From a virus (Duplodnaviria > Caudoviricetes): a stretch of DNA of 57,531 bases. Below are positions 1 through 57,531 of this stretch, one piece after another. The number at the start of each line of letters is the position of its first letter. Within the stretch, counting starts at the first letter, position 1. Where the stretch lies: the IMG/VR virus record IMGVR_UViG_3300027777_000042, positions 1-57,531 of that record; one strand, written 5' to 3'. The notes beneath the pieces are model-generated. The model worked only from the letters and a program-made list of their open reading frames with translations, did no database searches and had not been told where the DNA came from. Both the position numbers and the translations under genes were made by a program.

Positions 1-333
1 TTCAGCTCCTGTACTGTTTGTATATAGTGCTTGCGTTCCAATAGCTGTGTTGTATGTACCTGTTGTGCTAACCCCTGCGTTATATCCAAAAGCAGTTAAA
101 TAAGGTGTACCACCTCCAGTAGTTTGTTTTGCATACACAGTACCCAATGCTGTAGCTGTGGCTTGTGATGCTCCTGCTGTAGGAACAGAACTCCAAGCAC
201 CACTCACATACTGATCTAGTTGACCTGTTGTTGAGTTGTATCCAATCTCACCATTTGCAGGAGATGCAGGGCGAGTGGCTGTTGTCCATGTAGGAAGAAA
301 AGCACCGTTAGTGCCATCAAGAATCATTGTCAT
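1..333 (-). CDS. Tail fibre protein, N-terminal part (runs off the left edge; continues at the right edge, 57531->56286)
   Basis: Hand translation from ATG at 333: MTMILDGTNGAFLPTWTTATRPASPANGEIGYNSTTGQLDQY...NTAIGTQALYTNSTGAE, open to base 1. Same NTAxGxxAL repeat as at the right end. Confidence 0.8.
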   Translation of the reverse strand, partial: MTMILDGTNGAFLPTWTTATRPASPANGEIGYNSTTGQLDQYVSGAWSSVPTAGASQATATALGTVYAKQTTGGGTPYLTAFGYNAGVSTTGTYNTAIGTQALYTNSTGAE

Positions 334-334
334 C

Positions 335-607
335 TTATGCTCCTATCAATGCTGTTACTTCAGCTTGTGTTAAGCCTAGTGCTGTGAGTTTTGCCAATGC
401 TGATGCTTTAGCGTTTGCTTGTGCTTGTTGTTGTTCAGCGTATTGGGATTCTAATGTTGTCAATTGAGCAGTCACAACAGATGGATCTATTGTGATTATG
501 TTTCCATCAACATCGTGTACAACTAATTCATTTAAACTATCACCCCATATAGTAACTGCGTTGGTATGAATTGCTCTTACTGCATCATTTATGGTTGGTT
601 CAATCAT
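335..607 (-). CDS. Small tail-fibre-associated protein
   Basis: 90 aa, ATGA-coupled to the upstream gene, C-terminal helix (AKASALAKLTALGLT), lies among fibre genes. Confidence 0.6.
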   Translation of the reverse strand: MIEPTINDAVRAIHTNAVTIWGDSLNELVVHDVDGNIITIDPSVVTAQLTTLESQYAEQQQAQANAKASALAKLTALGLTQAEVTALIGA

Positions 608-1191
608 GCTGCTATCTCCATTAAAATTATTGAGCCAGTACTATTCCCACCACACCATTGTGCGTTTGTAGCGCCATTTGGGTTTATATATATAGCGTAG
701 GTTGTTGAAGATGTAGTGGATGGCGAATCTAAATAACTTGCACCAAGATTAATTTGTATTGCTGAACTATCACCTTTTAAAATTCCAAGACCATATGCAC
801 CAAGTAAATTTGAGCCATTTTTATATATAGTTCCAATTACATTAATAGCTGCTGATCCATTTCTAATAGGTAAACCAAAAAAAATTAAAATTTTGCTTGT
901 TGTTGCTATTGGTGTAATTGATGCAGTTAAACCAGTTGCGGTAAATACTGATGCCGATGAATCTACTTGAGTAGAATATGTTGCCCCAACAACTTGCAAC
1001 ACAGAACCAGTTTGTTGCAATATAGGATTACCAGTACTATTTAATATTTTTGTACCACTTGCTAATGTAAGTTGTTGTCCTGAACTAATCGTCAACGCAG
1101 TTGTTCCTGCTGTTTGTAATTGCAACTGACCACTTGTGTCACCTGTGGAAATTAGCCCACCCGAAGTTGCCGCATTGATAATACTAGCCAT
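604..1191 (-). CDS. Tail-fibre/receptor-binding-like structural protein
   Basis: G/S/T-rich beta-type sequence; GSVLQVV...LDSPSTTSSTTY...ILMEIAA pattern typical of aquatic phage fibre-module proteins. Confidence 0.6.
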   Translation of the reverse strand: MASIINAATSGGLISTGDTSGQLQLQTAGTTALTISSGQQLTLASGTKILNSTGNPILQQTGSVLQVVGATYSTQVDSSASVFTATGLTASITPIATTSKILIFFGLPIRNGSAAINVIGTIYKNGSNLLGAYGLGILKGDSSAIQINLGASYLDSPSTTSSTTYAIYINPNGATNAQWCGGNSTGSIILMEIAA

Positions 1192-1193
1192 GT

Positions 1194-2336
1194 TTATTTC
1201 CCTTCAAGAGCAGTTATACGCTCTGTTAGTGATGTAATTGTTGCTGATTGTGCTGTGATGAGCGTGTGCATTTCTTGGATTGCTTTTGTTAATACAGCAG
1301 TCATGTTGCCATAAGATAGTCCAAGCAAACCGTTATTCTCATCAACAAGTTCTGGTAGTATGGATTGAACTTCTTGAGCAATAAAACCAATTTGTTTTGG
1401 TTCGTACCCTTTTACATTGTAATTTCTTGGTTTTAATTGCAGTATTTCTGGCAAACCATAGGTTAAATCTACAATATTTTCTTTCAAAGAAACATCAGAT
1501 GTATTAGTAAAAGAACCTGCAAGAGTTAAGTAACCTCTAAGTGTTCCCTCTCCAGAATAAAAACTCATATTATTACTAGAAGTACCTTGATACCATGTGT
1601 ATGTACCATTATTTATACCAAAAGTGTATGTACCAGAGTATTGAACAAATAAACCACAACCAGTTGTTGAAGGTGTAACGCCAATTCCAACTCTACCAGT
1701 AGAGTCTATACGCATCCTTTCTGTATTTCCCCCTGCATAAAATACCATATCAGCGGCATTTAAAGCAGTGCCATAACCTGCAATAGCACATCCACCAGTT
1801 GTAGAAGAGCCTGATGTAAATAGTATTTGTGCGCCATCTCCTACAGCAGTGCCGGGGTTGTTCAACCTAATTGATGTAGTTGCCCCTGCTCCAGTTGCAT
1901 TAACAACATCTAATCTATAACTTGGGCTTGTTTGACCTATACCTACATTGCCTACATTAAAAGTGTATCCCGTAGCATAAAACCCCATTTTTGCATAAGC
2001 TGTTTGAGCATTATCTGTAGCTTGTAAATATACGCCTGTACCTGATGCTTGCGGTTGAATTCTAAATAAATCAGAACTAGCAGCAGTTACGATAAAATTG
2101 GATTGATTAGATGCTGTTCCATTTACAGTTAGCGATGTACCATTAAACTGTAACGCACTCCCAGTAGCCAAAGCACTTGTACTAGAAGCATAAGCCACAC
2201 CATTCGTTGTGAACCCTGCTCCTGATGTTTGTATTGTTCCAGTTTCAGCAGGCAGAGTAATTGTGTACGTCCCTGTTGATGCTGGAGTTATTGTGGTGCT
2301 TCCACTTGAAGAACCCGCCAAGACTAAATTTCCCAT
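1194..2336 (-). CDS. Tail fibre with C-terminal intramolecular chaperone (peptidase S74-type)
   Basis: GNVGIG and ERMRIDSTGRVGIG repeats; TSDVSLKENI...GFIAQEV...coiled coil is the S74 signature. Confidence 0.85.
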   Translation of the reverse strand: MGNLVLAGSSSGSTTITPASTGTYTITLPAETGTIQTSGAGFTTNGVAYASSTSALATGSALQFNGTSLTVNGTASNQSNFIVTAASSDLFRIQPQASGTGVYLQATDNAQTAYAKMGFYATGYTFNVGNVGIGQTSPSYRLDVVNATGAGATTSIRLNNPGTAVGDGAQILFTSGSSTTGGCAIAGYGTALNAADMVFYAGGNTERMRIDSTGRVGIGVTPSTTGCGLFVQYSGTYTFGINNGTYTWYQGTSSNNMSFYSGEGTLRGYLTLAGSFTNTSDVSLKENIVDLTYGLPEILQLKPRNYNVKGYEPKQIGFIAQEVQSILPELVDENNGLLGLSYGNMTAVLTKAIQEMHTLITAQSATITSLTERITALEGK

Positions 2337-2346
2337 GTCTATTCCT

Positions 2347-3264
2347 TTATAAGATTATCCAGCGAGCGCCAGATTGCAGAGTTACTGATACCGAAGCACC
2401 CAATGTGATTGGCCCTGCTGACATTGCACTCTGCGTTGCAGGTATTGAGTAACTTGTGTTGATGGTTTGATTATTTATGATTAAACCATTACCTGCAACT
2501 AACTGTTCTGATTGAAAGTCACCTGTGCTTGGTTTAAAAAGTAATTTAGCATTACCTGTGTTTAAACTTGATACTGTACCACTTGTCGATGTAGCAAATA
2601 CTGGATAAAGATTAGTTGATGTTGTTGTATCGTTGCTTAACGTGATGTTTGTACCTGCTGTACCCCAAGTACCATCGCCCCTCCAAAATGTTGATGCAGT
2701 CGCACCCGTACCACCATTAAGATTGGTTACTGGTAAATTACCTGTTACATCAGCAGTCAAAGATACTGCACCAAAAGTAGGCACACCACTTGGATTACCG
2801 TGAAGAACAGTAGTGGTTGTACCTGCGGCAGTTGATGTTGGGGCGACTCCTGCACCTCCTCCAATGACAACACCGTACTGCGTTAAAGCACCAGAAGATA
2901 CCAATGTGCCAGTTGCTGTGTAGGCTAGAACACCTCCAGAAGTTCCTGATGTTAAGCCAGTACCTCCATTGGCAACTGGCAAAGCAGTACCAGACAAAGT
3001 AATTGCAAGCGTACCACTTGTGGTAATTGGAGAACCTGCAATTGACAAAAACGCAGGGACAGTAGCCGCAACGCTTGTAACTGAACCTGATGAACCTGCA
3101 TTACTAGCAAGAAGTTTAACTGTACCCGCACTGTTCTTAAAATACAATTTTTCATCAACCGTATTAAGTGCTAACTCGCCTGCAACAAGATTTCCAGAAG
3201 ATGGTGTTGCCGCCGCAGTCGTGCTGTAGTACAGCGAAATTGGTGTAAAGTTTGTAGCCGCCAT
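2347..3264 (-). CDS. Tail fibre / virion structural protein
   Basis: GELALNTVDEKLYFKN N-terminal anchor motif, LPVANGGTG repeats, G/T/S-rich. Confidence 0.7.
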   Translation of the reverse strand: MAATNFTPISLYYSTTAAATPSSGNLVAGELALNTVDEKLYFKNSAGTVKLLASNAGSSGSVTSVAATVPAFLSIAGSPITTSGTLAITLSGTALPVANGGTGLTSGTSGGVLAYTATGTLVSSGALTQYGVVIGGGAGVAPTSTAAGTTTTVLHGNPSGVPTFGAVSLTADVTGNLPVTNLNGGTGATASTFWRGDGTWGTAGTNITLSNDTTTSTNLYPVFATSTSGTVSSLNTGNAKLLFKPSTGDFQSEQLVAGNGLIINNQTINTSYSIPATQSAMSAGPITLGASVSVTLQSGARWIIL

Positions 3265-5447
3265 TAGAATGTTCCTCCAAATATACCAGTTGTTGCCGTT
3301 ACAGTTGTTGCGGATACAGTAGTAAATGCGCCCGTGTTTGTAGATGTAGCACCAACAGTACCATTGATGTTAATAGAGGCTGTTCCCGTCAGGTTTGTAA
3401 CCGTTCCACTTGAAGGTGTACCCAAAACCCCACCATTTACTACAAAAGCGCCTGCCGTTCCTACATTAACACCTAAAGCGGTGACTACACCTGTTCCTAA
3501 GCTGGTAATCCCTGTTCCGCCATTGGCAACAGGAAGAGTGCCTGAAACGTCAGCAGTAAGACTCACAGCCCCAAAAATAGGTGCTCCTGAAGCGTTACCA
3601 TGTAAAACCGTTGTGGAAGTTCCTGCGCTCGTCGTAGCCAACGCTGTTGTTGATGAAGCGTAAGTCACACCATATTGCGTAAAAGCGCTAGATTGACCTG
3701 TACCGCCAGCCGTATTTGGCAAAGTTCCTGTGGTCAACGCTGATGTTGATGTGGCGTACATTGCACCACCAGAGGTGAATGATGTGAGGTTTGTTCCGCC
3801 ATTTGCTGTGGCCAATGTTCCCGCGACCGTTATCACGCCTGATGTAGCGGTTGACGGGGTTAAACCCGTTGTGCCAAATGACAAAGTTGTCACCGCCACG
3901 CCTGACAGAGTAGACCACTGCGGAGCGGTCGCGCCTGAATTAACCGTCAACACTTGACCCGCAGTACCTATAGCTAGGGTTGAATGCGCGCTTGTTCCTG
4001 CGCCGTATCCTAAAGCACCTATAGCTAAAGATGTTTGACCCGTACCCCCATTACCTACGGGCAACGTGCCTGTGACGCCTGTAGTCAGTGGTAACCCTGT
4101 GGTGTTTGTAAGCGTTCCTGTGAGGGGTGTGCCCAGCGCCCCACCATTCACTACAAAAGCGCCTGAAGATCCTGTATTGACCCCTAAAGCGGTGACTACT
4201 CCTGTACCCGTTGTGACCGTGCTTGGTGTAGCGCCCACACCGCCCCCAACCATCAGCGCATTGCTAGCTAAAAGCGGGCTAGTCGCCCACGTAGTGGCAG
4301 AGCTGAAATAAGGAATCCCGCCTGATGTTCCCGCTATAGTCATAGCGACGGCTGTATTGGGATTAGCTACCGAAATTATACCGCCCGTAAACGCTACAGA
4401 AGTTACCGTTCCCGTTCCTGACACAGCTGTCCAAGTTGGCGCGCCTGAGCCTTGGCTTGTTAAAATTTGCCCCGCAAGCCCTGCAGCTGTCGCAGCATAT
4501 GAGCTCCCATTTCCGTAAATGACGGATCCTGCTGCAGGTGTTGAACTACTATTCGTACCACCTTGGGCTATGGCTAATATACCTGTTGTAACTTGAGAGG
4601 CTTGAATAGCGATTGAAGTGTTTGTTGTGCTGGTAATTTGACCATACGCATTAGTAGTAAAAACGGGAACAACCGAAGCCGAACCATACGTACCCGCAGT
4701 ACCCACCGCGGCCATCGAAATGGTTCCTGAAACGGTAATTGGTCCGCCAGTCAATCCTGCGCCCGTACTGATTGAAGTAACTGAGCCCGCACTCAAAGAA
4801 TTTGAAGTTGCAGCGGTGATACGACCATAAGCGTCAACAGTAATCGTAGCTGCTGTGTATTGCTGGGGTGTAACTGTGGTAGTTGCTAAGCTCAAAGTTG
4901 GGTTACCGCTTGAGCCCGTCCCGTTTGCGACGTTGATTTGACCGCTTGTACCCGTAATTGTAACGGGCGTCAAAGTTGATGAACTACCTATAGCCAGTAA
5001 ACCCGTTCCCGTGGTGTTGGCCAGCGTCAAAGGCAAACCCGTAAGGGATACTGTGGGGTTTCCCGCCACGCCTGATCCGTTAGCAACCGAAAGCCCTGAA
5101 GAGCCTGACACGATTGAAACACCCGTCAAAGTGCTTGAATTAGTTTTGACTTGAATACCCGTGCCCGACGAGATCAATGACGCCAACGCCACTGTAGGGC
5201 TAATCGTATAAGTCCCTTGAGCCCCGCCGTCAGTGATTGATAAGCCCGTGCCAACACTAACATATCTACTATTTGGTAATGTTGACTGTTGTGAAACAGT
5301 TAGGAAAGGTTGTGTTTGTACAGGACTATTTGTAATTGCTGAAACAGTTGTTTGTACTGTTTGCCCATTTTGCACAACAGGCACTAATTCCGCACCTGTA
5401 ATAGCGGTTGGAGCTGTTGGCAACTGTGATATTCGAATATTAGACAT
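3264..5447 (-). CDS. Long tail-fibre-like protein
   Basis: 727 aa, G/T/S/A-rich, ITVDAYGRITAA and LPVxNGGTG repeats, ends GGTF. Confidence 0.7.
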   Translation of the reverse strand: MSNIRISQLPTAPTAITGAELVPVVQNGQTVQTTVSAITNSPVQTQPFLTVSQQSTLPNSRYVSVGTGLSITDGGAQGTYTISPTVALASLISSGTGIQVKTNSSTLTGVSIVSGSSGLSVANGSGVAGNPTVSLTGLPLTLANTTGTGLLAIGSSSTLTPVTITGTSGQINVANGTGSSGNPTLSLATTTVTPQQYTAATITVDAYGRITAATSNSLSAGSVTSISTGAGLTGGPITVSGTISMAAVGTAGTYGSASVVPVFTTNAYGQITSTTNTSIAIQASQVTTGILAIAQGGTNSSSTPAAGSVIYGNGSSYAATAAGLAGQILTSQGSGAPTWTAVSGTGTVTSVAFTGGIISVANPNTAVAMTIAGTSGGIPYFSSATTWATSPLLASNALMVGGGVGATPSTVTTGTGVVTALGVNTGSSGAFVVNGGALGTPLTGTLTNTTGLPLTTGVTGTLPVGNGGTGQTSLAIGALGYGAGTSAHSTLAIGTAGQVLTVNSGATAPQWSTLSGVAVTTLSFGTTGLTPSTATSGVITVAGTLATANGGTNLTSFTSGGAMYATSTSALTTGTLPNTAGGTGQSSAFTQYGVTYASSTTALATTSAGTSTTVLHGNASGAPIFGAVSLTADVSGTLPVANGGTGITSLGTGVVTALGVNVGTAGAFVVNGGVLGTPSSGTVTNLTGTASININGTVGATSTNTGAFTTVSATTVTATTGIFGGTF

Positions 5448-5448
5448 G

Positions 5449-5820
5449 TTATGGGCTCAAATTGTCTAGATTTCCATCAACTTGATCTTGCGAAGTCTCT
5501 GGGGCTATACCAAACTCACCAGCGCTACTTGACACTGCAGACTGACCAGGTCCATTTACCACATTTGGATCAGTTGTAATAGCGTCATTATACTGGGCAA
5601 TATCAGCATCTGGCCTAGGAAATCTAATAGAAATTTTTTCAGTTTGTCTTGCAGGTAATCGATATGGATCACGTTCATCATTGCAACCTTCATTACAAAC
5701 ACGTAATCCAGAAATATTTCTATCATTACCTATATCAGAATAGGCACGTTTCATTTTGCATCTGTCACAAATGGCAATCGATAAGACTGAATTACCAAGT
5801 GTGTCAAGCCAGATGCTCAT
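5449..5820 (-). CDS. Conserved phage protein with CxxC...C-x3-C zinc site
   Basis: AICDRC...LRVCNEGCND motif; coupled to neighbouring genes. Confidence 0.6.
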   Translation of the reverse strand: MSIWLDTLGNSVLSIAICDRCKMKRAYSDIGNDRNISGLRVCNEGCNDERDPYRLPARQTEKISIRFPRPDADIAQYNDAITTDPNVVNGPGQSAVSSSAGEFGIAPETSQDQVDGNLDNLSP

Positions 5821-6881
5821 CTTGTATAGGGTGAAATATTAGGCGCAAAATAGATCGGAGATTTATCCCGTTCTTCTTGTTCAGCTTGCATCCATGTTTC
5901 TTGTGCTTCAGCTTTAATCATGCCAATCCTAGCAGGGTCAACTGCGGGTAATTCTAATGCCATTTGATGTGCTAACATGTTCTGTATGGCAAGATACCAA
6001 CGCTGGGGTATTTCTATTTGTCCCTGCAATGATCCCACGTCTTGGACGTATCTATGACACCATGCGACTATTTGTGGTGCATATGTCTGAGGTGTGGGCC
6101 ACAAATACATACCGGGTTGTGGGATGTTTCTGTCAAACCAGTACTGTAATGGGTAGTTATTTGTAAAATTCTTATTTGGCAAGTTTGTGTAATCATCACG
6201 ATTCATCCTTGCTAGTGGTATTTCCGTTGCATTAGATCCAAACACAACTTGATAAACACCCATGTTAATTCCAGATGTTTGAACAATTCGCCAATAGGGC
6301 TGTGTAGCAGATGGGTCCAGATCATAATAGATCCATGTCCCTGACACCCAATTTACAGCTCCAGGACTATATACAGTCGTCCAAGTAGTTCCATCTGATG
6401 AATACTGTATTTGAATTGTGACAGAACCACTTACAGCAGGCAAAATACCTACTGTGCCCATATAGATTCCACCACCACTACCTAAGTTAATACCAATTGA
6501 ACTAGTGTTATTTGTGCATTGGCAAATATTTGTATATTTACCATCAAAAGCATAGCTTCCATTACCTGTGGTTGAATAACCACCTGTGGTATTTGTAGTG
6601 ACCGTTCTGTAATTTGCATTAAGAACATCATTAATGCCTGTATCTAGATAGTAAATATAGTGATCAGGTACTAATCCATATACTACTTTTTGAATGCACC
6701 AATATTGAATGCCTCTATTTGCTAAATTTGACAGCACATAATATAGACTGTCTTTTGATGCCAATACTTGCTCATCAGTGAGCTCTTCGGCTAATTTTCC
6801 AGCCCTACGAGCACCATGATCAATCAGTTGCTGAACAGTAATAACTGTTTGACCAACTGTTCCGCTTGTATTTAAAGCCAT
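5817..6881 (-). CDS. Putative head-tail adaptor/neck protein
   Basis: 354 aa between head and tail genes; helical N-terminus and PLQYWFDR...YLWPTP...IPQRWY typical of podovirus adaptors. Confidence 0.55.
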   Translation of the reverse strand: MALNTSGTVGQTVITVQQLIDHGARRAGKLAEELTDEQVLASKDSLYYVLSNLANRGIQYWCIQKVVYGLVPDHYIYYLDTGINDVLNANYRTVTTNTTGGYSTTGNGSYAFDGKYTNICQCTNNTSSIGINLGSGGGIYMGTVGILPAVSGSVTIQIQYSSDGTTWTTVYSPGAVNWVSGTWIYYDLDPSATQPYWRIVQTSGINMGVYQVVFGSNATEIPLARMNRDDYTNLPNKNFTNNYPLQYWFDRNIPQPGMYLWPTPQTYAPQIVAWCHRYVQDVGSLQGQIEIPQRWYLAIQNMLAHQMALELPAVDPARIGMIKAEAQETWMQAEQEERDKSPIYFAPNISPYTR

Positions 6882-7514
6882 TTACCATCCTTTTATGTCG
6901 TGCTTTTTGGCTTGTCCGCCATCTTTACAATGCCAATTTTTCAAAGAAGCTTTAGCCCGTGGTGCATCACCTTTTGCATGCTTTACAACACCGGACATAC
7001 GAGCACAAAATGAATTATGTCTAGGACCTGACGCTTGTGGCGCCTTTAAATGACTACCTGTTGCTCTATTAACTTTTTCACGACCTTTTGCAGTTAGTCC
7101 TGCACCTTTATCAGTAGGTCTTTTATCACCTTCTTTAATAGAAAGTCTTACATTTCCACCATTCTTTTTGCTTTGAGAATGTTTTAAATCATATGCAGTA
7201 GGCGCACCTTTGCTCCCAGGTTTGCGCATATGCTCCCCAGAACCATTTTTAATGCGCTCTTGCTTTGCATGAATATTATCCCATAACCCACCGGACTTCA
7301 TATAGCCCATTTTGTTTCTAACTTCAGGCGGTAATTTCTTTAAGCCTTTATTGTCTTCAGGCACAGATTTTAAAGAACCACCATCTTTTTTATTTGCCGC
7401 TCTTTTCATTGCATATGCAATAGCCACGGCTTGTTTAGTGGGTTTACCTGCATGAACTTCTGCAGATATATTCTTACTAAAAGCTTCTTTGGATTTACTT
7501 TTAATAAGTGGCAT
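6882..7514 (-). CDS. Basic Lys-rich protein with xKxGG repeats
   Basis: KQAVAIA and SFCARMSG motifs; KKDGG, MKSGG, KKNGG, CKDGG. Confidence 0.6.
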   Translation of the reverse strand: MPLIKSKSKEAFSKNISAEVHAGKPTKQAVAIAYAMKRAANKKDGGSLKSVPEDNKGLKKLPPEVRNKMGYMKSGGLWDNIHAKQERIKNGSGEHMRKPGSKGAPTAYDLKHSQSKKNGGNVRLSIKEGDKRPTDKGAGLTAKGREKVNRATGSHLKAPQASGPRHNSFCARMSGVVKHAKGDAPRAKASLKNWHCKDGGQAKKHDIKGW

Positions 7515-7516
7515 GA

Positions 7517-7936
7517 TTACACCGTTGGGTTAACGTAATGTTTTTGCATTTCAAGAATGACCGTGTATGAATCTCCAGCACCACCATCTAAAGTAGTAAA
7601 AGAAATTGACCCTGTTTTGCCCGTACCTGAATTGTTTGTCAATCCACCAAAACTTGAATAATCTTGCGTGTACGCATTATTTTGTGGAATAGTCTCAATG
7701 ACTACAGGTGCTGTTGCAACCCAATTCATCTGAACCTCAAGTCCATGCGTCATTGCAGTTACTTTAAGAATGCTTACGGCATCACAAGCACCACCTGCAT
7801 TAGACGCAAGTAAGTTTGCAGGATTTACTTTAACAACAGCAGACTCGTTCTCAGTTGCAGTCATTGTTGCATAAAATTTCATAATAGCGATTCTCTCGCC
7901 ATCAAATATTGTTTGAGATGTAGCTGTAATTGCCAT
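7517..7936 (-). CDS. Hypothetical virion protein
   Basis: 139 aa with AAGGA ribosome-binding site, in the morphogenesis block. Confidence 0.6.
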   Translation of the reverse strand: MAITATSQTIFDGERIAIMKFYATMTATENESAVVKVNPANLLASNAGGACDAVSILKVTAMTHGLEVQMNWVATAPVVIETIPQNNAYTQDYSSFGGLTNNSGTGKTGSISFTTLDGGAGDSYTVILEMQKHYVNPTV

Positions 7937-7947
7937 AATAGTTCCTT

Positions 7948-7973
7948 AAAAAGTAAGGGCCGAAGCCCCTACT
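7948..7973 (-). terminator. Rho-independent terminator after the capsid operon
   Basis: Minus strand AGTAGGGGC-TTCG-GCCCTTACT followed by a T-run; UUCG tetraloop. Confidence 0.8.
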
Positions 7974-7976
7974 AAT

Positions 7977-8759
7977 TTAGCAGTTTTGCATTTTCTTTAC
8001 GGTGGTATAACCACCTGTATCTTTACAAGTCATGGCTACGTGACCACCATTTTTGTATCCGGCAGGACGTTGTTTAATATCACCAGTCTTACCTTTTACA
8101 GTAGGCATTTTAGAACCATCATTCATGTTACTTACAAATTTACTTGCAGTACTAGCTTTAATTGTGCCGCCACCTTTATAACCTCTGCCTTCAACACCGG
8201 CTGTTTTAGTGTTAAAAGATTTAGTTTGTTTAGCTTCATTAACTTTATCTTGCACATTAATTTTAGGCTTCATTGCATTACGTGCTTGAAACTTATCACC
8301 TTTAGCGGCTAAACCACCATCGGCTTTATGCATCATTTTTCCACCGTGTTTATAACCAGGTGAACGAACACCGCCTGTGCCTGCAGGTTTTGTAGGACCT
8401 TTATCCATTACGCCACCTAACAAACCACCGGGTACTGCACTAGCTCTACCACCCATTTTAAGACCGTGATGTGCTTTAGACGCTTTCATGTGCTCATGAT
8501 GCTTAAGTTCTTTTTCGATCTTATGCATCTCTTTCATTTCAGCTTTTTCAGCTTTACCACCTTCTTTTCGCATAATAGGCATTGCAGCAGGTGGTTTTGT
8601 AGCAGGTCGTTTCATCATAGGAGGGGGCATCATTCCCATGCCTCCCATAGCCATATGCTTTTTACTAGTATGACCACCTTTTTTCATACCACCACCGACT
8701 TCATCGGCTTTTGGTTCAGTAGTCATCATTTTTGGTTCGCGCTTAAATGAAGTTGCCAT
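7977..8759 (-). CDS. Low-complexity K/G/M/H-rich basic protein (putative internal head protein)
   Basis: AGGAGG RBS; eight xxxGG motifs (MKKGG, YKHGG, YKGGG, YKNGG and others). Confidence 0.65.
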   Translation of the reverse strand: MATSFKREPKMMTTEPKADEVGGGMKKGGHTSKKHMAMGGMGMMPPPMMKRPATKPPAAMPIMRKEGGKAEKAEMKEMHKIEKELKHHEHMKASKAHHGLKMGGRASAVPGGLLGGVMDKGPTKPAGTGGVRSPGYKHGGKMMHKADGGLAAKGDKFQARNAMKPKINVQDKVNEAKQTKSFNTKTAGVEGRGYKGGGTIKASTASKFVSNMNDGSKMPTVKGKTGDIKQRPAGYKNGGHVAMTCKDTGGYTTVKKMQNC

Positions 8760-8771
8760 GTTGGCCTCCTA

Positions 8772-10028
8772 TTAGGATACTAAGTTTTGGTTAACACCAA
8801 CAGCACCAGTGCGTGTAGCATTGGGTCCTACCGCAATACCGGGTAACAAAATACCCATTACTGTGCGATTAATACCATCAGATGCCGTACCAGGAACATA
8901 AGTTCCTCTAACATCACCTGTGGTTGTTGTTGCAGTTGCGGTATCTGCGGCTACAAATGTTCCAGTATCTTGTGCAAGTGTGCTATTTGTTTTAACGCTT
9001 GCAATATATGCTACATTAAACACACGAACTGGCAAACCAAGAATATCTGTAGTACCAACTGTAAGAGCAGTTCCTGTGGCACCACTTGTAGTAATAGAAC
9101 TGATTTGAAAGAAAGCTTTCTTACCATTTACTGCAGTGCTAACTGCGGCACTTGAAGTAATTGCTTCACTCATAGGTTGACCATAATAATCATAGCCAGT
9201 GACTGTGATTGTTTGTGGCGCAGCACCCAAAGTATAAGTCAAACCAGTTGGTGTACCTGCTGTAGTAACAACTGCCCCACCTGCGGTTGTTGTCAAAGTT
9301 GCGCTTGTTGCTGTTACTGCACTCAGGATATAAGTCGTTGGGTTGGTATAACCTGTAATCGTACCTGTACCACCTAAAGTGCCAGAAATAGTCATGCGTT
9401 GACCAGTGAACACGTTTGCGTTAGAGGTAAAAGTAATTTGACCTCCAGTTCCAGCAATAATAACACTTGCCAATACAGAACCTGTTGCAGTTCCTGTGGT
9501 TGCTTTAACTGCTCTTGGCAAATCTAATTGCAACACAGTAGTACCATCAGTACGAATAACTGATTTAACTGATGTGCCAGCTGTTAGTGTTAAACTGCCT
9601 GAAGTTGTAGGCGTTTGTGATGCAGCAATATTATTTGCCACCAATGTTTGAGGAATAACATCCCAAACATAAATACGACCTAATGGTCCCACACCTAAAT
9701 CCATTGGTGCAGGATCATCAAAAGCGATGTTTCCATGCAATGTTAATGCAGTAGTATTTGCAATGTTAATTGCTTGGCTAAGTGTGTAAGTACCAATCCC
9801 ACCTGTACCAGTGCCAAAAGCACTAATATAAGTCCCATCAGTTACACTTGAACCATCAACATACATACCCAAAACAATTGGTGCACCTTGATTAAGTGCT
9901 GTAATTGTCAGTGTTGTTGAAGATGTACCACCTGTGCCACCAGTGGCAGTGGCAGTATATGGGCGAATTCCAACACCCATGTAAGTCTGGGCTGGTCCTA
10001 GAAATAGATCATCTGAAAATTGTGGCAT
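8772..10028 (-). CDS. Virion structural protein (capsid-associated); start corrected to MPQFSDDLF
   Basis: AAGGAG at 10037-10042 precedes the ATG at 10028; T/G/A-rich; directly after the major capsid gene. Confidence 0.65.
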   Translation of the reverse strand: MPQFSDDLFLGPAQTYMGVGIRPYTATATGGTGGTSSTTLTITALNQGAPIVLGMYVDGSSVTDGTYISAFGTGTGGIGTYTLSQAINIANTTALTLHGNIAFDDPAPMDLGVGPLGRIYVWDVIPQTLVANNIAASQTPTTSGSLTLTAGTSVKSVIRTDGTTVLQLDLPRAVKATTGTATGSVLASVIIAGTGGQITFTSNANVFTGQRMTISGTLGGTGTITGYTNPTTYILSAVTATSATLTTTAGGAVVTTAGTPTGLTYTLGAAPQTITVTGYDYYGQPMSEAITSSAAVSTAVNGKKAFFQISSITTSGATGTALTVGTTDILGLPVRVFNVAYIASVKTNSTLAQDTGTFVAADTATATTTTGDVRGTYVPGTASDGINRTVMGILLPGIAVGPNATRTGAVGVNQNLVS

Positions 10029-10062
10029 TTTGTCTGCTCCTTGAAAAGTTTGACAATAATAG

Positions 10063-10087
10063 TGCAGGGGATTAAGGCTCCCCTGCA
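10063..10087 (-). terminator. Stem-loop downstream of the major capsid gene (leaky terminator or stability hairpin)
   Basis: TGCAGGGGA-N7-TCCCCTGCA perfect 9-bp stem; only a weak U-tract follows. Confidence 0.5.
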
Positions 10088-10102
10088 AAGCCTTCCGGGT
10101 AC

Positions 10103-11017
10103 TTAAACTCCAGGTGTGCCGTACATGGCACGTGGATCAGTCCAACCAGGAATATAACGTTCTGTAGCCTTATAGCGCATGCTATCGGTTTCGAAGTCAC
10201 CTTCCATAGTCTTCTCTAGTGAACGACGCATTAGAAGTTTCATACCTTCAGGTGCATCAGTCTCAACCCACCAGTTAGTTGCAGAAGTCAAACGACTAAT
10301 AACAGATGCGCCTTCAGGCAACAAACCAATTGATTTAATTGGGTTGATGTCATTGTTAGCAGTACCTGCTCTTAGAACTGACTTAAGCAATACTTCAGCT
10401 TGGAACACGTTACCAGGTGCAACCACTAGTTTTACAGGTTGTAGACGGATTTTCTTACCATTGTTATCAACGGCTTGACGAATCTGAATTAACATTTGCT
10501 CAAGTGATGTTTGACTCAAGTTAGCAGCAGTAGATAACTGATTGCTAAAAGAACCAACTGCAATTGGGTGAGCCGTGTTAATCAAAGATACGCCGTCACC
10601 ACCAACATATGAACTATTGAAAGCTCTGTTGAGGATGTTAGCACATAGCAATTCTTTAGTTTCCACCAAAGATTGTGCCAAGTGTTTAGCATATACTTGA
10701 CCGATACGGATATGGTCACCGTCTTCAACCAATACTTTGGTCAATGCAAAAGCAAGACCGAAGACTTGGTAGACATAACGTTGCAAGAACAACACACCAC
10801 CTTGTTGATAGGTAACGGGAGATCCATCAGGTAACTGAGGAGCTGCACCGAAACCGTACAAGACGGGTTCTTCATGGTAGTTACGTGGAATGCCGGCTGC
10901 TTCACGGAAAACCGTGGACCATTCATCGGCACGTTGATCATAAACACCGTCAAAGGACTCATTAAGGATTGGTTCAACAATCGATCTAAAGTCCGTACTT
11001 CGCATTGGGGCTGCCAT
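10103..11017 (-). CDS. Major capsid protein
   Basis: 304 aa after scaffold and decoration genes; HK97/Mu-gpT-like motifs (GGDGVSL...HP, LVVAP, EGDFETDSMRYKATERY). Confidence 0.85.
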   Translation of the reverse strand: MAAPMRSTDFRSIVEPILNESFDGVYDQRADEWSTVFREAAGIPRNYHEEPVLYGFGAAPQLPDGSPVTYQQGGVLFLQRYVYQVFGLAFALTKVLVEDGDHIRIGQVYAKHLAQSLVETKELLCANILNRAFNSSYVGGDGVSLINTAHPIAVGSFSNQLSTAANLSQTSLEQMLIQIRQAVDNNGKKIRLQPVKLVVAPGNVFQAEVLLKSVLRAGTANNDINPIKSIGLLPEGASVISRLTSATNWWVETDAPEGMKLLMRRSLEKTMEGDFETDSMRYKATERYIPGWTDPRAMYGTPGV

Positions 11018-11030
11018 AGTTTATCCTTTC

Positions 11031-11621
11031 TTAAATTGCTGCAGTAGAAGAAACAAACTGTGGCTTGCTGATTTGTACACGAACAATCGTATACGCATCG
11101 CCCCAGGCATTGTCTGGATAGGGTGCTATGTCAACAATACGGAACTGTCCTGTTGAAGATGAACCCACCAAAGATGAGGACAAAGTCATTTGAGACAACC
11201 CAGTAGTTGTAGAACCAGCTGTGAAATTGGAAAGATTTGCTTCGTTTCCAACTGCTGTTTGAGAAATCGCCCCATCTGCTTGAATTTCATAAACGATTTG
11301 TTGGTCGTTATAAAAATAAGCAATGGAAGTTGTATTGGTTGCTAATGTAGTACTAGCAGGCCAATAATTCGATACTCTACGACGACCAGTTGTATCGGTA
11401 AATTCAACACCTTGGAACGAACCAGACACAAGGCCTGAGTTTGTTGTAGTGTCGACAACCGGTATAATGGTGCCAGCATTAGGGCTATATTGTACAGCTT
11501 GTCCTTTTAGGATGTTGCTGGAATAGCCAGATGGGATACCGCCAGTTAGCGCCTGAGCACGTTCCAACCCTGTGGGGAAATATGCGGGGCGTAAACCAAA
11601 CGGAGCGTTAGTAGATGACAT
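11031..11621 (-). CDS. Putative capsid decoration/cement protein
   Basis: NAPFGLRP N-terminus, beta-rich, immediately upstream of the capsid gene, AAGGAG RBS. Confidence 0.55.
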   Translation of the reverse strand: MSSTNAPFGLRPAYFPTGLERAQALTGGIPSGYSSNILKGQAVQYSPNAGTIIPVVDTTTNSGLVSGSFQGVEFTDTTGRRRVSNYWPASTTLATNTTSIAYFYNDQQIVYEIQADGAISQTAVGNEANLSNFTAGSTTTGLSQMTLSSSLVGSSSTGQFRIVDIAPYPDNAWGDAYTIVRVQISKPQFVSSTAAI

Positions 11622-11637
11622 ACATACTCCTTAATAC

Positions 11638-12177
11638 CTATGAAAACACAGGTGTTTTTACGTTTTGGTCAAAAGCTGTGCCGCCATTCTCCAACTGTAT
11701 CAATGCACGACCATTGCTATCTCTAGCATTGTTTTGTAGTTGTTCTTGCTGAATCTTAATCTTATCTTGCTCATCAAGAGGTGCATTGTGGTGCATCTCC
11801 ATCATGATTTCTTGATAAAGATCCATAGGAAGTTTATACAAAACCATCTCATTACATGAAACGCATCCTTCAAGTTCACCGGATTTAACTTTGTATGCTT
11901 CAAAGCCGCTAACTTCTGCAGCTTTTACAAGTTCATATCCCATGCGAAGACGTTTATGAATAGGGTCATACTGATTTGTTGTAGATAACCAGCACAAGTG
12001 GAAGCCCGGAATCTCAGGCGGGGTCGGAAGAGCTTCTTGAAGCCATTCCGAACGGAACGCTCTGCGGCGTTCCTCAGAAGAAACAAACTTTTCTTCAGGT
12101 GCTTTACGTGAATCATCTTCACTTGATCTAGATTCACGTCCAGCACGAGTATTTTTCTTTAATCTATCATCCATCAT
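11638..12177 (-). CDS. Conserved hypothetical head-module protein
   Basis: LPTPPEIPGFHLCWLS...MGYELV motif; between scaffold and decoration genes. Confidence 0.55.
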   Translation of the reverse strand: MMDDRLKKNTRAGRESRSSEDDSRKAPEEKFVSSEERRRAFRSEWLQEALPTPPEIPGFHLCWLSTTNQYDPIHKRLRMGYELVKAAEVSGFEAYKVKSGELEGCVSCNEMVLYKLPMDLYQEIMMEMHHNAPLDEQDKIKIQQEQLQNNARDSNGRALIQLENGGTAFDQNVKTPVFS

Positions 12178-13133
12178 TGACCCCTTTGTTTATTTTCACG
12201 ATCCCATTTGGCATAATTAGCGATTGCTTTCTGACGAAGCTCATGGTTATCCCATACTCCAGCTTCTTTCATAGCAGTGACACGCTGTGGACTAACTCTA
12301 AATTCATTAGACTTAGTAGTTGCGATAGAATCTCTACCAGAACTTGTTACCATGGATCGAGGCCTCTGACTTTTGACGTTTTGAGAATTATAACCACGTT
12401 CTGCACGATGTGGTAAATATTTTGCAATTCTATCGTCCAATTCTTCCCAGTACTCTTCAGATTTTGGATCGTAACCCTCATCTGTTAACTTTTTATCAAT
12501 TTTTTGTGCAATTTCGGAATCAAGGTCTTTACCTGATGGATCATACCAAGGATTGTTTTCAACCCAATTAGATGCATGCCTTTGAACGGTAGGATCTGCT
12601 TGAATTCCTTGTGAAGTTGTTGCTCTTGCAGCATGTTCTCTGACATTTTTTAAAGATTCAAGTTTGCGTTGTGCTTCATACCAAGTTTCTTGCGCTTTTG
12701 TAAGCGCATCACCATTTGAATGTGTGACAGCATCCCTCATTTGCATCTTGGCATATTCAACTGAAACACCTGCATCTTCAATTGCCTTATCAACACGAGC
12801 TAATTCAACACCTGTGTGTTTCTTTTCCATAATAGCCACACGTTCAGCAAGATCTTGATTTTGCTTACGAAGTGCGGAAATTAAGTGGCTAGATTCTCTA
12901 GTCTTTTCGCGGTGAAGTTGCTTTTTAAGCTTTCTTTCTTCACGTCTTGCTTCCCTGATGGCTTCCCTGTCAGGATCATTATCTAATCCATCATCTTGCG
13001 CATCAGCACCATCATTAATCAAATTGATAAGATCATCATTCTTGACAATTTCATCTGCAGGTGCTACCTGTACAGATGCACTGCCATCCTGATTTTCTTC
13101 AATTTGAAGTTCTAATTTATCAGTTGGGTTCAT
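12174..13133 (-). CDS. Putative capsid scaffolding protein (start corrected to MNPTDKL)
   Basis: Acidic N-terminus, long coiled coil, WVENNPWY motif; GGAAGG RBS before the ATG at 13133. Confidence 0.65.
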   Translation of the reverse strand: MNPTDKLELQIEENQDGSASVQVAPADEIVKNDDLINLINDGADAQDDGLDNDPDREAIREARREERKLKKQLHREKTRESSHLISALRKQNQDLAERVAIMEKKHTGVELARVDKAIEDAGVSVEYAKMQMRDAVTHSNGDALTKAQETWYEAQRKLESLKNVREHAARATTSQGIQADPTVQRHASNWVENNPWYDPSGKDLDSEIAQKIDKKLTDEGYDPKSEEYWEELDDRIAKYLPHRAERGYNSQNVKSQRPRSMVTSSGRDSIATTKSNEFRVSPQRVTAMKEAGVWDNHELRQKAIANYAKWDRENKQRGQ

Positions 13134-13151
13134 AAAGTTTCCTTCCAAAAC

Positions 13152-13571
13152 TTAAATAAATGCTTTAATATCACGAGGATCACCAGTGACTTTACCAATG
13201 AGTTCATGATCATTGAAAAAAGTAAACAAGGCTTTACCCTTGGATCCATCTATTTCAAAATCAATCTCCCATCTATCTCCGCCCCACTTAGGTACACGAA
13301 CATAATCACCAACTTGTGCCCAAGCACCTTCAGGCCATGGATCCATACTTTCACGTTTTCTGAAAGCTAGTGGTCCTACTGCTAAGACCTTACCAATCAT
13401 GGTGTTCCATTTTTCGGTTTCTTTTGTTTCCTCAGGTAGCACAATCCCAGATGCAGTGACTTTATCTTTCACAGCACGGAGTTGAACCAGTACTCTAGCA
13501 CCATAAGGTGCCATTAAAGGATCAATAACGGGAAACGCTTCTTCAAGCGTTTGTTCGATATCATACGACAT
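13152..13571 (-). CDS. groES: Co-chaperonin GroES-like protein
   Basis: PYGARVLV...TASGIVLP...GKVLAVGP...VGDYV...NDHELIG matches the Cpn10 pattern. Confidence 0.85.
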   Translation of the reverse strand: MSYDIEQTLEEAFPVIDPLMAPYGARVLVQLRAVKDKVTASGIVLPEETKETEKWNTMIGKVLAVGPLAFRKRESMDPWPEGAWAQVGDYVRVPKWGGDRWEIDFEIDGSKGKALFTFFNDHELIGKVTGDPRDIKAFI

Positions 13572-13746
13572 CTTGTTTTTCCTCTTCTAAAATTACATTG
13601 ATAAGATTCAAAGCTTCATCCAAGCCTTGGTGTTGGCCAATTAAGCGCTGGTAAGATTCAAAGTTGACACAATAGCCAGAGACTATTGCGGTAGCTACAT
13701 CAGCTTGCTTTTGCTTAATTCGCCCGATGAGATCAGAAATCGTCAT
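13561..13746 (-). CDS. Small hypothetical protein
   Basis: 61 aa helical ORF (NFESYQRLIG) coupled to groES. Confidence 0.6.
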   Translation of the reverse strand: MTISDLIGRIKQKQADVATAIVSGYCVNFESYQRLIGQHQGLDEALNLINVILEEEKQDVV

Positions 13747-14081
13747 TAACGACCCCGACCAGATGACTTTCTCATAGGTGTTGCAATGACTACTGTCATG
13801 CCACCTTTTGCATGACCACCTTTTTTCATGGTTGCAATTTTTCCTGTGGGTTTAGGCAATGCACGTTTTTGTGAACTATCATTAATCAAAGTTTGTGCTT
13901 TTGATTCAGACACACCAGTGATCTTATTCACATTAGGTTGATGACTAATCTCAGCAGGTCCTTTAACTCCACCACCTTTTGCATAATGATGCTTTTTAGC
14001 TACACCACCTTTTTTCAAATGATTAGCTTCACCTTCACCGCCCATAGCGATTCGCTTGTGCATGTTAATGGCTTCAGACAT
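13746..14081 (-). CDS. Basic protein with xKxGG repeats
   Basis: LKKGG, YAKGG, MKKGG, HAKGG; follows the portal gene. Confidence 0.6.
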   Translation of the reverse strand: MSEAINMHKRIAMGGEGEANHLKKGGVAKKHHYAKGGGVKGPAEISHQPNVNKITGVSESKAQTLINDSSQKRALPKPTGKIATMKKGGHAKGGMTVVIATPMRKSSGRGR

Positions 14082-16602
14082 TTTGATTCTCCCCTAAATT
14101 GGATTGGATTTGATTTTGAGCATCAAGGACCGTTTGCAGTTGCTCATGTTGCAATTGGGCCGCATCCCTTGATATCTCTGCGGACTTAATTCTTTCAGCT
14201 GTCAAATTCTTTTCTGTGTTAATAATTAAGTTGGATTGTATTGTATCCATCTTAGCTTTATTTGACATTTGAACATCTTCAGCTTTAATTTGCATCTCGG
14301 CTTTATCACGTGCTGCTCTGCGTTGTGTTTCAGCCATTTGTGTTTGCACCAATGCTTGCACAGAAGGATCTTGCGGTTGCAATGATTGTTTAATTTTCTG
14401 TGCCATTTCCATAAGCTGTGCCAACTGAGGTTGTATATCAGCAAACCTTTGTTGTGTGTCTTCTTGCACATGATGTGCACTAACAGCAAGCAGTTTTTGA
14501 GCTTCTACTGGGAGTGTGCCAACTTTAAGCACGTCAAAGTGGCTTCCAAATGCAGCAGATGAATACGCAGTCATTTGACTTATATACCACAAAGTAATAT
14601 GTTCTTTTATGTGATTTAATACTCCTGGGACAAACTGCGTGGCAATAATTGGGTTAGAACCAAGCATAGGATCCATTGCATATGTCAAATGCGTTTCCAA
14701 ATGAGCCATATGATCTTGATGTGGATAAGCACCAACAGGTTTGCCTAAAGATAGAGCCACATTTTCCAATGCAGGGTTCATATCTTTCACTTCTTCAGGA
14801 TCTGGTAGTACTGAATTAATATCCGGTAGTCTAATTTGTTTAAGAATCCGTTTTTCAACCTCTAATCTATCATAGAGATCCGGACTTGCCTGTGCTCTAG
14901 CTGCAAGCGTTTGAATCTGCGCATACCTCTGGCTCTCAGCAAAGATATGAGGATCAGAAACCGGTACAATGTCCGTATTTGATAAGAAATCATCCTTAGA
15001 AATGTTAAGATCTTTAACAACCTCACTTTTTGCTTGTTCATCAACATACCACCTGTTTAATCGTGTAAGAATCCGTAACACTCTACGCTGAGAGTCATGC
15101 AATCTTGAATGTATTGCACTAAATACTGCAGAACCTTGTTCAATTAAGGCCTGTGTTGTCCCTACAGGTGCATTTGATGTCACATCTGCAATCTTTTCTT
15201 CCGCAGTTGTAACCACACCTTTGGCTGCATCATTTAACCAGCCAAGCAATGAGAACAAGACAGGTGAAGGTTGATTAAAAGGTATTGGCATTGCAATTTT
15301 CCTGATGTCATCAACACCAGGCGCGCCTTCAATCTCAGAAACTTGTGTTGGTTCTATCACAGTGGTTTGGCCACTGATCTTAGCACCTTTAAGTTTAAGC
15401 ATTGTTGGTGCAGTAACTATATGAGCCGAATCAAGCAATGCACGAAGAGCACCAGTAAGAGCGGCAGACAAACCACCAATAAGATGAGGTAATCCAATTG
15501 CATATGCACCTCTCCATGGAATGAATTTAAATTCAACAATCCAATCAAGATTGGTCATTGCTTCATCACCATCTTCCCAGTTTCTATACAATCCAACCAC
15601 AGATCGTGCATTTTCATCAATCATTAGCATGTAAGGTGCACGTTCGCCTTTAGAAAACTTATCATCTTCTAAATCTAACCATACTCTAATGTGAAATACT
15701 CTGCGAATACCATCAATATTCTCAGCTTGACGTTTTTTACCTTCAATCTTATCAGTTGCTTTTTCAGCTTTTGTCTGATCTGGCTCTTGCGATGCACGAT
15801 ACACATCTATGTCTGAGTACAAACCACTTTTAACCCTTATTTCATAGATTTCTTGTGTAATATCTTGAACTTCAGTGATTCTAGATGCAGTATAAAAGTT
15901 ACCTGCGGCAAATGGAAGGTAAATATTGTCAATGGGTATAAATTCGGCACAGGGTCGTTTCTTTCTTTCATCATACCAGAGCTTCATGTACTGACTTCCG
16001 CCTAATGGAAGTTGTGTAAGCATCTGTTCTTGCTCATCACGGTACTCTTCAATTTGCTCTGTTAGTTGCCAGTTCATAAAGTCGCGTTTTCGCTCGGCTT
16101 TACTGGTCTTAGCGTCGGTAACTTCACCAATAATCTTGGTTTTAACTGGCCCATCAGCAGGAAATAGTTCTTTAATTGCCCTTGCAGCAAAGTCCACACA
16201 GGCTTCAGCCATAACAGGATGCACAACTTTTGATGCGCCTAAGAACTGTGCACCACCCGGTGCATCATGACCAAGGCCAGTTCTACGGATTCCATCTTCA
16301 TATTGTTTATCCCTGTCTTCACGGGCCTCTTTATCTTTCTCAATAAGGTCAAGATACTTAGTGGCTAGCTCATCTAGGTCATAACTATTAATAGTTTCGG
16401 CCAGATTTTCATAAAAGTCAGGCGATTCTTCAGGGCCTTTTAAATCGTCCATCCTAACAATTGCAGAACCATCAGGCAGTTCTTCAACATCAGGGATTTC
16501 GTCCAACAATTCTACAAGTGATGCATCATCATCTGCAGGCTCTTCAGTAATTGGATCAATGTGCCGATCAAAATCTTGTGGAATGGGCATTTCTATAGCC
16601 AT
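14074..16602 (-). CDS. Portal protein
   Basis: 842 aa downstream of terminase; VVHPVMAEA, YAIGLPHLIGGL, NAPVGTTQALIEQG motifs and long C-terminal coiled coil (P22-like barrel). Confidence 0.85.
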   Translation of the reverse strand: MAIEMPIPQDFDRHIDPITEEPADDDASLVELLDEIPDVEELPDGSAIVRMDDLKGPEESPDFYENLAETINSYDLDELATKYLDLIEKDKEAREDRDKQYEDGIRRTGLGHDAPGGAQFLGASKVVHPVMAEACVDFAARAIKELFPADGPVKTKIIGEVTDAKTSKAERKRDFMNWQLTEQIEEYRDEQEQMLTQLPLGGSQYMKLWYDERKKRPCAEFIPIDNIYLPFAAGNFYTASRITEVQDITQEIYEIRVKSGLYSDIDVYRASQEPDQTKAEKATDKIEGKKRQAENIDGIRRVFHIRVWLDLEDDKFSKGERAPYMLMIDENARSVVGLYRNWEDGDEAMTNLDWIVEFKFIPWRGAYAIGLPHLIGGLSAALTGALRALLDSAHIVTAPTMLKLKGAKISGQTTVIEPTQVSEIEGAPGVDDIRKIAMPIPFNQPSPVLFSLLGWLNDAAKGVVTTAEEKIADVTSNAPVGTTQALIEQGSAVFSAIHSRLHDSQRRVLRILTRLNRWYVDEQAKSEVVKDLNISKDDFLSNTDIVPVSDPHIFAESQRYAQIQTLAARAQASPDLYDRLEVEKRILKQIRLPDINSVLPDPEEVKDMNPALENVALSLGKPVGAYPHQDHMAHLETHLTYAMDPMLGSNPIIATQFVPGVLNHIKEHITLWYISQMTAYSSAAFGSHFDVLKVGTLPVEAQKLLAVSAHHVQEDTQQRFADIQPQLAQLMEMAQKIKQSLQPQDPSVQALVQTQMAETQRRAARDKAEMQIKAEDVQMSNKAKMDTIQSNLIINTEKNLTAERIKSAEISRDAAQLQHEQLQTVLDAQNQIQSNLGENQNV

Positions 16603-16611
16603 GTTTTACCT

Positions 16612-19600
16612 TTAAGGTTGTTGTCTTAGTTCAATGTCTGTGGCGTGCTGTTCAAGAGCTCGAGCAAGTAGCTCACGTTGCGCAGGGTTAAAGACTCTCC
16701 AAGGTTGACCAGCACTATATTGTCGCGCCGTTTGCGCAATAGCTCTTAAATCAGTAGGGGTATTGGCATTGTTAGGATGCGCAACGCGAGCTGCGAACTC
16801 TCTTGCTTCATTGATTTCTCTTGTACTTAACTCGCCCTGTAAGTCTGCTAAAGCTGCAGTTTGAATACGACGAGGCAACACGTCGGCATTTGCAATGTGT
16901 TGTTGCACAGCTTCGGGTATTGGTGCTTGCTGTTCAAATTGCACATATGGGCCTAGGTGATCAATGGCTCTACGTAACATAGACAAGTAATCGTCGTACT
17001 CAGTGCGATTAATTCGTAATGCCTCAGGTGTTGACCTTACAATATCATTTCTTATATTAGTAAATCTATTTATTGCAGACTGCGCTATTTCACTTGGGGT
17101 ATACCCTTGGCCAAACATATTATTTGCCATGGTATTAACATGCTCAATGGCTGCCCCCATCATGCTATAACTGACAGGCGTAGTGGCAAGTTGCAAAGGC
17201 TCAGTATACGCTTGCGTAATTGCTGCATTAATGTTTTGCGGCTCAGGTGCTTGTGCAGGCTGATTAGCACCGTGCTGATTATCAACTTCCCAATCACCAG
17301 TATCCACATTAAGTCCCATGTTTTGCATAACTGTATCAACATGGCTTAGAGCTTCTTCTCTTTGTCTAGGCGTTAATTCCCATAAAGTACCGCGTTCTCT
17401 ATCTTCGATCTGCTCCAATAAGTCACGATAGCTTTCTTCAAGAATATTTTCAGGGTGCGAATCTATATTGTTATTTCTAAAAAATGCCTCAAGAAAGTCA
17501 ATCACAGGTGCAGGTAATGATGTTTGTACTGTTTCAATTTGGTACGCAGGATTTACGCCTAGTTCAGGCTGATTAGCGCCATGCTGATCATCAGGCTCCA
17601 ATAAATTAGGCGTTGCACGTCTGCTTTCATATGCTGCTAAAGCCAAATCTACACTCCGTATATGCTCATCAAGCATTTGAATGATTGGTGCCACATCTCT
17701 AGTACTCTGAATACCGTATGCAGGTAAGTCAATGTCATCGACATTAGTAATGCCATCAACATAGTGAGTTAAATGATCATGAATCCCTTGAAGTGATGCA
17801 TTTTCTGGTAGCACAGCTATTATATCGTTATATACTCTAACTGCTGCAGGATGATGTGCAATGTAAGCATTTGAAACACTTGCCATTGGTTGTCTATGTG
17901 CGTCTAAATCATGCTCATCAGCCAGCCTTGTCATCTCTTGAATTGCACTTTGTATAAACTGTCTTCTATCTGCTCCAGTAAGATTTCTAATTGTTGGATG
18001 ATCAAACACATCACTATGCAATGCATAAATTGTAGAGTCTACATTATCTATACCGCCGCGTATATTATCCTCAAAGATACTATTACCAAATAATGCACCT
18101 TGAAAACTTACACGCTGCAATTCTGTAGGTTCATTATTAGGTTGTGGTTCAGGCACGGGAAGTCTACGTTCTAATTCACGAGCCAATAACTCACGTTGCC
18201 GCATTGAAAAAGTACTATATGCATCATCACCTATTGCAGGCGTGCCTGTGCGAAGTGAATGTATTATGTTTGCAACTTCACGGTGGTCATAACTACCAAA
18301 AAGGTCATTAGCCAAAATATCAACTTCATTAGCTTGATGATCCCCCATTGCGTCGCGTAACCGTGTTGTAGGTGTATTTTGCATTCCTGCTATTACACGC
18401 TGCAATTCTGTAGGCTCACGATAAGGTTGTGCAGGTTGTTGTGCAGGTTGTTGTGCAAGTTGTTGTACAGGTTGTTGTTGCGCAGGGTCAGTACGATCTA
18501 AGTAATGCTGAAGCGCAGTTGCCACGCCTTCGCGGTCAAAACTAGTTCTTGTGCCGGCGAAATTAATACCACCTTGCAAAGTGCTTATAACTTGCTCTAT
18601 ACTTCTGCGCCCATGAGTGGGATTAGCATTACCGTTAATTATGGATGTTGCAACATCATGTATGGTCTCTACTGCGGCATCATTTAAATGCCCTAATAAA
18701 GGTATTTCTTGGCGTAACCCTGCAATATCAGGAAATTGATATGGCTGTATAGCTTGTTGTGCACCTTGTCGTTGCGGCATATTTTCATTTTGTAAAAAAT
18801 AATACTGCACGGCATCACTATGTGCTTCCAACATATGACCTAATTCAGCTAGTTCTGCATCAGTATTAAGATCATGGTCAGTTGGCGCAACACGACCATA
18901 ATTTATTTCATGTGTTGATGTGATTAATGACTGTTCTATATCTTCATTGTTTAGACCTTCATCATACAAATCTTGAAGATATCTTCTGTATGCTGTGTGA
19001 ATACGATAGTTATTAGTAGAAGCAAGAATATTAGGTATTGGTACTAATGGGTCACCGGCACCAATTAAATACCTAGCATTATTAGTCAACCCTGGGTGTT
19101 CTTGCTCTAACCGCCTAGTTAAGTTAATATGCCGTTGTGTGGCATCACGCATACGATCTTCTAAGTCATGGCGTGCATCTAGATAGTCTTCTTCTGATGG
19201 GAAATCATTCCTATCTAATTCATTTAAATCATCGTCTAATTGTCTTCTAGTTGCTTCCAACTCATGCAATCTATCATTATTGCCATGTTGACGTCTTACG
19301 GCAACCACAGATGCTGGAGGTGGATTATGATTCTTTAAGTCCATCAAATCTTCTTGTGTGACAAACCTAGGTAATCCATGCGCTTCTGAAGCAATCCTAA
19401 ACGCTTCTTCAGACATATTAGCTTTACCTGCTAAAAATCTAGCACTTAATGCTTTAGTGTCATACACACCAGATTTATCAGTCGTGTCCATGTTTCTGAT
19501 TTCGTCTGATTTAGCATTTAAATAATCACGAAGTGAATTTCTATATTGTGGGTCAATATCTTTATTGTGGTGTTGTGTTGCATAACCAATTTGATAAGTT

Positions 19601-21885
19601 TTCTTGCCTGATGCATCTTGCCGCATATCAGAAAATTCAACTAACCCAACAGGCATACCAGTTTTACTATCCCTTAGTGATCCAAATTTAGTATCACCAT
19701 TCATTGCATTACTAATAAACCCAGTGAGATTCTTTCTAGTTGTTTCAGAAAAACGTTTACCCCATGGGTTTTCTGCTGATTGTGTAGAAATATCTGTTAG
19801 TGGCAAGTAATTTCTTTCTGCGCCTGTGAATGTATGTTTATGTGATGGTCTATCAATACCTTTTGCAACACAATGGTCTAGTATTTCAGTTTCACCGCTT
19901 AACCAAAACTCAATCTCTTCTGGTGACATGTTGCTATCAATTTCTTTGACGTGTGCATTCCCAAAATGATTTTGTGGTGGTATTGTGCTTAAATCATCTT
20001 TGTAAATAGAACTGATTTTTTCTTTTCTTGCCACTAATGATTTTTTAGCTTCAAGTTCTTTAGCTATCCGTTCTTTAGTGACATCCCTAACAAGAGCATC
20101 GATGGGTGTTCTTGCCAATTCTTTTTCTGTCATCTTACCTGTTAACAAACGGTTGTATATTTCATCCCCGATTTGCTTAACGCCTAATCTGTGTAATGCA
20201 CCAGCTCTAACGTCATATACAGTTGTGTGTGGTTGAGTGTTAACAAGGTGCTCAAGTTGTGGGTAAAACTGACGCTCAGGTGGGGGAATCTTGCTCCACA
20301 TCTTTTCTGCTGTCATACCGCGCAATGCATCATCAGCCATGTTTTCATAGTTATGCGCAATCTTAAGGTTGTCCATATCAGTATGCGCACGCTGTAAAGC
20401 TGTGTTTACTTTTTCTAATGCTTTAATATTTTCTTTTGCACCTGGATATGTCATCGGTCTGGCATAACCTTCAGACACCGCTTGTTGGTGTAACTTATCT
20501 CTAGTCTCTTGGCGATCATCAGATTCTTTTTGCAACTTAGCGATTTCTTCTTGCTTTTTAACTATTTTAGGCGTAACCGTACCTAGTGGCATATTAGGGT
20601 TAAACTTGGTTCTTGCATGCTCAATATCTTCATTTGGTGTAGACATGCTTGCAAGATCATCACTTGCACGCATTGTAATGCCTTTTAATGCTTCATTTAG
20701 CAATGGATCTTTTTCAGTACCTAAATATTTTGAAATGTACTGCTTAAATGGGCCAGTTAATGCATTAACACCTTTTTGATGATTCTCAGCAAGTTGGTCA
20801 ACGCTGATTAAGCCATTTGCTGTTGCAAATTCATTCATCATGTTTTTCATGTAATCATCATGTTCTCGCCCAGGGTATTTATAATCAACAGCTCGTTCTG
20901 CATCATTAGCACTAAGATTTGGAAATTCTTCTTGTGCTTTTTGCCGTTTAAAATTTTCAAATGCTTCGTGGTGATTTTCGCCTATGACATGATACCTATA
21001 TAGTGCATTAGCACTGTCTTGATCAAGTACTGGACCGTACGGCAAAATATCCCTAATTACCTCATCCATACCGCCACGATCTAGACTGACTTTCTGTGTT
21101 GTCGCCGATAGCATTGGTGAACCTTCAGGTCTAACGGCATATAAATTAGTTCTAGGCTGTAATTCAGCGGGAATTCCTGGCACAGGTGGTAAACCTTGCA
21201 TTTGGCGTTTAGCCATAATGTCACCAATACTATCGGCAACACCTTGTGCTTTAACACCTAGTGTAGGTTCGCCCAGTATGTTTTGTTTTTGAATACCTGA
21301 TTGTGCATTCCTAAAATCTTGTGGTAAATCCCTTAACTCACCACCTACGATCTGAGCTTTACCAATAGCCGCTCTTACATCACTAGGCGACACTAAAGGT
21401 CTACGTTCTTCAAGCCCGGTCATATTACCAATAATGCCGCCTCTAGGTGACATTGGCAATATAGGAATGTCAGGTGCTTTTTTGGCTAAATAATCTTCAA
21501 AATTCTGGCCAAGCGGAGTTTGTGCAGGTTGCATGTGCATCTGATTAAACCTATTGGCTAAATCAGTTGCTGTGTTAAGACCTGTTCTGTTAACTTCACC
21601 TGTTTGTGCATAATTACTAATGTCATTAGCAACGTCAGGCACGGATCTAACAAGACCTTGTGCCGCACCAAGTGCACCAACAGCAGGGTTTATCACCGTA
21701 GTCCTTGCAAGATCCTGCAAAGACTTCATAACCATTAAAGGATTGTAGTTAGTGGCTACATGCTTTACTTTATTAATCGCTGAATGTAACGGGCTATTTC
21801 CACTAGGTTGTGCTAAAGGTTGATCTACAGGCGCATCGTCTTCATAACCGATTTGATTGCCCATTGCATCAGTTAGTATAGCCAT
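16612..21885 (-). CDS. Very large multidomain protein with a PcfJ-like region
   Basis: 1757 aa; E-x3-LDHCV...SLRD..G.P...VE pattern around 19540-19960; Q/P-rich linkers and repeated helical units. Confidence 0.55.
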   Translation of the reverse strand: MAILTDAMGNQIGYEDDAPVDQPLAQPSGNSPLHSAINKVKHVATNYNPLMVMKSLQDLARTTVINPAVGALGAAQGLVRSVPDVANDISNYAQTGEVNRTGLNTATDLANRFNQMHMQPAQTPLGQNFEDYLAKKAPDIPILPMSPRGGIIGNMTGLEERRPLVSPSDVRAAIGKAQIVGGELRDLPQDFRNAQSGIQKQNILGEPTLGVKAQGVADSIGDIMAKRQMQGLPPVPGIPAELQPRTNLYAVRPEGSPMLSATTQKVSLDRGGMDEVIRDILPYGPVLDQDSANALYRYHVIGENHHEAFENFKRQKAQEEFPNLSANDAERAVDYKYPGREHDDYMKNMMNEFATANGLISVDQLAENHQKGVNALTGPFKQYISKYLGTEKDPLLNEALKGITMRASDDLASMSTPNEDIEHARTKFNPNMPLGTVTPKIVKKQEEIAKLQKESDDRQETRDKLHQQAVSEGYARPMTYPGAKENIKALEKVNTALQRAHTDMDNLKIAHNYENMADDALRGMTAEKMWSKIPPPERQFYPQLEHLVNTQPHTTVYDVRAGALHRLGVKQIGDEIYNRLLTGKMTEKELARTPIDALVRDVTKERIAKELEAKKSLVARKEKISSIYKDDLSTIPPQNHFGNAHVKEIDSNMSPEEIEFWLSGETEILDHCVAKGIDRPSHKHTFTGAERNYLPLTDISTQSAENPWGKRFSETTRKNLTGFISNAMNGDTKFGSLRDSKTGMPVGLVEFSDMRQDASGKKTYQIGYATQHHNKDIDPQYRNSLRDYLNAKSDEIRNMDTTDKSGVYDTKALSARFLAGKANMSEEAFRIASEAHGLPRFVTQEDLMDLKNHNPPPASVVAVRRQHGNNDRLHELEATRRQLDDDLNELDRNDFPSEEDYLDARHDLEDRMRDATQRHINLTRRLEQEHPGLTNNARYLIGAGDPLVPIPNILASTNNYRIHTAYRRYLQDLYDEGLNNEDIEQSLITSTHEINYGRVAPTDHDLNTDAELAELGHMLEAHSDAVQYYFLQNENMPQRQGAQQAIQPYQFPDIAGLRQEIPLLGHLNDAAVETIHDVATSIINGNANPTHGRRSIEQVISTLQGGINFAGTRTSFDREGVATALQHYLDRTDPAQQQPVQQLAQQPAQQPAQPYREPTELQRVIAGMQNTPTTRLRDAMGDHQANEVDILANDLFGSYDHREVANIIHSLRTGTPAIGDDAYSTFSMRQRELLARELERRLPVPEPQPNNEPTELQRVSFQGALFGNSIFEDNIRGGIDNVDSTIYALHSDVFDHPTIRNLTGADRRQFIQSAIQEMTRLADEHDLDAHRQPMASVSNAYIAHHPAAVRVYNDIIAVLPENASLQGIHDHLTHYVDGITNVDDIDLPAYGIQSTRDVAPIIQMLDEHIRSVDLALAAYESRRATPNLLEPDDQHGANQPELGVNPAYQIETVQTSLPAPVIDFLEAFFRNNNIDSHPENILEESYRDLLEQIEDRERGTLWELTPRQREEALSHVDTVMQNMGLNVDTGDWEVDNQHGANQPAQAPEPQNINAAITQAYTEPLQLATTPVSYSMMGAAIEHVNTMANNMFGQGYTPSEIAQSAINRFTNIRNDIVRSTPEALRINRTEYDDYLSMLRRAIDHLGPYVQFEQQAPIPEAVQQHIANADVLPRRIQTAALADLQGELSTREINEAREFAARVAHPNNANTPTDLRAIAQTARQYSAGQPWRVFNPAQRELLARALEQHATDIELRQQP

Positions 21886-22946
21886 TATTTACTCTTCTTC
21901 TCAGTTTTATTTTTATTGGCTTTCTTTTCTTTTTGTGCTTGTTCCCATGACTGATCAAGATAATTACTAAACTCTTCAGGTGTTACTAAGCTTTGAAATT
22001 CAAAAGATCTATCACCTTGTTTAGGCTTTAACCCTAGTTCTGCAAACTTAGGTTCGTATGATCTTGGATCGTACTTATAAAACTCAGACATGTTATCATA
22101 TAGTTCTTGCTCATCATAGTCATATTGGTGCAAGTTGCGTAACACATCAACCATTTCATGTGGTTTTAAGTTGTGAGTTAGCTGATGTTGCATATGAATG
22201 TACAACTCATGCGCATCTTTATTAGATATATCATCTGAAGAATACTCGTTGTATTTTCCATTTGGTGTATTAGCCAACGCATCCATTGAATCAAGTTTCT
22301 CTTTTGGTATACGATCTTTTAAGTAGTCACGAGCTAATAACCATGCACTTTGTGCCACTGCCTGTGGCTCTTGCTCATATGCATCATTAAATGCATGATG
22401 AATAAAATCACCAAGATGAAAGTCAATGTTACCATTCTTTGCAAACGTGGTCTTTGCAACTTCAGTTAATGGCGGCACAATCTCAGGCACAACATCTGCA
22501 ATCTTAGGCGTAGGTAATGCTTGATTCAAAGCAGCTTGACCGGCTTTTTTAAGCACTTCACGTCTAGATACGGGTGTGTTCATGGCTTTAGCGGCCAAGT
22601 CATTTAACGGACTAACAGATGGCGCAGGTGCTGATGTTGGTGCCGGTGCTTGTTGAGGTGCAGGCGCTGGAAAATTAGATGTTGGAACTGGAATATCAAC
22701 AGGTCTAATTGCAGGAACTGAATACTCTGCTTGAGGCGATAATCCAAGAATTGATCGACGTTGTATGTCAATAGGCGGTGCAACTGGCTTAACTGGTTTA
22801 GGCCCTCTGCCAAAAAGCCCTACTTGCTGCATGTAAGGATCTTGACCAAATTGACTAGCACCATCATCATAGACAGGCGGTGGCATCTGACCATTTGCCA
22901 TTAATGAGGCTTTCATATATGGAATATCGTCTTCATTAAGCGGCAT
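21885..22946 (-). CDS. Hypothetical protein with Pro-rich N-half and twin-arginine-like motifs (start corrected to MPLNEDD)
   Basis: ATG at 22946 overlaps the TerL stop region, with GAAGGG upstream; contains SRREVLK and QRRSIL. Confidence 0.55.
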   Translation of the reverse strand: MPLNEDDIPYMKASLMANGQMPPPVYDDGASQFGQDPYMQQVGLFGRGPKPVKPVAPPIDIQRRSILGLSPQAEYSVPAIRPVDIPVPTSNFPAPAPQQAPAPTSAPAPSVSPLNDLAAKAMNTPVSRREVLKKAGQAALNQALPTPKIADVVPEIVPPLTEVAKTTFAKNGNIDFHLGDFIHHAFNDAYEQEPQAVAQSAWLLARDYLKDRIPKEKLDSMDALANTPNGKYNEYSSDDISNKDAHELYIHMQHQLTHNLKPHEMVDVLRNLHQYDYDEQELYDNMSEFYKYDPRSYEPKFAELGLKPKQGDRSFEFQSLVTPEEFSNYLDQSWEQAQKEKKANKNKTEKKSK

Positions 22947-24366
22947 ATGGGTTAACCCTTCTAGGACGTGAATCATCGGCGTAACCGTCTTCCGGATTAT
23001 ACAAATAATCCAACACAAGAAAACCGCTATCACGCAAATATCTTAATGCTTGTGATGTTGAGTCCACTAAGTCATCATGCCGGACTTCAGGGAATGCGCA
23101 CAACTGATTAATCAAAGCATCTGCCCAATCACGAGCCATTCCTTCTCTGACTTGCGACTCAGGTATATATACCAAACCCCGTTGAATAATTGGCGCAACT
23201 ATATTTAACCTTTGCGTTTTATCTGCATTTCCAGGATTGTAAGGACGTACTGGCAACCCAGCTTTCTGCAAATCTTGGATCAATGAAATCCCTGCCGACT
23301 TGTTTTCTATAAGAATCAAATCAACTTTTTTACCCTGCCCAAATTCATCATTATCCCCGTAAATATTTGCAAACTCATCAATTACACGTGGCCGAAGATC
23401 AGGGTACTTCATGTACTCGTCCCAACTGTCTATAAGCATGACCGACATCGGTTTATCTTCAGGCTTAAATACTCCCCACACCGTGCATGCCGTCGGATCA
23501 TTCGTGGTCTTATCCGATGTTGCACAGTCGTAAGATTGCACCACGTAAATAAATGGGGGTAGGGGTGTTTGCGCATCCCACAACTTGAACCATTGTCTCT
23601 TTACAATTCCTGCCTCCTCAGGATCTATCAACTCGGCGTGAATTTCTTGTCTGCCTAATGATGTTCCCTCGTACTGCAAAATCTGCGTCTGAAAAGATGG
23701 GGCTAGGTTCTTTATGTTGTCATACGTAGATGCTGATGTGTAGCATACGTCTTCACCGTCACGATTAACTAGATCGATAATCAAAGGTTTTGGCTTTGGG
23801 GTTGTTGTGCAAATTAACACAGGCTTTTTTCCTAGCCGCATTCCAAACTGCAGCATGTTCCAAGCTTCGTCTAGATAGTGCCATGCAGCAAGTTCGTCCA
23901 GCCAACCACCATGAAACTGAGGTCCCCGAAAACGTTCTGGCTCTGATGCAGCTATGCCCTTAATGATAGAGCCATTCTTTAGTATTACCTCGTGTAAACT
24001 TTTGTAATACGTTTCGATAATTGCCTCGGGAACTACGCTCAAGAGGCCTGAGTCCCCCTCGTAGCAGACGTCTCGAAGGTCCCCTGATGTCGGAGCAGAA
24101 ACCAACCAGCGAGTTTTTGGATGCGTCCAAGCTTCCCACCAAGTCCATTCAGCCGCACACCTTGTCTTGCCTGCACCTCTACCTGCAAGTAAGAGCCATA
24201 TGTTCCACCAATCGCCCTTTGGCGGGATCTGGTGTGGGTTAGCTACTTGGAGCCATTTAAGGCGAGCTTTGATTGCGGCTTTCCATTCAGGTGAAGCATG
24301 CTCTATGCTCGGACCTGTCTTAAGCCTTTGATCTACGTGATCATGGATTGCTTGTGCTACTGTCAT
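22936..24366 (-). CDS. terL: Terminase large subunit
   Basis: Walker A LAGRGAGKT, Walker B WLDE, TTTP coupling motif, nuclease SYDCA and HDDLVDS. Confidence 0.95.
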   Translation of the reverse strand: MTVAQAIHDHVDQRLKTGPSIEHASPEWKAAIKARLKWLQVANPHQIPPKGDWWNIWLLLAGRGAGKTRCAAEWTWWEAWTHPKTRWLVSAPTSGDLRDVCYEGDSGLLSVVPEAIIETYYKSLHEVILKNGSIIKGIAASEPERFRGPQFHGGWLDELAAWHYLDEAWNMLQFGMRLGKKPVLICTTTPKPKPLIIDLVNRDGEDVCYTSASTYDNIKNLAPSFQTQILQYEGTSLGRQEIHAELIDPEEAGIVKRQWFKLWDAQTPLPPFIYVVQSYDCATSDKTTNDPTACTVWGVFKPEDKPMSVMLIDSWDEYMKYPDLRPRVIDEFANIYGDNDEFGQGKKVDLILIENKSAGISLIQDLQKAGLPVRPYNPGNADKTQRLNIVAPIIQRGLVYIPESQVREGMARDWADALINQLCAFPEVRHDDLVDSTSQALRYLRDSGFLVLDYLYNPEDGYADDSRPRRVNPYAA

Positions 24367-24787
24367 CTTGCCTGATGCTGAGTACTTCGTTCATAAGCTC
24401 TTGCGCGAAGTCATGAACTACATCGACCTGAATTGCTCCGTCATTCTTGCCCGTGACTTCGACCTTGCTATTGTCTCGGTACTTTGCTGGGAATCTGGCT
24501 GACATTGACCTAGACCAGAGATTTGCATTCACTTTGGATCCGTTCGGTCTCTCAACTATGTTGTCCATAGCTATCCGTTCCCAAAACGCGAGCTCAAAGT
24601 TTTTCGCGCGCTCCAAGGCCTCCATAAACTCATCGTTGTGCTCAGCCCACAAGTTCAAAGTATTGTAATGAATATCTAGTTCCGCAACAATAGCTTCACG
24701 ACTAAAGCCTTTTTTGCCAAGTTCAACAACTAAGTCGCAGTACTCTGGCTTATATAGCGTAGGTCTTCCGATTTTTTTATCGCTCAT
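24341..24787 (-). CDS. terS: Terminase small subunit
   Basis: GRPTLYKPEYC N-terminus, helix-turn-helix, KVEVTGKNDGAIQ tail; directly upstream of terL. Confidence 0.8.
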   Translation of the reverse strand: MSDKKIGRPTLYKPEYCDLVVELGKKGFSREAIVAELDIHYNTLNLWAEHNDEFMEALERAKNFELAFWERIAMDNIVERPNGSKVNANLWSRSMSARFPAKYRDNSKVEVTGKNDGAIQVDVVHDFAQELMNEVLSIRQDDSSTSNP

Positions 24788-24858
24788 GATAGTAATTGGT
24801 AGAAAATAAAATGCATTCTATCTATTTTTTGGATCGATTACACAATAGTTTTCAGGTC

Positions 24859-25042
24859 AAAGTTACAAAGTTACAAGTTACAAAGTTACAAACATTCTAG
24901 AAACTATTATACGACGACGTTATATCTATATATAAATATTATCTTAAATATTAATGTAACTTTGTAACTTTGTAACTTGTCTTTTATATCAACAACTTAG
25001 CTACATTTCACACGTAACTTTGATGTAACTTTCATGTAACTT
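24859..25042. repeat. Iteron array / probable replication origin
   Basis: Four AAGTTACA copies (24860-24890), an AT-rich core, then five TGTAACTT copies plus one CGTAACTT in inverted orientation (24955-25042), directly downstream of the primase-helicase gene. Confidence 0.75.
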
Positions 25043-25050
25043 GCATAATA

Positions 25051-27144
25051 CTATAGTTCCAATTCTCTTTTTACAACATCATCTGTTTCTTCAGCCAACA
25101 TGCTTAATTCTCCGTAATTGGTAAAGTTACATTTTTTGGCCAATGCATTTGTAACTTTGAAGATGGTAACTCTAGAGCTTTTTCCACGGACTTTTACCAC
25201 TTTACCGGATTCAACTTCACCATAGTTTAACAAAGCTTTCTTAATGTATTGTGCTTTAGCACGGACATCATGACCCCATCTTTCGCAAAGTATTTCCAAA
25301 TGTGTTGGAGTAAATGCAGCAATTCCATCAAGATTCTCAACCACAAAGACACAAAGTTCTTGTGCAAATGCTTCAATCGGACTTTTGCTAGCTTGAATTG
25401 CAATCTGTTTGTACTTAGTGTTGGGTGCAGGCTTTGACGGGTCAAAGTCCGTAATATCACGGTTGTAATACCAATTAAGCACTTTACCGAATCCTTGTTG
25501 TGATCTAGCCCAAAGCATTAAGCTTACCACTTTTGGGTGTGTTTCCAAGTTAGTTAAGCTTTCCGGTTTAAATATGGCTTCCCTTCTTGCACTATCGCCC
25601 ATTCGTGTAATGTAAGGTTTATTTGACGTAAATATAAAGTTCATGAAGTTCTCAATGTTGTATTGAGCTCCATACTTATTATTGATTGCTATTTCACGTC
25701 CAGTAATCATGCTTTTTAACTGAGCCGAATGGTCTTCACGATCCGATGATGGTTCGTTAATCACAATCAGGATTTTATTTTTAAAGATACCGTTAAAATT
25801 GCCAAATAGTTCGTCCGGACCGATGATGATAGCTGGTCCATTTTCACCAAGTCCAAGCATTTCAGCAATGAATTCAGCAACAGCGGACTTTCCAATACCT
25901 TCCACATTACTAACGAATTGTGGTGTGGTGTTGTTTTTCCTGTGAGGAAATTGCACTACATTAGCTACCCAATCGTGCCAATAGTCGGCAAATGCTGGTT
26001 CATCCCTAAAAAAGTACGAACAGAATTCCAAGTATTCAGTCACATCGCCAATTACAGGTTCATGCAACCAGTTACTCAAATAGTTATAACATCCGTCAGG
26101 TGTAATCTTCAAACCTTGGTATTGGGGAAATACACCAACTTTACGGATGTCACACCGTTTTCGCCATTTCTTATACTCTTCAAGCAGTACATATTCCCTA
26201 GTCACTACCTTTGGTGGTTGATTCGGTCTAGTCTGTACTTGTGTAGACTGTAAGAACACATGTTGTGCCGAGTCTATCTTTGCTTTTTGGAAGCTCATGA
26301 TATGACCATCATCTAACCTGATGACATCCCCATTGTACAAGGCGTATTTAGTGCTGAACTCATGAAGCCGAACGTCCAAACTATCTACACCATTCATCAC
26401 AACAGAGGTGCTTGCCAAGACATCAGTCAAAGCTTTACCATCGTTCAAGTGATCATCAATTGCATATTTGGCACCTTTACCCGGTCCAAACCTTCCAACA
26501 CGACACAAATGCACCTCAGCACCAAGACCTCGTAAAACTATGGCTAACTTAGTCTCAGCAAGTGCAACCTGATCATTAGGCTCACCATCATCCTTTGCAC
26601 CATCGTAATCGAAAACAATATAGACCTTCCGATGCGTGACATTGAAATTGGTTTTCCTTTGCCATTGGATTTGCATTAAATCCTTGTGCAAGTGTAAACC
26701 ATTTTTGTCAGTCCATGATGTAACACCGGCAAGCCCAATACAAACTTGCGTCAATTGGTTTGCCATTGCATGTTTAGTAATAGACCAAGTCTTAAATTCG
26801 CCTTCAGTAATTATGATAGGCACATCAACATTGGTAATGATAGATCGCCAATGAACTGTTGGTGGAAAATAGATATGACTGCCACTTGATCTAGCCTGAG
26901 AATATTTCATCTTAGACCGTGGCATCAGCAATCGGACCCTTACGAATCCGGTATCATTTCCATCTATATCAAAATACGGTATTTTTACCGCATGTTCGTA
27001 TGTGTGACCAAGTAAGGATTTTGTAATCTCTTTTTCAAGAAACTGAAGACCAAGACTCTTTTCATCTTGTTCATCAAATTGTCGTTGTTTAAGAAAGTCA
27101 TGGTATAATCCGATCGGTTGTGTTACATGAGACGAAAATCCCAT
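25051..27144 (-). CDS. Primase-helicase (TOPRIM primase plus SF3-type helicase)
   Basis: TOPRIM ITEGEFK and FDYD; Walker A EGIGKS, Walker B VINE, NFIFTSN. Confidence 0.85.
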   Translation of the reverse strand: MGFSSHVTQPIGLYHDFLKQRQFDEQDEKSLGLQFLEKEITKSLLGHTYEHAVKIPYFDIDGNDTGFVRVRLLMPRSKMKYSQARSSGSHIYFPPTVHWRSIITNVDVPIIITEGEFKTWSITKHAMANQLTQVCIGLAGVTSWTDKNGLHLHKDLMQIQWQRKTNFNVTHRKVYIVFDYDGAKDDGEPNDQVALAETKLAIVLRGLGAEVHLCRVGRFGPGKGAKYAIDDHLNDGKALTDVLASTSVVMNGVDSLDVRLHEFSTKYALYNGDVIRLDDGHIMSFQKAKIDSAQHVFLQSTQVQTRPNQPPKVVTREYVLLEEYKKWRKRCDIRKVGVFPQYQGLKITPDGCYNYLSNWLHEPVIGDVTEYLEFCSYFFRDEPAFADYWHDWVANVVQFPHRKNNTTPQFVSNVEGIGKSAVAEFIAEMLGLGENGPAIIIGPDELFGNFNGIFKNKILIVINEPSSDREDHSAQLKSMITGREIAINNKYGAQYNIENFMNFIFTSNKPYITRMGDSARREAIFKPESLTNLETHPKVVSLMLWARSQQGFGKVLNWYYNRDITDFDPSKPAPNTKYKQIAIQASKSPIEAFAQELCVFVVENLDGIAAFTPTHLEILCERWGHDVRAKAQYIKKALLNYGEVESGKVVKVRGKSSRVTIFKVTNALAKKCNFTNYGELSMLAEETDDVVKRELEL

Positions 27145-27182
27145 TGATATGACCTTTCCTTTGTTTTCTTTGCAGTTGTCTT

Positions 27183-27213
27183 AAGGCCCTAGCTCTAACT
27201 AGGGCCTTTTTTT
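27183..27213 (+). terminator. Intrinsic terminator-like hairpin with its U-tract on the plus strand
   Basis: AAGGCCCTAG-CTCTAA-CTAGGGCC-TTTTTTT. Confidence 0.6.
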
Positions 27214-27216
27214 ATG

Positions 27217-28191
27217 TTAGATTGCTACTAGTTCTTCGGCCAAATTAACGGCCATTTCTTTATAAGCTATTCCATCACCAAAAAATGCACGATCAATCCG
27301 CACATCTGAGGTTCTACCTTGATGATGATCGACATATTCTGTAACTGCATTAATTAAACCCCAAACAGTATCTTTAGCGGACTTAAGACTGCTACCTTTT
27401 CCAGCACCATTATATAAAGCCATTAGCTGTTGGCTAATACGCTTCGACACAATAGTTTCACCTTTATCGTTTTCGTATGAAGACACAGTTTGAAAGTACT
27501 TTTCAGCTTGTTCCTGTGTGACATGTGATTCAGTCCAGAATTCTAACCTTGTAAGGAATGATGACCATGAAGTTGCAGCCAAACCAAGTTCAGCCTTAAC
27601 TTTATCATGATCAAATGTTGCACGGTGGTTAACACGAACAACGTTTTTAGATTTGCCTGATGTGGCTTCTTGCATTGCAAAACCTAAAGTGTTATTACAT
27701 ACCACACGAACAGATGTGAACATGGCCGTTGTTGCCATTGAACCATCACATGCTGTACCAAGTAATAAATAACCCTTGATTGTATCATCCATGACTTTAG
27801 CTTCTTTACCCATGGAAGCCAATGCCCAGTATTTTCTACCACCACGTAAAACTCCAGCTGTTTCAAGTTCGAAACCAGCTTTATCAGTAAGATCACGGTA
27901 AAACTCTAAAACTTCTTTTGGTTGTACAACATTGTAAGTCTTTGAAACCACTGTCAAAGCATTACCACTGTCGGAACGAACCAAGACTTTTTTACCGGGT
28001 ACTTTATGTGTATCACCATTAAGACGGTACAAGGCATCATGTTCTTCGATGGTGAAGTCCATACCTGCAGCTTGTTGCCATTGCTCGATGCTTTGACCTG
28101 CTTGCATTTGTTGACCAAGTTTGTGCCAAGGCATATCGCCTTTGTATGCAATTGCTGAAAAACCTTTGGTTGAATCGATTTCGTGTGACAT
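27217..28191 (-). CDS. DUF932-family phage/plasmid protein
   Basis: PWHKLG, ETAGVLRGGRKYWALA, DGSMAT, VRVVCNNTL, TVWGLINAVTEYVDH motifs. Confidence 0.85.
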   Translation of the reverse strand: MSHEIDSTKGFSAIAYKGDMPWHKLGQQMQAGQSIEQWQQAAGMDFTIEEHDALYRLNGDTHKVPGKKVLVRSDSGNALTVVSKTYNVVQPKEVLEFYRDLTDKAGFELETAGVLRGGRKYWALASMGKEAKVMDDTIKGYLLLGTACDGSMATTAMFTSVRVVCNNTLGFAMQEATSGKSKNVVRVNHRATFDHDKVKAELGLAATSWSSFLTRLEFWTESHVTQEQAEKYFQTVSSYENDKGETIVSKRISQQLMALYNGAGKGSSLKSAKDTVWGLINAVTEYVDHHQGRTSDVRIDRAFFGDGIAYKEMAVNLAEELVAI

Positions 28192-28210
28192 AGTGAATCC
28201 TTTTATATTC

Positions 28211-28272
28211 AGAAAGTTAAGTTAATGTGTTTCCACAAGGTTCATTATAACAACATCTGCACAAGTAAACAC
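28211..28272 (-). promoter_or_regulatory. Leftward sigma70-type promoter with GTTTACTT element and TTAACTTT leader
   Basis: Minus strand GTTTACTT-N10-TGTTATAAT ... CTTAACTTTCT ... AAGGA ... ATG. Confidence 0.6.
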
Positions 28273-28450
28273 CTTTTTTAAAAATATATTCAAAATAATT
28301 AATAAATTTGTGCTTATTTATTAGATGTTTAGTATATAATGTCCTTGTGCAATGAATAGCACACCTTATTTTTATGAACTGAAAATAAAGGTATTCAATA
28401 ACAAGTGGTTTGAAAATAAAAGTAAACAACTCAATAAACAAAGGATCAAG

Positions 28451-28834
28451 ATGTCGTATCTTACACATAACGAAATTTTTGTAAACCCAAATGGGACAAG
28501 TCTTAAGGGCAATATTAAATGTGGCTATTACTTATTAGTCACTTTATTTGGCCAACCCCATAAAGCCGATGAATACAAGTCAGATGCTGGTTGGGATATT
28601 CTGTTTTTAGATGATGACAACCACAAAGAAATACGAGCCACAATCTACAATTGGAAAGATGGCTTTAATTACTGTGGTGCCAATGGTATTCAAACAGATA
28701 AAATCACCAATTGGCATGTTGGTGGTAACCACAGTTCAGTCGTAAATAGAATTCAAGAAGTTATTGATACATATATCCTTGATTGTCTTGAAAACACTAT
28801 CACAAATTCTAACAAGCACTTTGAGGAAGCCTAA
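28451..28834 (+). CDS. Hypothetical early protein (start corrected to MSYLTHNE)
   Basis: AAAGGA RBS before the ATG at 28451; GTSLKG...ATIYNWK...WHVGG motifs. Confidence 0.6.
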   Translation: MSYLTHNEIFVNPNGTSLKGNIKCGYYLLVTLFGQPHKADEYKSDAGWDILFLDDDNHKEIRATIYNWKDGFNYCGANGIQTDKITNWHVGGNHSSVVNRIQEVIDTYILDCLENTITNSNKHFEEA

Positions 28835-28932
28835 TGGATTACATTAACATTGACAAAATACTGGATGTGGTTTTAGCAGTGCTTATTGGTATTGTTTTAG
28901 CCATTTGTTTAGTTTCATGGTGGAGTAATTAA
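28834..28932 (+). CDS. 32-aa single-transmembrane peptide (not in ORF track)
   Basis: MDYINIDKILDVVLAVLIGIVLAICLVSWWSN; TAATG coupling and GAGG RBS. Confidence 0.55.
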   Translation: MDYINIDKILDVVLAVLIGIVLAICLVSWWSN

Positions 28933-28933
28933 T

Positions 28934-29215
28934 ATGTTACCAATTGACTGGCACAGACAAAGAATTAAAACAGGCATGAGTCCTTCAGCCGAAGCACTAT
29001 TGTGTTTAATATCAGTGTATAAAGCAATGACAGTTATGGAATTAGTTGCATTGGCATTAAAAGAAGAAATTGCATCATCAGCAACTATTCACCGCAGCTT
29101 TATGTGGCTTCGTAAAAGTAAGTTCATTAGCATAGAGTTTCATGATGGTAATCAAAGAACTAAATATGTTATTGCAACTAAAAAAGGCGATAAATATATA
29201 GGGGTTGGAAAATGA
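28934..29215 (+). CDS. MarR-like winged-helix DNA-binding protein
   Basis: SSATIHRSFMWLRKSKFI...DGNQRTKYVIATKKG fits an HTH plus wing. Confidence 0.6.
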   Translation: MLPIDWHRQRIKTGMSPSAEALLCLISVYKAMTVMELVALALKEEIASSATIHRSFMWLRKSKFISIEFHDGNQRTKYVIATKKGDKYIGVGK

Positions 29216-29385
29216 ATAACAATTTCATATACGAATACGACCAACACGAGGCTGATGAACTTCGTCTTCAAGACCAATTTGAACGTAAGCAACGGCAAAA
29301 ATATGCTGCCCATCCTGATTGTAGGGATCCTGATCATCCCGGTTGTGATAGATGCAGTGAAAGTGATGATGACAATGACGACTAG
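29212..29385 (+). CDS. 57-aa Cys/His-motif protein (not in ORF track)
   Basis: MNNNFIYEY...HPDCRDPDHPGCDRC...; ATGA overlap with the upstream gene. Confidence 0.6.
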   Translation: MNNNFIYEYDQHEADELRLQDQFERKQRQKYAAHPDCRDPDHPGCDRCSESDDDNDD

Positions 29386-30037
29386 AAAAGTAGCAATTCT
29401 TTGCCCATCATATGATGCCAAGGTTCATTGTAACTTTTGCATATCTATGGCTGAAATATTTAGATTGGGTTCGCATATTAAAAGTATGTCAATGCATCTA
29501 AATTTTCTTATGCATGAATCTATTATTGAACGTGCTAGAAATCATTTGCTGCAAGATGCTTATGATCAAGGCATGGATGATTTTGTGTTCATAGATACAG
29601 ATCAGTCATTTGATCCTGCTGCATTTTTTGCTGTACTTGGTCATCAAGTTGATGTTGTAGGTATTCCTGTTCGCATGAAGGATAGTGAAGAACATTACAA
29701 TATTAGACCTGAAGACATGAGTCAGCATACATATGATCCATGGCTTGGTTTATTGGAAGTCAAAAGCATTGGCACTGGATTTTTTCGTTTGTCTAGAAAA
29801 GCCGTCACATATTTAATGGATAACTCCATATCATATTTGGATGGCTTCACCACAAGAAAACGTATGTTCCAATGCGATGTATTTGACAATGGTTATGTGT
29901 CGGAAGATATTAACCTGTGTAATAAGCTAATCAATGGCGGATTTAAAGTCTACGCAGATATTAATCACACATGTGCTCATTACGGTGATGCAACATACAC
30001 AGGTAATTTTGCTGACTGGTATAGGAAACAAGTATGA
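29375..30037 (+). CDS. GT-A (family 2-like) glycosyltransferase (start corrected to MTTRKVAIL)
   Basis: VAILCPSY, IERARN, FIDTD (DxD), IGTGF, SEDINLC motifs. Confidence 0.7.
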   Translation: MTTRKVAILCPSYDAKVHCNFCISMAEIFRLGSHIKSMSMHLNFLMHESIIERARNHLLQDAYDQGMDDFVFIDTDQSFDPAAFFAVLGHQVDVVGIPVRMKDSEEHYNIRPEDMSQHTYDPWLGLLEVKSIGTGFFRLSRKAVTYLMDNSISYLDGFTTRKRMFQCDVFDNGYVSEDINLCNKLINGGFKVYADINHTCAHYGDATYTGNFADWYRKQV

Positions 30038-30237
30038 ACTGTCCACATTGTGGTGCTTGGAGTTTTGTAAATTACACTAAAATGCCTAGACGCAGAAGAG
30101 AATGCGCTAATGGACACAGGTTTACCACACAGGAAATATGTATTGATGATCAATTAAAAGAAGCAAAACTAACACGAATGCAAGTAGCAAAACTATTTCA
30201 AAAACGTAACTTAAAGGAAAAATCAAATGATGTATGA
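30034..30237 (+). CDS. NrdR-N-like zinc-ribbon protein
   Basis: MNCPHCG...RRRRECANGHRFTTQE. Confidence 0.7.
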   Translation: MNCPHCGAWSFVNYTKMPRRRRECANGHRFTTQEICIDDQLKEAKLTRMQVAKLFQKRNLKEKSNDV

Positions 30238-30628
30238 TAAAGTAAAAGAATTTAGACTTAAACTTAAACTGCCTGTATCAGATACACCGGCATTATTACA
30301 GCCAGAACACATGAGTTTTTATGCAAGATTTATCATGGAAGAATTAAGCGAACTTATGCGTGCACATGAAAAAGAAAACATGGTTGATGCTGCTGATGCA
30401 ATCACTGATTTAATTTATGTTGCAATGGGTTGTGCTCATCATATGGGTTTACCATTAGAACAGATTTTTAATGTGGTTCATGATGCTAACATGCAAAAAA
30501 CACCTGGTTCAACTAACCGTGGTGTACAACAAGATGCTCAAAAACCTGAAGGTTGGCAGGCACCTGAAGAAAAAATAAATAAAATTTTAAATAAATATTT
30601 GTTTACTTCCCATCAAACCATGGTATAA
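30227..30628 (+). CDS. MazG/PRA-PH-like all-alpha NTP pyrophosphohydrolase
   Basis: EELSEL...DAITDLIYV...VHDANMQK...KPEGW. Confidence 0.8.
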   Translation: MMYDKVKEFRLKLKLPVSDTPALLQPEHMSFYARFIMEELSELMRAHEKENMVDAADAITDLIYVAMGCAHHMGLPLEQIFNVVHDANMQKTPGSTNRGVQQDAQKPEGWQAPEEKINKILNKYLFTSHQTMV

Positions 30629-30691
30629 TCCAACTGTTTACTACGGTAAACAACACTAAACTTTCTTAACTTTCTAAAACAGGAGTATTAA
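30600..30691 (+). promoter_or_regulatory. Promoter plus palindromic operator and translational leader
   Basis: TTTACT-N16-TATAAT with extended TG; TGTTTAC-TACG-GTAAACA palindrome; CTTAACTTTCT; AGGAG. Confidence 0.7.
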
Positions 30692-30907
30692 ATGGCTAAA
30701 AACCTTAAAATAAAAGTAAACATTGTAAAACGTGAAGATGCAATCATTAAAATTGCACAGGATTTAATAGAATCAGAAGATGATTTGGAATCTTATGTTT
30801 GTGATTTACTAATTGGTGAAACACAACCAGTTACTAAATGGTCTGATCAGGATATCATCGACCATTATGAGTATGTTCACGGTGAAATAATCGAACTTAA
30901 GGATTAA
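30692..30907 (+). CDS. Small acidic hypothetical protein
   Basis: 71 aa with a strong AGGAG RBS behind the promoter. Confidence 0.65.
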   Translation: MAKNLKIKVNIVKREDAIIKIAQDLIESEDDLESYVCDLLIGETQPVTKWSDQDIIDHYEYVHGEIIELKD

Positions 30908-30912
30908 TCATC

Positions 30913-31407
30913 ATGAATATATTTTTCTTACATCGTGTTCCTAACATTGCCGCACTTTACCATTGCGACAAACATGTAGTTAAAATGATTCTAGAATCAG
31001 GTCAACTACTTGCCACATGCCATCACGAATATGGCAATCCAGTTACATGGAAACCAACACATAAAAATCACCCTAGTGCTGTTTGGGTTCGTCAATCCAG
31101 ACTACATTATGACTATGTTAATGCACTTGGTCGTTGTTTATCCAAGGAATTTTATCGTAGGTATGGTCATCATCATAAATCAAGTCAATTGTTTAATGGC
31201 GAATTAGCATATGCACCTAAGCCTATGTATTCAATGCCTTTAACATGGCAAGATCCTCCGCAATGTATGCCTGATGAATGTAAACACGAAGATGCTGTAA
31301 CAGCTTATCAAACTTACTATCGGCATAAAAAGTCTATCATGTCCATGGTATGGTACAAAGGTCAAAATCATTTTACGCCACGTTTTATGGAGTCAGCAAA
31401 TGTCTAA
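30913..31407 (+). CDS. Pyrimidine-dimer DNA glycosylase-like (DenV/Pyr_excise family)
   Basis: MNIFFL...HCDKHVVKMILESGQLL...THKNHPSAVWVR...PPQCMP...AYQTYY. Confidence 0.7.
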   Translation: MNIFFLHRVPNIAALYHCDKHVVKMILESGQLLATCHHEYGNPVTWKPTHKNHPSAVWVRQSRLHYDYVNALGRCLSKEFYRRYGHHHKSSQLFNGELAYAPKPMYSMPLTWQDPPQCMPDECKHEDAVTAYQTYYRHKKSIMSMVWYKGQNHFTPRFMESANV

Positions 31408-31864
31408 TCAGCACAAATGGGATATGCGGTATCTTAATTTAGCTAAGTTAGTTTCAACTTGGTCTAAAGATCCATCTACAAAATGTGGTGCTGTTATTGT
31501 TAACCAGCACAATGAAATTATTAGTGTTGGGTTTAATGGTCTGCCTAAACTTGTCACTGATAACGAGGAAAGGTTGACAAATCGTGACATTAAGTTGAAA
31601 ATGATAATTCATGCAGAAAGAAATGCTATTATTTTCGCTAAAAAAGATCTTAGGAATTGCACAATTTATACATATCCAATGATGGCTTGTAGTGAATGTG
31701 CAGCAATGATCATTCAGGCTGGATTTAGTCGCCATGTTTCCATGTTAAGCCCAAATAAGCATTGGCAAGATTCATGGAAAATTGCAGGCGAAATGTTTGA
31801 TGAAGCTGGTATGGTTGTGGATATCTATACAAAGTCAGAATTGGAGAATGAAAATGTTGATTAA
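31400..31864 (+). CDS. dCMP deaminase
   Basis: SKDPSTKCGAVIV, GFNG, HAERNA, CSEC zinc motifs. Confidence 0.9.
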   Translation: MSNQHKWDMRYLNLAKLVSTWSKDPSTKCGAVIVNQHNEIISVGFNGLPKLVTDNEERLTNRDIKLKMIIHAERNAIIFAKKDLRNCTIYTYPMMACSECAAMIIQAGFSRHVSMLSPNKHWQDSWKIAGEMFDEAGMVVDIYTKSELENENVD

Positions 31865-32228
31865 TGAATTAATAGACCAAATTGTTGAAATTAAAATTAA
31901 ACGTGACGAATGCACAGCATTAGATAAAGAACTTTCTAAAACACAAGCAATGTTAGAAGGTGATTTAATGAATTTAATGTCTACAGCAGGTACAACCAAA
32001 GCTGCTTCTGAAGCTGGTCATTCTGTTACAATGAAAAAAGTTGTTCATCCAACTATTATCGATTGGGATTTGTTTTATGATTATGTTACAAAGACTAAAA
32101 GCTTTGACTTATTGCATAAACGTTTAAGTTCTACAGCTTTCAGAGATCGCTGGGAAGCTAAGGAGGAAATACCCGGTTCCTCCTCTGCAGAAGTCTGGGG
32201 TATCACCGTTACTAAATCACGTAAATAA
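31854..32228 (+). CDS. Hypothetical replication-module protein (start corrected to MLINELI)
   Basis: GGAG RBS; coiled coil then DWDLFYDYV...LLHKRLS...IPG. Confidence 0.55.
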   Translation: MLINELIDQIVEIKIKRDECTALDKELSKTQAMLEGDLMNLMSTAGTTKAASEAGHSVTMKKVVHPTIIDWDLFYDYVTKTKSFDLLHKRLSSTAFRDRWEAKEEIPGSSSAEVWGITVTKSRK

Positions 32229-32237
32229 GGAATTAAT

Positions 32238-32975
32238 ATGTCTAAAAATCAAGTTGCATTATTCGAAAACGAATTGGAAAAAATGGCTCAAGCTTCTTTG
32301 GAGGCTGAAAAAGGTAGTGCAGGAATTACATTCCTTAGCACTAAAGGTGGCATACTAACTTACAAGGATAATCCTATTGCAGGTAATAGCCTTGAGGTTG
32401 TTGTTATTGCCTCACCTGTTGAAAGGCTTTACTATACAGCTCGTTACGATCCTACAAAGCCTGCAGGTCCTGTGTGTTTTGCCTTAGGTCAAACCATGAC
32501 TGGTTTAAAGCCTAATGTTAACTCAGAGCAAAAACAGTCTGACACTTGTGCTAACTGCCCTAAAGATCAATGGGGTAGTTCAACAACAGGTGGTAAAGGT
32601 AAAGCTTGTGCTGAAAAACGTAGACTTTTAATCGTGACAGCAGATTCCATCGGTTCTATTGATGCAGTTAATATGGCTGAAGTTGCAGCATTACGAGCAC
32701 CAGTGACCTCAGTAAAAGCATTTGCTGTTTATTTGCAAAAGATTGCTAATGCAGTTAAACGTCCACTTTCAGCAGTGGTTACTAAAATTAGTCTTGTGCC
32801 TGATCCAAAAACACAATTCAAACTTGAATTTGATTTTGTTCGTGCAATTGATGATGTTGAAATCATTAAAGCTTTAATCACTAGAGGTGAAAAAGAAATG
32901 ACTAATGCAGTGGAAACTGCTGGTATTGATGATGGTGAAACCACAAATGCCGTTTCTCAGTCAACAAAGTATTAA
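32238..32975 (+). CDS. Putative ssDNA-binding/annealing protein with Cys4 site
   Basis: PVCFA...CANCPKDQWGS...GKACAEKRRL, acidic tail, directly upstream of the polymerase. Confidence 0.55.
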   Translation: MSKNQVALFENELEKMAQASLEAEKGSAGITFLSTKGGILTYKDNPIAGNSLEVVVIASPVERLYYTARYDPTKPAGPVCFALGQTMTGLKPNVNSEQKQSDTCANCPKDQWGSSTTGGKGKACAEKRRLLIVTADSIGSIDAVNMAEVAALRAPVTSVKAFAVYLQKIANAVKRPLSAVVTKISLVPDPKTQFKLEFDFVRAIDDVEIIKALITRGEKEMTNAVETAGIDDGETTNAVSQSTKY

Positions 32976-32976
32976 G

Positions 32977-34797
32977 ATGTCTGATCCTATCTTCCTAGAC
33001 TTTGAAACGGAAGCAATCGGTCCTAGACCTAAATTTTACCCACCAAAACCTGTTGGTTTAGCGGTATTAGATAGGTCTGGACAATTTCAATCCGGTTATT
33101 TTGCATTTGCACATGACACAGGTAATAACTCTAGCTTTAAAGCAGTTAGAGATATTCTTGTGCAGATCTATGAAAGTGGTAGACATATTTGTTTTCATAA
33201 TGCCATGTTTGATATGGCAGTTATTATGGAACATTTTGATCTACCATTTCTTAATCCTATGCGTGTTGAAGATACTTTGGTGTTAGCCTTTTTATATGAT
33301 CCATATGTAAGAAGTTTAGCACTAAAAGAACTTTGTAAGGAATGGTTAGGTGTTCAACCAGAAGAACGTGATGAGCTATTTGAGTGGCTTATTGCTAATA
33401 TTCCTGAAGTTAAAAAGAAACCTAAACAAGCTGGTGCATTTATTGCGCGTGGTCCTGCACAATTGGTTGGTAAATATGCAAATGCAGATGTAAGACTAAC
33501 AGCATTGTTGTATGACTTTACACGTGAAGTACAAGCTACAATGTCCGATGCTTATATTCGTGAAATAACATTGATGCCAATTTTACTTGAAAATTCTAAA
33601 CTTGGTGTTCGTGTTGATCGTGATGGAATGCTTGAATGTCAAACACAGTCATTACATGATATTGGATTATGCGAACAATGGCTTAATACATATTTCAATG
33701 TTTCAGAAATCAATTACAACTCAGGTCAGCAATTGGTTGATTTAATTCAAACCAAAGGTTGTTTTTATGATAATAAACGTTGGCCAAAGAGTGATAAAGG
33801 CACATTACTATCCGATAAAGAAACACTAAAAGACATGATTACCGATGAAGTTCTTGTAACTGTACTTCGGTATCGTGACTTATTGGTTAAACTTAATGGA
33901 ACATATATTGAGCCATGGTTGGAACAGTCAGCATTTAATGGTAGGATTTACACTGAATGGAATACTGTTAGAGGTGAAGTTGGTGGCACAAGAACTGGTA
34001 GATTATCAGCCAAACCAACACTTCAGACTATGCCAACCAAGGAACCTCAGTCTAAACTACCGCCTGAATTGCAAAGTGTTGTATTACCTAGAGTTAGGAA
34101 ATACATACTTCCAGATGAAGGTGATGTGGTTGTTTCAGTGGATTTCCAAGCACAGGAACTTAGACTATTTGCACACTTTGAGGATGGTAAATTAGCAGCA
34201 CAGTACCGTAAAGACCCTAAAGCAGATCTACATGCATTTGCAGCAGGTATTATGTCTGAAAAAGCTGGTAGACCTATCATTAGGGATTATGCAAAGGTTA
34301 TGTCATTTGGCATATTGTATGGTGCAGGGCCTAAAAAGATCAGTGAAATGCTAGGTATTCCATACCCTGAGGCAAAGAACTTAATTGACTTGTACAAGAC
34401 TGAAGTTGCACCTGGTCTTGACAAGATCAATAATGATTTAACCAATAGGTATAGACTTCGTGCACCATTTACCACTATTGGTGGTAGATTGGTGAAAGGT
34501 GAACCACCTAAATTTATCAACGGCAAAATGATGGAATTCGGATTTAAGTCATTAAACACATTGATTCAAGGTTCCGGCGCTGATATGAATAAGAAAGCTA
34601 TGATTGACTATTACAAAACAGCCAAAGATAGCAGACTTCTTTTATCATTACATGATGAACTAATCATTTCAGTCAGAGAAGAGCATGCAGAACGTGAAGC
34701 TGAAAACTTAGCTAATTGCATGCTTAATTGCTTTAAATTAGATGTCCCATTAATTGCTGAACCAAAAATCGGCCGTAACTTTGCAGAGATTAAATAA
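32977..34797 (+). CDS. polA: Family A DNA polymerase with 3'-5' exonuclease (start corrected to MSDPIFLDFET)
   Basis: ExoI DFETE, ExoII HNAMFD, ExoIII YANAD; TRTGRLS; motif A DFQAQELR; motif B AKVMSFGILYG; IQGSGAD; motif C LHDE. Confidence 0.95.
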   Translation: MSDPIFLDFETEAIGPRPKFYPPKPVGLAVLDRSGQFQSGYFAFAHDTGNNSSFKAVRDILVQIYESGRHICFHNAMFDMAVIMEHFDLPFLNPMRVEDTLVLAFLYDPYVRSLALKELCKEWLGVQPEERDELFEWLIANIPEVKKKPKQAGAFIARGPAQLVGKYANADVRLTALLYDFTREVQATMSDAYIREITLMPILLENSKLGVRVDRDGMLECQTQSLHDIGLCEQWLNTYFNVSEINYNSGQQLVDLIQTKGCFYDNKRWPKSDKGTLLSDKETLKDMITDEVLVTVLRYRDLLVKLNGTYIEPWLEQSAFNGRIYTEWNTVRGEVGGTRTGRLSAKPTLQTMPTKEPQSKLPPELQSVVLPRVRKYILPDEGDVVVSVDFQAQELRLFAHFEDGKLAAQYRKDPKADLHAFAAGIMSEKAGRPIIRDYAKVMSFGILYGAGPKKISEMLGIPYPEAKNLIDLYKTEVAPGLDKINNDLTNRYRLRAPFTTIGGRLVKGEPPKFINGKMMEFGFKSLNTLIQGSGADMNKKAMIDYYKTAKDSRLLLSLHDELIISVREEHAEREAENLANCMLNCFKLDVPLIAEPKIGRNFAEIK

Positions 34798-35441
34798 TGC
34801 CATATCCTTATTCATATTCAGCAATCAAAATGTACGAAGAATGTCCATCTAAATACAAATTTAGTCGCATACTTCGATTACCACAACCATCAGGACCTGC
34901 AGCAGAACGTGGCACAATGATTCATGCAGAGATTGAAAATGCTATTAAAGGTGGATTAGATCTTTTGTCCGATGAGATTATGCATTTGGCTAATAGCATT
35001 AAAGTATGGAAAGAAAATGGTGCACAATCAGAGATGAAATTCTCTGTTGATAAACATTGGAATGCTATTCCTTATGATGACCCAATGTCAATGTTTCGTG
35101 GTGTAATTGATTTGTATCTTGAACATGAAGATAAAGCAGTTGTAATTGACTTTAAAACAGGTAAAGATAGAGATTATTCCGACCAGATACGTGTGTATTC
35201 AGCTGTTATTTTAGCAACTAAAACACATATATCAGAAGTAAAAAATATCATTGAGTTTATTGATCTTAAAAAGACTAAAGAATATCCTACAATTAAACGC
35301 GAAGACTTAAGTAGTCTTAAATCATTAATGGTTGGTAGAATTCTTGCGCCAGAAAAAGATAACATCTTTGCACCAAATCCAAATCAGTTTTGCAAATGGT
35401 GTCATTACCGTAAAGATAATGGAGGACCTTGCAAATGGTAA
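34797..35441 (+). CDS. PD-(D/E)xK Cas4/RecB-like exonuclease
   Basis: SYSAIKMYEECP, GTMIH, GVIDL, IDFKTG, Q..Y, CKWC..C. Confidence 0.85.
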   Translation: MPYPYSYSAIKMYEECPSKYKFSRILRLPQPSGPAAERGTMIHAEIENAIKGGLDLLSDEIMHLANSIKVWKENGAQSEMKFSVDKHWNAIPYDDPMSMFRGVIDLYLEHEDKAVVIDFKTGKDRDYSDQIRVYSAVILATKTHISEVKNIIEFIDLKKTKEYPTIKREDLSSLKSLMVGRILAPEKDNIFAPNPNQFCKWCHYRKDNGGPCKW

Positions 35442-35581
35442 ATGCACCTGCACCATCAAAAGATACTGCACTTTTTTTGGCAGAATATTATTGGAATAAT
35501 AAGCAGCCTCAACGTAGTTGGGATTGGCTATTTGTTTGGGGGTTTTATGACCTATGGCTTTGGGAGTACTGGGATGACTAA
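35435..35581 (+). CDS. 48-aa Trp-rich peptide (not in ORF track)
   Basis: GGAGG RBS; MVNAPAPSKDTALFLAEYYWNNKQPQRSWDWLFVWGFYDLWLWEYWDD. Confidence 0.55.
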   Translation: MVNAPAPSKDTALFLAEYYWNNKQPQRSWDWLFVWGFYDLWLWEYWDD

Positions 35582-35945
35582 AGACGAAGCATTACAAATG
35601 GCGCTTAAGTTTATTGAACGTGTCAACAAAGATGCGTGGATATTGGAAGACTTTGAACCGCAGATGTACGAAGCAATCACCGCTATCAAAGAAGCACTAG
35701 AAACAAAAGATGATCCTGTGGCGATAGTCATATCCGAATCAAGGGCAAACGTAACGCATTCTTGGTGGCATGAGCCTGCATTGCCTATTGGTACAAATCT
35801 CTACACATCACCACAATGCACATGGGTAGGACTGACAGAAGAAGATTTAAAACCAATATGTGATGAATGGCGTATTGTTTATGGCGCATGGATAAACGAC
35901 TTTGCCAGAGACATTGAAGCCAAACTAAAGGAAAAGAACACATGA
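35574..35945 (+). CDS. Hypothetical cassette protein ending WVGLT...AKLKEKNT (start corrected to MTKDEAL)
   Basis: GGGAG RBS before the ATG at 35574; shares its terminal module with the next gene. Confidence 0.6.
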   Translation: MTKDEALQMALKFIERVNKDAWILEDFEPQMYEAITAIKEALETKDDPVAIVISESRANVTHSWWHEPALPIGTNLYTSPQCTWVGLTEEDLKPICDEWRIVYGAWINDFARDIEAKLKEKNT

Positions 35946-36313
35946 ATAGAACTGTTTGCCCCAATGGGATGGTTGATACTTGTTGCGAAAACTACGATAA
36001 CTGCACTCTTTCTTACTACGATAAAGATGCGGAAATCAAACGGCTCAATGAAAAGATTGAGTTTCTTGCCCGAACCAATATGCTATACAGCGATTGGGAG
36101 CATCGGGAAACGCAGGTGACTAGCGAATTAATTCGCAAAGGTATTGAAGAACACAAAATCAATATTGAGTTACGAGCAGAGATTGAAAGCCTTAAACAAC
36201 GCACATGGGTAGGACTCACAGATGAGGATAAACAAAAATTAGCCACAGAGCAACACGATTGGGAAAGTTTATATTTTGCGGTTCAAGCCAAACTCAAGGA
36301 GAAGAACACATGA
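35942..36313 (+). CDS. Hypothetical cassette protein ending WVGLT...AKLKEKNT
   Basis: ATGA-coupled; Cys cluster then coiled coil. Confidence 0.6.
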   Translation: MNRTVCPNGMVDTCCENYDNCTLSYYDKDAEIKRLNEKIEFLARTNMLYSDWEHRETQVTSELIRKGIEEHKINIELRAEIESLKQRTWVGLTDEDKQKLATEQHDWESLYFAVQAKLKEKNT

Positions 36314-36507
36314 TTGAAATAACACCAATCAATCGTAAAAGAACTAAACGTGTGACTATTGACGTTCCAACAGAAATTGACAGGATTCGTGATCGTCTTC
36401 AAGATGACTATGGCGTTAAGATGACTTATGTACAAGTGTTTAGATTCTTAATTCACTTTTACATGCAAAGAGCCAATGAGCCAAAAACAAGATGGAAAGG
36501 ATTGTAA
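36310..36507 (+). CDS. Small basic protein, possibly ribbon-helix-helix (start corrected to MIEITP)
   Basis: AAGGAG RBS, ATGA overlap; KRVTIDV strand followed by two helices. Confidence 0.5.
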   Translation: MIEITPINRKRTKRVTIDVPTEIDRIRDRLQDDYGVKMTYVQVFRFLIHFYMQRANEPKTRWKGL

Positions 36508-36905
36508 TGCTTGAGAGACAACTTGAGCGTTTTTTCAGTCAAGAATGCAAAAGGCTTAATATTGCAACCATTAAATTGCATTTACGCTTTTCAACAGGAT
36601 GGCCAGATCGTTTGATCATCTTAAACAAAAAAGTATGGTGGATAGAACTTAAAACTTTAACTGGTTCACTTAGTCCTAGACAACATGCAGTTCATGACAC
36701 ACTAAAAAGTCTAAACCACAAAGTACTTGTACTAAGAACAAAAGAGGAAATCACAAATGTATTGGAATCCGCATCCTTATCAAATGAAAGCAGTTCAGTT
36801 TCTAGTCGAAAACGGATCAGGTCAACTGTGGCTGGATCCAGGACTAGGAAAGACAAGTATAACATTACAGGCATTGAAGATCTTGAGGGCGGCAAAAGCA
36901 ATTAA
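36507..36905 (+). CDS. VRR-NUC domain nuclease
   Basis: LERQLE...GWPDRLII...IELK...LSPRQ. Confidence 0.8.
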   Translation: MLERQLERFFSQECKRLNIATIKLHLRFSTGWPDRLIILNKKVWWIELKTLTGSLSPRQHAVHDTLKSLNHKVLVLRTKEEITNVLESASLSNESSSVSSRKRIRSTVAGSRTRKDKYNITGIEDLEGGKSN

Positions 36906-38130
36906 CAAAGTGCTTATTCTTGCGCCATTAAGACCAACATATGCTGTTTGGCCTGAAGAAATCAATAAGTGGGATAACTTTAATGATTTAACTATTAGTA
37001 TTTTGCATGGGCCAAATAAAGATCATCGACATGGTGATAAGTCTTTTATCCATGTTATTAATTTTGAAGGTCTACAATGGTTAGCTAAAAAGAATCATTT
37101 CCCATATGATGCTTTAATTGTTGATGAAATAAGCTATTTAAAAAATACTAGAACAGAACGGTTTAAAGCACTTTCACCAATGCTAAATAACTTTAAGCGT
37201 AGATTCGGTTTAACTGGTTCACCTGCACCAAACAGTCTAATGGATGTGTTTGGACCACAATTAGTTATTGACCGTGGTGCAACATTTGGTAAGTACATTA
37301 CACATTTTAGAACAGCATATTTCCATCCAACTGGATACGGTGGCTATGAATGGGCGTTAAAGGTAAATGCCGATAAAGAAATATATGAAAAACTTGCAAA
37401 TAAAGTTTTACGTATGAAAGCAGAAGACTATCTTGACATGCCTGAGCTAATTACAAATAAAGTCCATGTAACTTTACCTGCAAAAATAAAAGTTATGTAT
37501 AAACAATTAGAAGATAAATTGCTATTGGATATTAATGACAATAAAGTTACAGCATCCACGGCTGCAGTTGCCGTCGGAAAATGTCAGCAAATAGCTAATG
37601 GTGCAATTTATCTAGATGGTGAAGATAAAGACATACAAATTTTACATGATGAAAAAATAAACGCAGTTTTAGAACTTATTGAAGGTATGAATGGCAAACC
37701 ATGTTTAATTGGTTATCATTTTAGACATGATTTAATTAGATTACAAAAAGCTTTTCCTAATGCACCATTTATTGGATCAGGTATTACAGGAAAAGAAATG
37801 CAAACAATTATTGATGATTGGAATCAGGGTAAACATCCAGTTTTACTAGCACATCCGCAAAGTGCTGGTCACGGATTAAACCTACAAGGTTCTGGTCATG
37901 CAGTTATATGGTTTAGCAATACTTGGTCCTTGGAAATCTATGAACAGTTTATCCGACGTTTATGGCGCCAAGGACAGAGGAATAACATAATTGTTCATCA
38001 AGTTATTGCTAAAGATACTATTGATGAAGCTATCGTTGCAGCCACAAGCCGTAAAGATAAATCGCAACAAGCTTTGATGAATGCCATTAAAGACTATGCG
38101 AATAGAGAAACTATTTTAGAAATAAGTTAA
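36757..38130 (+). CDS. SNF2-family helicase
   Basis: PHPYQ, DPGLGKT, IVDEIS, LTGSP, GHGLNLQ, RLWRQGQ. Confidence 0.9.
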   Translation: MYWNPHPYQMKAVQFLVENGSGQLWLDPGLGKTSITLQALKILRAAKAINKVLILAPLRPTYAVWPEEINKWDNFNDLTISILHGPNKDHRHGDKSFIHVINFEGLQWLAKKNHFPYDALIVDEISYLKNTRTERFKALSPMLNNFKRRFGLTGSPAPNSLMDVFGPQLVIDRGATFGKYITHFRTAYFHPTGYGGYEWALKVNADKEIYEKLANKVLRMKAEDYLDMPELITNKVHVTLPAKIKVMYKQLEDKLLLDINDNKVTASTAAVAVGKCQQIANGAIYLDGEDKDIQILHDEKINAVLELIEGMNGKPCLIGYHFRHDLIRLQKAFPNAPFIGSGITGKEMQTIIDDWNQGKHPVLLAHPQSAGHGLNLQGSGHAVIWFSNTWSLEIYEQFIRRLWRQGQRNNIIVHQVIAKDTIDEAIVAATSRKDKSQQALMNAIKDYANRETILEIS

Positions 38131-38219
38131 GTAAACTGTTTACTTACATCAAAAACATGTTATAATTAAACTGTTTACTCAAGTAAACGCTTAACTTTCT
38201 AAACTTCAAAGGAACTAAA
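38128..38219 (+). promoter_or_regulatory. Promoter with two GTTTAC/GTAAAC palindromes and TTAACTTT leader, driving the NDT-HD-ThyX operon
   Basis: TAAGTAAAC-T-GTTTACTTA over the -35; TTTACT-N16-TATAAT (TGnTATAAT); GTTTACT-CA-AGTAAAC; CTTAACTTTCT; AAGGA. Confidence 0.7.
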
Positions 38220-38498
38220 ATGGTAATTACTACAAGATCAATCATAAAATCAGCTATGGCAATCGATGAATTAGCTTACACACTGGATAATATTTCCGCT
38301 GATGATAAAAAGAACATCGAAGATTATACAGATTCAGAAATCTTGCATGAAGCTAATTACGTTTTAAGTTTGTTTATTTCCCCACATGAATCACATTGGA
38401 ATGCAGAAGATTTGCGTGGCGAAAATGGTTTAACCCAGCAAAAGTGGGCTAAAGCACAAGTTCGCAAACTTCAATCATTCATCAAAAAATATAGTTAA
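38220..38498 (+). CDS. Hypothetical protein
   Basis: 92 aa, first gene behind the promoter. Confidence 0.6.
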   Translation: MVITTRSIIKSAMAIDELAYTLDNISADDKKNIEDYTDSEILHEANYVLSLFISPHESHWNAEDLRGENGLTQQKWAKAQVRKLQSFIKKYS

Positions 38499-38504
38499 AC
38501 AACT

Positions 38505-38518
38505 GCCCCTTCGGGGGT
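38505..38518 (+). other. UUCG-tetraloop hairpin between genes
   Basis: GCCCC-TTCG-GGGGT, no U-tract. Confidence 0.4.
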
Positions 38519-38533
38519 TCAAAGGAAACAATC

Positions 38534-38995
38534 ATGAAACCCATAAGTCGACAACCTCGTGTTTATATTGCAAGTCCATTCTTTAATCCGTATGAAGTAT
38601 CTATCATAGAACAAATTAAAGATGTACTAGCTAAAAATGCATTAACATTTTTCAGCCCTAAGGATGATATGTTATACAACCCGGACACAATGAAACCTGC
38701 TGATGTGTTAAAGGTTAACATTGATGCATTGTACTCAACTGATTTAACTGTTTGTGTCACCGATGGAAAAGATCCTGGTACATTATTTGAAGCAGGTTGG
38801 TGTTATGCTCAAGGTGTACCTATTATTTATGTGTGGCTAACCGGTAAAAAAGATCAAAAGTTTAATTTAGTCCTTGCTGCATCTGGTGCAGTTGTCCGCT
38901 CAATTAACCAATTGGATATAGCCATTAAAGAAATCAAGCAGTCAGGTGCATTTGAACTTAAAGTATGGGATGATAAGGAGATTAAGTATGAGTAA
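38534..38995 (+). CDS. Nucleoside 2-deoxyribosyltransferase / nucleotide N-glycosidase family protein
   Basis: VYIASPFF, FSP, DGKDPGTLFEAG (catalytic Glu), NLVL motifs. Confidence 0.85.
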   Translation: MKPISRQPRVYIASPFFNPYEVSIIEQIKDVLAKNALTFFSPKDDMLYNPDTMKPADVLKVNIDALYSTDLTVCVTDGKDPGTLFEAGWCYAQGVPIIYVWLTGKKDQKFNLVLAASGAVVRSINQLDIAIKEIKQSGAFELKVWDDKEIKYE

Positions 38996-39155
38996 GACCA
39001 AACAAGAAGTCAGGGATGAAATCAATGAATTGTATGGCGCAATAATGGCATTAGGTACAGCTATGCAGCATATACATGACTTGCAGACAGAAAAAACAAA
39101 ACAAATGTTTGCATTAAATCAAATGATTAAAGATATGAAAGATCATGATGAATGA
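38988..39155 (+). CDS. Small coiled-coil protein (start corrected to MSKTKQ)
   Basis: AAGGAG RBS before the ATG at 38988. Confidence 0.55.
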   Translation: MSKTKQEVRDEINELYGAIMALGTAMQHIHDLQTEKTKQMFALNQMIKDMKDHDE

Positions 39156-39660
39156 ACAGTATGAAAAGTTCTTCATGGATAGTTATACATTAGAGCACAC
39201 AAAGCGGTACAGTATGAAACCTGTACTGCTACAAGAAAGTGTGGCAACACATAGTTATTTTGTGGCTTTAGCTGTATTACTACTCCGTAATGACTATAAG
39301 TTTGACGTGGATAAGGCAATTAAGATTGCTTTGTGCCATGACTTACCTGAGATGTATATATCTGATGTAAACCATATGGTCAAGAAGCAGTTTCCTAATG
39401 TTGCTAAAGCATTAAAAGAAGCTGAAGAACAAATTGCCAATGATATGCCATGGCATGTTTCAATGTGGATTAGGGAATATAACTCAGACACACCAGAAGC
39501 CTTGGCAGTACATTATGCTGATGCACTACAATGTAAGCAATATGCTGACAATGAAATTCAACTGGGGAACCAGGGATACATGACTGATGTGTACCGTAAT
39601 AGTTGTAGAAGACTATACGAACTTGAGCAAAAACTTAAACCTTATAAGGTGGTTCCATGA
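39145..39660 (+). CDS. HD-domain phosphohydrolase (YfbR/DatZ-like)
   Basis: KRY...ESVATHS...LCHDLPE...SDV...ADAL. Confidence 0.85.
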   Translation: MMNEQYEKFFMDSYTLEHTKRYSMKPVLLQESVATHSYFVALAVLLLRNDYKFDVDKAIKIALCHDLPEMYISDVNHMVKKQFPNVAKALKEAEEQIANDMPWHVSMWIREYNSDTPEALAVHYADALQCKQYADNEIQLGNQGYMTDVYRNSCRRLYELEQKLKPYKVVP

Positions 39661-40082
39661 CAACGACAGATCAAATTTTACAACAGAGAGGCGCAATTTA
39701 CGGTGATTTTTTTGAAGGGATAACATTGGAATCAAACGTTCTTAATGAAATATGTGTTAGGTATGAATCACATCATGGTGAATCATTACCTATGGAGTAC
39801 TATTTATTCTTTTCAAAGATCGTTATGAAATTATCTAGGCTGGCCATCACACCAGACCATATAGATAGTTGGGTAGATATTGCAGGTTATGCAAGGTTAG
39901 TAGAAATTCATTTAACAACACTTCAAGGGGAAAATAATGCCAAAAGTCAACAAAGATCAGATGCCGAATCTACAGAAGATGCACACGGAGATCAAATTTC
40001 ACAAGAAACCGGATCCGATAAACTTCATGAACCAACTAGAAAATATCAACGTAAAGATAGTGGGAGCACCATCGATACCTGA
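39657..40082 (+). CDS. DUF6378-like protein (putative all-alpha dNTP diphosphohydrolase relative)
   Basis: ILQQRGAIYGDF...KLSRL...HIDSWVDIAGYARL. Confidence 0.7.
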   Translation: MTTTDQILQQRGAIYGDFFEGITLESNVLNEICVRYESHHGESLPMEYYLFFSKIVMKLSRLAITPDHIDSWVDIAGYARLVEIHLTTLQGENNAKSQQRSDAESTEDAHGDQISQETGSDKLHEPTRKYQRKDSGSTIDT

Positions 40083-40860
40083 ATTTAGAAAGATTATTGC
40101 AGTATTCTTAATGAATACATGGAATGATAAACTTCAGTACACATTTGCCGAAGAAGATATTGACCAAACTATTGATGAATTGTTTAGGTTTGAATTGCTA
40201 CCAACTGCAATGGAAACCATTAATATTACATGGACAGTTAATGGCATGGATATGGTAGATACCACCCATTTAATTCGCCATAGACTATTTAGCTTTTCAG
40301 CTCAAGTCTGTAGTGATAGAGATATGCGTGATGACAATGTGATGGTTAAACCTTCAATCATGGCTAATAAGGATTTCTATGAACGTTACCAAAGCATTAC
40401 TAATGCAGCTCGTGATCTTTATATGGATATGCTTGATAGCGGTGAAGTCCATGGCCTTGATGCTCGCACTATTATGCCTAGGAATTTTGAACATTTTTAT
40501 ATGGTTCGCTGTACTATTAAAGATCTTATGGGATACTGCATTATGCGTGGTGATGAACAAATCCAAACCACGGTAGATAATGTCATTGCAATGAAGTTAT
40601 GGCTTGAAGTATTGAAGATCTATCCATTCCTTAAAGGATTAGTGGACTTCAGAAAACCAGATGCTTTCTATCAAAAACAATGTGGTAAAGGTAAAACAAA
40701 TATATTCCCACCAAACGCAAAGAATGACAACTTTAACTGGTGTGAAGAACAATTTGTTTACAAACGGCCTAGAGATGAATTTCCAGGCAGTGATTCTTAC
40801 TTACAAATCCGTGAGTTTTTATTAGCACAAATGGATGCTATTGAAAAGAGATACGTATGA
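39937..40860 (+). CDS. thyX: Divergent ThyX-fold flavin-dependent enzyme
   Basis: THLIRHRLFSFS, LYMDMLDSG...ARTIMP, MRGDEQIQ; signature Ser displaced and N-terminal His motif altered. Confidence 0.75.
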   Translation: MPKVNKDQMPNLQKMHTEIKFHKKPDPINFMNQLENINVKIVGAPSIPEFRKIIAVFLMNTWNDKLQYTFAEEDIDQTIDELFRFELLPTAMETINITWTVNGMDMVDTTHLIRHRLFSFSAQVCSDRDMRDDNVMVKPSIMANKDFYERYQSITNAARDLYMDMLDSGEVHGLDARTIMPRNFEHFYMVRCTIKDLMGYCIMRGDEQIQTTVDNVIAMKLWLEVLKIYPFLKGLVDFRKPDAFYQKQCGKGKTNIFPPNAKNDNFNWCEEQFVYKRPRDEFPGSDSYLQIREFLLAQMDAIEKRYV

Positions 40861-41105
40861 AACGATGGTATGAATGTGAAAAGAAGCTTAAAACGTTTAA
40901 GCAACGTGAACGTAGAAGACTCTTCCATGAGTTCAAACGTCAATATGCAGAAAACTGGGCTGATGTCACACTTCATCCATTGTATGACGTAGTAGTCAAT
41001 TTAAAAAGACAAATGGAAGTTGCTGAATTTTATGATATGCATAAACAGTCACTTAACAGAAGTGTGAAAGTCTATAAACAATATTTAGAAAGTATATATG
41101 GATGA
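40857..41105 (+). CDS. Hypothetical basic protein
   Basis: 82 aa, ATGA-coupled to the thyX-like gene. Confidence 0.55.
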   Translation: MKRWYECEKKLKTFKQRERRRLFHEFKRQYAENWADVTLHPLYDVVVNLKRQMEVAEFYDMHKQSLNRSVKVYKQYLESIYG

Positions 41106-41250
41106 AGCAATAATCAAAAAAACTTACAATGACTGGGTGGAATTACTTAAGCGTTCAAACAATGAAGATATGCTTAATGATCCATATTCCATATGGTATG
41201 AAGCATTTCATGTGGCAACTATCTTAATCGAAAGAAAAAATGACGCCTAA
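41098..41250 (+). CDS. 50-aa hypothetical protein (not in ORF track)
   Basis: MDEAIIKKTYNDWVELLKRS...ERKNDA fills the gap and overlaps both neighbours. Confidence 0.55.
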   Translation: MDEAIIKKTYNDWVELLKRSNNEDMLNDPYSIWYEAFHVATILIERKNDA

Positions 41251-41920
41251 GATAGGTATCTTTACACCATTACATGGTAGACCTGATTTTGCTAGAATGG
41301 TGGCAATGCAGTTTGCATTTCAGACTGTATTGCCAACACATGTAGCATTTTATCAAAATGGCCCATTTGAAAATTATCAATGGGCTATCAATGATCTTAA
41401 ATTGCCATACCGATATGACTGGATTTACAATGGCACAACTGATAAACATCAAGAAAATTGGTATGGTATACCATTAAAAATGCTGCTTAGTTATGATTGC
41501 GATTATTATTTTTGGTGCGACCAAGATGATATCTATCAGTCAGATCATATTTCAAATAGTATAGCAGACTTAATTCTTAATGATGCAGATATTGTGCTAA
41601 ATAGCTTAGGTGGCTTATTAAAAGTAAATAGCAAAAACTTTACTTATGAAGTAACTAGATTCAAAGCGCATGACCCAGATGGTATTAGCTCATCTATGGC
41701 ATTTAATAAACGGTTTGCTAAAGAGTTGTACATTGACTTGTATAAAAATTTAGATACTGTGGCTCATTTTTGGGCTGATAATGTGGTAAGCCGAGAAACT
41801 ATGCCTAAGTTTAAAGTGTATCGTAATCCTACAAGGCATACAGTAACGTATCTATGCCATAACGGAACTACTTCATCGGCACATTGGTTAGAAGATTTAC
41901 CGCCAGTAAAAACTAATTAG
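41240..41920 (+). CDS. GT-A (family 2-like) glycosyltransferase
   Basis: KIGIFTPLHGRP, YFWCDQDDIY (DxDD), WAD, terminal H motif. Confidence 0.7.
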   Translation: MTPKIGIFTPLHGRPDFARMVAMQFAFQTVLPTHVAFYQNGPFENYQWAINDLKLPYRYDWIYNGTTDKHQENWYGIPLKMLLSYDCDYYFWCDQDDIYQSDHISNSIADLILNDADIVLNSLGGLLKVNSKNFTYEVTRFKAHDPDGISSSMAFNKRFAKELYIDLYKNLDTVAHFWADNVVSRETMPKFKVYRNPTRHTVTYLCHNGTTSSAHWLEDLPPVKTN

Positions 41921-43188
41921 CGTGATTTAGGCAATGGGCTGTTATCTTCCCATTCACTGGGTTGATTGCCTTTATAAATATCATATGCTATACCAGGAAT
42001 AGTTGCTAATGCACCTACACCTCTTACTGCAGCATTTGGTGCCATCATTCCAGCACCACCTAATGCACCTAATGCATGAACTGCCATTGGCCCATATCTA
42101 CCTTGGTCAAATTCATTTTTAGCTTGTGCACCAAAATAGCCTGAAATACTTCCACCTGCAGGTGGCGCAAATTTACCTAGCATTCTGCCAAGTCTTGCTA
42201 TATTGCCTTCAGCTTTAGCTTGTTTAGCCATTTCTTCGGCTTTAACTTTTTCACCTTCAGCTAATGCTTGTTGTCTTGAAACAGCTTCATCATGTTGTCG
42301 ACTATAAGGGCCTGCTTTAGCTAGTTTATCATGTTCAGCTCTAAGTTCTTTTAACTTGGCTTCTGACTCAGCAACTTTTTGTTGTGCATCTAAATAAGCT
42401 TTTTTGGCTGCTTCTTGTGAAGGTGTAAATGGCACATCACGGTTAGGCTCAATAATGCCTGCACGATTTACTCTAAATTTAGCACCTTCAGAACCTTTTA
42501 GCCCTTGACCTTCAAATTCTTTATTGCCTTGTTGCATGCGGTAATTTCTTGCTGCTTCAGCAACTGATTTACCACCAGGACCCATACTACCAGTTGAACC
42601 TGTTGTACCTGTGCTAGGATTTTCAATAGCCCATTTATCACCGGTGTCTAATGATAATGGCATAGCATTTAATTGCTTTGCAGCTTGTGTTGCATTAGCT
42701 AAATTACCCACATGTTGCTCATGCATTTGACCAGTGGTTTGCATTGCTTGTTGTAATGAAGATAACTGATTAGTGTGTGCTAACTGTCTTTTTACAAGGT
42801 CAGCCATCATTGCTTGTGCGGATGCTGATTGTCCTGCAGCAGAAGTATTGGCACTAATAACATCTGGAGGTGTAACTGCTTTAGGCAATGGCATGGCATA
42901 CCCAGCACCAGCTCCAATACCTGCACCAATAATGCCGTACTTAGAAGGATCAAGCGGTTGATTTTGCACTGGTGCTTGTTGCACAGGTGGTGATGGCGGT
43001 TGTAACTGCATTCCTGCAGGCGGATTAGCTAAATTACCATTAGCACCACCAGATATCATTGCATTCTGATCTTGTACATTTTGTGCAGGTTGCATTTCAC
43101 CAAGCACAGGATGTATATCCCCAAGTGTTGCACTAGGATTTAAAAATGGATCAATTGCAGGCTGTTGTGGAGTCATTGGTTGTACCAT
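41917..43188 (-). CDS. Putative internal virion/ejection protein
   Basis: A/Q/G-rich, coiled coil, glycine-zipper hydrophobic segments; last gene of the late arm. Confidence 0.5.
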   Translation of the reverse strand: MVQPMTPQQPAIDPFLNPSATLGDIHPVLGEMQPAQNVQDQNAMISGGANGNLANPPAGMQLQPPSPPVQQAPVQNQPLDPSKYGIIGAGIGAGAGYAMPLPKAVTPPDVISANTSAAGQSASAQAMMADLVKRQLAHTNQLSSLQQAMQTTGQMHEQHVGNLANATQAAKQLNAMPLSLDTGDKWAIENPSTGTTGSTGSMGPGGKSVAEAARNYRMQQGNKEFEGQGLKGSEGAKFRVNRAGIIEPNRDVPFTPSQEAAKKAYLDAQQKVAESEAKLKELRAEHDKLAKAGPYSRQHDEAVSRQQALAEGEKVKAEEMAKQAKAEGNIARLGRMLGKFAPPAGGSISGYFGAQAKNEFDQGRYGPMAVHALGALGGAGMMAPNAAVRGVGALATIPGIAYDIYKGNQPSEWEDNSPLPKSR

Positions 43189-43191
43189 AGA

Positions 43192-45087
43192 TCACCTTTG
43201 TCCGCTAAGTTGGCGATAAAACTTATTATAGTTTTCTGTAATTGTATTATAAGGTGAGTTATCATCTGTAAAAAAATGATGTGCACCTAGTTTAGGGTTG
43301 CTTGCATAAGGCTTATAAGCATTAAACATAGATAACTTTGCATTGTTATACAACAAATGTTTTGCAGCCCATTCTTGAACTACAGATGCAGGATCTTTTT
43401 CTGAAGCCATTGGTGTTTTATACAAACGATCTTCAAAGTTTGTAGGATTACTACCCAATACTTTTCCACGTTCTGCAATACTTGCAAGATAGATATTACC
43501 TAAATTACGCTGCACAGTTCTTAAATCTTTTAACTGTTGTTCATTTAAGTTACCATATTCTGCAAATGTCTGCACAGGCAAACTGATGGGAAACCTACCA
43601 ACTTTTGCACCTTCATCCATGGCATGTTTAAGACCTGCCCACCAAGAACCTGAACCTAAAATATTGAAAACACTAGGATTAGTCTTGGCTATCTTTAGCA
43701 CTTCTTCAATTTCATCATTCTGATTTTTAATAACACCAGGTGTTGATGCATACAATTCACTAACATGTGCTTTCCAATTCTTATCATTTTCAGTAATACG
43801 GTCAGAGATCACTTTGTTTTGTGTTGCAAGGGGTAAACCTTCAAGATCAGATGCTTGATTCCCTAGCATTGCAGCAGGTGCACCAGCAGGCATGTTAGTA
43901 GGTAATGGGCCTTTGTTCGGGGCACTTACTTGTGGCGTAGTTTGTTGCTGTGGTTGCGCAAATGAAAGAATAGATTGAGGATCAATTGCTTTACCATTGT
44001 GCTGTATTCCAAACTCAACATGTGGCCCAGTGACCTTCCCTGTGGCCCCTAGAGTACCAATTGGTTGGTTAACCCCTATAACATCACCAAGTTTTACAGT
44101 AGCATCTTTCAGATGTGCATAGTAAGATGTTGATCCATCAGCATGCTTAACTTCTACACGATTGCCATAACCACCTACAGGGCCTACTGAAGAGACTGTT
44201 CCCGGGATAATTGCATTAACAGGTGAACCTTCTTTACCTGCAATATCAATACCACTATGGAATTCTTTAGTCTTGTTATCAAATGGATTTAATCTTTCAC
44301 CAAATGGACTAGATATTCTGCCATTTGCAACAGGTAAAGGCACAGATGCTGTAGTTACAGGCTTATTAGTATTACCTTGCATTAAAGATGGATCAATATA
44401 GCTGTTCAACATGCTTACCACACCAGGGCCTTGTTCAGAAATTAACTTAGCGATGTCAAATCCAAATTTACCTTTGTTAATGTTTTGTCCTAATTCAGAT
44501 GCCGCAACTTCACGTTCTTTTAAAGGTAATTCTTTAGTGAGTTTGTAGTTTCTGTCTATTTCACCTTGTCTAATTTTTTCACGTTCAACTGCAGCAGTTC
44601 CTGCTTTAAATACTGTCTCGCCTAAGCTTTTATCCAATGAGCCAATCATCATCATTTTTTCAGGCGTTAATTTTGCAAATGCACTTGCTGGCATATCACC
44701 TGACTCAATTGCTGATTGTATTTGCACAGGATCTGTTGTGCCTAATTCAGGGCCCATTAAACCCCCTAGCATCTTTAATGCTTTAGCCTTATTAGACACT
44801 TCATATTGTTGACCAGCCAACTGGGCGGTCATTAAAGCCCGTTGTGGCGCAAGTGATTCTTCAGCGGCTTGTTGTCTACCAAGTTCTGTTGCTGTTCTAC
44901 CAATGGCTTCACCAGCACTTCCAGTTTTGCCTGGGTCAAATAACTGACCTGCTAGTGCAAAGTAATTAGGCTGAACTCTTTGTGTTAATGCAGATAAAGC
45001 ATTCTTAATTGCTGCATTGTATGATTCTGTTGCAGTGTCATCACCGCCTGCAACAATTGGTATAGAAGAAGATGTTGGAAGTGCCAT
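43192..45087 (-). CDS. Internal virion protein with M23 (LytM-like) peptidase domain
   Basis: ISSPFGER...FHSGIDI...GYGN...YAHL...TGPHVEF. Confidence 0.75.
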   Translation of the reverse strand: MALPTSSSIPIVAGGDDTATESYNAAIKNALSALTQRVQPNYFALAGQLFDPGKTGSAGEAIGRTATELGRQQAAEESLAPQRALMTAQLAGQQYEVSNKAKALKMLGGLMGPELGTTDPVQIQSAIESGDMPASAFAKLTPEKMMMIGSLDKSLGETVFKAGTAAVEREKIRQGEIDRNYKLTKELPLKEREVAASELGQNINKGKFGFDIAKLISEQGPGVVSMLNSYIDPSLMQGNTNKPVTTASVPLPVANGRISSPFGERLNPFDNKTKEFHSGIDIAGKEGSPVNAIIPGTVSSVGPVGGYGNRVEVKHADGSTSYYAHLKDATVKLGDVIGVNQPIGTLGATGKVTGPHVEFGIQHNGKAIDPQSILSFAQPQQQTTPQVSAPNKGPLPTNMPAGAPAAMLGNQASDLEGLPLATQNKVISDRITENDKNWKAHVSELYASTPGVIKNQNDEIEEVLKIAKTNPSVFNILGSGSWWAGLKHAMDEGAKVGRFPISLPVQTFAEYGNLNEQQLKDLRTVQRNLGNIYLASIAERGKVLGSNPTNFEDRLYKTPMASEKDPASVVQEWAAKHLLYNNAKLSMFNAYKPYASNPKLGAHHFFTDDNSPYNTITENYNKFYRQLSGQR

Positions 45088-45095
45088 ATTTACCC

Positions 45096-46316
45096 TTATC
45101 CGTTTCCGTAACCATTAAGACCGGGATTATCTTCCATTGGAACTGGTGTGCCATTAGAGTACACGTATCCTGTGCCATTCCAGTACATTGAATCACCACC
45201 AACTGTATTACCAACAAAATTTAATGATGTACCACCAGGAGTACTTGGATTTAACCATCCTTTAACCGTATTAGCAATACCTTGGCCTAAGTTTGTATTG
45301 CTAACACCTGCAGCTAATGCACCAAGTCCTGCAACTTGTTGTAATGGTGAAGCAGAATAAGCCCCAGGAATAGGACCAGTATAACTTGATGCCGTGGACG
45401 TAGGTATTGTAAACCCTCTTAACAAAGAGGCTTCATTTGCCAGTCCTTGCATTGGGAAGTTTTGCTGATTCTGTGCAATTGTTTGTTGTTGACCACCTAA
45501 TGTAGCCAATGCATTAACATCACCTAAGCCTAAGGATTGTGTGCTATTTGCTAAATTACCTAGTTGATTAGCTGCATTTATTTTATTTGACTGCTCTTGA
45601 ACACCTGCATTTGTTGCAGTATTGTATGCAGCTTGTTTTGCTGCGGCTTGTTGTGCAGTAATGCCTAATCCAGCATTTGCAAGAACTTCACCTAATGCTT
45701 GCTGGCCTCGTAAAGATCCAAAACCACCTGATCCAACAACACCAGCATTTGCTTGTGGCGCTAAGTTCTGAGCAATATTAGCTTGACCTAAGTTGCCAAT
45801 TGAGTTTACTAAATCAGTAGTTGGTGAATTATCCATTAAAGATTTAATATCACCTGTTAAACCACCTGCAGCTGTTTGTGCCAACCCTGTTGCTGCATTT
45901 AGCGTGGGAATGTAATTACCTACATTAGACGCAGTTTGATTAAATGCAGCAGTTTGTAAATCTGTAGGGCCAACAAACTGCGCATTTTGATTAGCTTGTT
46001 GACCTTGTGTTGCTATTTGATTTAAATAATCTGTATAAAAAGTCGGTGCTGCAGTAGCTTGCTGTTGTGAAGTTGTAATGTTAGGCAGTGCCGCACCTTG
46101 TGTAAAAGTACCTTGCACTGTTGAACCCGGTGTCACACCTAAATTAGGTGGTTGTGCATAACCAGTTGCAGCAGCATTAGTTGCGCCTGCTGGTGTTGTG
46201 TATGGGGTAATTGTAGGATTGCCTAGACTTGGATTACCTGCATTTATAGCTGATGGTTGCATCAGATTTAAATTAGAAGTTAACGGGTTAAATGCCGTGG
46301 TTGTTGGTAGTGCCAT
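45096..46316 (-). CDS. Putative DNA ejection/pilot protein
   Basis: A/Q/N/G-rich, GGFGSLRG motif, C-terminal hydrophobic glycine zipper. Confidence 0.5.
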   Translation of the reverse strand: MALPTTTAFNPLTSNLNLMQPSAINAGNPSLGNPTITPYTTPAGATNAAATGYAQPPNLGVTPGSTVQGTFTQGAALPNITTSQQQATAAPTFYTDYLNQIATQGQQANQNAQFVGPTDLQTAAFNQTASNVGNYIPTLNAATGLAQTAAGGLTGDIKSLMDNSPTTDLVNSIGNLGQANIAQNLAPQANAGVVGSGGFGSLRGQQALGEVLANAGLGITAQQAAAKQAAYNTATNAGVQEQSNKINAANQLGNLANSTQSLGLGDVNALATLGGQQQTIAQNQQNFPMQGLANEASLLRGFTIPTSTASSYTGPIPGAYSASPLQQVAGLGALAAGVSNTNLGQGIANTVKGWLNPSTPGGTSLNFVGNTVGGDSMYWNGTGYVYSNGTPVPMEDNPGLNGYGNG

Positions 46317-46318
46317 GA

Positions 46319-49300
46319 TTATTTAACACCTTTCAAGTATTCCAATGGTGACTTTGCCTTGGGTGGTATTTTATCAGGTGGGGCAGATCTTTTATGTTTT
46401 CTTATTGCTTGACGCATTTTATCTAACATTTCTGCACCAGCATCGGAAGAGCCATTGCCTAAAGCTGCCACAGTGTCAGCATCAAATACATACTCACCAT
46501 CAGCAAGCATGGCAGGAATATCATCAGATTGCCCATCGCCTTTTCCTTTCACATAATGACCTGTTGCACCAGTAATAAATTCAGGCTTATGATCTACAGT
46601 TCCGCCATCTTTATATGTTGGAAGTGCACCACCATTAATTGCTTGCAATCCTGCAGATGTTAATGCATTAAAGCTATTAGGGTTTGAACCACCAGTTCCT
46701 AATCCTGTACCTGGAATTGGCGTGGATGTTGTACTTGCCACTTGTGTTGGTGATAACGGTGAACCACTAGATCCAGTTTGCGGCCCTAACATTGACATAT
46801 TTGACTGCATTAATGCACCAGAACCTGAACTATCATTTTGTGCTCCTTTACCTGATAATAAAGCTAATGTGCGTGAGTCTAAATGATTTAATCCTGGGTA
46901 TAGTTGTTTTAAATCTTCCATAAGCTTCTTTCTTTCTGATACTGGTGCTGCTGCAAGCATTGAAGCAACTAAATTTGCCGGTAATGTCCCATAAGTGTTT
47001 GTTGTACTGCCACTAAGTGCTGCGCCTGTTGTCGGCGTTGATGTTATTGGTGGCCCACCAGAAGTACCAGAAGTTCCTGATGTGCCAGAAGTTCCTGATG
47101 TGCCAGAAGTTCCTGATGTGCCAGACTTACCAGAAGTTCCTGATGTACCAGATGTGCCAGATTTACCAGAAGTGCCTGAAGTCCCTGACTTACCAGATGT
47201 CCCTGAAGTCCCTGACGTCCCTGATGTGCCTGACGTTCCTGATGTGCCTGACGTTCCTGATGTGCCTGACGTTCCTGACTTACCAGAAGTTCCGGATGTT
47301 CCAGATACACCAGAAGTTCCGGATGTTCCAGATACACCAGAAGTTCCAGACGTACCAGACGTACCAGACGTACCAGACGTACCAGACGTACCAGAAGTTC
47401 CGGATGTTCCAGAAGTTCCGGATGTTCCAGAAGTTCCGGATGTATTAGATGTATTAGATGTTCCTGAAGTATTTACTGTTGTGCTTGTTGGATTTGATGT
47501 AACAGCCACACCTGAAATGCCTGAAGTACCTGAAGTCCCAGATGTACTTAATATGCCCGGTGTTCCAGATGTGCTATTAATAGTAGGTGAACCACTTACA
47601 GATTGTGTACCTGTGGAACCTGTTGTACTAACACTTGTATTTGAAGCACCATTAAACCCTGGTGCAAGACTAATATTATGATTACTAAAATAAGTATTAA
47701 CAGTCCCAATAGGTAAGCCCATAGATAGAGCAATATCAGATGCCGTTAAACTATGTGAACTAGCCCAATCAGCTATTTGCTGTGCTTGTTCTTGTGAAGT
47801 TATACTACTATTAGCTAAAATAGAATTTATACTAGATGCTGTATTTGATGCATTACTACCACTTGCTTGTGTGCTTGCACTACTAGCCGTGGCTGGTGCG
47901 CTTGAAGTTGCAATAACAGGTGGTTTTGTTGTTGTTTCTGTAACAGGTGGTGTTGTTGTAGTTGCAGTAACAGGTGGTGTTGTTGTTGTTGTTTGAGTGT
48001 TATCAGTTGGCTTAACAACTGCACTATTAATATTATCTTTAAGTTGGTTAAATGCTGCAATATCTTGTGGCGTTTTTAGTAATGTAACGTCAAAAGAATT
48101 AATCTTATTAACTGCATCTGCTTTATTTGCATCTGAATCAAATGCATACAATGAAATATCACCTGTAGGTTTAATACCCGGTAAACCACCAAAAAAACCA
48201 GGTAAAAAATCTGTTTTGCCCGTTGTATTATTCGTTGTTGCACCAGTTCCAAATAATGCCTCTTTAATTGCTTTTGGATCTTCTGTACCAAATGAAAATA
48301 TTGAACCTATTTGCGATAAAAAGTCATTACTTACAGCAGGTGTTGTAGATGCTGAGTTTGTTGCAGCCCCTGAAGATGATGATCCTGTTGAAACCATCCC
48401 AGGTTGCTGACCAGATGTATCTACCCATTGTCCTTGACTATTTTGTGCATATATTTTACCTGTGGTGGTGTCAGTATATGAACCATCTTTATTATCTGTG
48501 ATTTTACCTGATGCAACATCATTTCTAAATGCGGTATTAATTGCATTTTGTACGTTATTAAATGCGGCTGTTGTTAAAGCATCACCTTGATCATCAGTTA
48601 TAGTGCCTCTTATTACTTGATTAACTGCATCATTTAATGCTTTATTGTATTGCAAATATGCACTATTTATCAATGTCTGTGACTGTGGCGTAAATGCAGT
48701 CATAGCATTTGACAGACTATTTTGCGTATTTGCAACCATTTGCTGCCCATTAGCTATGGCATATGCTTCTTCAGGCGTGTATCCAGCTGTTGTATAAGTC
48801 TGATATAAATTTTTTGCATCATCTGACAGTGAATTGACTGAATCAGATATTTTAGTTCCCGTTGTGCCACTAGTACCTGATGTTAATGCATTACCTGCAG
48901 ATCCTGCCAATGATCCGATAATTGCATTAGATACTGCAGTTTTATCACCACCATTTAATGCACTTGTTGACGCTGCATTAACAACACTGCTAGTTGCTTT
49001 TGCGATTTTTGATAAATTATCCGCGGATAAAGTATCTTTAAACGATGATGTAATTTCATTGGCTGCTGCAGTACCTAGTCCATTTGCAATTAAGCCATTC
49101 GTAAATGCTGTAAGTACTTTAGTTGCATCACCACCTGCTGCAGCTGAACTTACAGATCTTACAAGTGAATTAGCTACAATATTGCTAACTTGTGTTGGTG
49201 TAAAAATACCATTAATAGATGAAGAAATAGCAGTTGGATTAATAAACTGATTGACTAAATTTGTAGCATTAGCTGATGCACCGCCTGTAACAGCGCCTGT

Positions 49301-50464
49301 TAATGCACCTTTTACAATATCTTGACCACCAAGTGCTGCAAATACCGCACCTGTTGTAGCACCAATTGCAGCACCACCAACTGTTAATGCTATTGTGCTA
49401 TCTGCTGCAGCACCTGTAATAGATGCACCTAGCGATCCTGCGCCAGGTAGTATTGCGTTTAATCCAATAGTAAGACCAATAGTTCCTAAGGGTCCAAGTG
49501 AGTTTACAGCCTGACCAATTTGATGCAGTACTGAACCATCACCACCTCGTTGGTAGTAGGTTTGTGCATTGTAATCAAAAACAGGTAAGATATTTCCTGT
49601 TTCTTTATTAAGACCAACAAGTGTCTGCATTTGACCACCAGTTGACCCTGAAGATATTATATAAGTTCCATTACCATTGTCAATAACTGATGCTGGCAGT
49701 GGTTTTCCATTACCATCAAGTAATGCATACGTTGGATTGTTGTTCTCATCAGTGCCATTTTGAACAACATGTGTATTACCTAGTTGAATCGCATTGTATG
49801 TTTGTGTGTATTCATTACTTGTTTTATCTGGTGCAGGATTAGTCCCATATGCTGTAGAACTTGAATATGGAGTTATTACACCATTGGAAGTATTTAGTGT
49901 TCCAGTTGTACCTGTGGTTCCAGTTGTGCCTGAAGTTTGAGTAGTGTTTAAAGTTGTTGGTTGAAGTACATTACTAGTAATTGTAGGTATAACATTTCCT
50001 GCATTAGGCACACTGGATGCATTTATATTAGATGCATTATTTACTTGTGCTAAAGCATTTTGTGCTGTAGTATTGTCTAAAGAACCATTTTGCAAACCAC
50101 TTAATACTTGCGCAGCACTAGTGTAATTAGTTAGTGCATTATTTGTCTGTGGTAAATTAGTTGTTGTGTTTACTGGTGATACAACACTTGTTGTAGGTGC
50201 ACTTACAGTAGGTAATGCACCAGTAGATGGTGTTATAGATGCGGATCCGGCGTTACTTGTACCACCACCAATTAATTGATTGTAAGCTGTTCCAATATCT
50301 GCAGAACTAGTGTTGTAATGTGCCGCCAATGCATCAGCTAAACCCGGAATAGAGCCTAAACCACCTAATCCTTGAACTGTTGCAGCAACTTGCGCCGGTG
50401 TTGCATTAGCATTTTCCGGTGCGGCAAACCAAGCATTTACTTGATCTTGTATATCATCTGCCAT
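46319..50464 (-). CDS. Large S/T/G-rich internal virion protein
   Basis: 1381 aa with glycine-zipper helices, an (SGT)n tract, and C-terminal GDGQSDDIPAMLADGEYV motif. Confidence 0.6.
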   Translation of the reverse strand: MADDIQDQVNAWFAAPENANATPAQVAATVQGLGGLGSIPGLADALAAHYNTSSADIGTAYNQLIGGGTSNAGSASITPSTGALPTVSAPTTSVVSPVNTTTNLPQTNNALTNYTSAAQVLSGLQNGSLDNTTAQNALAQVNNASNINASSVPNAGNVIPTITSNVLQPTTLNTTQTSGTTGTTGTTGTLNTSNGVITPYSSSTAYGTNPAPDKTSNEYTQTYNAIQLGNTHVVQNGTDENNNPTYALLDGNGKPLPASVIDNGNGTYIISSGSTGGQMQTLVGLNKETGNILPVFDYNAQTYYQRGGDGSVLHQIGQAVNSLGPLGTIGLTIGLNAILPGAGSLGASITGAAADSTIALTVGGAAIGATTGAVFAALGGQDIVKGALTGAVTGGASANATNLVNQFINPTAISSSINGIFTPTQVSNIVANSLVRSVSSAAAGGDATKVLTAFTNGLIANGLGTAAANEITSSFKDTLSADNLSKIAKATSSVVNAASTSALNGGDKTAVSNAIIGSLAGSAGNALTSGTSGTTGTKISDSVNSLSDDAKNLYQTYTTAGYTPEEAYAIANGQQMVANTQNSLSNAMTAFTPQSQTLINSAYLQYNKALNDAVNQVIRGTITDDQGDALTTAAFNNVQNAINTAFRNDVASGKITDNKDGSYTDTTTGKIYAQNSQGQWVDTSGQQPGMVSTGSSSSGAATNSASTTPAVSNDFLSQIGSIFSFGTEDPKAIKEALFGTGATTNNTTGKTDFLPGFFGGLPGIKPTGDISLYAFDSDANKADAVNKINSFDVTLLKTPQDIAAFNQLKDNINSAVVKPTDNTQTTTTTPPVTATTTTPPVTETTTKPPVIATSSAPATASSASTQASGSNASNTASSINSILANSSITSQEQAQQIADWASSHSLTASDIALSMGLPIGTVNTYFSNHNISLAPGFNGASNTSVSTTGSTGTQSVSGSPTINSTSGTPGILSTSGTSGTSGISGVAVTSNPTSTTVNTSGTSNTSNTSGTSGTSGTSGTSGTSGTSGTSGTSGTSGTSGTSGVSGTSGTSGVSGTSGTSGKSGTSGTSGTSGTSGTSGTSGTSGTSGTSGKSGTSGTSGKSGTSGTSGTSGKSGTSGTSGTSGTSGTSGTSGTSGGPPITSTPTTGAALSGSTTNTYGTLPANLVASMLAAAPVSERKKLMEDLKQLYPGLNHLDSRTLALLSGKGAQNDSSGSGALMQSNMSMLGPQTGSSGSPLSPTQVASTTSTPIPGTGLGTGGSNPNSFNALTSAGLQAINGGALPTYKDGGTVDHKPEFITGATGHYVKGKGDGQSDDIPAMLADGEYVFDADTVAALGNGSSDAGAEMLDKMRQAIRKHKRSAPPDKIPPKAKSPLEYLKGVK
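47058..47470 (-). repeat. Degenerate 9-bp tandem repeat encoding (Ser-Gly-Thr)n
   Basis: Plus-strand units such as CCAGAAGTT, CCTGATGTG, CCAGACGTA, repeated about 45 times. Confidence 0.9.
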
Positions 50465-50698
50465 TTAATTACCTATGGACATTATTCCCGCCAATTGTTC
50501 AGCCCAATCTTGCCAACCTTTAAAAGTTCTCTGATCAGGAACACCTGAATTCAAAAAATAACCAATGCCTTGCATACCATCAGCCCAGTCACGCCATTTA
50601 TCTTCTGTGACAACGCCTAATTGTTGTGCTGCAAATAGCTCTGCCATTAAAGCACACCATGAATCCCAAGTATGTCCTCGTGGATCATATGTGATCAT
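50465..50698 (-). CDS. Small Trp-rich tail-module protein
   Basis: 77 aa, DPRGHTWDSW...WQDWAE. Confidence 0.55.
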   Translation of the reverse strand: MITYDPRGHTWDSWCALMAELFAAQQLGVVTEDKWRDWADGMQGIGYFLNSGVPDQRTFKGWQDWAEQLAGIMSIGN

Positions 50699-52455
50699 GG
50701 GTTACCTGTCCCTCTTTCATCGCCCAAATCAGCACTAATTAAAACGTTACCCATTTCATAGTTGCCATTAAATGTATTACTTTCAAACTTAAGACGCATT
50801 TCACGTCTTTGTTCACGCATATCAATTTTAAGTGTTGTTGGTGAAAATGTATACGGATCTGAAATAACATCAACATCATCAGCATATGATGGACCAGTAA
50901 TATATACATTCATGTCACCATGTTGCACAAAGTCAGGTTCAATTCTTTCAACTCTAATCCATTTGTTATCACCGGCTAACTGTGGATTACCAGGACCACC
51001 AGTAACCCATCCAATATTGTTTGTTTCAAATGTACTTTGTACTGCATTTACAGATGTTAAATAAGTACTGTCAGTGCCACGTTCTTGCTGCCATATTGTG
51101 TATTTGTTTTGAGTATTAGGTTCCCATCCTGCCCAAATAGGGAAATGAAACACTTCTGAAAATACACCAGCTGAACGTCTAGCACCTAATGCTTCACCTG
51201 CATCGTACCAAACTTTTTCTCTTACGTTGTATATGATAGCATCAGTGCATTCTGTTGCATCACCTCTTGGATAAAACCACCATATTTCACCCCAACGTGG
51301 TATTTTAGTTGCCCATACTTTTTGTCGTTGTGCATAATTAACATTGTCAAAAAAGTAATTCATATTGAATGGGTTATCAATCTCTTGTACAACACCGTTA
51401 TACATAAGAAAACGATCCACACCACACCAATAATAAATACCATCATATTCAATCACAGAACTAGATGACAAAATAGATGATTGACTACTTACAATATCAT
51501 AACGCCAATAAACAGTACTTGTGCCTACTGCTTGTGGTGCATAACTAACACGAATTAATGAATCTAAAGACCAAAATAAACCTGCAGGTGATGTTGTACC
51601 ACCACGAACAGGTAAACCTTTAACAACTTTTGTGCCTGTTGGATTTGCCGCATTAGCATCAGCAGCTACCCAATTCTGAAAATTACCTGCAGATGAATTT
51701 TGAATTAATCCATTATTGCCATATACAAATAAGTATGGATAAACCATACAACAACCACCTGACACAGATATATTATTGTTAAATGTAACAGTAATACTTG
51801 TACCTGTGGCCATACTAGCTGATGTAGTCACTGTAGTTATGCCGGATGCTACAACAACTGCTGTAACTTTAGTGCCTGCCGTAATTCCTGTGCCTGATAT
51901 TGTTTGACCAACACCAATTAAATAATTATTTCCTGTGATTGTAATTGTTGTACCAGATAAATTACCAACTGCAGTAAATACACCAACTTGTGATAGATCA
52001 CCATATGGGAATGTGCCACTTAACACAGGTGTGTTTGTTTGTGAGTCAATATGTGATAAATTTTGACCGGGATGGCCAATAATAGTAAATGAACCTGACC
52101 CATATGCATCAAATGCTATATCCCATTGCCATAAATTATTAGCATTTGCAGTAAAGTTATTTAAATTAACATTAGTAGGGCCAGCACCGGTTGCATCATC
52201 ATCATCTGTTTGCCACGCAGATACATAGCTTTTTGATCCTGAATAGACATAGTTAATACTACTTTGTGATTGCATCAGCATCCCTCTGGATACCTCTGGT
52301 GCATTCAAAAACATAGCATTGTAACCACCCATTTTTCTAGGTCTACCACGTTGAAACCTTACCCACATTCCAGCAACAAAACATGGTGCATCAAAAACAG
52401 TACCATCCCTTTGGACACCTGGTTTAATCAATAATGATATGACTTTTTTAGTCAT
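50695..52455 (-). CDS. Tail nozzle / packaged-DNA stabilisation protein (P22 gp10/T7 gp12-like)
   Basis: WVRFQRGRPRKMGG N-terminus; beta-propeller-like EIWWFYP...YNVREKVW. Confidence 0.6.
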   Translation of the reverse strand: MTKKVISLLIKPGVQRDGTVFDAPCFVAGMWVRFQRGRPRKMGGYNAMFLNAPEVSRGMLMQSQSSINYVYSGSKSYVSAWQTDDDDATGAGPTNVNLNNFTANANNLWQWDIAFDAYGSGSFTIIGHPGQNLSHIDSQTNTPVLSGTFPYGDLSQVGVFTAVGNLSGTTITITGNNYLIGVGQTISGTGITAGTKVTAVVVASGITTVTTSASMATGTSITVTFNNNISVSGGCCMVYPYLFVYGNNGLIQNSSAGNFQNWVAADANAANPTGTKVVKGLPVRGGTTSPAGLFWSLDSLIRVSYAPQAVGTSTVYWRYDIVSSQSSILSSSSVIEYDGIYYWCGVDRFLMYNGVVQEIDNPFNMNYFFDNVNYAQRQKVWATKIPRWGEIWWFYPRGDATECTDAIIYNVREKVWYDAGEALGARRSAGVFSEVFHFPIWAGWEPNTQNKYTIWQQERGTDSTYLTSVNAVQSTFETNNIGWVTGGPGNPQLAGDNKWIRVERIEPDFVQHGDMNVYITGPSYADDVDVISDPYTFSPTTLKIDMREQRREMRLKFESNTFNGNYEMGNVLISADLGDERGTGNP

Positions 52456-53681
52456 TAAAATGTGCCTCCAGATATGCCATTTAGTACTGTCAAACCGCTT
52501 GAGCTAAAGTATGCAGCTTGTGCATTACTTACAACAATTCCAAGCTGGCCGGATGCAGGTAAATACAAACCTGTGTTTAAGTCGCCAGTAAACTTCAATG
52601 AAGGAACCGATGTAGAGCCATTTCCAAGAGTCAATGATGTAATACTACTTGATGATCCTGATGCGGCATTGTAAACATTGGTACCATCACAAACAAGAAT
52701 CAATGTTCCACCTTGTGGCACAGAAACAGTAGCACCACCTGCTATGGATGTTTTGACCGTTAATGTATATGCACCAGTGGTGTTATTAACAAATGAATAC
52801 AACTGAACCGTGGAAGGCACAACAATAATTTGATTTGATGCTAATGCGCCTGAATACTCTTGAATTGTATTTGAGGCCTGTGCTGATGTTAATGTAATTG
52901 TGCCACCAGTCACAGCTAATGCATATTGTGTGTATGCAAATTGATTAGACCTACCATAACCAAAAGTGTTCCAACCTGTGCCTGTTGATACCAGCACTAA
53001 TGACTCTGTTAATTGTAATTGCTGGTTAGCATTCCCATTAATAGTATCTGTACCAACTGGTGTTAGTGTAAGAATACCTGTGCCATAGTTACCAATGTTA
53101 ACAAACCAATTAGCACCAACTGTTGCTGATGATGGTAGTGTAATTGTGCCTACACCACCTGACCATATTGCAAATGCTGCTTGACTATTGGCTGATAATG
53201 TGGTATTAGTAAAATAACTAGTAACTGGATATGTTTGATTTAATGTATTTGCAATAGCATTAAGACCATAACCGGCTAATGTTCCTGCATTAGCTGCTGA
53301 TGTTCCTGTGCCAAATGTAAATGCATTCCAAGTTCCATCCGTTGTTGAGTTATTAGTTAAATAAATATATTGAACTGCACCACTTGCAACATTACAAATT
53401 GTTGTTGCACCACTATTAGTTTTAATTGCAACTGGATTTGATCCAATATTATTAATTAAAATATCTTGACCAGTGGATACTTGATATGCAGGTGGCATTA
53501 ACAATGCCAACCCTGTAGTGGTTGCCGATACATTAATAATAGATGCTGCAGTAGGAACATCCCCACCTAATCCATTAATTGACCATGACAATGAAGTATT
53601 TGCCGATATAGATAATGATTCAAACCCAACCGATGAAGGCTGAATTGTCTGCCCGGTAAATGGATTGTTATATGTTGTCAT
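52455..53681 (-). CDS. Tail structural protein
   Basis: T/S/G-rich beta protein ending GGTF, in the tail block. Confidence 0.55.
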   Translation of the reverse strand: MTTYNNPFTGQTIQPSSVGFESLSISANTSLSWSINGLGGDVPTAASIINVSATTTGLALLMPPAYQVSTGQDILINNIGSNPVAIKTNSGATTICNVASGAVQYIYLTNNSTTDGTWNAFTFGTGTSAANAGTLAGYGLNAIANTLNQTYPVTSYFTNTTLSANSQAAFAIWSGGVGTITLPSSATVGANWFVNIGNYGTGILTLTPVGTDTINGNANQQLQLTESLVLVSTGTGWNTFGYGRSNQFAYTQYALAVTGGTITLTSAQASNTIQEYSGALASNQIIVVPSTVQLYSFVNNTTGAYTLTVKTSIAGGATVSVPQGGTLILVCDGTNVYNAASGSSSSITSLTLGNGSTSVPSLKFTGDLNTGLYLPASGQLGIVVSNAQAAYFSSSGLTVLNGISGGTF

Positions 53682-53683
53682 GA

Positions 53684-54316
53684 TTAAGAATCCTGTGCAA
53701 TGGTTTGACGATCACCTAAACGAAGTAAGTCTTCTGCTTTTAGTGAATCCATGGCTTCTCTATACTTCTCCTGAAATATTTGCCGTTGATCGTTTTTAAG
53801 GAATGGCATGGCTTGAAGCAACGTGCCATATAACATAGCATTAGGTGCATTTTGTGTGAGCCAATTGGTTTGATTATCGGAAGCTAATGGCTGTATTCTT
53901 TCATAATACAACACTTCAAATGTGTATGCTTGATCAGGTGTTGGTGCAACTAACCAATGCTGATAGTCGTAATCGGCATAATAGACTGGTGTTGCTTGTG
54001 TCGTTGAACTGGAAGCATATGTTCGTAAATACTCATACTTCCTAAGAAATATTGGTGCAATTACACCATTGTTTGTCAAATTAATTGATACTGTTTTACG
54101 CCATCTTGCAGGTTTAGGTATGACAGGATTTCCTGCAACCATAACAGACTCAACTACTTGTTGTTGACCTAATGTCTTAACCTGCTGGGCTATTTCAAAT
54201 TCGCATAAAGTAATAAATGTAGGAACTTGTGCAACAGTGGCTGCATCATTCCGCTCTAAATACTGTAGGACTGTTGATGTTAAATTATCATACGTAAGAG
54301 CAAACGAAGCGGTCAT
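53684..54316 (-). CDS. Putative tail adaptor (tail tubular protein A-like)
   Basis: TYDNL...FITLCE...APTPDQAY...TNWLTQNAPNAMLYG. Confidence 0.6.
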   Translation of the reverse strand: MTASFALTYDNLTSTVLQYLERNDAATVAQVPTFITLCEFEIAQQVKTLGQQQVVESVMVAGNPVIPKPARWRKTVSINLTNNGVIAPIFLRKYEYLRTYASSSTTQATPVYYADYDYQHWLVAPTPDQAYTFEVLYYERIQPLASDNQTNWLTQNAPNAMLYGTLLQAMPFLKNDQRQIFQEKYREAMDSLKAEDLLRLGDRQTIAQDS

Positions 54317-54343
54317 AATTATCCCTAGTTGCTAATGCGTACA

Positions 54344-54352
54344 ATTATAACA
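54344..54352 (-). promoter_or_regulatory. Possible extended -10 promoter for the tail/ejection genes
   Basis: Minus strand TGTTATAAT in the 36-bp gap after the endolysin gene. Confidence 0.35.
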
Positions 54353-54784
54353 TTACGCGTATTTTCTCGTACCTGTTTTGTCAATGATAAGTGCTTGTCT
54401 GCGAGGTTTATCATTTGGGTTTGAAGGTATAGATATATGTGTCCATCTGTCAAATTCTCGAATCACTTGATCGTATGGCAATTCACTGGCAATAACAGCT
54501 CTAACTACTTCATCAGGAATAAGCCCAGGCACACGAATATCAGCTGCACAACCGATGCGATGCTGACTAGTATCTTTACTTCCAACTGCATCATTTACGG
54601 CTTTTGACCGAAACGCTGAGTTAACCATGATTGGACTGCCATCAAGAAGTTCTTTAATTTGCTCCAAGAATTCTGCAAGACGCATGAGATTTGCTTTTTC
54701 AGATTCGTTAGGTTCATTTGAAAACTCCCTATGATCGGTAATTGTTAACTCTTCAAGAGTAAAGTGTTTAGTTAAAATAGTCAT
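54353..54784 (-). CDS. Endolysin, peptidase M15A family
   Basis: LTKHFTLEEL, VNSAFRS..VN..VG, SQH..GCAAD, WTHIS. Confidence 0.85.
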   Translation of the reverse strand: MTILTKHFTLEELTITDHREFSNEPNESEKANLMRLAEFLEQIKELLDGSPIMVNSAFRSKAVNDAVGSKDTSQHRIGCAADIRVPGLIPDEVVRAVIASELPYDQVIREFDRWTHISIPSNPNDKPRRQALIIDKTGTRKYA

Positions 54785-55281
54785 TTTGTTGGGCTTGATT
54801 GATGGAGCATAGTATCTTTAGCTTGTGATCCTGAAGATGAACCAAAATAGAATGAAAGGACGAGCATTAAAGCGCCATCTAAAGTACCTAATACACGTGC
54901 AATTAATTCCCGCATAGTTGGCTCAATTACATGAGTTAACAAGAAAAACTGTACTGCTGCCCAAGCCAACACAATCATAATGGATAATGCAGGAGGTATA
55001 AAACTACCTGTGGTCATTTGCATTTGACGTGCGCTTGCACGGTCAGCTACTGCTAATTTTTCAAAGTCAAGACCCATCTCTTGGGCTCTGGCTTTAAGAC
55101 CTAACTCAGCTTGTTGTAATGCTGCAATTTGATCAGCACTCATCTTGCCTGAGTTAATGGTGTTTTGTACTTCACTAGGGTCAACCCCTATAGCTTTGGA
55201 AACTGCCTCAACTGCCATGCCCGCAAGTGGACCACCAAGAGCAGTAGCTATTGTAGGAGCAATTGATTTCAGCCAATCCAT
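54781..55281 (-). CDS. Holin-like membrane protein
   Basis: APTIATALGGPLAG, DRASAR, two C-terminal TM helices ending FYFGSS; directly upstream of the endolysin. Confidence 0.7.
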   Translation of the reverse strand: MDWLKSIAPTIATALGGPLAGMAVEAVSKAIGVDPSEVQNTINSGKMSADQIAALQQAELGLKARAQEMGLDFEKLAVADRASARQMQMTTGSFIPPALSIMIVLAWAAVQFFLLTHVIEPTMRELIARVLGTLDGALMLVLSFYFGSSSGSQAKDTMLHQSSPTK

Positions 55282-55826
55282 TTACTGTCCTTTCGATTTT
55301 TGATAATCCAGATGGATGCCGTACATCAGTACGCTAAAGACCATGACCCATGAAAAAACTGCAATGCAAATTGCCGCCCGAAATTCCCATTTGGCAATAA
55401 ACTGCCGCCTTTTATAAGCGGCTTCTTCACGGGCTTTTTTTGCTCACGCTCGACTTTTTCTCGCTCTTTACGCACAATCTCACGCATTTCTGTGAATTTT
55501 GACCAAAGACCGGGCATTCCAACCTGATAAATAATCATTTCACGCAATTCAGTTTCCATCTGAGTCATCTGCTCTTGACGAAGAACTCTGTTCATTGCTT
55601 CTTCGTTGATGGATATATTTTTGGGTAAAGGAACTTTTTGGGACTCCTTATCAGCAACCTTAAACTCCTCGTTGTGCGTGAAGAACTTACCCAAATGCTG
55701 ACTGATGTCGGTGACTATTCCTGATAGATCTTTACCATCTTGCTTGAACTCGTTGTAGAGTTCCACGCATTCTTTGATTCCTGCGTGTGCCGCCTTACAA
55801 GCCGCAAAGATGGTGATTGGATCCAT
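55282..55826 (-). CDS. Coiled-coil protein with probable -1 frameshift extension adding a TM helix (0-frame stop at 55326)
   Basis: In-frame A_AAA_AAG at 55434-55440; the -1 frame is open to the TAA at 55282-55284, abutting the holin ATG. Confidence 0.65.
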
Positions 55827-55966
55827 TATTCCTGCGGGGGAGGAGTCTGTGCCTGTGCCTCTTTCTGCACTTCAGCAATCAATTGGAACACTTGGTCATA
55901 GGGTTGCTTACCTAAGTAGCCCATGATGGCGTTAAGAAGATTGATAGGTAGTGTGATTTTGTCCAT
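55826..55966 (-). CDS. 46-aa conserved small protein (start corrected to MDKITLP)
   Basis: TGATG coupling and GGAG RBS; YLGKQPYDQVFQLI motif. Confidence 0.6.
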   Translation of the reverse strand: MDKITLPINLLNAIMGYLGKQPYDQVFQLIAEVQKEAQAQTPPPQE

Positions 55967-56283
55967 CAAGCACTCCAAGGAAGTGGTTGTGATGATGGGG
56001 ATACTGGAGGTGTAATCATTGAGTTGATTTGACCTTGTACACATGATTGTACGCCTGCAATTTGTTCTGAAGGAATCCAACCAATTACAATGTTTTCAGT
56101 TAAGGAAGAATAAGGAATAAATGCACCTTCTTGGTCAGCAGAATTAAATTGCGTGTTGCTACCAATAGTACAAGTATACGCTCCATCTACGCCTGTGACT
56201 TCCCATAAAGCATTGACCACATAATTAGGGTCTGGCTGTTGTAGTGTGTACATAGCAGTAATGCGAGTTGTAAAAGTAGTCAT
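55966..56283 (-). CDS. Tail-fibre-associated small protein
   Basis: FIPYSSLTENIVIGWI...PLPW pattern; follows the S74 fibre. Confidence 0.6.
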   Translation of the reverse strand: MTTFTTRITAMYTLQQPDPNYVVNALWEVTGVDGAYTCTIGSNTQFNSADQEGAFIPYSSLTENIVIGWIPSEQIAGVQSCVQGQINSMITPPVSPSSQPLPWSA

Positions 56284-56285
56284 GT

Positions 56286-57531
56286 TTATGCTCCTAATCT
56301 TGTTTCTAAAGCAATTACTTTTGCATTAAGTTCTTTGATGGCATTTATCATGTGCCACATAATATTGTCAGAGTTAACAGATAAAACACCTGTACTTTGT
56401 TCTGTTACGCAATCAGGCAAAATTGTTTGAAGTTCTTGAGCAATTGCACCTAGTTGAACGCCTTCTTTTTTGATGACTTGGTTTTTAGGTAAATCAGTTA
56501 CTTCATCTTCATTACGATATTCAAAGTTGCGTACTTGTATTTGTGTTACTTTGTCTAAGCCTACATTGTTGTCCACAATGTTTTTCTTTAGACGTTGGTC
56601 AGATATTGTTGCCCATACAGCGCTATTTGCTCCATTGTATGTAAGTCCACCACCACCAGTAATAAACGCAGTATTAACACCTTTTCCAGCCGCTCCGTAT
56701 GAAGAAACTAAAACTTCTCCAGTAACACCTGCCGCACTTGCGCTAGTATTTGAGCCAATGTATGTAGAAGTTGAGCCAGTAGATATAGTTTGTCCAGAAT
56801 AATATCCAACACAGACTATATTATTTCCCGAAGTTATGTTAAGTCCTGCCACAGTTCCAATGCAAGTATTAACATACCCAGAATTGTTAGCATTTAATGA
56901 TTGGTATCCCAAGGCAACATTGTTATAGCCTGAAGTACAAGCATAGAGTGCGCTAAACCCTATACCAGTGTTGTTTGTGCCTGTTGATGTTCCTGATGCA
57001 CCTAATAATGCTTGCACACCAACAGCAGTATTTGAACCTCCTGTTTGATAATACCCCGTTTGATAACCTACTGCTGTGTTGTTAGTTGCTGTGGTGGTAG
57101 AATATAAAGCACAGTCACCAACTGATGTGTTGTAATATCCAGATGTGCTGTTGTAACTTGCTAATCGACCAACTGCGGTATTGCCTGTTCCAGTTGTTTT
57201 AGCAAGAGCCGAATAACCAAATGCAGTAATATTGTCAATGATCCCAGTTGCTCCAGCAAGCCCACCTGCCGAACCATAACCAACAGCGGTGTTGTTACTT
57301 CCTGTGGTGTTGTTTTGTAGTGCCTGATACCCTACTGCGGTGTTGTTATCGCCTGTATTTGCTGTTAATGCTGAATTACCAATAGCAACATTGTATGCGC
57401 CCGTTAAGTTTGCGGCTAATGATGCTTGGCCTAATGACGAATTAAAACTTCCTGAAGTATTGGCAATTAACGCACCATGACCGACTGCGGTATTAAACCC
57501 TCCACTATTGTTCGCTTTTAAACTTGAATAA
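56286..57531 (-). CDS. Tail fibre C-terminal part with beta-helix repeats and peptidase S74 chaperone (5' truncated by the window)
   Basis: Frame open from 57530 (YSSLKANNSGGFNTAVGHGAL...); ISDQRLKKNI...GAIAQEL. Confidence 0.85.
   Translation of the reverse strand, partial: YSSLKANNSGGFNTAVGHGALIANTSGSFNSSLGQASLAANLTGAYNVAIGNSALTANTGDNNTAVGYQALQNNTTGSNNTAVGYGSAGGLAGATGIIDNITAFGYSALAKTTGTGNTAVGRLASYNSTSGYYNTSVGDCALYSTTTATNNTAVGYQTGYYQTGGSNTAVGVQALLGASGTSTGTNNTGIGFSALYACTSGYNNVALGYQSLNANNSGYVNTCIGTVAGLNITSGNNIVCVGYYSGQTISTGSTSTYIGSNTSASAAGVTGEVLVSSYGAAGKGVNTAFITGGGGLTYNGANSAVWATISDQRLKKNIVDNNVGLDKVTQIQVRNFEYRNEDEVTDLPKNQVIKKEGVQLGAIAQELQTILPDCVTEQSTGVLSVNSDNIMWHMINAIKELNAKVIALETRLGA

Follow-up and report, generated by a model that had tools for sequence, protein, structure and literature searches.

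An operon that places a nucleoside deoxyribosyltransferase and a phosphohydrolase beside a ThyX-fold protein raises the question of whether these genes supply a phage with ordinary thymidylate or with a modified nucleotide for its DNA. The window, that is, the whole analysed stretch of 57,531 nucleotides (IMG/VR record IMGVR_UViG_3300027777_000042), comes from an uncultured freshwater phage with a completeness of 95%, and its GC content is 0.34–0.47. The initial annotation had taken the operon for a base-modification system, in which a ThyX-fold enzyme makes a 5-modified pyrimidine nucleotide that is later glycosylated in DNA. As a whole, this proposal is partly supported: with a probability of roughly 0.5, the core would be a four-part nucleotide-pool module around a neofunctionalised ThyX-fold synthase of 5-substituted dUMP, together with enzymes that control the thymidine pool.

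The operon spans 38220/38534–41920 on the + strand (Table 1). The gene content and coordinates first given for it were confirmed, namely the nucleoside deoxyribosyltransferase family protein (NDT), the HD and DUF6378 proteins, the ThyX-fold protein, two small ORFs and a GT-A-fold protein. Neighbouring genes share 4–11 nt, the exception being the 146 nt by which the DUF6378 tail runs over the ThyX-like start, and replication genes (PolA, helicase, primase, RecA and Pol III alpha) surround the module. As for the genes named upstream, the dCMP deaminase, the MazG/PRA-PH-like enzyme and PolA were recovered, while the "second GT" is probably the D-T-D candidate of Table 1. The operon had also been credited with its own promoter, and a strong promoter-like site does exist (10 of 12 consensus matches plus an extended −10 TG, the sole strong candidate in the region); however, it precedes an extra ORF and not NDT directly, and sites of this kind are no commoner in the region than in shuffles (16 observed against 20.5 expected).

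Table 1. Features of the operon and of the upstream genes in the window.
Feature	Position	Strand	Evidence
Second glycosyltransferase candidate, GT-A-like, D-T-D motif	29255..30037	+	tblastn annotations; no Pfam match
MazG/PRA-PH-like NTP pyrophosphohydrolase	30227..30628	+	PF01503 E=3.8e-17; phrog_671 E=1.1e-24
dCMP deaminase	31400..31864	+	PF00383 E=7e-18; phrog_174 E=6.7e-38
PolA	32905-34797		confirmed upstream of operon
Promoter-like site TTTACT-16-TATAAT with TG, overlapped by palindrome AGTAAACTGTTTACT	38139..38166	+	consensus match only
92-aa ORF, first gene past promoter-like site	38220..38498	+	no family match
NDT (nucleoside 2-deoxyribosyltransferase family), 153 aa	38534..38995	+	PF05014 E=2.2e-12; phrog_7995 E=1.9e-22
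69-aa ORF, doubtful gene, variable spacer	38946..39155	+	weak PHROG match 2.3e-4 only
HD phosphohydrolase, YfbR/HDDC2/OxsA-like group, 171 aa	39145..39660	+	PF13023 E=2.3e-17; PF12917 (YfbR-like) E=1e-14
DUF6378 protein, 141 aa	39657..40082	+	PF19905 E=5e-7, 30.3 bits vs cut-off 27.1
Divergent ThyX-fold flavoenzyme paralogue, 307 aa, module core	39937..40860	+	PF02511 E=7.4e-14, 52.4 bits
82-aa ORF, conserved 3′ of ThyX-like gene	40857..41105	+	no family match
50-aa ORF	41098..41250	+	no family match
GT-A-fold glycosyltransferase candidate (GT226), 226 aa, operon end	41240..41920	+	no Pfam match; fold match

Judged from its sequence and predicted structure, the central protein has the ThyX fold and yet is no canonical thymidylate synthase. 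Its AlphaFold model (pLDDT 93.9) finds ThyX and PolB as the best Foldseek matches, with target-normalised TM-scores of 0.60–0.77, and it shares with canonical ThyX the RHR motif, the dUMP-binding arginines (as R177 and R204) and the conserved Tyr162. On the other hand, it carries N-terminal and C-terminal extensions of about 60 and 70 aa, and the "altered motifs" noticed at first can now be put in numbers: against the equivalog model TIGR02170 it reaches 37.9 bits where the cut-off is 87.9, and the S-x-R-Y loop is absent. In canonical sequences, the columns of this loop hold Ser in 26/26, Arg in 26/26 and Tyr in 24/26, whereas the clade of the window protein has mostly Cys, Gly and Asp there (37, 38 and 47 of 50) and Tyr in none of 50; the folate-stacking His is likewise gone, with His in only 2 of the 50 members. 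According to PMC11940539, Y91 and S88 of T. maritima ThyX are strictly conserved and critical, Y91 mutants are 1000-fold slower, and H53 stacks on the folate. Only 198 of 1.84 billion representatives were found with the protein at E<=1e-3. In the FastTree phylogeny, all 50 ThyX-like rows and 7 further search matches form one group of 57 rows (branch support 99), while all 27 canonical ThyX rows, co-resident copies included, fall on a separate branch (support 96).

The arginines that bind uracil and phosphate were retained in the clade: R114, R116 and R204 in 50/50 each and R177 in 49/50. In the M. tuberculosis enzyme, the residue aligned with R204 is R199 (PMC6514825). Since the uracil-binding Arg of canonical ThyX is invariant in the clade, the alignment argues for a uracil nucleotide rather than dCMP as the substrate.

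Moreover, other phages have a canonical ThyX beside the ThyX-like gene: all 12 loci of a jumbo-phage group contain one (118–124 bits), and so does one other phage record, that of locus L083 (182 bits). Therefore, the ThyX-like gene is a paralogue, as the first reading had proposed. The jumbo-phage "canonical" copies are themselves atypical, with Lys in place of the folate-stacking His and KHR instead of RHR, which was counted against the preferred reading. In two 100% complete genomes (G001 and G004), a short gene with weak similarity to the ThyA family lies directly 3′ of the ThyX-like gene.

The partners of this enzyme are conserved with it. Among the 80 close loci, NDT was found in 70, HD in 76 and DUF6378 in 80, and in all 70 loci holding the four genes the order NDT-HD-DUF6378-ThyX is colinear. 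Of 19 distant loci, 16 have NDT within 8 kb of the ThyX-like gene; the three others have just 0–5.1 kb of downstream sequence, and the NDT of their nearest relatives is about 7 kb downstream. NDT is also near the ThyX-like gene in Geobacillus phage GR1. In the 12 loci that lack HD, a dUTPase_2+NT5C fusion sits directly upstream of the ThyX-like gene, so that an NT5C-type nucleotidase is the non-orthologous replacement of HD. By protein clustering, a MazG-like NTP pyrophosphatase was present in 17 of 21 distant loci, and the window's own MazG-like gene fell outside that family. That is to say, the co-occurrence check suggested at the outset came out positively: across very different phages, the ThyX-like gene is accompanied by NDT and a nucleotidase, and in most distant loci by a MazG-like gene.

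As for the individual partners, NDT finds its best PDB relatives in 1s2d, a purine deoxyribosyltransferase from Lactobacillus (E=5.2e-7), and in an NDT, and the alignment includes the catalytic Glu. The HD protein matches 1xx7 and HDDC2 in the PDB, and its best PHROG (phrog_7076, E=9e-15) is annotated "dATP triphosphohydrolase". The DUF6378 domain covers residues ~1–95, followed by the low-complexity tail that overlaps the ThyX-like start; its atlas matches are DUF6378 clusters, and no relation to the MazG-like family was detectable. DUF6378 was found in the window sub-clade only; in the distant loci, phmmer with the window protein gave no match at E<=1e-3.

The lack of a dNMP kinase, noted as a caveat at the beginning, holds for the window phage (none found in a 95% complete genome) and counts against the preferred reading. 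However, other lineages carry a thymidylate-kinase-like (TMK-like) gene inside the module: it is fused to NDT in L082, the single case tested for fusion, and stands alone in L083, L084 (weak, phrog_761 2.2e-4), L100 and GR1.

The pathway that would follow from a 5-substituted dUMP synthase can be set out in four steps. First of all, dUMP would be supplied, likely by the dCMP deaminase of the window phage. The ThyX-like enzyme would then bind the uracil nucleotide over its flavin and, by means of the rebuilt active-site loop, produce a 5-substituted dUMP other than dTMP, most likely 5-hydroxymethyl-dUMP, with 5-hydroxy-dUMP as an alternative. Meanwhile, the MazG-like pyrophosphatase, HD and NDT would degrade the competing canonical thymidine nucleotides to nucleoside and base, and the same enzymes might recycle the deoxyribose into deoxyuridine. 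Finally, a kinase, the host's in the window phage and a phage-encoded one elsewhere, would convert the new nucleotide into the triphosphate for DNA. Only in the window phage could two accessory GT-A enzymes decorate the base, a step that is not conserved.

The main competitor is ordinary thymidylate supply with salvage, in which the ThyX-like protein evolves fast but would still be a true flavin-dependent thymidylate synthase, and NDT, nucleotidase, kinase and dCMP deaminase would re-balance host deoxynucleotides to dT and dA for an AT-rich genome (35–42% GC), with which the GC content of the window agrees. In the window phage, the ThyX-like gene is the sole member of the thymidylate-synthase families and is accompanied by the dCMP deaminase, the pattern of plain dTMP supply; in three complete or near-complete genomes (G003, G009 and GR1) it is the single Thy1 match, and PF00303 (thymidylate synthase) matches none. 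The RHR motif and the nucleotide-binding arginines are kept, and the protein is the most conserved of the region (median identity 79% vs 72% for PolA), as expected of an essential enzyme. In roseophage R7L, NDT, dCMP deaminase and thymidylate synthase were read as a conversion towards thymidine (PMC11981692), and in Lactobacillus phages NDT beside a thymidine kinase is an ordinary salvage arrangement, which also weighs against the preferred reading. Nevertheless, we regard this explanation as less likely: all members of the clade have other residues in place of S88 and Y91, which are reported to be critical for turnover in canonical ThyX, and most lack the folate-stacking H53; redundancy explains poorly why, in so old a clade, the gene coexists in 13 phage contexts with a canonical ThyX; phosphate- and base-stripping enzymes stay tightly linked to the paralogue, even through non-orthologous replacement; and this type of NDT is otherwise very rare in phages, matching only 13 of 50,697 GenBank phage records. 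GR1 gives the best of these matches and, alone among the records, matches the ThyX-like protein too.

By analogy with MilA/MilB and BcmA/BcmB, in which a C5-modifying enzyme is paired with an NDT-fold partner, the product could instead be a free base or nucleoside, released or exchanged by an NDT-fold N-glycosidase/transferase, or the module could manipulate the host nucleotide pool, for example in counter-defence. The fold shared with CMP/hydroxymethyl-CMP hydrolases (weak PDB matches, E=0.014–0.08), the presence in every module of enzymes that shift nucleotides towards nucleoside and base, and the loss of the phosphate-binding Arg equivalent to M. tuberculosis R87 (0/50 in the clade) speak for it, but it is quite improbable, as NDT resembles genuine nucleoside deoxyribosyltransferases (E=5e-7) much more closely than it does MilB or BlsM, the module lies among replication genes, the frequent TMK-like kinase points towards dNTP and DNA, and no TGT-/DpdA-like base-exchange enzyme was present among the 34 window proteins scanned.

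The proposed 5-substituted dUMP synthase module finds its nearest architectural parallel in Bacillus phage SP-15, in which about half of the thymine is described as hypermodified. Its genes 127–130 comprise a tandem NDT (SP15_127), an SDR and, two genes from NDT, a degenerate Thy1 "thymidylate synthetase" (SP15_130); the pairing of NDT with a nearby, diverged gene of the Thy1/ThyX family recurs in Listeria phage LIS04 and in Streptococcus phage GXN1, where NDT-HD is followed by an SP15_130 homologue (40% identity, E=9e-99). The HD 5′-nucleotidase is adjacent in GXN1 and in the genome in SP-15; in addition, SP-15 possesses another Thy1 gene of more canonical type, as in the jumbo-phage loci. 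The SP-15 authors hypothesised that gp130 is an hmdUMP synthase (PMC5977210). However, SP15_130 and the GXN1 protein (411–413 aa) have lost RHR, the NDT of SP-15 consists of two domains in tandem, and the separate hypermodification gene cluster of SP-15 has no counterpart here: none of the 34 proteins scanned (the + strand early region and four flanking minus-strand genes) matched a Pfam family for thymidine hypermodification at the DNA level. Neither the GXN1 protein nor SP15_130 (hhalign probability 3%, E=0.014) has significant similarity to the window clade, so the link to SP-15 is one of module architecture and not of orthology of the key enzyme. This dissimilarity and the empty hypermodification scan were both counted against the preferred reading. 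In the T-modified phage YerA41, an NDT-like gene is followed 4–5 kb downstream by a MazG-like gene and a HAD deoxyribonucleotidase.

Other systems resemble the module in logic. In SPO1 and T4, ThyA-family pyrimidine hydroxymethylases make a 5-modified dNMP, surrounded by a dCMP deaminase, NTP pyrophosphatase, nucleotidase, dedicated kinase and variable glycosyltransferases; NDT is not known to belong to these pathways, and the window phage encodes no such kinase. In 2-aminoadenine (Z-genome) phages, a biosynthetic paralogue (PurZ), an HD phosphohydrolase (DatZ) and a MazG-like enzyme (MazZ) shape the pool, a similar design principle in a purine system not known to include ThyX or NDT; the window HD's best PHROG bears a dATP triphosphohydrolase name. 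In RB69/DLP3, a ThyA homologue is described as a 5-hydroxy-dCMP synthase (PMC13326640). All of these synthases but the purine one have the ThyA fold, which is unrelated to the ThyX fold, natively that of a flavoenzyme. PolB of polyoxin biosynthesis, a ThyX-like UMP/dUMP C5-methylase, shows the ThyX fold recruited to a non-housekeeping role (4p5a/4p5b, target-normalised TM-score 0.69–0.70), but it is bacterial, belongs to secondary metabolism, has an identity of only ~17–18% and lacks NDT/HD context. In Lactobacillus Herelleviridae phages, an NDT homologue (28–29% identity) directly adjoins a nucleoside/nucleotide kinase, but this is a thymidine kinase, not TMK-like, with neither a ThyX-like gene nor HD adjacent.

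Glycosylation, included in the system at first, has to be removed from it. The GT226 model (pLDDT 84.3) matches GT-A enzymes such as SpsA in Foldseek (E=2.5e-10), and an invariant C-D-x-D motif (C93-D94-x-D96) is present; yet a search of 5.8 billion proteins found only 8 homologues, and the gene is carried by none of the 80 related loci and by none of 5 related genomes, three of which are complete. The D-T-D candidate, whose true start is probably an internal Met, is missing from the same five genomes; its tblastn matches (8 records, 22–25% identity) include one putative glycosyltransferase, one polysaccharide biosynthesis protein and one A197-type transferase, the rest being hypothetical or unannotated. 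Since both candidates are phage-specific, glycosylation falls outside the conserved core, and GT226 is strain-specific cargo. As for the small ORFs, the 92-aa ORF, with a GC hairpin (38506–38520) on its 3′ side, had no tblastn match in the 80 related loci; the 69-aa ORF was also in 0 of 80 and may not be a real gene. The 50-aa ORF was found in 30 of the 80 close loci and the 82-aa ORF in 66, with a median identity of 38%.

The initial annotation had described a ThyX-fold enzyme with altered motifs in the operon under study, and this description is upheld by the model, the family scores, the phylogeny and the residue counts. The AlphaFold model of the ThyX-like protein (pLDDT 93.9) has the ThyX fold: the best-ranking entries in its Foldseek listing, at E-values as low as 2.2e-10, all belong to ThyX or PolB, with target-normalised TM-scores of 0.60-0.77 and 13-18% identity. 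The protein fails the curated thyX equivalog TIGR02170, scoring 37.9 bits where the cut-off is 87.9. Exhaustive HMMER searching of 1.84 billion representatives with it as query gave 198 proteins at E<=1e-3, 75 of them at E<=1e-10. An unrooted FastTree analysis of 99 rows, with support values that are SH-like and not bootstrap, places a group of 57 rows (all 50 ThyX-like proteins and 7 further search hits) on one side of a branch with support 99, and all 27 canonical ThyX rows on one side of another branch with support 96. That is to say, the ThyX-like proteins form a separate clade.

The active site of the clade was compared column by column in 50 clade members and 26 canonical ThyX sequences. 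First of all, the S-x-R-Y motif is replaced: its Ser (T. maritima S88; 26/26 in canonical ThyX) is mostly Cys in the clade, its Arg (R90; 26/26) is mostly Gly, and its Tyr (Y91; 24/26) is mostly Asp and never Tyr (0/50), while an Arg or Lys of the clade sits two positions past the canonical Arg column. The folate-stacking His (T. maritima H53) occurs in 2 of the 50 clade members and is Thr in the window, a column that also varies within the canonical sample (His 12/26, Lys 12/26). The equivalent of M. tuberculosis R87 is Arg in 14 of the 26 canonical sequences and in 0/50 of the clade. The RHR motif and the dUMP-binding Args are retained (R114 50/50, H115 40/50, R116 50/50, R177 49/50, R204 50/50), and R204 pairs with M. 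tuberculosis R199 in the profile-to-PDB alignment. In addition, the clade has near-invariant residues of its own (H111, D127, Y188, D214 and N215) and additional N- and C-terminal segments. PMC11940539 describes S88 and Y91 of T. maritima ThyX as critical and strictly conserved and H53 as stacking on the folate pterin, and reports that Y91 mutants perform the methylation step 1000-fold more slowly. For M. tuberculosis ThyX, PMC6514825 gives R95, R199, R87, S105 and R107 as the residues binding dUMP, and Y108 as a lid over C5 and N5. Given these roles, the clade retains the hold on the uracil nucleotide over the flavin, and it has rebuilt the control of one-carbon transfer and of solvent access.

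The best reading, which has about an even chance of being right, is that the ThyX-like enzyme converts dUMP to a 5-substituted dUMP other than dTMP, in company with enzymes acting on the thymidine pool. The dUMP would be supplied by the dCMP deaminase encoded upstream; dCMP itself ranks low as a substrate, since the uracil-binding R204 is invariant. Hydroxymethyl-dUMP is the most economical guess for the product, because the Tyr lid is missing in the clade and the canonical lid shields the exocyclic-methylene intermediate from water. Trapping experiments on this intermediate of canonical ThyX are part of the argument. Alternatively, the enzyme may catalyse a flavin/O2 hydroxylation. Three observations point this way: the folate-stacking His is lost, a flavin reductase gene adjoins the ThyX-like gene in Geobacillus phage GR1, and a ThyA homologue was recently found to make 5-hydroxy-dCMP (PMC13326640).

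Positions of the features in the window and in comparison loci (L082, L083, L088 and L089, distant loci; L105, phage YerA41)
Feature	Record	Position	Strand	Match or remark
DUF932 protein	window	27217-28191	-	E=5.9e-60
Second GT candidate	window	29255-30037		
MazG-like gene	window	30227-30628		
Palindrome, one-mismatch copy	window	30631-30642		after MazG-like gene
dCMP deaminase	window	31400-31864		
Pam3 gp33-like protein	window	31782-32228		DUF7307, E=7.4e-4
Pam3 gp34-like protein	window	32238-32975		
PolA	window	32905-34797		
Palindrome	window	38130-38144		AGTAAAC-T-GTTTACT
Promoter-like site	window	38139-38166		
Palindrome, second copy	window	38168-38182		AAACTGTTTACT
Operon	window	38534-41920	+	
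NDT	window	38534-38995	+	PF05014, E=2.2e-12, 47.6 bits (cut-off 28.8)
HD phosphohydrolase	window	39145-39660	+	PF13023, E=2.3e-17, 63.8 bits; PF12917 (YfbR-like), E=1e-14, 55.1 bits
DUF6378 protein	window	39657-40082	+	family match, E=5e-7
Thy1/ThyX-domain protein	window	39937-40860	+	E=7.4e-14, 52.4 bits (Pfam domain cut-off 24.8)
DUF6378 tail within ThyX-like gene	window	39937-40082	+	low complexity
GT226	window	41240-41920	+	
M23 peptidase-domain protein	window	43192-45087	-	631 aa
ThyA-like remnant, short	L082	9002-9598		immediately 3′ of ThyX-like gene
ThyA-like gene, diverged	L083	9039-9947		PF00303, 53.8 bits; immediately 3′ of ThyX-like gene
SAM-dependent methyltransferase	L088	9801-10556		after kinase-NDT gene
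NAD-dependent sugar epimerase/dehydratase	L088	10621-11607		after kinase-NDT gene
Glutamine-synthetase-like gene	L089	2734-3750		near glycosylase pair
HhH-GPD glycosylase	L089	5202-5624		
Fpg/Nei glycosylase, full	L089	5639-6442		
YerA41 gene 086	L105	6001-6537		window NDT, 28% identity, E=3e-6

The gene content that had been claimed for the operon was recovered: family searches gave NDT (nucleoside deoxyribosyltransferase), HD, DUF6378 and Thy1/ThyX, which are accompanied by two small ORFs and a 226-aa protein (GT226), and they likewise gave the dCMP deaminase, MazG/PRA-PH-like and PolA genes upstream. Genes for a PD-(D/E)XK nuclease and an SNF2 helicase also lie upstream, and between these upstream genes there is a weak VRR-NUC-like match under the Pfam cut-off. 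In the NDT, the catalytic Glu of the G-T-x-F-E-x-G segment aligns with the Glu of 1s2d and 6evs, and the protein matches NDT/PTD enzymes of the PDB at E=5e-7 and MilB/BlsM at E=0.014-0.08. In sequence it is therefore nearer to the true transferases, which act on nucleosides, than to hydrolases of the DNPH1/MilB type, which act on dNMPs, and either may be its way of working; Asp versus Ser distinguishes 5′-OH from phosphate substrates. The HD protein has an intact H...HD...D metal motif, and in the alignment with 1xx7 its HDLPE stands opposite HDLGE. It scores under the cut-off of the YfbR equivalog NF003009 (30.9 bits vs 122), and its best PHROG match is a family annotated as dATP triphosphohydrolase; its substrate may be a mono- or a triphosphate. 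The idea that the DUF6378 protein is a hidden MazG-like pyrophosphatase was considered and rejected, hhalign giving a probability of 0.1% when the protein was compared with the MazG-like family seen in the distant loci. Its tail reaches 146 nt into the ThyX-like gene and looks like a recent stop-codon shift, since the protein of relatives has about 92-131 aa and overlaps ThyX by just a few codons. The conserved gene pair resembling Pam3 proteins lies between the dCMP deaminase and PolA genes, and the PHROGs label of its first member, minor head protein, is odd given this location.

NDT and a nucleotidase co-occur with the ThyX-like gene in close and distant loci, as the base-modification proposal of the initial annotation would lead one to expect. 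Among 80 close loci (ThyX-like protein 75-96% identical to that of the window), tblastn found NDT in 70, HD in 76 and DUF6378 in all 80; the 10 loci missing NDT have less than 1.9 kb of sequence upstream of the ThyX-like gene, and NDT, HD, DUF6378 and ThyX-like are colinear in 70/70 loci holding all four. The ThyX-like protein is the most conserved of the region, with a median identity of 79% vs 72% for PolA. Moreover, 19 distant loci from other branches of the clade were found with single-protein queries; their representatives share 36-41% identity with the window protein. In 16 of these loci, NDT is at most 8 kb away from the ThyX-like gene; the three misses have 0-5.1 kb downstream, and their nearest relatives place NDT about 7 kb downstream. 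HD adjoins the ThyX-like gene in 7 distant loci. Clustering of 21 loci (the 19, the window and GR1) placed a MazG/dUTPase_2-like family in 17, and the 12 loci devoid of HD have, directly 5′ of the ThyX-like gene, a gene in which a dUTPase_2-like domain and an NT5C-type 5′-deoxynucleotidase are fused. This enzyme is non-homologous, yet of the same activity class and at the same site; no other observation speaks as strongly for dephosphorylation being part of the pathway.

The caveat that no dNMP kinase was recognised holds for the window phage, in which searches with phrog_761 and PF02223 gave none. In distant locus L082, the NDT carries at its N-terminus a fused P-loop domain that is thymidylate-kinase-like (phrog_761, E=7.9e-9), and L086, L087 and L088 probably carry the same fusion, judging by length and clustering. 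A TMK-like kinase stands alone in L083 (PF02223, E=1.2e-6), L100 and, as a weak match, L084 (phrog_761, 2.2e-4); the TMK-like match in GR1 is also weak. Overall, the association of NDT and nucleotidase with the ThyX-like paralogue is obligate, an NTP pyrophosphatase is usual and a dNMP-kinase-like gene is frequent, and the module is located within replication modules.

The pyrophosphatase, nucleotidase and NDT would clear dTTP, dTMP and dT, and may give the deoxyribose back as deoxyuridine through base exchange with uracil. A parallel is offered by the hmU and U phages, which have dTTPase and dTMP nucleotidase activities. In its full form, to which a probability of about 0.42 is assigned, the reading is that a ThyX-fold clade, possibly folate-independent, makes a 5-substituted deoxyuridylate (hydroxymethyl, hydroxy or a substituent not seen before) and, together with NDT, nucleotidase and pyrophosphatase, replaces the thymine of DNA. 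The clade would be independent of the ThyA-family hydroxymethylases, thymidine nucleotides would be returned to deoxyuridine or base, and the phages concerned would be the freshwater-metagenome group, several jumbo-phage lineages and GR1.

The gene copies present in each genome bear on this. Each of the 12 jumbo-phage loci L088-L099 has a canonical ThyX gene some 5 kb upstream of the ThyX-like one. The loci are fragments of large phages, and in the four records searched (44-176 kb, 14-52% complete) scores are 118-124 bits for the canonical copy and 62-73 bits for the ThyX-like copy. The record of L083 holds three genes: a canonical ThyX scoring 182 bits, and the ThyX-like gene, which a ThyA-like gene follows immediately downstream. 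Judged from sequence, the ThyX-like protein is a thymidylate-synthase-family paralogue distinct from the housekeeping enzyme. It is the sole gene of these families in the window, in GR1 and in two complete virus records (G003 and G009), and two other records (G001 and G004) have an extra short gene of weak ThyA-family similarity immediately downstream of it. Plain thymidylate supply combined with salvage fits the window phage taken alone; it accounts poorly for the paralogy, for the lost motifs and for the linkage to a nucleotidase, and as a reading of the module it is unlikely. A free-base role, or one in pool manipulation, is more improbable still.

Several neighbouring genes may be recorded here. 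In L083, a UDG gene is inserted between the kinase and NDT genes. The glycosylase pair of L089, also found in 10 other jumbo-phage loci, lies directly 5′ of the MazG-like, nucleotidase and ThyX-like genes; in other words, base-excision enzymes for oxidised pyrimidines adjoin a putative pyrimidine modifier. The epimerase family seen in L088 stands beside NDT in 5 loci, and it and the methyltransferase are possible downstream tailoring genes of jumbo phages.

Among 50,697 GenBank phage records, 13 match the window-type NDT, the best being GR1, which is also the sole record matching the ThyX-like protein (38% identity). Its gene order is NDT, thioredoxin, HD, a 459-aa 'glycosyltransferase', TMK-like, RNase H, nitroreductase-family flavin reductase and ThyX-like. 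The second-best NDT match, Streptococcus phage vB_SagM-GXN1, encodes NDT, a YfbR-like HD protein and a protein of 411 aa that matches Thy1 below threshold. The latter is 40% identical to SP15_130 of Bacillus phage SP-15 (E=9e-99), in which the tandem NDT SP15_127 lies two genes ahead of SP15_130, and an HD 5′-nucleotidase (SP15_090) and a UDG are located elsewhere in the replication region; Listeria phage LIS04, of the SP-15 species, has the same NDT/Thy1-type pairing. In SP-15, a hypermodified base replaces about half of the thymine, and for its two Thy1-family genes the authors put forward the hypothesis of a thymidylate synthase in gp9 and a hydroxymethyluridylate synthase in gp130 (PMC5977210). 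Orthology of SP15_130 with the window clade is unsupported (hhalign probability 3%, E=0.014), as is a relationship of the GXN1 protein to the window ThyX-like protein (BLASTP E=0.7). YerA41, described as heavily T-modified in PMC13697223, has an NDT-like gene, with a MazG-like gene and an HAD deoxyribonucleotidase 4-5 kb downstream. Its gene 086 is annotated 'mannosyltransferase'; from its match to the window NDT, it is more likely to encode an NDT-family protein. Lactobacillus/Levilactobacillus phages account for 7 of the 13 NDT records and, where examined, show a plain salvage context; in phage 3-521, NDT adjoins a thymidine kinase.

The principle of a thymidylate-synthase paralogue working with pool-shaping enzymes is known already, and the one proposal found of a version from the ThyX family is the hypothesis on SP-15; the literature searched contained no demonstration of a ThyX-fold modified-nucleotide synthase, and no publication on GR1 or vB_SagM-GXN1 was found. 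What is new is the ThyX-fold clade itself, well defined, widespread and marked by specific changes in the active site, its occurrence alongside canonical ThyX, and a conserved NDT/nucleotidase/kinase module that includes a non-orthologous replacement. The NDT/nucleotidase link, also new, suggests a testable role for the NDT genes of the T-hypermodified SP-15 and YerA41. If thymine replacement is correct, base replacement through thymidylate-synthase paralogues arose on each of the two unrelated folds of thymidylate synthase, hundreds of 'ThyX' annotations in aquatic-phage metagenomes are wrong, and a phage lineage recurring across freshwater metagenomes (10 studies) has modified DNA, with consequences for restriction and CRISPR escape, metagenomic recovery and nanopore base-calling. 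Since GR1 and GXN1 are cultured, the modification question is directly testable.

The glycosyltransferase that had been proposed as part of the system did not prove to be conserved with it: GT226, the last gene of the operon, and the 92-aa and 69-aa ORFs were each found by tblastn in 0/80 close loci, and GT226 and the second candidate are both absent from five related genomes, three of them complete. In the 10 relatives inspected, the operon terminates 1-3 short ORFs past the ThyX-like gene, and in two of them an unrelated ORF of about 250 aa occupies the cargo slot. The model of GT226, built from 8 known homologues, has a GT-A fold (pLDDT 84.3); its top Foldseek match is SpsA (E=2.5e-10), followed by WrtF, TarP and others, with query-normalised TM-scores of about 0.6. 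D94 and D96 of its C-D-x-D motif are invariant in the 8 sequences. No Pfam, PHROG or NCBIfam match and no similarity to known DNA glycosyltransferases was found for it. The 'second GT' of the initial annotation is most likely the gene listed as such in the table, whose protein has a hydrophobic N-terminus and the motifs V-A-I-L-C-P-S-Y-D, I-D-T-D and S-E-D; 3 of 8 weak tblastn matches carry a transferase-type annotation, and Pfam gave no match. Homology between the two was rejected (hhalign probability 0.2%). Both GT-A candidates are accessories of the window phage. By analogy with T-even phages, in which variable glycosyltransferases decorate a hydroxylated base, one may guess that they decorate such a base here, and a cell-surface target is equally possible.

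The window record is 57.5 kb long, with a completeness of 95% (CheckV). Blastn of the operon against the 50,697 GenBank phage records gave no match, and the best PolA match among GenBank phages is 33% identical. A contig scan of 185,579 species genomes with the window protein, a method that detects close relatives only, gave no relative. Close relatives are common in metagenomes, with 98 IMG/VR stretches in one scan, of which 80 were retained as loci. Part of the window is held by 20 public runs from 10 studies (14 freshwater, 2 aquatic, 1 marine and 3 labelled only 'metagenome'), and none of those listed is an RNA run. No tRNA genes were detected in the window.

As for the operon's 'own promoter', one good promoter-like site stands ahead of the operon genes, and it precedes the non-conserved 92-aa ORF and not NDT; the operon region shows no enrichment of sites of this kind. 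A palindrome overlaps the -35 of this site and recurs 35 nt downstream. With 4 matches against 0.77 expected, a number reached in 2 of 100 shuffles, it is a possible phage operator or early-promoter element. The DUF932 gene lies at the divergent junction preceding the early operon, and the gene of the M23 peptidase-domain protein belongs to the structural genes running convergently towards the end of the operon.

Follow-up and report, generated by a model that had tools for sequence, protein, structure and literature searches.

ThyX is a textbook enzyme and drug target, and the locus studied here raises the question of whether a viral protein with the ThyX fold and remodelled active-site motifs still synthesizes dTMP. 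The window, a 57,531-nt stretch of DNA from a virus of the Caudoviricetes (IMG/VR record IMGVR_UViG_3300027777_000042), carries the gene at 39937..40860 (+ strand); the 307-aa product was assigned by ORF analysis, Pfam Thy1, AF2, and VIA to a virus-restricted 'long' ThyX clade. As judged from alignments and structure prediction, the gene appears to encode a working flavoenzyme of the ThyX fold that has probably departed from plain thymidylate synthesis.

The ATG at 39937 is preceded by a Shine-Dalgarno-like aagggga 6 nt upstream, and the N-terminus of the protein (MPxNN...) is kept in distant relatives; both uphold the length of 307 aa given in an earlier note on this sequence, and the gene call of the source record (P0002) has 277 aa. 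Residues 71-230 scored 52.4 bits with Pfam Thy1 (PF02511; 53.5 bits in a six-frame search; gathering cut-off 24.8 bits). With the thyX equivalog model NCBIfam TIGR02170 (EC 2.1.1.148), the score was 37.9 bits and thus below the curated equivalog cut-off of 87.9 bits, which a canonical ThyX co-resident with a clade member (L113:2121-2753) passed with 103.5 bits. AF2 predicted a ThyX fold (pLDDT 95.7, pTM 0.91), and a Foldseek search with this model retrieved 3gwc_B (E 2.2e-11, TM by target 0.68). VIA comparison with the same chain (M. tuberculosis ThyX) gave a Z of 17.1 and an rmsd of 3.0 over 211 aligned residues; the values for 1o26_B and 2cfa_A were 16.0 and 13.3, with unrelated rows below at ≤6.0. 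The identity to solved ThyX was ∼16%, and hhalign aligned the profiles of the clade (alignment A1) and of canonical ThyX (A5) with a probability of 99.8% over 197 columns. The product of ORF 39937-40860 is, on the strength of this modelling, a real ThyX-fold protein. The alignment and structure prediction against ThyX proposed in the earlier note recovered the fold, and the altered motifs were seen in the alignments.

Residues were counted by column in the clade alignment A1 (42 rows), and loop variants were counted in the 120 nearest cluster representatives (61-100% identical). All motif strings of the earlier note were found in the translation of 39937-40860 (+), within 40190-40590. In the hhalign A1/A5 and MAFFT alignments, the block ELLPTAMET (residues 86-94, 40192..40218, +) takes the place of the canonical GHxSxxEH: L87 and T94 stand at the His places, and T90 and E93 are kept. 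His was found in 1/42 clade rows at position 87 and in 2/42 at position 94, with E93 in 35/42 and P89 in 40/42 rows; G52-H53 is invariant in the canonical alignment A5. The loss of a folate-side His, which had been read from LPTAMET in place of HETPFEH, is thus borne out, and both His of GHxSxxEH are gone clade-wide. We take the first of these to be His53 of T. maritima, which stacks on folate; PDB titles among the structural matches name the ThyX mutants H53A and H53D.

The next motif, the loop THLIRHR...AQVCSDRD (40264..40323, +), keeps RxR and has a remodelled substrate loop, as seen from the A1 columns and the 120 relatives. The segment RHRLFSFSAQVCSDRD (residues 114-129, nt 40276-40323 in the translation of 39937-40860, +) contains RHR at residues 114-116, with R114 in 42/42, H115 in 26/42, and R116 in 38/42 rows of A1; a near-invariant His111 is found in the clade where canonical ThyX has Gln before RHR. 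The canonical Ser at RHR+7, followed by x-Arg-Tyr (A5 consensus SYSQxSQRY), is absent from the window protein. In ungapped profile alignment, V124, C125, S126, and D127 fall on the canonical S-Q-R-Y places, and the conserved D127 (37/42) and R or K at position 128 (33/42) sit two residues later than the canonical loop places. Position 124 is Cys in 32/42 rows and Val in the window; position 125 has T (22 of the 42 rows), S (14), H (4), or C (1), and position 126 has G (29), A (6), D (5), or S (1). The loop RHRLFSFAAQVHGDR (VHGDR) was present in 95/120 close relatives, VCSDR in only 2/120. The pattern RHR-x9-S with a Cys before the Ser is therefore literally there in the window, as had been noted, but is not a family feature: in these alignments, Cys125 and Ser126 are private to the sub-lineage of the window. 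Because both residues are private, the argument that had been built on the shifted Ser and the new Cys fails.

D175-A176-R177 (40459..40467, +; 39/42, 40/42, and 41/42 rows, respectively) aligned to the EDARYxLP block and is the equivalent of the canonical phosphate-binding Arg of EDAR. The block MRGDEQIQTTVDN (40543..40581, +) aligned to LRLCxRAQWEIR; the catalytic-type Arg204 is kept, and the rest is changed and includes a clade-specific QPxSDN. Its first part, MRGDEQIQTT, corresponds to residues 203-212 (nt 40543-40572). Conservation was high for R204 (41/42), Q210 (37/42), D214 (38/42), and N215 (36/42), and the third motif of the clade reads QRxDxQIQPxSDN versus canonical LRLCxRAQWEIR, so that the proposed alteration of this motif (MRGDEQIQTT for LRADSHAQWE) holds clade-wide in the alignments. 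R177 and R204 align to R141 and R168 of A5; the EDAR Arg and the base-polarising Arg of LRxxxxAQ are presumably R147 and R174 of T. maritima. Retention of the flavin/nucleotide arginines was likewise confirmed by R114, R116, R177, and R204 at the counts given above.

Dozens of 50%-identity clusters share these motif differences, which are therefore not due to chance. As far as the alignments go, the clade-wide traits are the loss of both GHxSxxEH His, a remodelled RxR...(C)xGD(R/K) loop, retention of the Arg equivalents, and two terminal extensions. That FAD binding is kept, as the earlier note had it, is consistent with the predicted ThyX fold and with the conservation of the contact equivalents T90, E93, R114, R116, D175-A176-R177, R204, and Q210; the middle His of RHR is present in only 26/42 rows.

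The N-terminal extension (residues 1-35, MPxNN..., 39937..40041, +) is clade-specific and kept in distant members; canonical ThyX rows begin near query residue 37. The C-terminal extension (residues 236-307, 40642..40857, +) is missing from most canonical rows, contains P259 in 42/42 rows of A1, and was modelled with a pLDDT of 96-98. Co-folding of two copies with FAD gave an ipSAE of 0.64 (median of 3) versus 0.00 for the best control, a mark reached by 20/30 proteins solved as pairs and 1/23 solved as single chains; it may reflect likeness to solved ThyX oligomers. The dimer runs had at least 93% of contacts in common, with a partner pLDDT of at least 89. The modelled interface comprises residues 113-117, 125-127, and 174-183, a ThyX-like placement of the motifs, and also takes in residues 3-19 of the N-terminal and 250-258 and 267-283 of the C-terminal part. 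The extensions are thus predicted to lie in the subunit interface beside the active-site motifs.

The clade is virus-restricted and almost absent from cellular genomes: three matches, all on MAG contigs and in one genome each, were obtained among 185,579 species. Geobacillus phage GR1 was the sole cultured carrier found among 50,697 phage records; its homologue is deposited as 'FAD-dependent thymidylate synthase', and GR1 has no PF00303 gene. The ThyX-like protein is small, its model is of high confidence, and GR1 offers a cultured carrier. In a quick tree, 49 rows (42 of the clade and 7 intermediates) split from the canonical and co-resident copies with supports of 98 and 97 (SH-aLRT only). 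The gene was intact in all 160 loci fetched (80 close, 80 diverse). Locus searches were run with the alignment subsets A2, A3, and A5; taken singly as queries, P0138 and P0150 retrieved no relatives. Literature searches on phage ThyX variants, hypermodification, and GR1 retrieved no paper describing the clade, and we found no published description of a virus-only ThyX-like clade with a deoxyribosyltransferase partner.

A second, canonical ThyX or ThyA was present in 16/50 clade-bearing viral records; 14 of these 16 have a canonical Thy1 (120-182 bits), and the other two have ThyA (211 and 249 bits). The gene for the second synthase lay ≤6 kb away on the same strand in 13/80 loci. In one record (G002/L084), three genes of this kind occur together: the clade gene is joined there by a canonical ThyX and by a relative of ThyA that is nearest to the CMP hydroxymethylase MilA (2.3e-15). 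Sixteen clade records have a completeness of 90% or more, and only two of these (G025, G031) have a clear second synthase. In the window record, which is 95% complete, the ThyX-like gene is the only thymidylate-synthase-family gene, and PF00303 had no match anywhere in it. These counts of ThyA-like ORFs rest on a seed-only model, Pfam, and PHROGs. An iterated HMM count of short ThyA-like ORFs (28/80 loci) was discarded because the model drifted; the only solved structure matched by L120:11779-12702, an ORF that it had pulled in, was YorR, an uncharacterised protein from a prophage of B. subtilis, and this match covered the N-terminal part of the ORF.

Upstream of the ThyX-like gene, a nucleoside 2-deoxyribosyltransferase-family protein of 153 aa is encoded at 38534..38995 (+; PF05014 47.6 bits, cut-off 28.8). 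Its nearest solved structures are true transferases (1s2d, 5e-7; 6evs, 5e-6), CMP hydrolases following only at 0.014-0.6; its DPGTLFEAG aligns to the Glu motif of 1s2d, and this motif (D.G[TS]..E.G) was found in 105/106 unique partner sequences. PF05014 scored over its cut-off in 46/50 clade-bearing viral records versus 2/50 records with canonical viral ThyX. It was located ≤6 kb from the clade gene in 67/80 diverse and 70/80 close loci versus 1/80 control loci; the two genes invariably shared a strand and occurred in more than one arrangement. As 49/80 diverse loci have a Pol III alpha backbone in common, these counts do not represent independent events, and part of the association is cassette inheritance. 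Fusions of the type Tmk-like::deoxyribosyltransferase also occur.

An HD-domain YfbR/HDDC2-like hydrolase of the 5'-deoxynucleotidase type (171 aa) is encoded between the two genes at 39145..39660 (+; HD_3 63.8 bits, YfbR-like 55.1 bits; phrog_7076 'dATP triphosphohydrolase' 9e-15; PDB HDDC2 1.8e-5), and in lineages that lack the HD gene a non-homologous NT5C/HAD nucleotidase adjoins the clade gene. The window further encodes a dCMP deaminase at 31400..31864 (+; PF00383 64.8 bits; phrog_174 6.7e-38), the likely supply of dUMP, and a MazG/PRA-PH-type nucleotide pyrophosphohydrolase at 30227..30628 (+; PF01503 62.9 bits; phrog_671 1.1e-24).

On balance we modestly favour the reading that the clade is a ThyX that has been neofunctionalised to produce a modified pyrimidine nucleotide. 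The earlier claim that substrate or chemistry has changed loses its argument from the shifted Ser and new Cys and gains indirect support from the failed TIGR02170 cut-off, the second synthase in 16/50 records, the deoxyribosyltransferase frequency (46/50 versus 2/50), and the virus-only distribution. The enzyme would still bind reduced flavin and a deoxyuridylate-type nucleotide, fed to it by the phage dCMP deaminase, and would modify C5 to release a product other than dTMP. Our first guess for this product is 5-hydroxymethyl-dUMP, which could arise by hydration rather than reduction of the exocyclic methylene intermediate; a bolder alternative would be folate-free, O2-dependent 5-hydroxylation by the ThyX-like enzyme. 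A conserved pool-editing cassette, consisting of the NTP pyrophosphatase, an HD or HAD 5'-deoxynucleotidase, and the deoxyribosyltransferase-family enzyme, joined elsewhere by a Tmk-like kinase, might then clear the competing canonical nucleotide and hand on the new one, by analogy with DatZ, MazZ, and DmtZ serving PurZ in 2-aminoadenine phages.

To our knowledge, no ThyX-fold enzyme has been shown to make replacement pyrimidines. The more specific proposal that the clade would be the first ThyX-fold family making a non-thymine DNA pyrimidine precursor is plausible, although it falls a little short of probable in our judgement; the precursor would be 5-hydroxymethyl-dUMP or, with the folate-stacking His lost, a 5-hydroxy-pyrimidine nucleotide made by folate-free flavin/O2 chemistry. 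The deoxyribosyltransferase would in that case act like DmtZ, destroying or rebuilding a canonical dNMP.

Several observations speak against a modified product. The counterparts of the arginines by which dUMP is polarised and held are retained, as a plain synthase needs, and the dCMP deaminase, the usual companion of a true thymidylate synthase, is encoded together with the sole thymidylate-synthase-family gene of the window record. The dUTPase-type pyrophosphatase, Tmk, and ThyX also fit an ordinary dTTP route. Moreover, genomes of this phage type are easily assembled from many metagenomes, but sequencing is reported to be difficult when a genome is heavily hypermodified (PMC13697223).

A strong rival, which we hold to be somewhat doubtful, is that the protein is an ordinary synthase converting dUMP, CH2-H4folate, and NADPH to dTMP in a fast-evolving viral lineage; deoxyribosyltransferase, nucleotidase, pyrophosphatase, and kinase would then salvage host deoxynucleotides and uracil via dUMP to dTTP in an AT-rich phage. 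The Thy1 score over its cut-off, the ThyX fold, and the conserved RxR, DAR, and R204 equivalents agree with it, but both canonical His are lost clade-wide, and the TIGR02170 cut-off is failed by the window protein while the co-resident copy passes. The gene inventory points both ways. The ThyX-like gene is alone of its kind in the 95%-complete window record, where a dCMP deaminase is present, 14/16 clade records of at least 90% completeness have no clear second synthase, and GR1 has no PF00303 and a homologue annotated as thymidylate synthase; a canonical ThyX or ThyA is nevertheless co-resident in 16/50 records, often in the same gene cluster. The partner, being nearest to true nucleoside transferases, would suit a salvage route, yet it occurs in only 2/50 records with canonical viral ThyX, and the near absence of the clade from cellular genomes is odd for a housekeeping-type synthase. 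A non-catalytic nucleotide or flavin binder of the ThyX fold, such as a regulatory protein or the scaffold of a nucleotide-synthesis complex, is very improbable. The variable middle His of RHR (26/42), the S/R loop that is not kept in canonical form, and the lack of RxR in LIS04_124, a related long ThyX-like protein, would suit such a role; R114, R116, D175, R177, R204, Q210, D214, and N215 are, however, invariant or nearly so, all 160 fetched loci carry an intact gene, and the predicted interface contains the active-site motifs, which is also their position in active ThyX.

Compared with canonical ThyX/FDTS (T. maritima TM0449, M. tuberculosis ThyX, PBCV-1 A674R), the clade has the same fold and the RxR, DAR, and catalytic-type Arg equivalents, but differs by N- and C-terminal additions of ∼35 and ∼70 residues, respectively, by (C)xGD(R/K) in place of the Ser-x-Arg-Tyr loop, by its virus-only occurrence, and by its linkage to a deoxyribosyltransferase. 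The only ThyX paralogue known so far to have departed from thymidylate synthesis is PolB, as described in PMC5954106. With this UMP/dUMP C5-methylase of polyoxin synthesis from Streptomyces cacaoi (4p5a/4p5b), VIA gave a Z of 15.9 over 200 aligned residues, of the same order as with ThyX, and no special sequence kinship was seen (2.9e-7, below actinobacterial ThyX in the PDB profile search). Unlike the virus-only clade, PolB is a cellular antibiotic-pathway enzyme, and we know of no deoxyribosyltransferase partner for it.

The same gene company is kept by the ThyA-family enzymes of pre-replicative pyrimidine replacement in phages (the SPO1-type dUMP hydroxymethylase, the dCMP hydroxymethylase T4 gp42, and the RB69/DLP3 5-hydroxy-dCMP synthase): dCMP deaminase, NTP pyrophosphatase, nucleotidase, kinase, and, in certain lineages, glycosyltransferases are common to both. 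Their ThyA fold is unrelated to the ThyX fold of the clade; the likeness concerns role rather than family membership. The rules described for the ThyA family in PMC13326640 (catalytic Cys146, specificity residue 177, residue 169) do not apply to the window protein, which has the ThyX fold in a record that lacks PF00303. According to the same source, flavin-using ThyA homologues make 5-hydroxy-dCMP, showing that an enzyme of the thymidylate synthase superfamily can switch cofactor and chemistry. It is stated in PMC12686479 that 5hmdUMP usually comes from a variant thymidylate synthase supplied by a deaminase of dCMP or dCTP. In the Z cluster (PurZ, HD DatZ, MazG-like MazZ, DmtZ), the same accessory families surround a nucleotide-synthesising core, which is PurZ there and ThyX-like here; DmtZ, a phage deoxyribosyltransferase-family enzyme, is described in PMC12884076 as destroying a canonical dNMP and building a non-canonical one, while the window partner is nearest to nucleoside transferases. 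The possibility that the HD, MazG-like, and deoxyribosyltransferase genes serve 2-aminoadenine was rejected, as no PurZ-like gene was found among the window ORFs scanned.

The deoxyribosyltransferase subtype of the window matched only 13 phage records, among them YerA41 (partner HMM, 61 bits) and LIS04 (105 bits). Yersinia phage YerA41 is reported in PMC13697223 to be T-hypermodified by mass spectrometry; Listeria phage LIS04 is classed as Thornevirus SP15. In both, the transferase gene lies 0.6-2.3 kb from a long, separately divergent ThyX-like gene; in YerA41 the pair is followed by genes for a MazG-like protein and a HAD deoxyribonucleotidase, and in LIS04 an HD/PDEase-domain gene is located upstream. 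YerA41_081, LIS04_124, and SP-15 gp130 are all long ThyX-family proteins like those of the clade, but they are not its members and form separately divergent branches: the clade profile gave 18 bits with LIS04_124, which lacks RxR, 9 bits with YerA41_081, and no match with SP-15 gp130. Searched over YerA41, the clade profile found nothing, and over the SP-15 record A1 matched only gp9, weakly (14.3 bits), and kinship with gp130 was therefore rejected. According to a published conjecture (PMC5977210), SP-15 gp130, of the Thy1 family, is the hydroxymethyluridylate synthase.

The pairing with a deoxyribosyltransferase thus recurs with independently divergent ThyX-like genes in phages with hypermodified thymidine. 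If the more specific proposal of a non-thymine pyrimidine precursor is true, an abundant uncultured freshwater 57-kb phage type and several other lineages, GR1 among them, would carry partly or fully replaced T (or C). A virus-only branch paired with a deoxyribosyltransferase in almost every genome would point to a hitherto undescribed way of making modified DNA pyrimidines in uncultured phages that are widespread, and would offer a candidate for the unassigned first step of YerA41- and SP-15-type hypermodification. If the clade protein is a plain synthase, it would show that ThyX can work without His residues thought to be needed for folate handling.

A DUF6378 ORF (39657..40082, +; PF19905 30.3 bits), which overlaps the start of the ThyX-like gene by 146 nt, was found in 80/80 close and 0/80 diverse loci, with a homologue of only 92 aa in L027. 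Directly 3' of the ThyX-like gene, a small ORF of 82 aa (40857..41105, +) without a family match in Pfam or PHROGs was present in 78/80 close and 0/80 diverse loci. The GT2-like ORF 41240-41920 was rejected as a conserved partner: it was found in 0/160 loci, is absent from L002 and L027, and is missing from a 96%-identical relative. Its kinship to the GT2-like N-terminus of P0146, a clade member fused to a weak GT2 domain, was rejected as well (BLASTP E 1.8). An alpha-glucosyltransferase-like gene (phrog_2888) was present in 4/50 records, GR1 among them, and was rejected as a general partner, being confined to the GR1 lineage. No conserved DNA glycosyltransferase or kinase was found in the lineage of the window, which counts against a modified product. 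An NDP-sugar epimerase was present in 23/80 loci; the recurrence of such sugar enzymes near the clade gene counts in favour of the modified-nucleotide reading. The GC content of the window was 0.34-0.47.

The ThyX-like gene of the window (39937-40860, plus strand) encodes a protein of 307 amino acids; this length, put forward in the earlier note, is supported by an SD-like aagggga 6 nt ahead of the ATG and by an N-terminus kept in distant relatives. All motif strings quoted in that note were found within 40190-40590. Its claim of a shifted Ser at x9 with a preceding Cys holds for the window sequence but not elsewhere, as the loop reads RHRLFSFAAQVHGDR in 95 of the 120 closest cluster representatives and ends in VCSDR in only two. 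Across 42 aligned rows of the wider clade, the long ThyX branch to which the window protein belongs, position 126 is Gly in 29 rows and Ser in one, position 125 Thr or Ser in 36 and Cys in one, and the preceding position 124, Val in the window, Cys in 32. The remaining proposed changes proved to be clade-wide: both His of the canonical GHxSxxEH block are lost (retained in 1/42 and 2/42 rows), and the altered third motif reads QRxDxQIQPxSDN. The arginines are indeed retained (R114 in 42, R116 in 38, R177 in 41, and R204 in 41 rows), and the protein probably still binds flavin.

The protein passed the Pfam Thy1 model (52.4 bits; cut-off 24.8) and did not pass the NCBI thyX equivalog model (37.9 bits; cut-off 87.9). 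An AlphaFold model with the clade alignment as input had a pLDDT of 95.7. Among the Foldseek matches listed, the top ones were ThyX or its paralogue PolB, and the same was true of every VIA-align match with a Z of at least 13 (M. tuberculosis ThyX: Z 17.1, rmsd 3.0, 211 residues aligned; T. maritima 1o26: Z 16.0); unrelated rows reached Z ≤ 6.0. Profiles of the clade and of ordinary ThyX aligned with a probability of 99.8% over 197 columns at 21% identity. Modeled as two copies with FAD, the protein gave an ipSAE of 0.64 (median of three runs; best control 0.00); among proteins of solved structure, 20 of 30 pairs and 1 of 23 single chains attain this mark. Because ThyX oligomers have already been solved, the pass may reflect only likeness to them. 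The runs had at least 93% of contacts in common, with a partner pLDDT of at least 89, and the predicted interface includes both clade-specific extensions (N-terminal, 3-19; C-terminal, 250-283) together with residues 125-127 and the RxR and DAR segments.

An exhaustive phmmer search of 1.84 billion representatives returned 198 proteins at E ≤ 0.001, 75 at ≤ 1e-10, and 34 at ≤ 1e-30; full-length clade members comprise about 290-350 amino acids. In a quick maximum-likelihood tree with SH-aLRT support only, all 42 clade rows and 7 intermediates fell on one side (support 98), and the canonical representatives with 8 co-resident canonical copies on the opposite side (support 97). The clade is close to virus-only: in cellular genomes (185,579 species, one genome each) there were three matches, all on MAG contigs. 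A tblastn search of 50,697 phage records with three queries (the window protein and two distant clade members) identified one carrier, Geobacillus phage GR1, and a weak partial match of one query to Acidianus rod-shaped virus 1. Clade-bearing IMG/VR contigs range from 4 to 236 kb. Two larger members were observed, one of 515 aa (P0122) with a C-terminal HNH/His-Me homing endonuclease and one of 551 aa (P0146) whose N-terminal domain gave a sub-threshold GT2 match (22.1 bits versus 23.3). No paper on the clade was found in the main texts of the literature searched.

The window record (57,531 bases; estimated completeness 95%) carries structural and lysis genes on the minus strand and a replication/nucleotide module on the plus strand at ~28.3-41.9 kb. 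The genes listed for this module are, in order, a MazG/PRA-PH-type pyrophosphohydrolase (30227-30628), dCMP deaminase (31400-31864), DNA polymerase I (32905-34797), a PD-(D/E)XK exonuclease, a helicase (36757-38130), a nucleoside 2-deoxyribosyltransferase-family gene (38534-38995), an HD/YfbR-like hydrolase (39145-39660), a DUF6378 ORF (39657-40082), the ThyX-like gene, directly followed by an 82-aa ORF, and a GT2-like ORF of 226 aa (41240-41920), all on the plus strand.

In 70 of 80 loci of the window lineage (close set, 75-96% identical), a deoxyribosyltransferase gene on the same strand was found no more than 6 kb from the ThyX-like gene. In all ten misses, the fetched locus starts less than 2.8 kb upstream of the ThyX-like gene, leaving scarcely any upstream sequence, or none, to search. 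Among 80 loci of diverse clade members (43-63% identical to the clade protein P0133), 67 had the gene, on either side of the clade gene and in varied gene order. The linkage counts in this analysis do not represent independent events, as a Pol III alpha gene is common to 49 of the 80 diverse loci. In 80 control loci around canonical viral ThyX, the partner HMM gave one weak match and phmmer none. Because this HMM had been built from clade partners, whole records were also searched with Pfam, and PF05014 was present in 46/50 clade records versus 2/50 control records. Of 106 unique partner sequences, 105 have an intact catalytic Glu motif, and the solved structures closest to the window partner are true nucleoside transferases. 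An HD/YfbR-like gene accompanies 75/80 close and 36/80 diverse loci; in loci lacking it, the clade gene often adjoins an NT5C/HAD nucleotidase, which some lineages carry as a fusion with a dUTPase_2 domain. Other recurrent neighbors are all-alpha NTP pyrophosphatases and Tmk-like kinases, the latter fused to the deoxyribosyltransferase in a family of ~45-kb Pol III alpha phages. Such Tmk-like P-loop kinase fusions of 307-348 aa (L083:4567-5490, L086:4216-5163, L093:4388-5434, and L103:4485-5429) are each encoded two genes ahead of the clade gene.

Canonical Thy1 (120-182 bits) is also encoded in 14 of 50 diverse clade records, and PF00303 exceeded its cut-off in three; the 14 together with G031 (211 bits) and G034 (249 bits) therefore give 16/50 records with another thymidylate-synthase-family gene. 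At 13/80 loci, a second such gene on the same strand is no more than 6 kb away. At 12 loci of the 45-kb family (L083:7002-7598 and 11 more within L084-L098), one protein family directly follows the clade gene; its ORFs are 180-217 aa long, apart from that of L084 (302 aa), and ten of the 12 seeded the model. Within the ThyA superfamily, Asp at position 177 marks cytosine-specific members. The ORFs following the clade gene belong to the ThyA superfamily (PHROGs, Pfam) and retain a His-Cys pair and an RSCD...D pattern; they carry Asp where ThyA has Asn177, which is described as a substrate-specificity residue (PMC13326640). One record (G002, locus L084) combines three such genes: a canonical ThyX, the clade gene, and a ThyA relative that lies immediately downstream of the latter and is closest to the CMP hydroxymethylase MilA. 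At 2246-2620 of the same locus, a PF18909 domain (dATP/dGTP diphosphohydrolase N-terminal, 97 bits) was observed in a cluster that also holds a UDG, a Tmk-like kinase, a deoxyribosyltransferase, an HD gene, and the clade and MilA-like genes.

These data lead us to favor, with modest confidence, a ThyX that has been neofunctionalised to supply phage DNA synthesis with a modified pyrimidine nucleotide. Its product would, as a first guess, be 5-hydroxymethyl-dUMP; a folate-free flavin/O2 hydroxylation would be a bolder option, and the deoxyribosyltransferase may take part as partner enzyme. The analysis establishes the fold, the pattern of kept and lost residues, the extensions, the gene linkage, the co-resident canonical synthases, and the near-confinement to viruses; flavin binding, substrate, product, and partner roles are inferred. 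The rival reading, an ordinary dTMP synthase set in a salvage cassette, is a serious but more tentative one; the co-resident canonical synthase in 16/50 clade records argues against it. Of the 16 clade records with a completeness of at least 90%, only 2 have a clear second synthase, which counts against the neofunctionalised ThyX, and none was found in the window record or in GR1. A non-catalytic protein appears very improbable.

Matches to the window deoxyribosyltransferase were obtained in only 13 of 50,697 phage records (E ≤ 0.001), including Yersinia phage YerA41, its relative GN1, and Listeria phage LIS04, classified as Thornevirus SP15. Thymidine in YerA41 DNA is heavily glycosylated according to mass spectrometry reported in PMC13697223, and Table 1 of PMC12686479 names a YerA41 thymidylate synthase. 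This protein (YerA41_081, 387 aa) reached 24.1 bits with Thy1, just below the cut-off of 24.8; deposited as hypothetical, it is a borderline Thy1-family protein. The deoxyribosyltransferase gene of YerA41 lies 2.3 kb downstream of this ThyX-like gene and is followed by a MazG-like gene and a HAD deoxyribonucleotidase; YerA41_086 (L253:9001-9537), deposited as a mannosyltransferase, is deoxyribosyltransferase-family by PF05014 (52.2 bits). The LIS04 gene for a 371-aa 'ThyX' is grouped with an HD-domain gene and a double deoxyribosyltransferase next to the DNA polymerase. The tandem two-domain protein LIS04_121 (L254:6980-7945, 321 aa) is encoded 570 nt upstream of the ThyX-like gene, whose product has no RxR motif. 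Membership of the YerA41, LIS04, and SP-15 ThyX-like proteins in the window clade was ruled out by clade-profile comparison. The pairing of a ThyX-like gene with a deoxyribosyltransferase therefore arose, or was kept, with separately divergent ThyX branches. The Thy1-family protein gp130 of SP-15 has been proposed in print as a hydroxymethyluridylate synthase (PMC5977210). Precedents for the window module are DmtZ, a deoxyribosyltransferase-family enzyme of 2-aminoadenine phages described as hydrolyzing dAMP and transferring deoxyribose 5-phosphate to a new base beside HD and MazG-type enzymes (PMC12884076), and flavin-carrying ThyA homologues reported to form 5-hydroxy-dCMP (PMC13326640).

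Further features of the window were observed. With its low-complexity tail, the DUF6378 ORF extends 146 nt into the ThyX-like gene; since its homologue in L027 has only 92 aa and an overlap of only 8 nt with the ThyX-like start, the long tail may be non-functional as protein. The ORF at 41240-41920, which closes the nucleotide module, had no match in Pfam or PHROG and resembles a GT-A family 2 glycosyltransferase (ESM Atlas: feature score 0.99, structural TM 0.87); it is a strain-specific insertion, as it is absent from the 96%-identical relative L002 and from L027. The minus strand encodes a GroES-like Cpn10 (13152-13571, 35 bits) and, in the structural arm, a 1757-aa ORF (16612-21885). An SU10-type adaptor at 53684-54316 suggests a podovirus-like virion.
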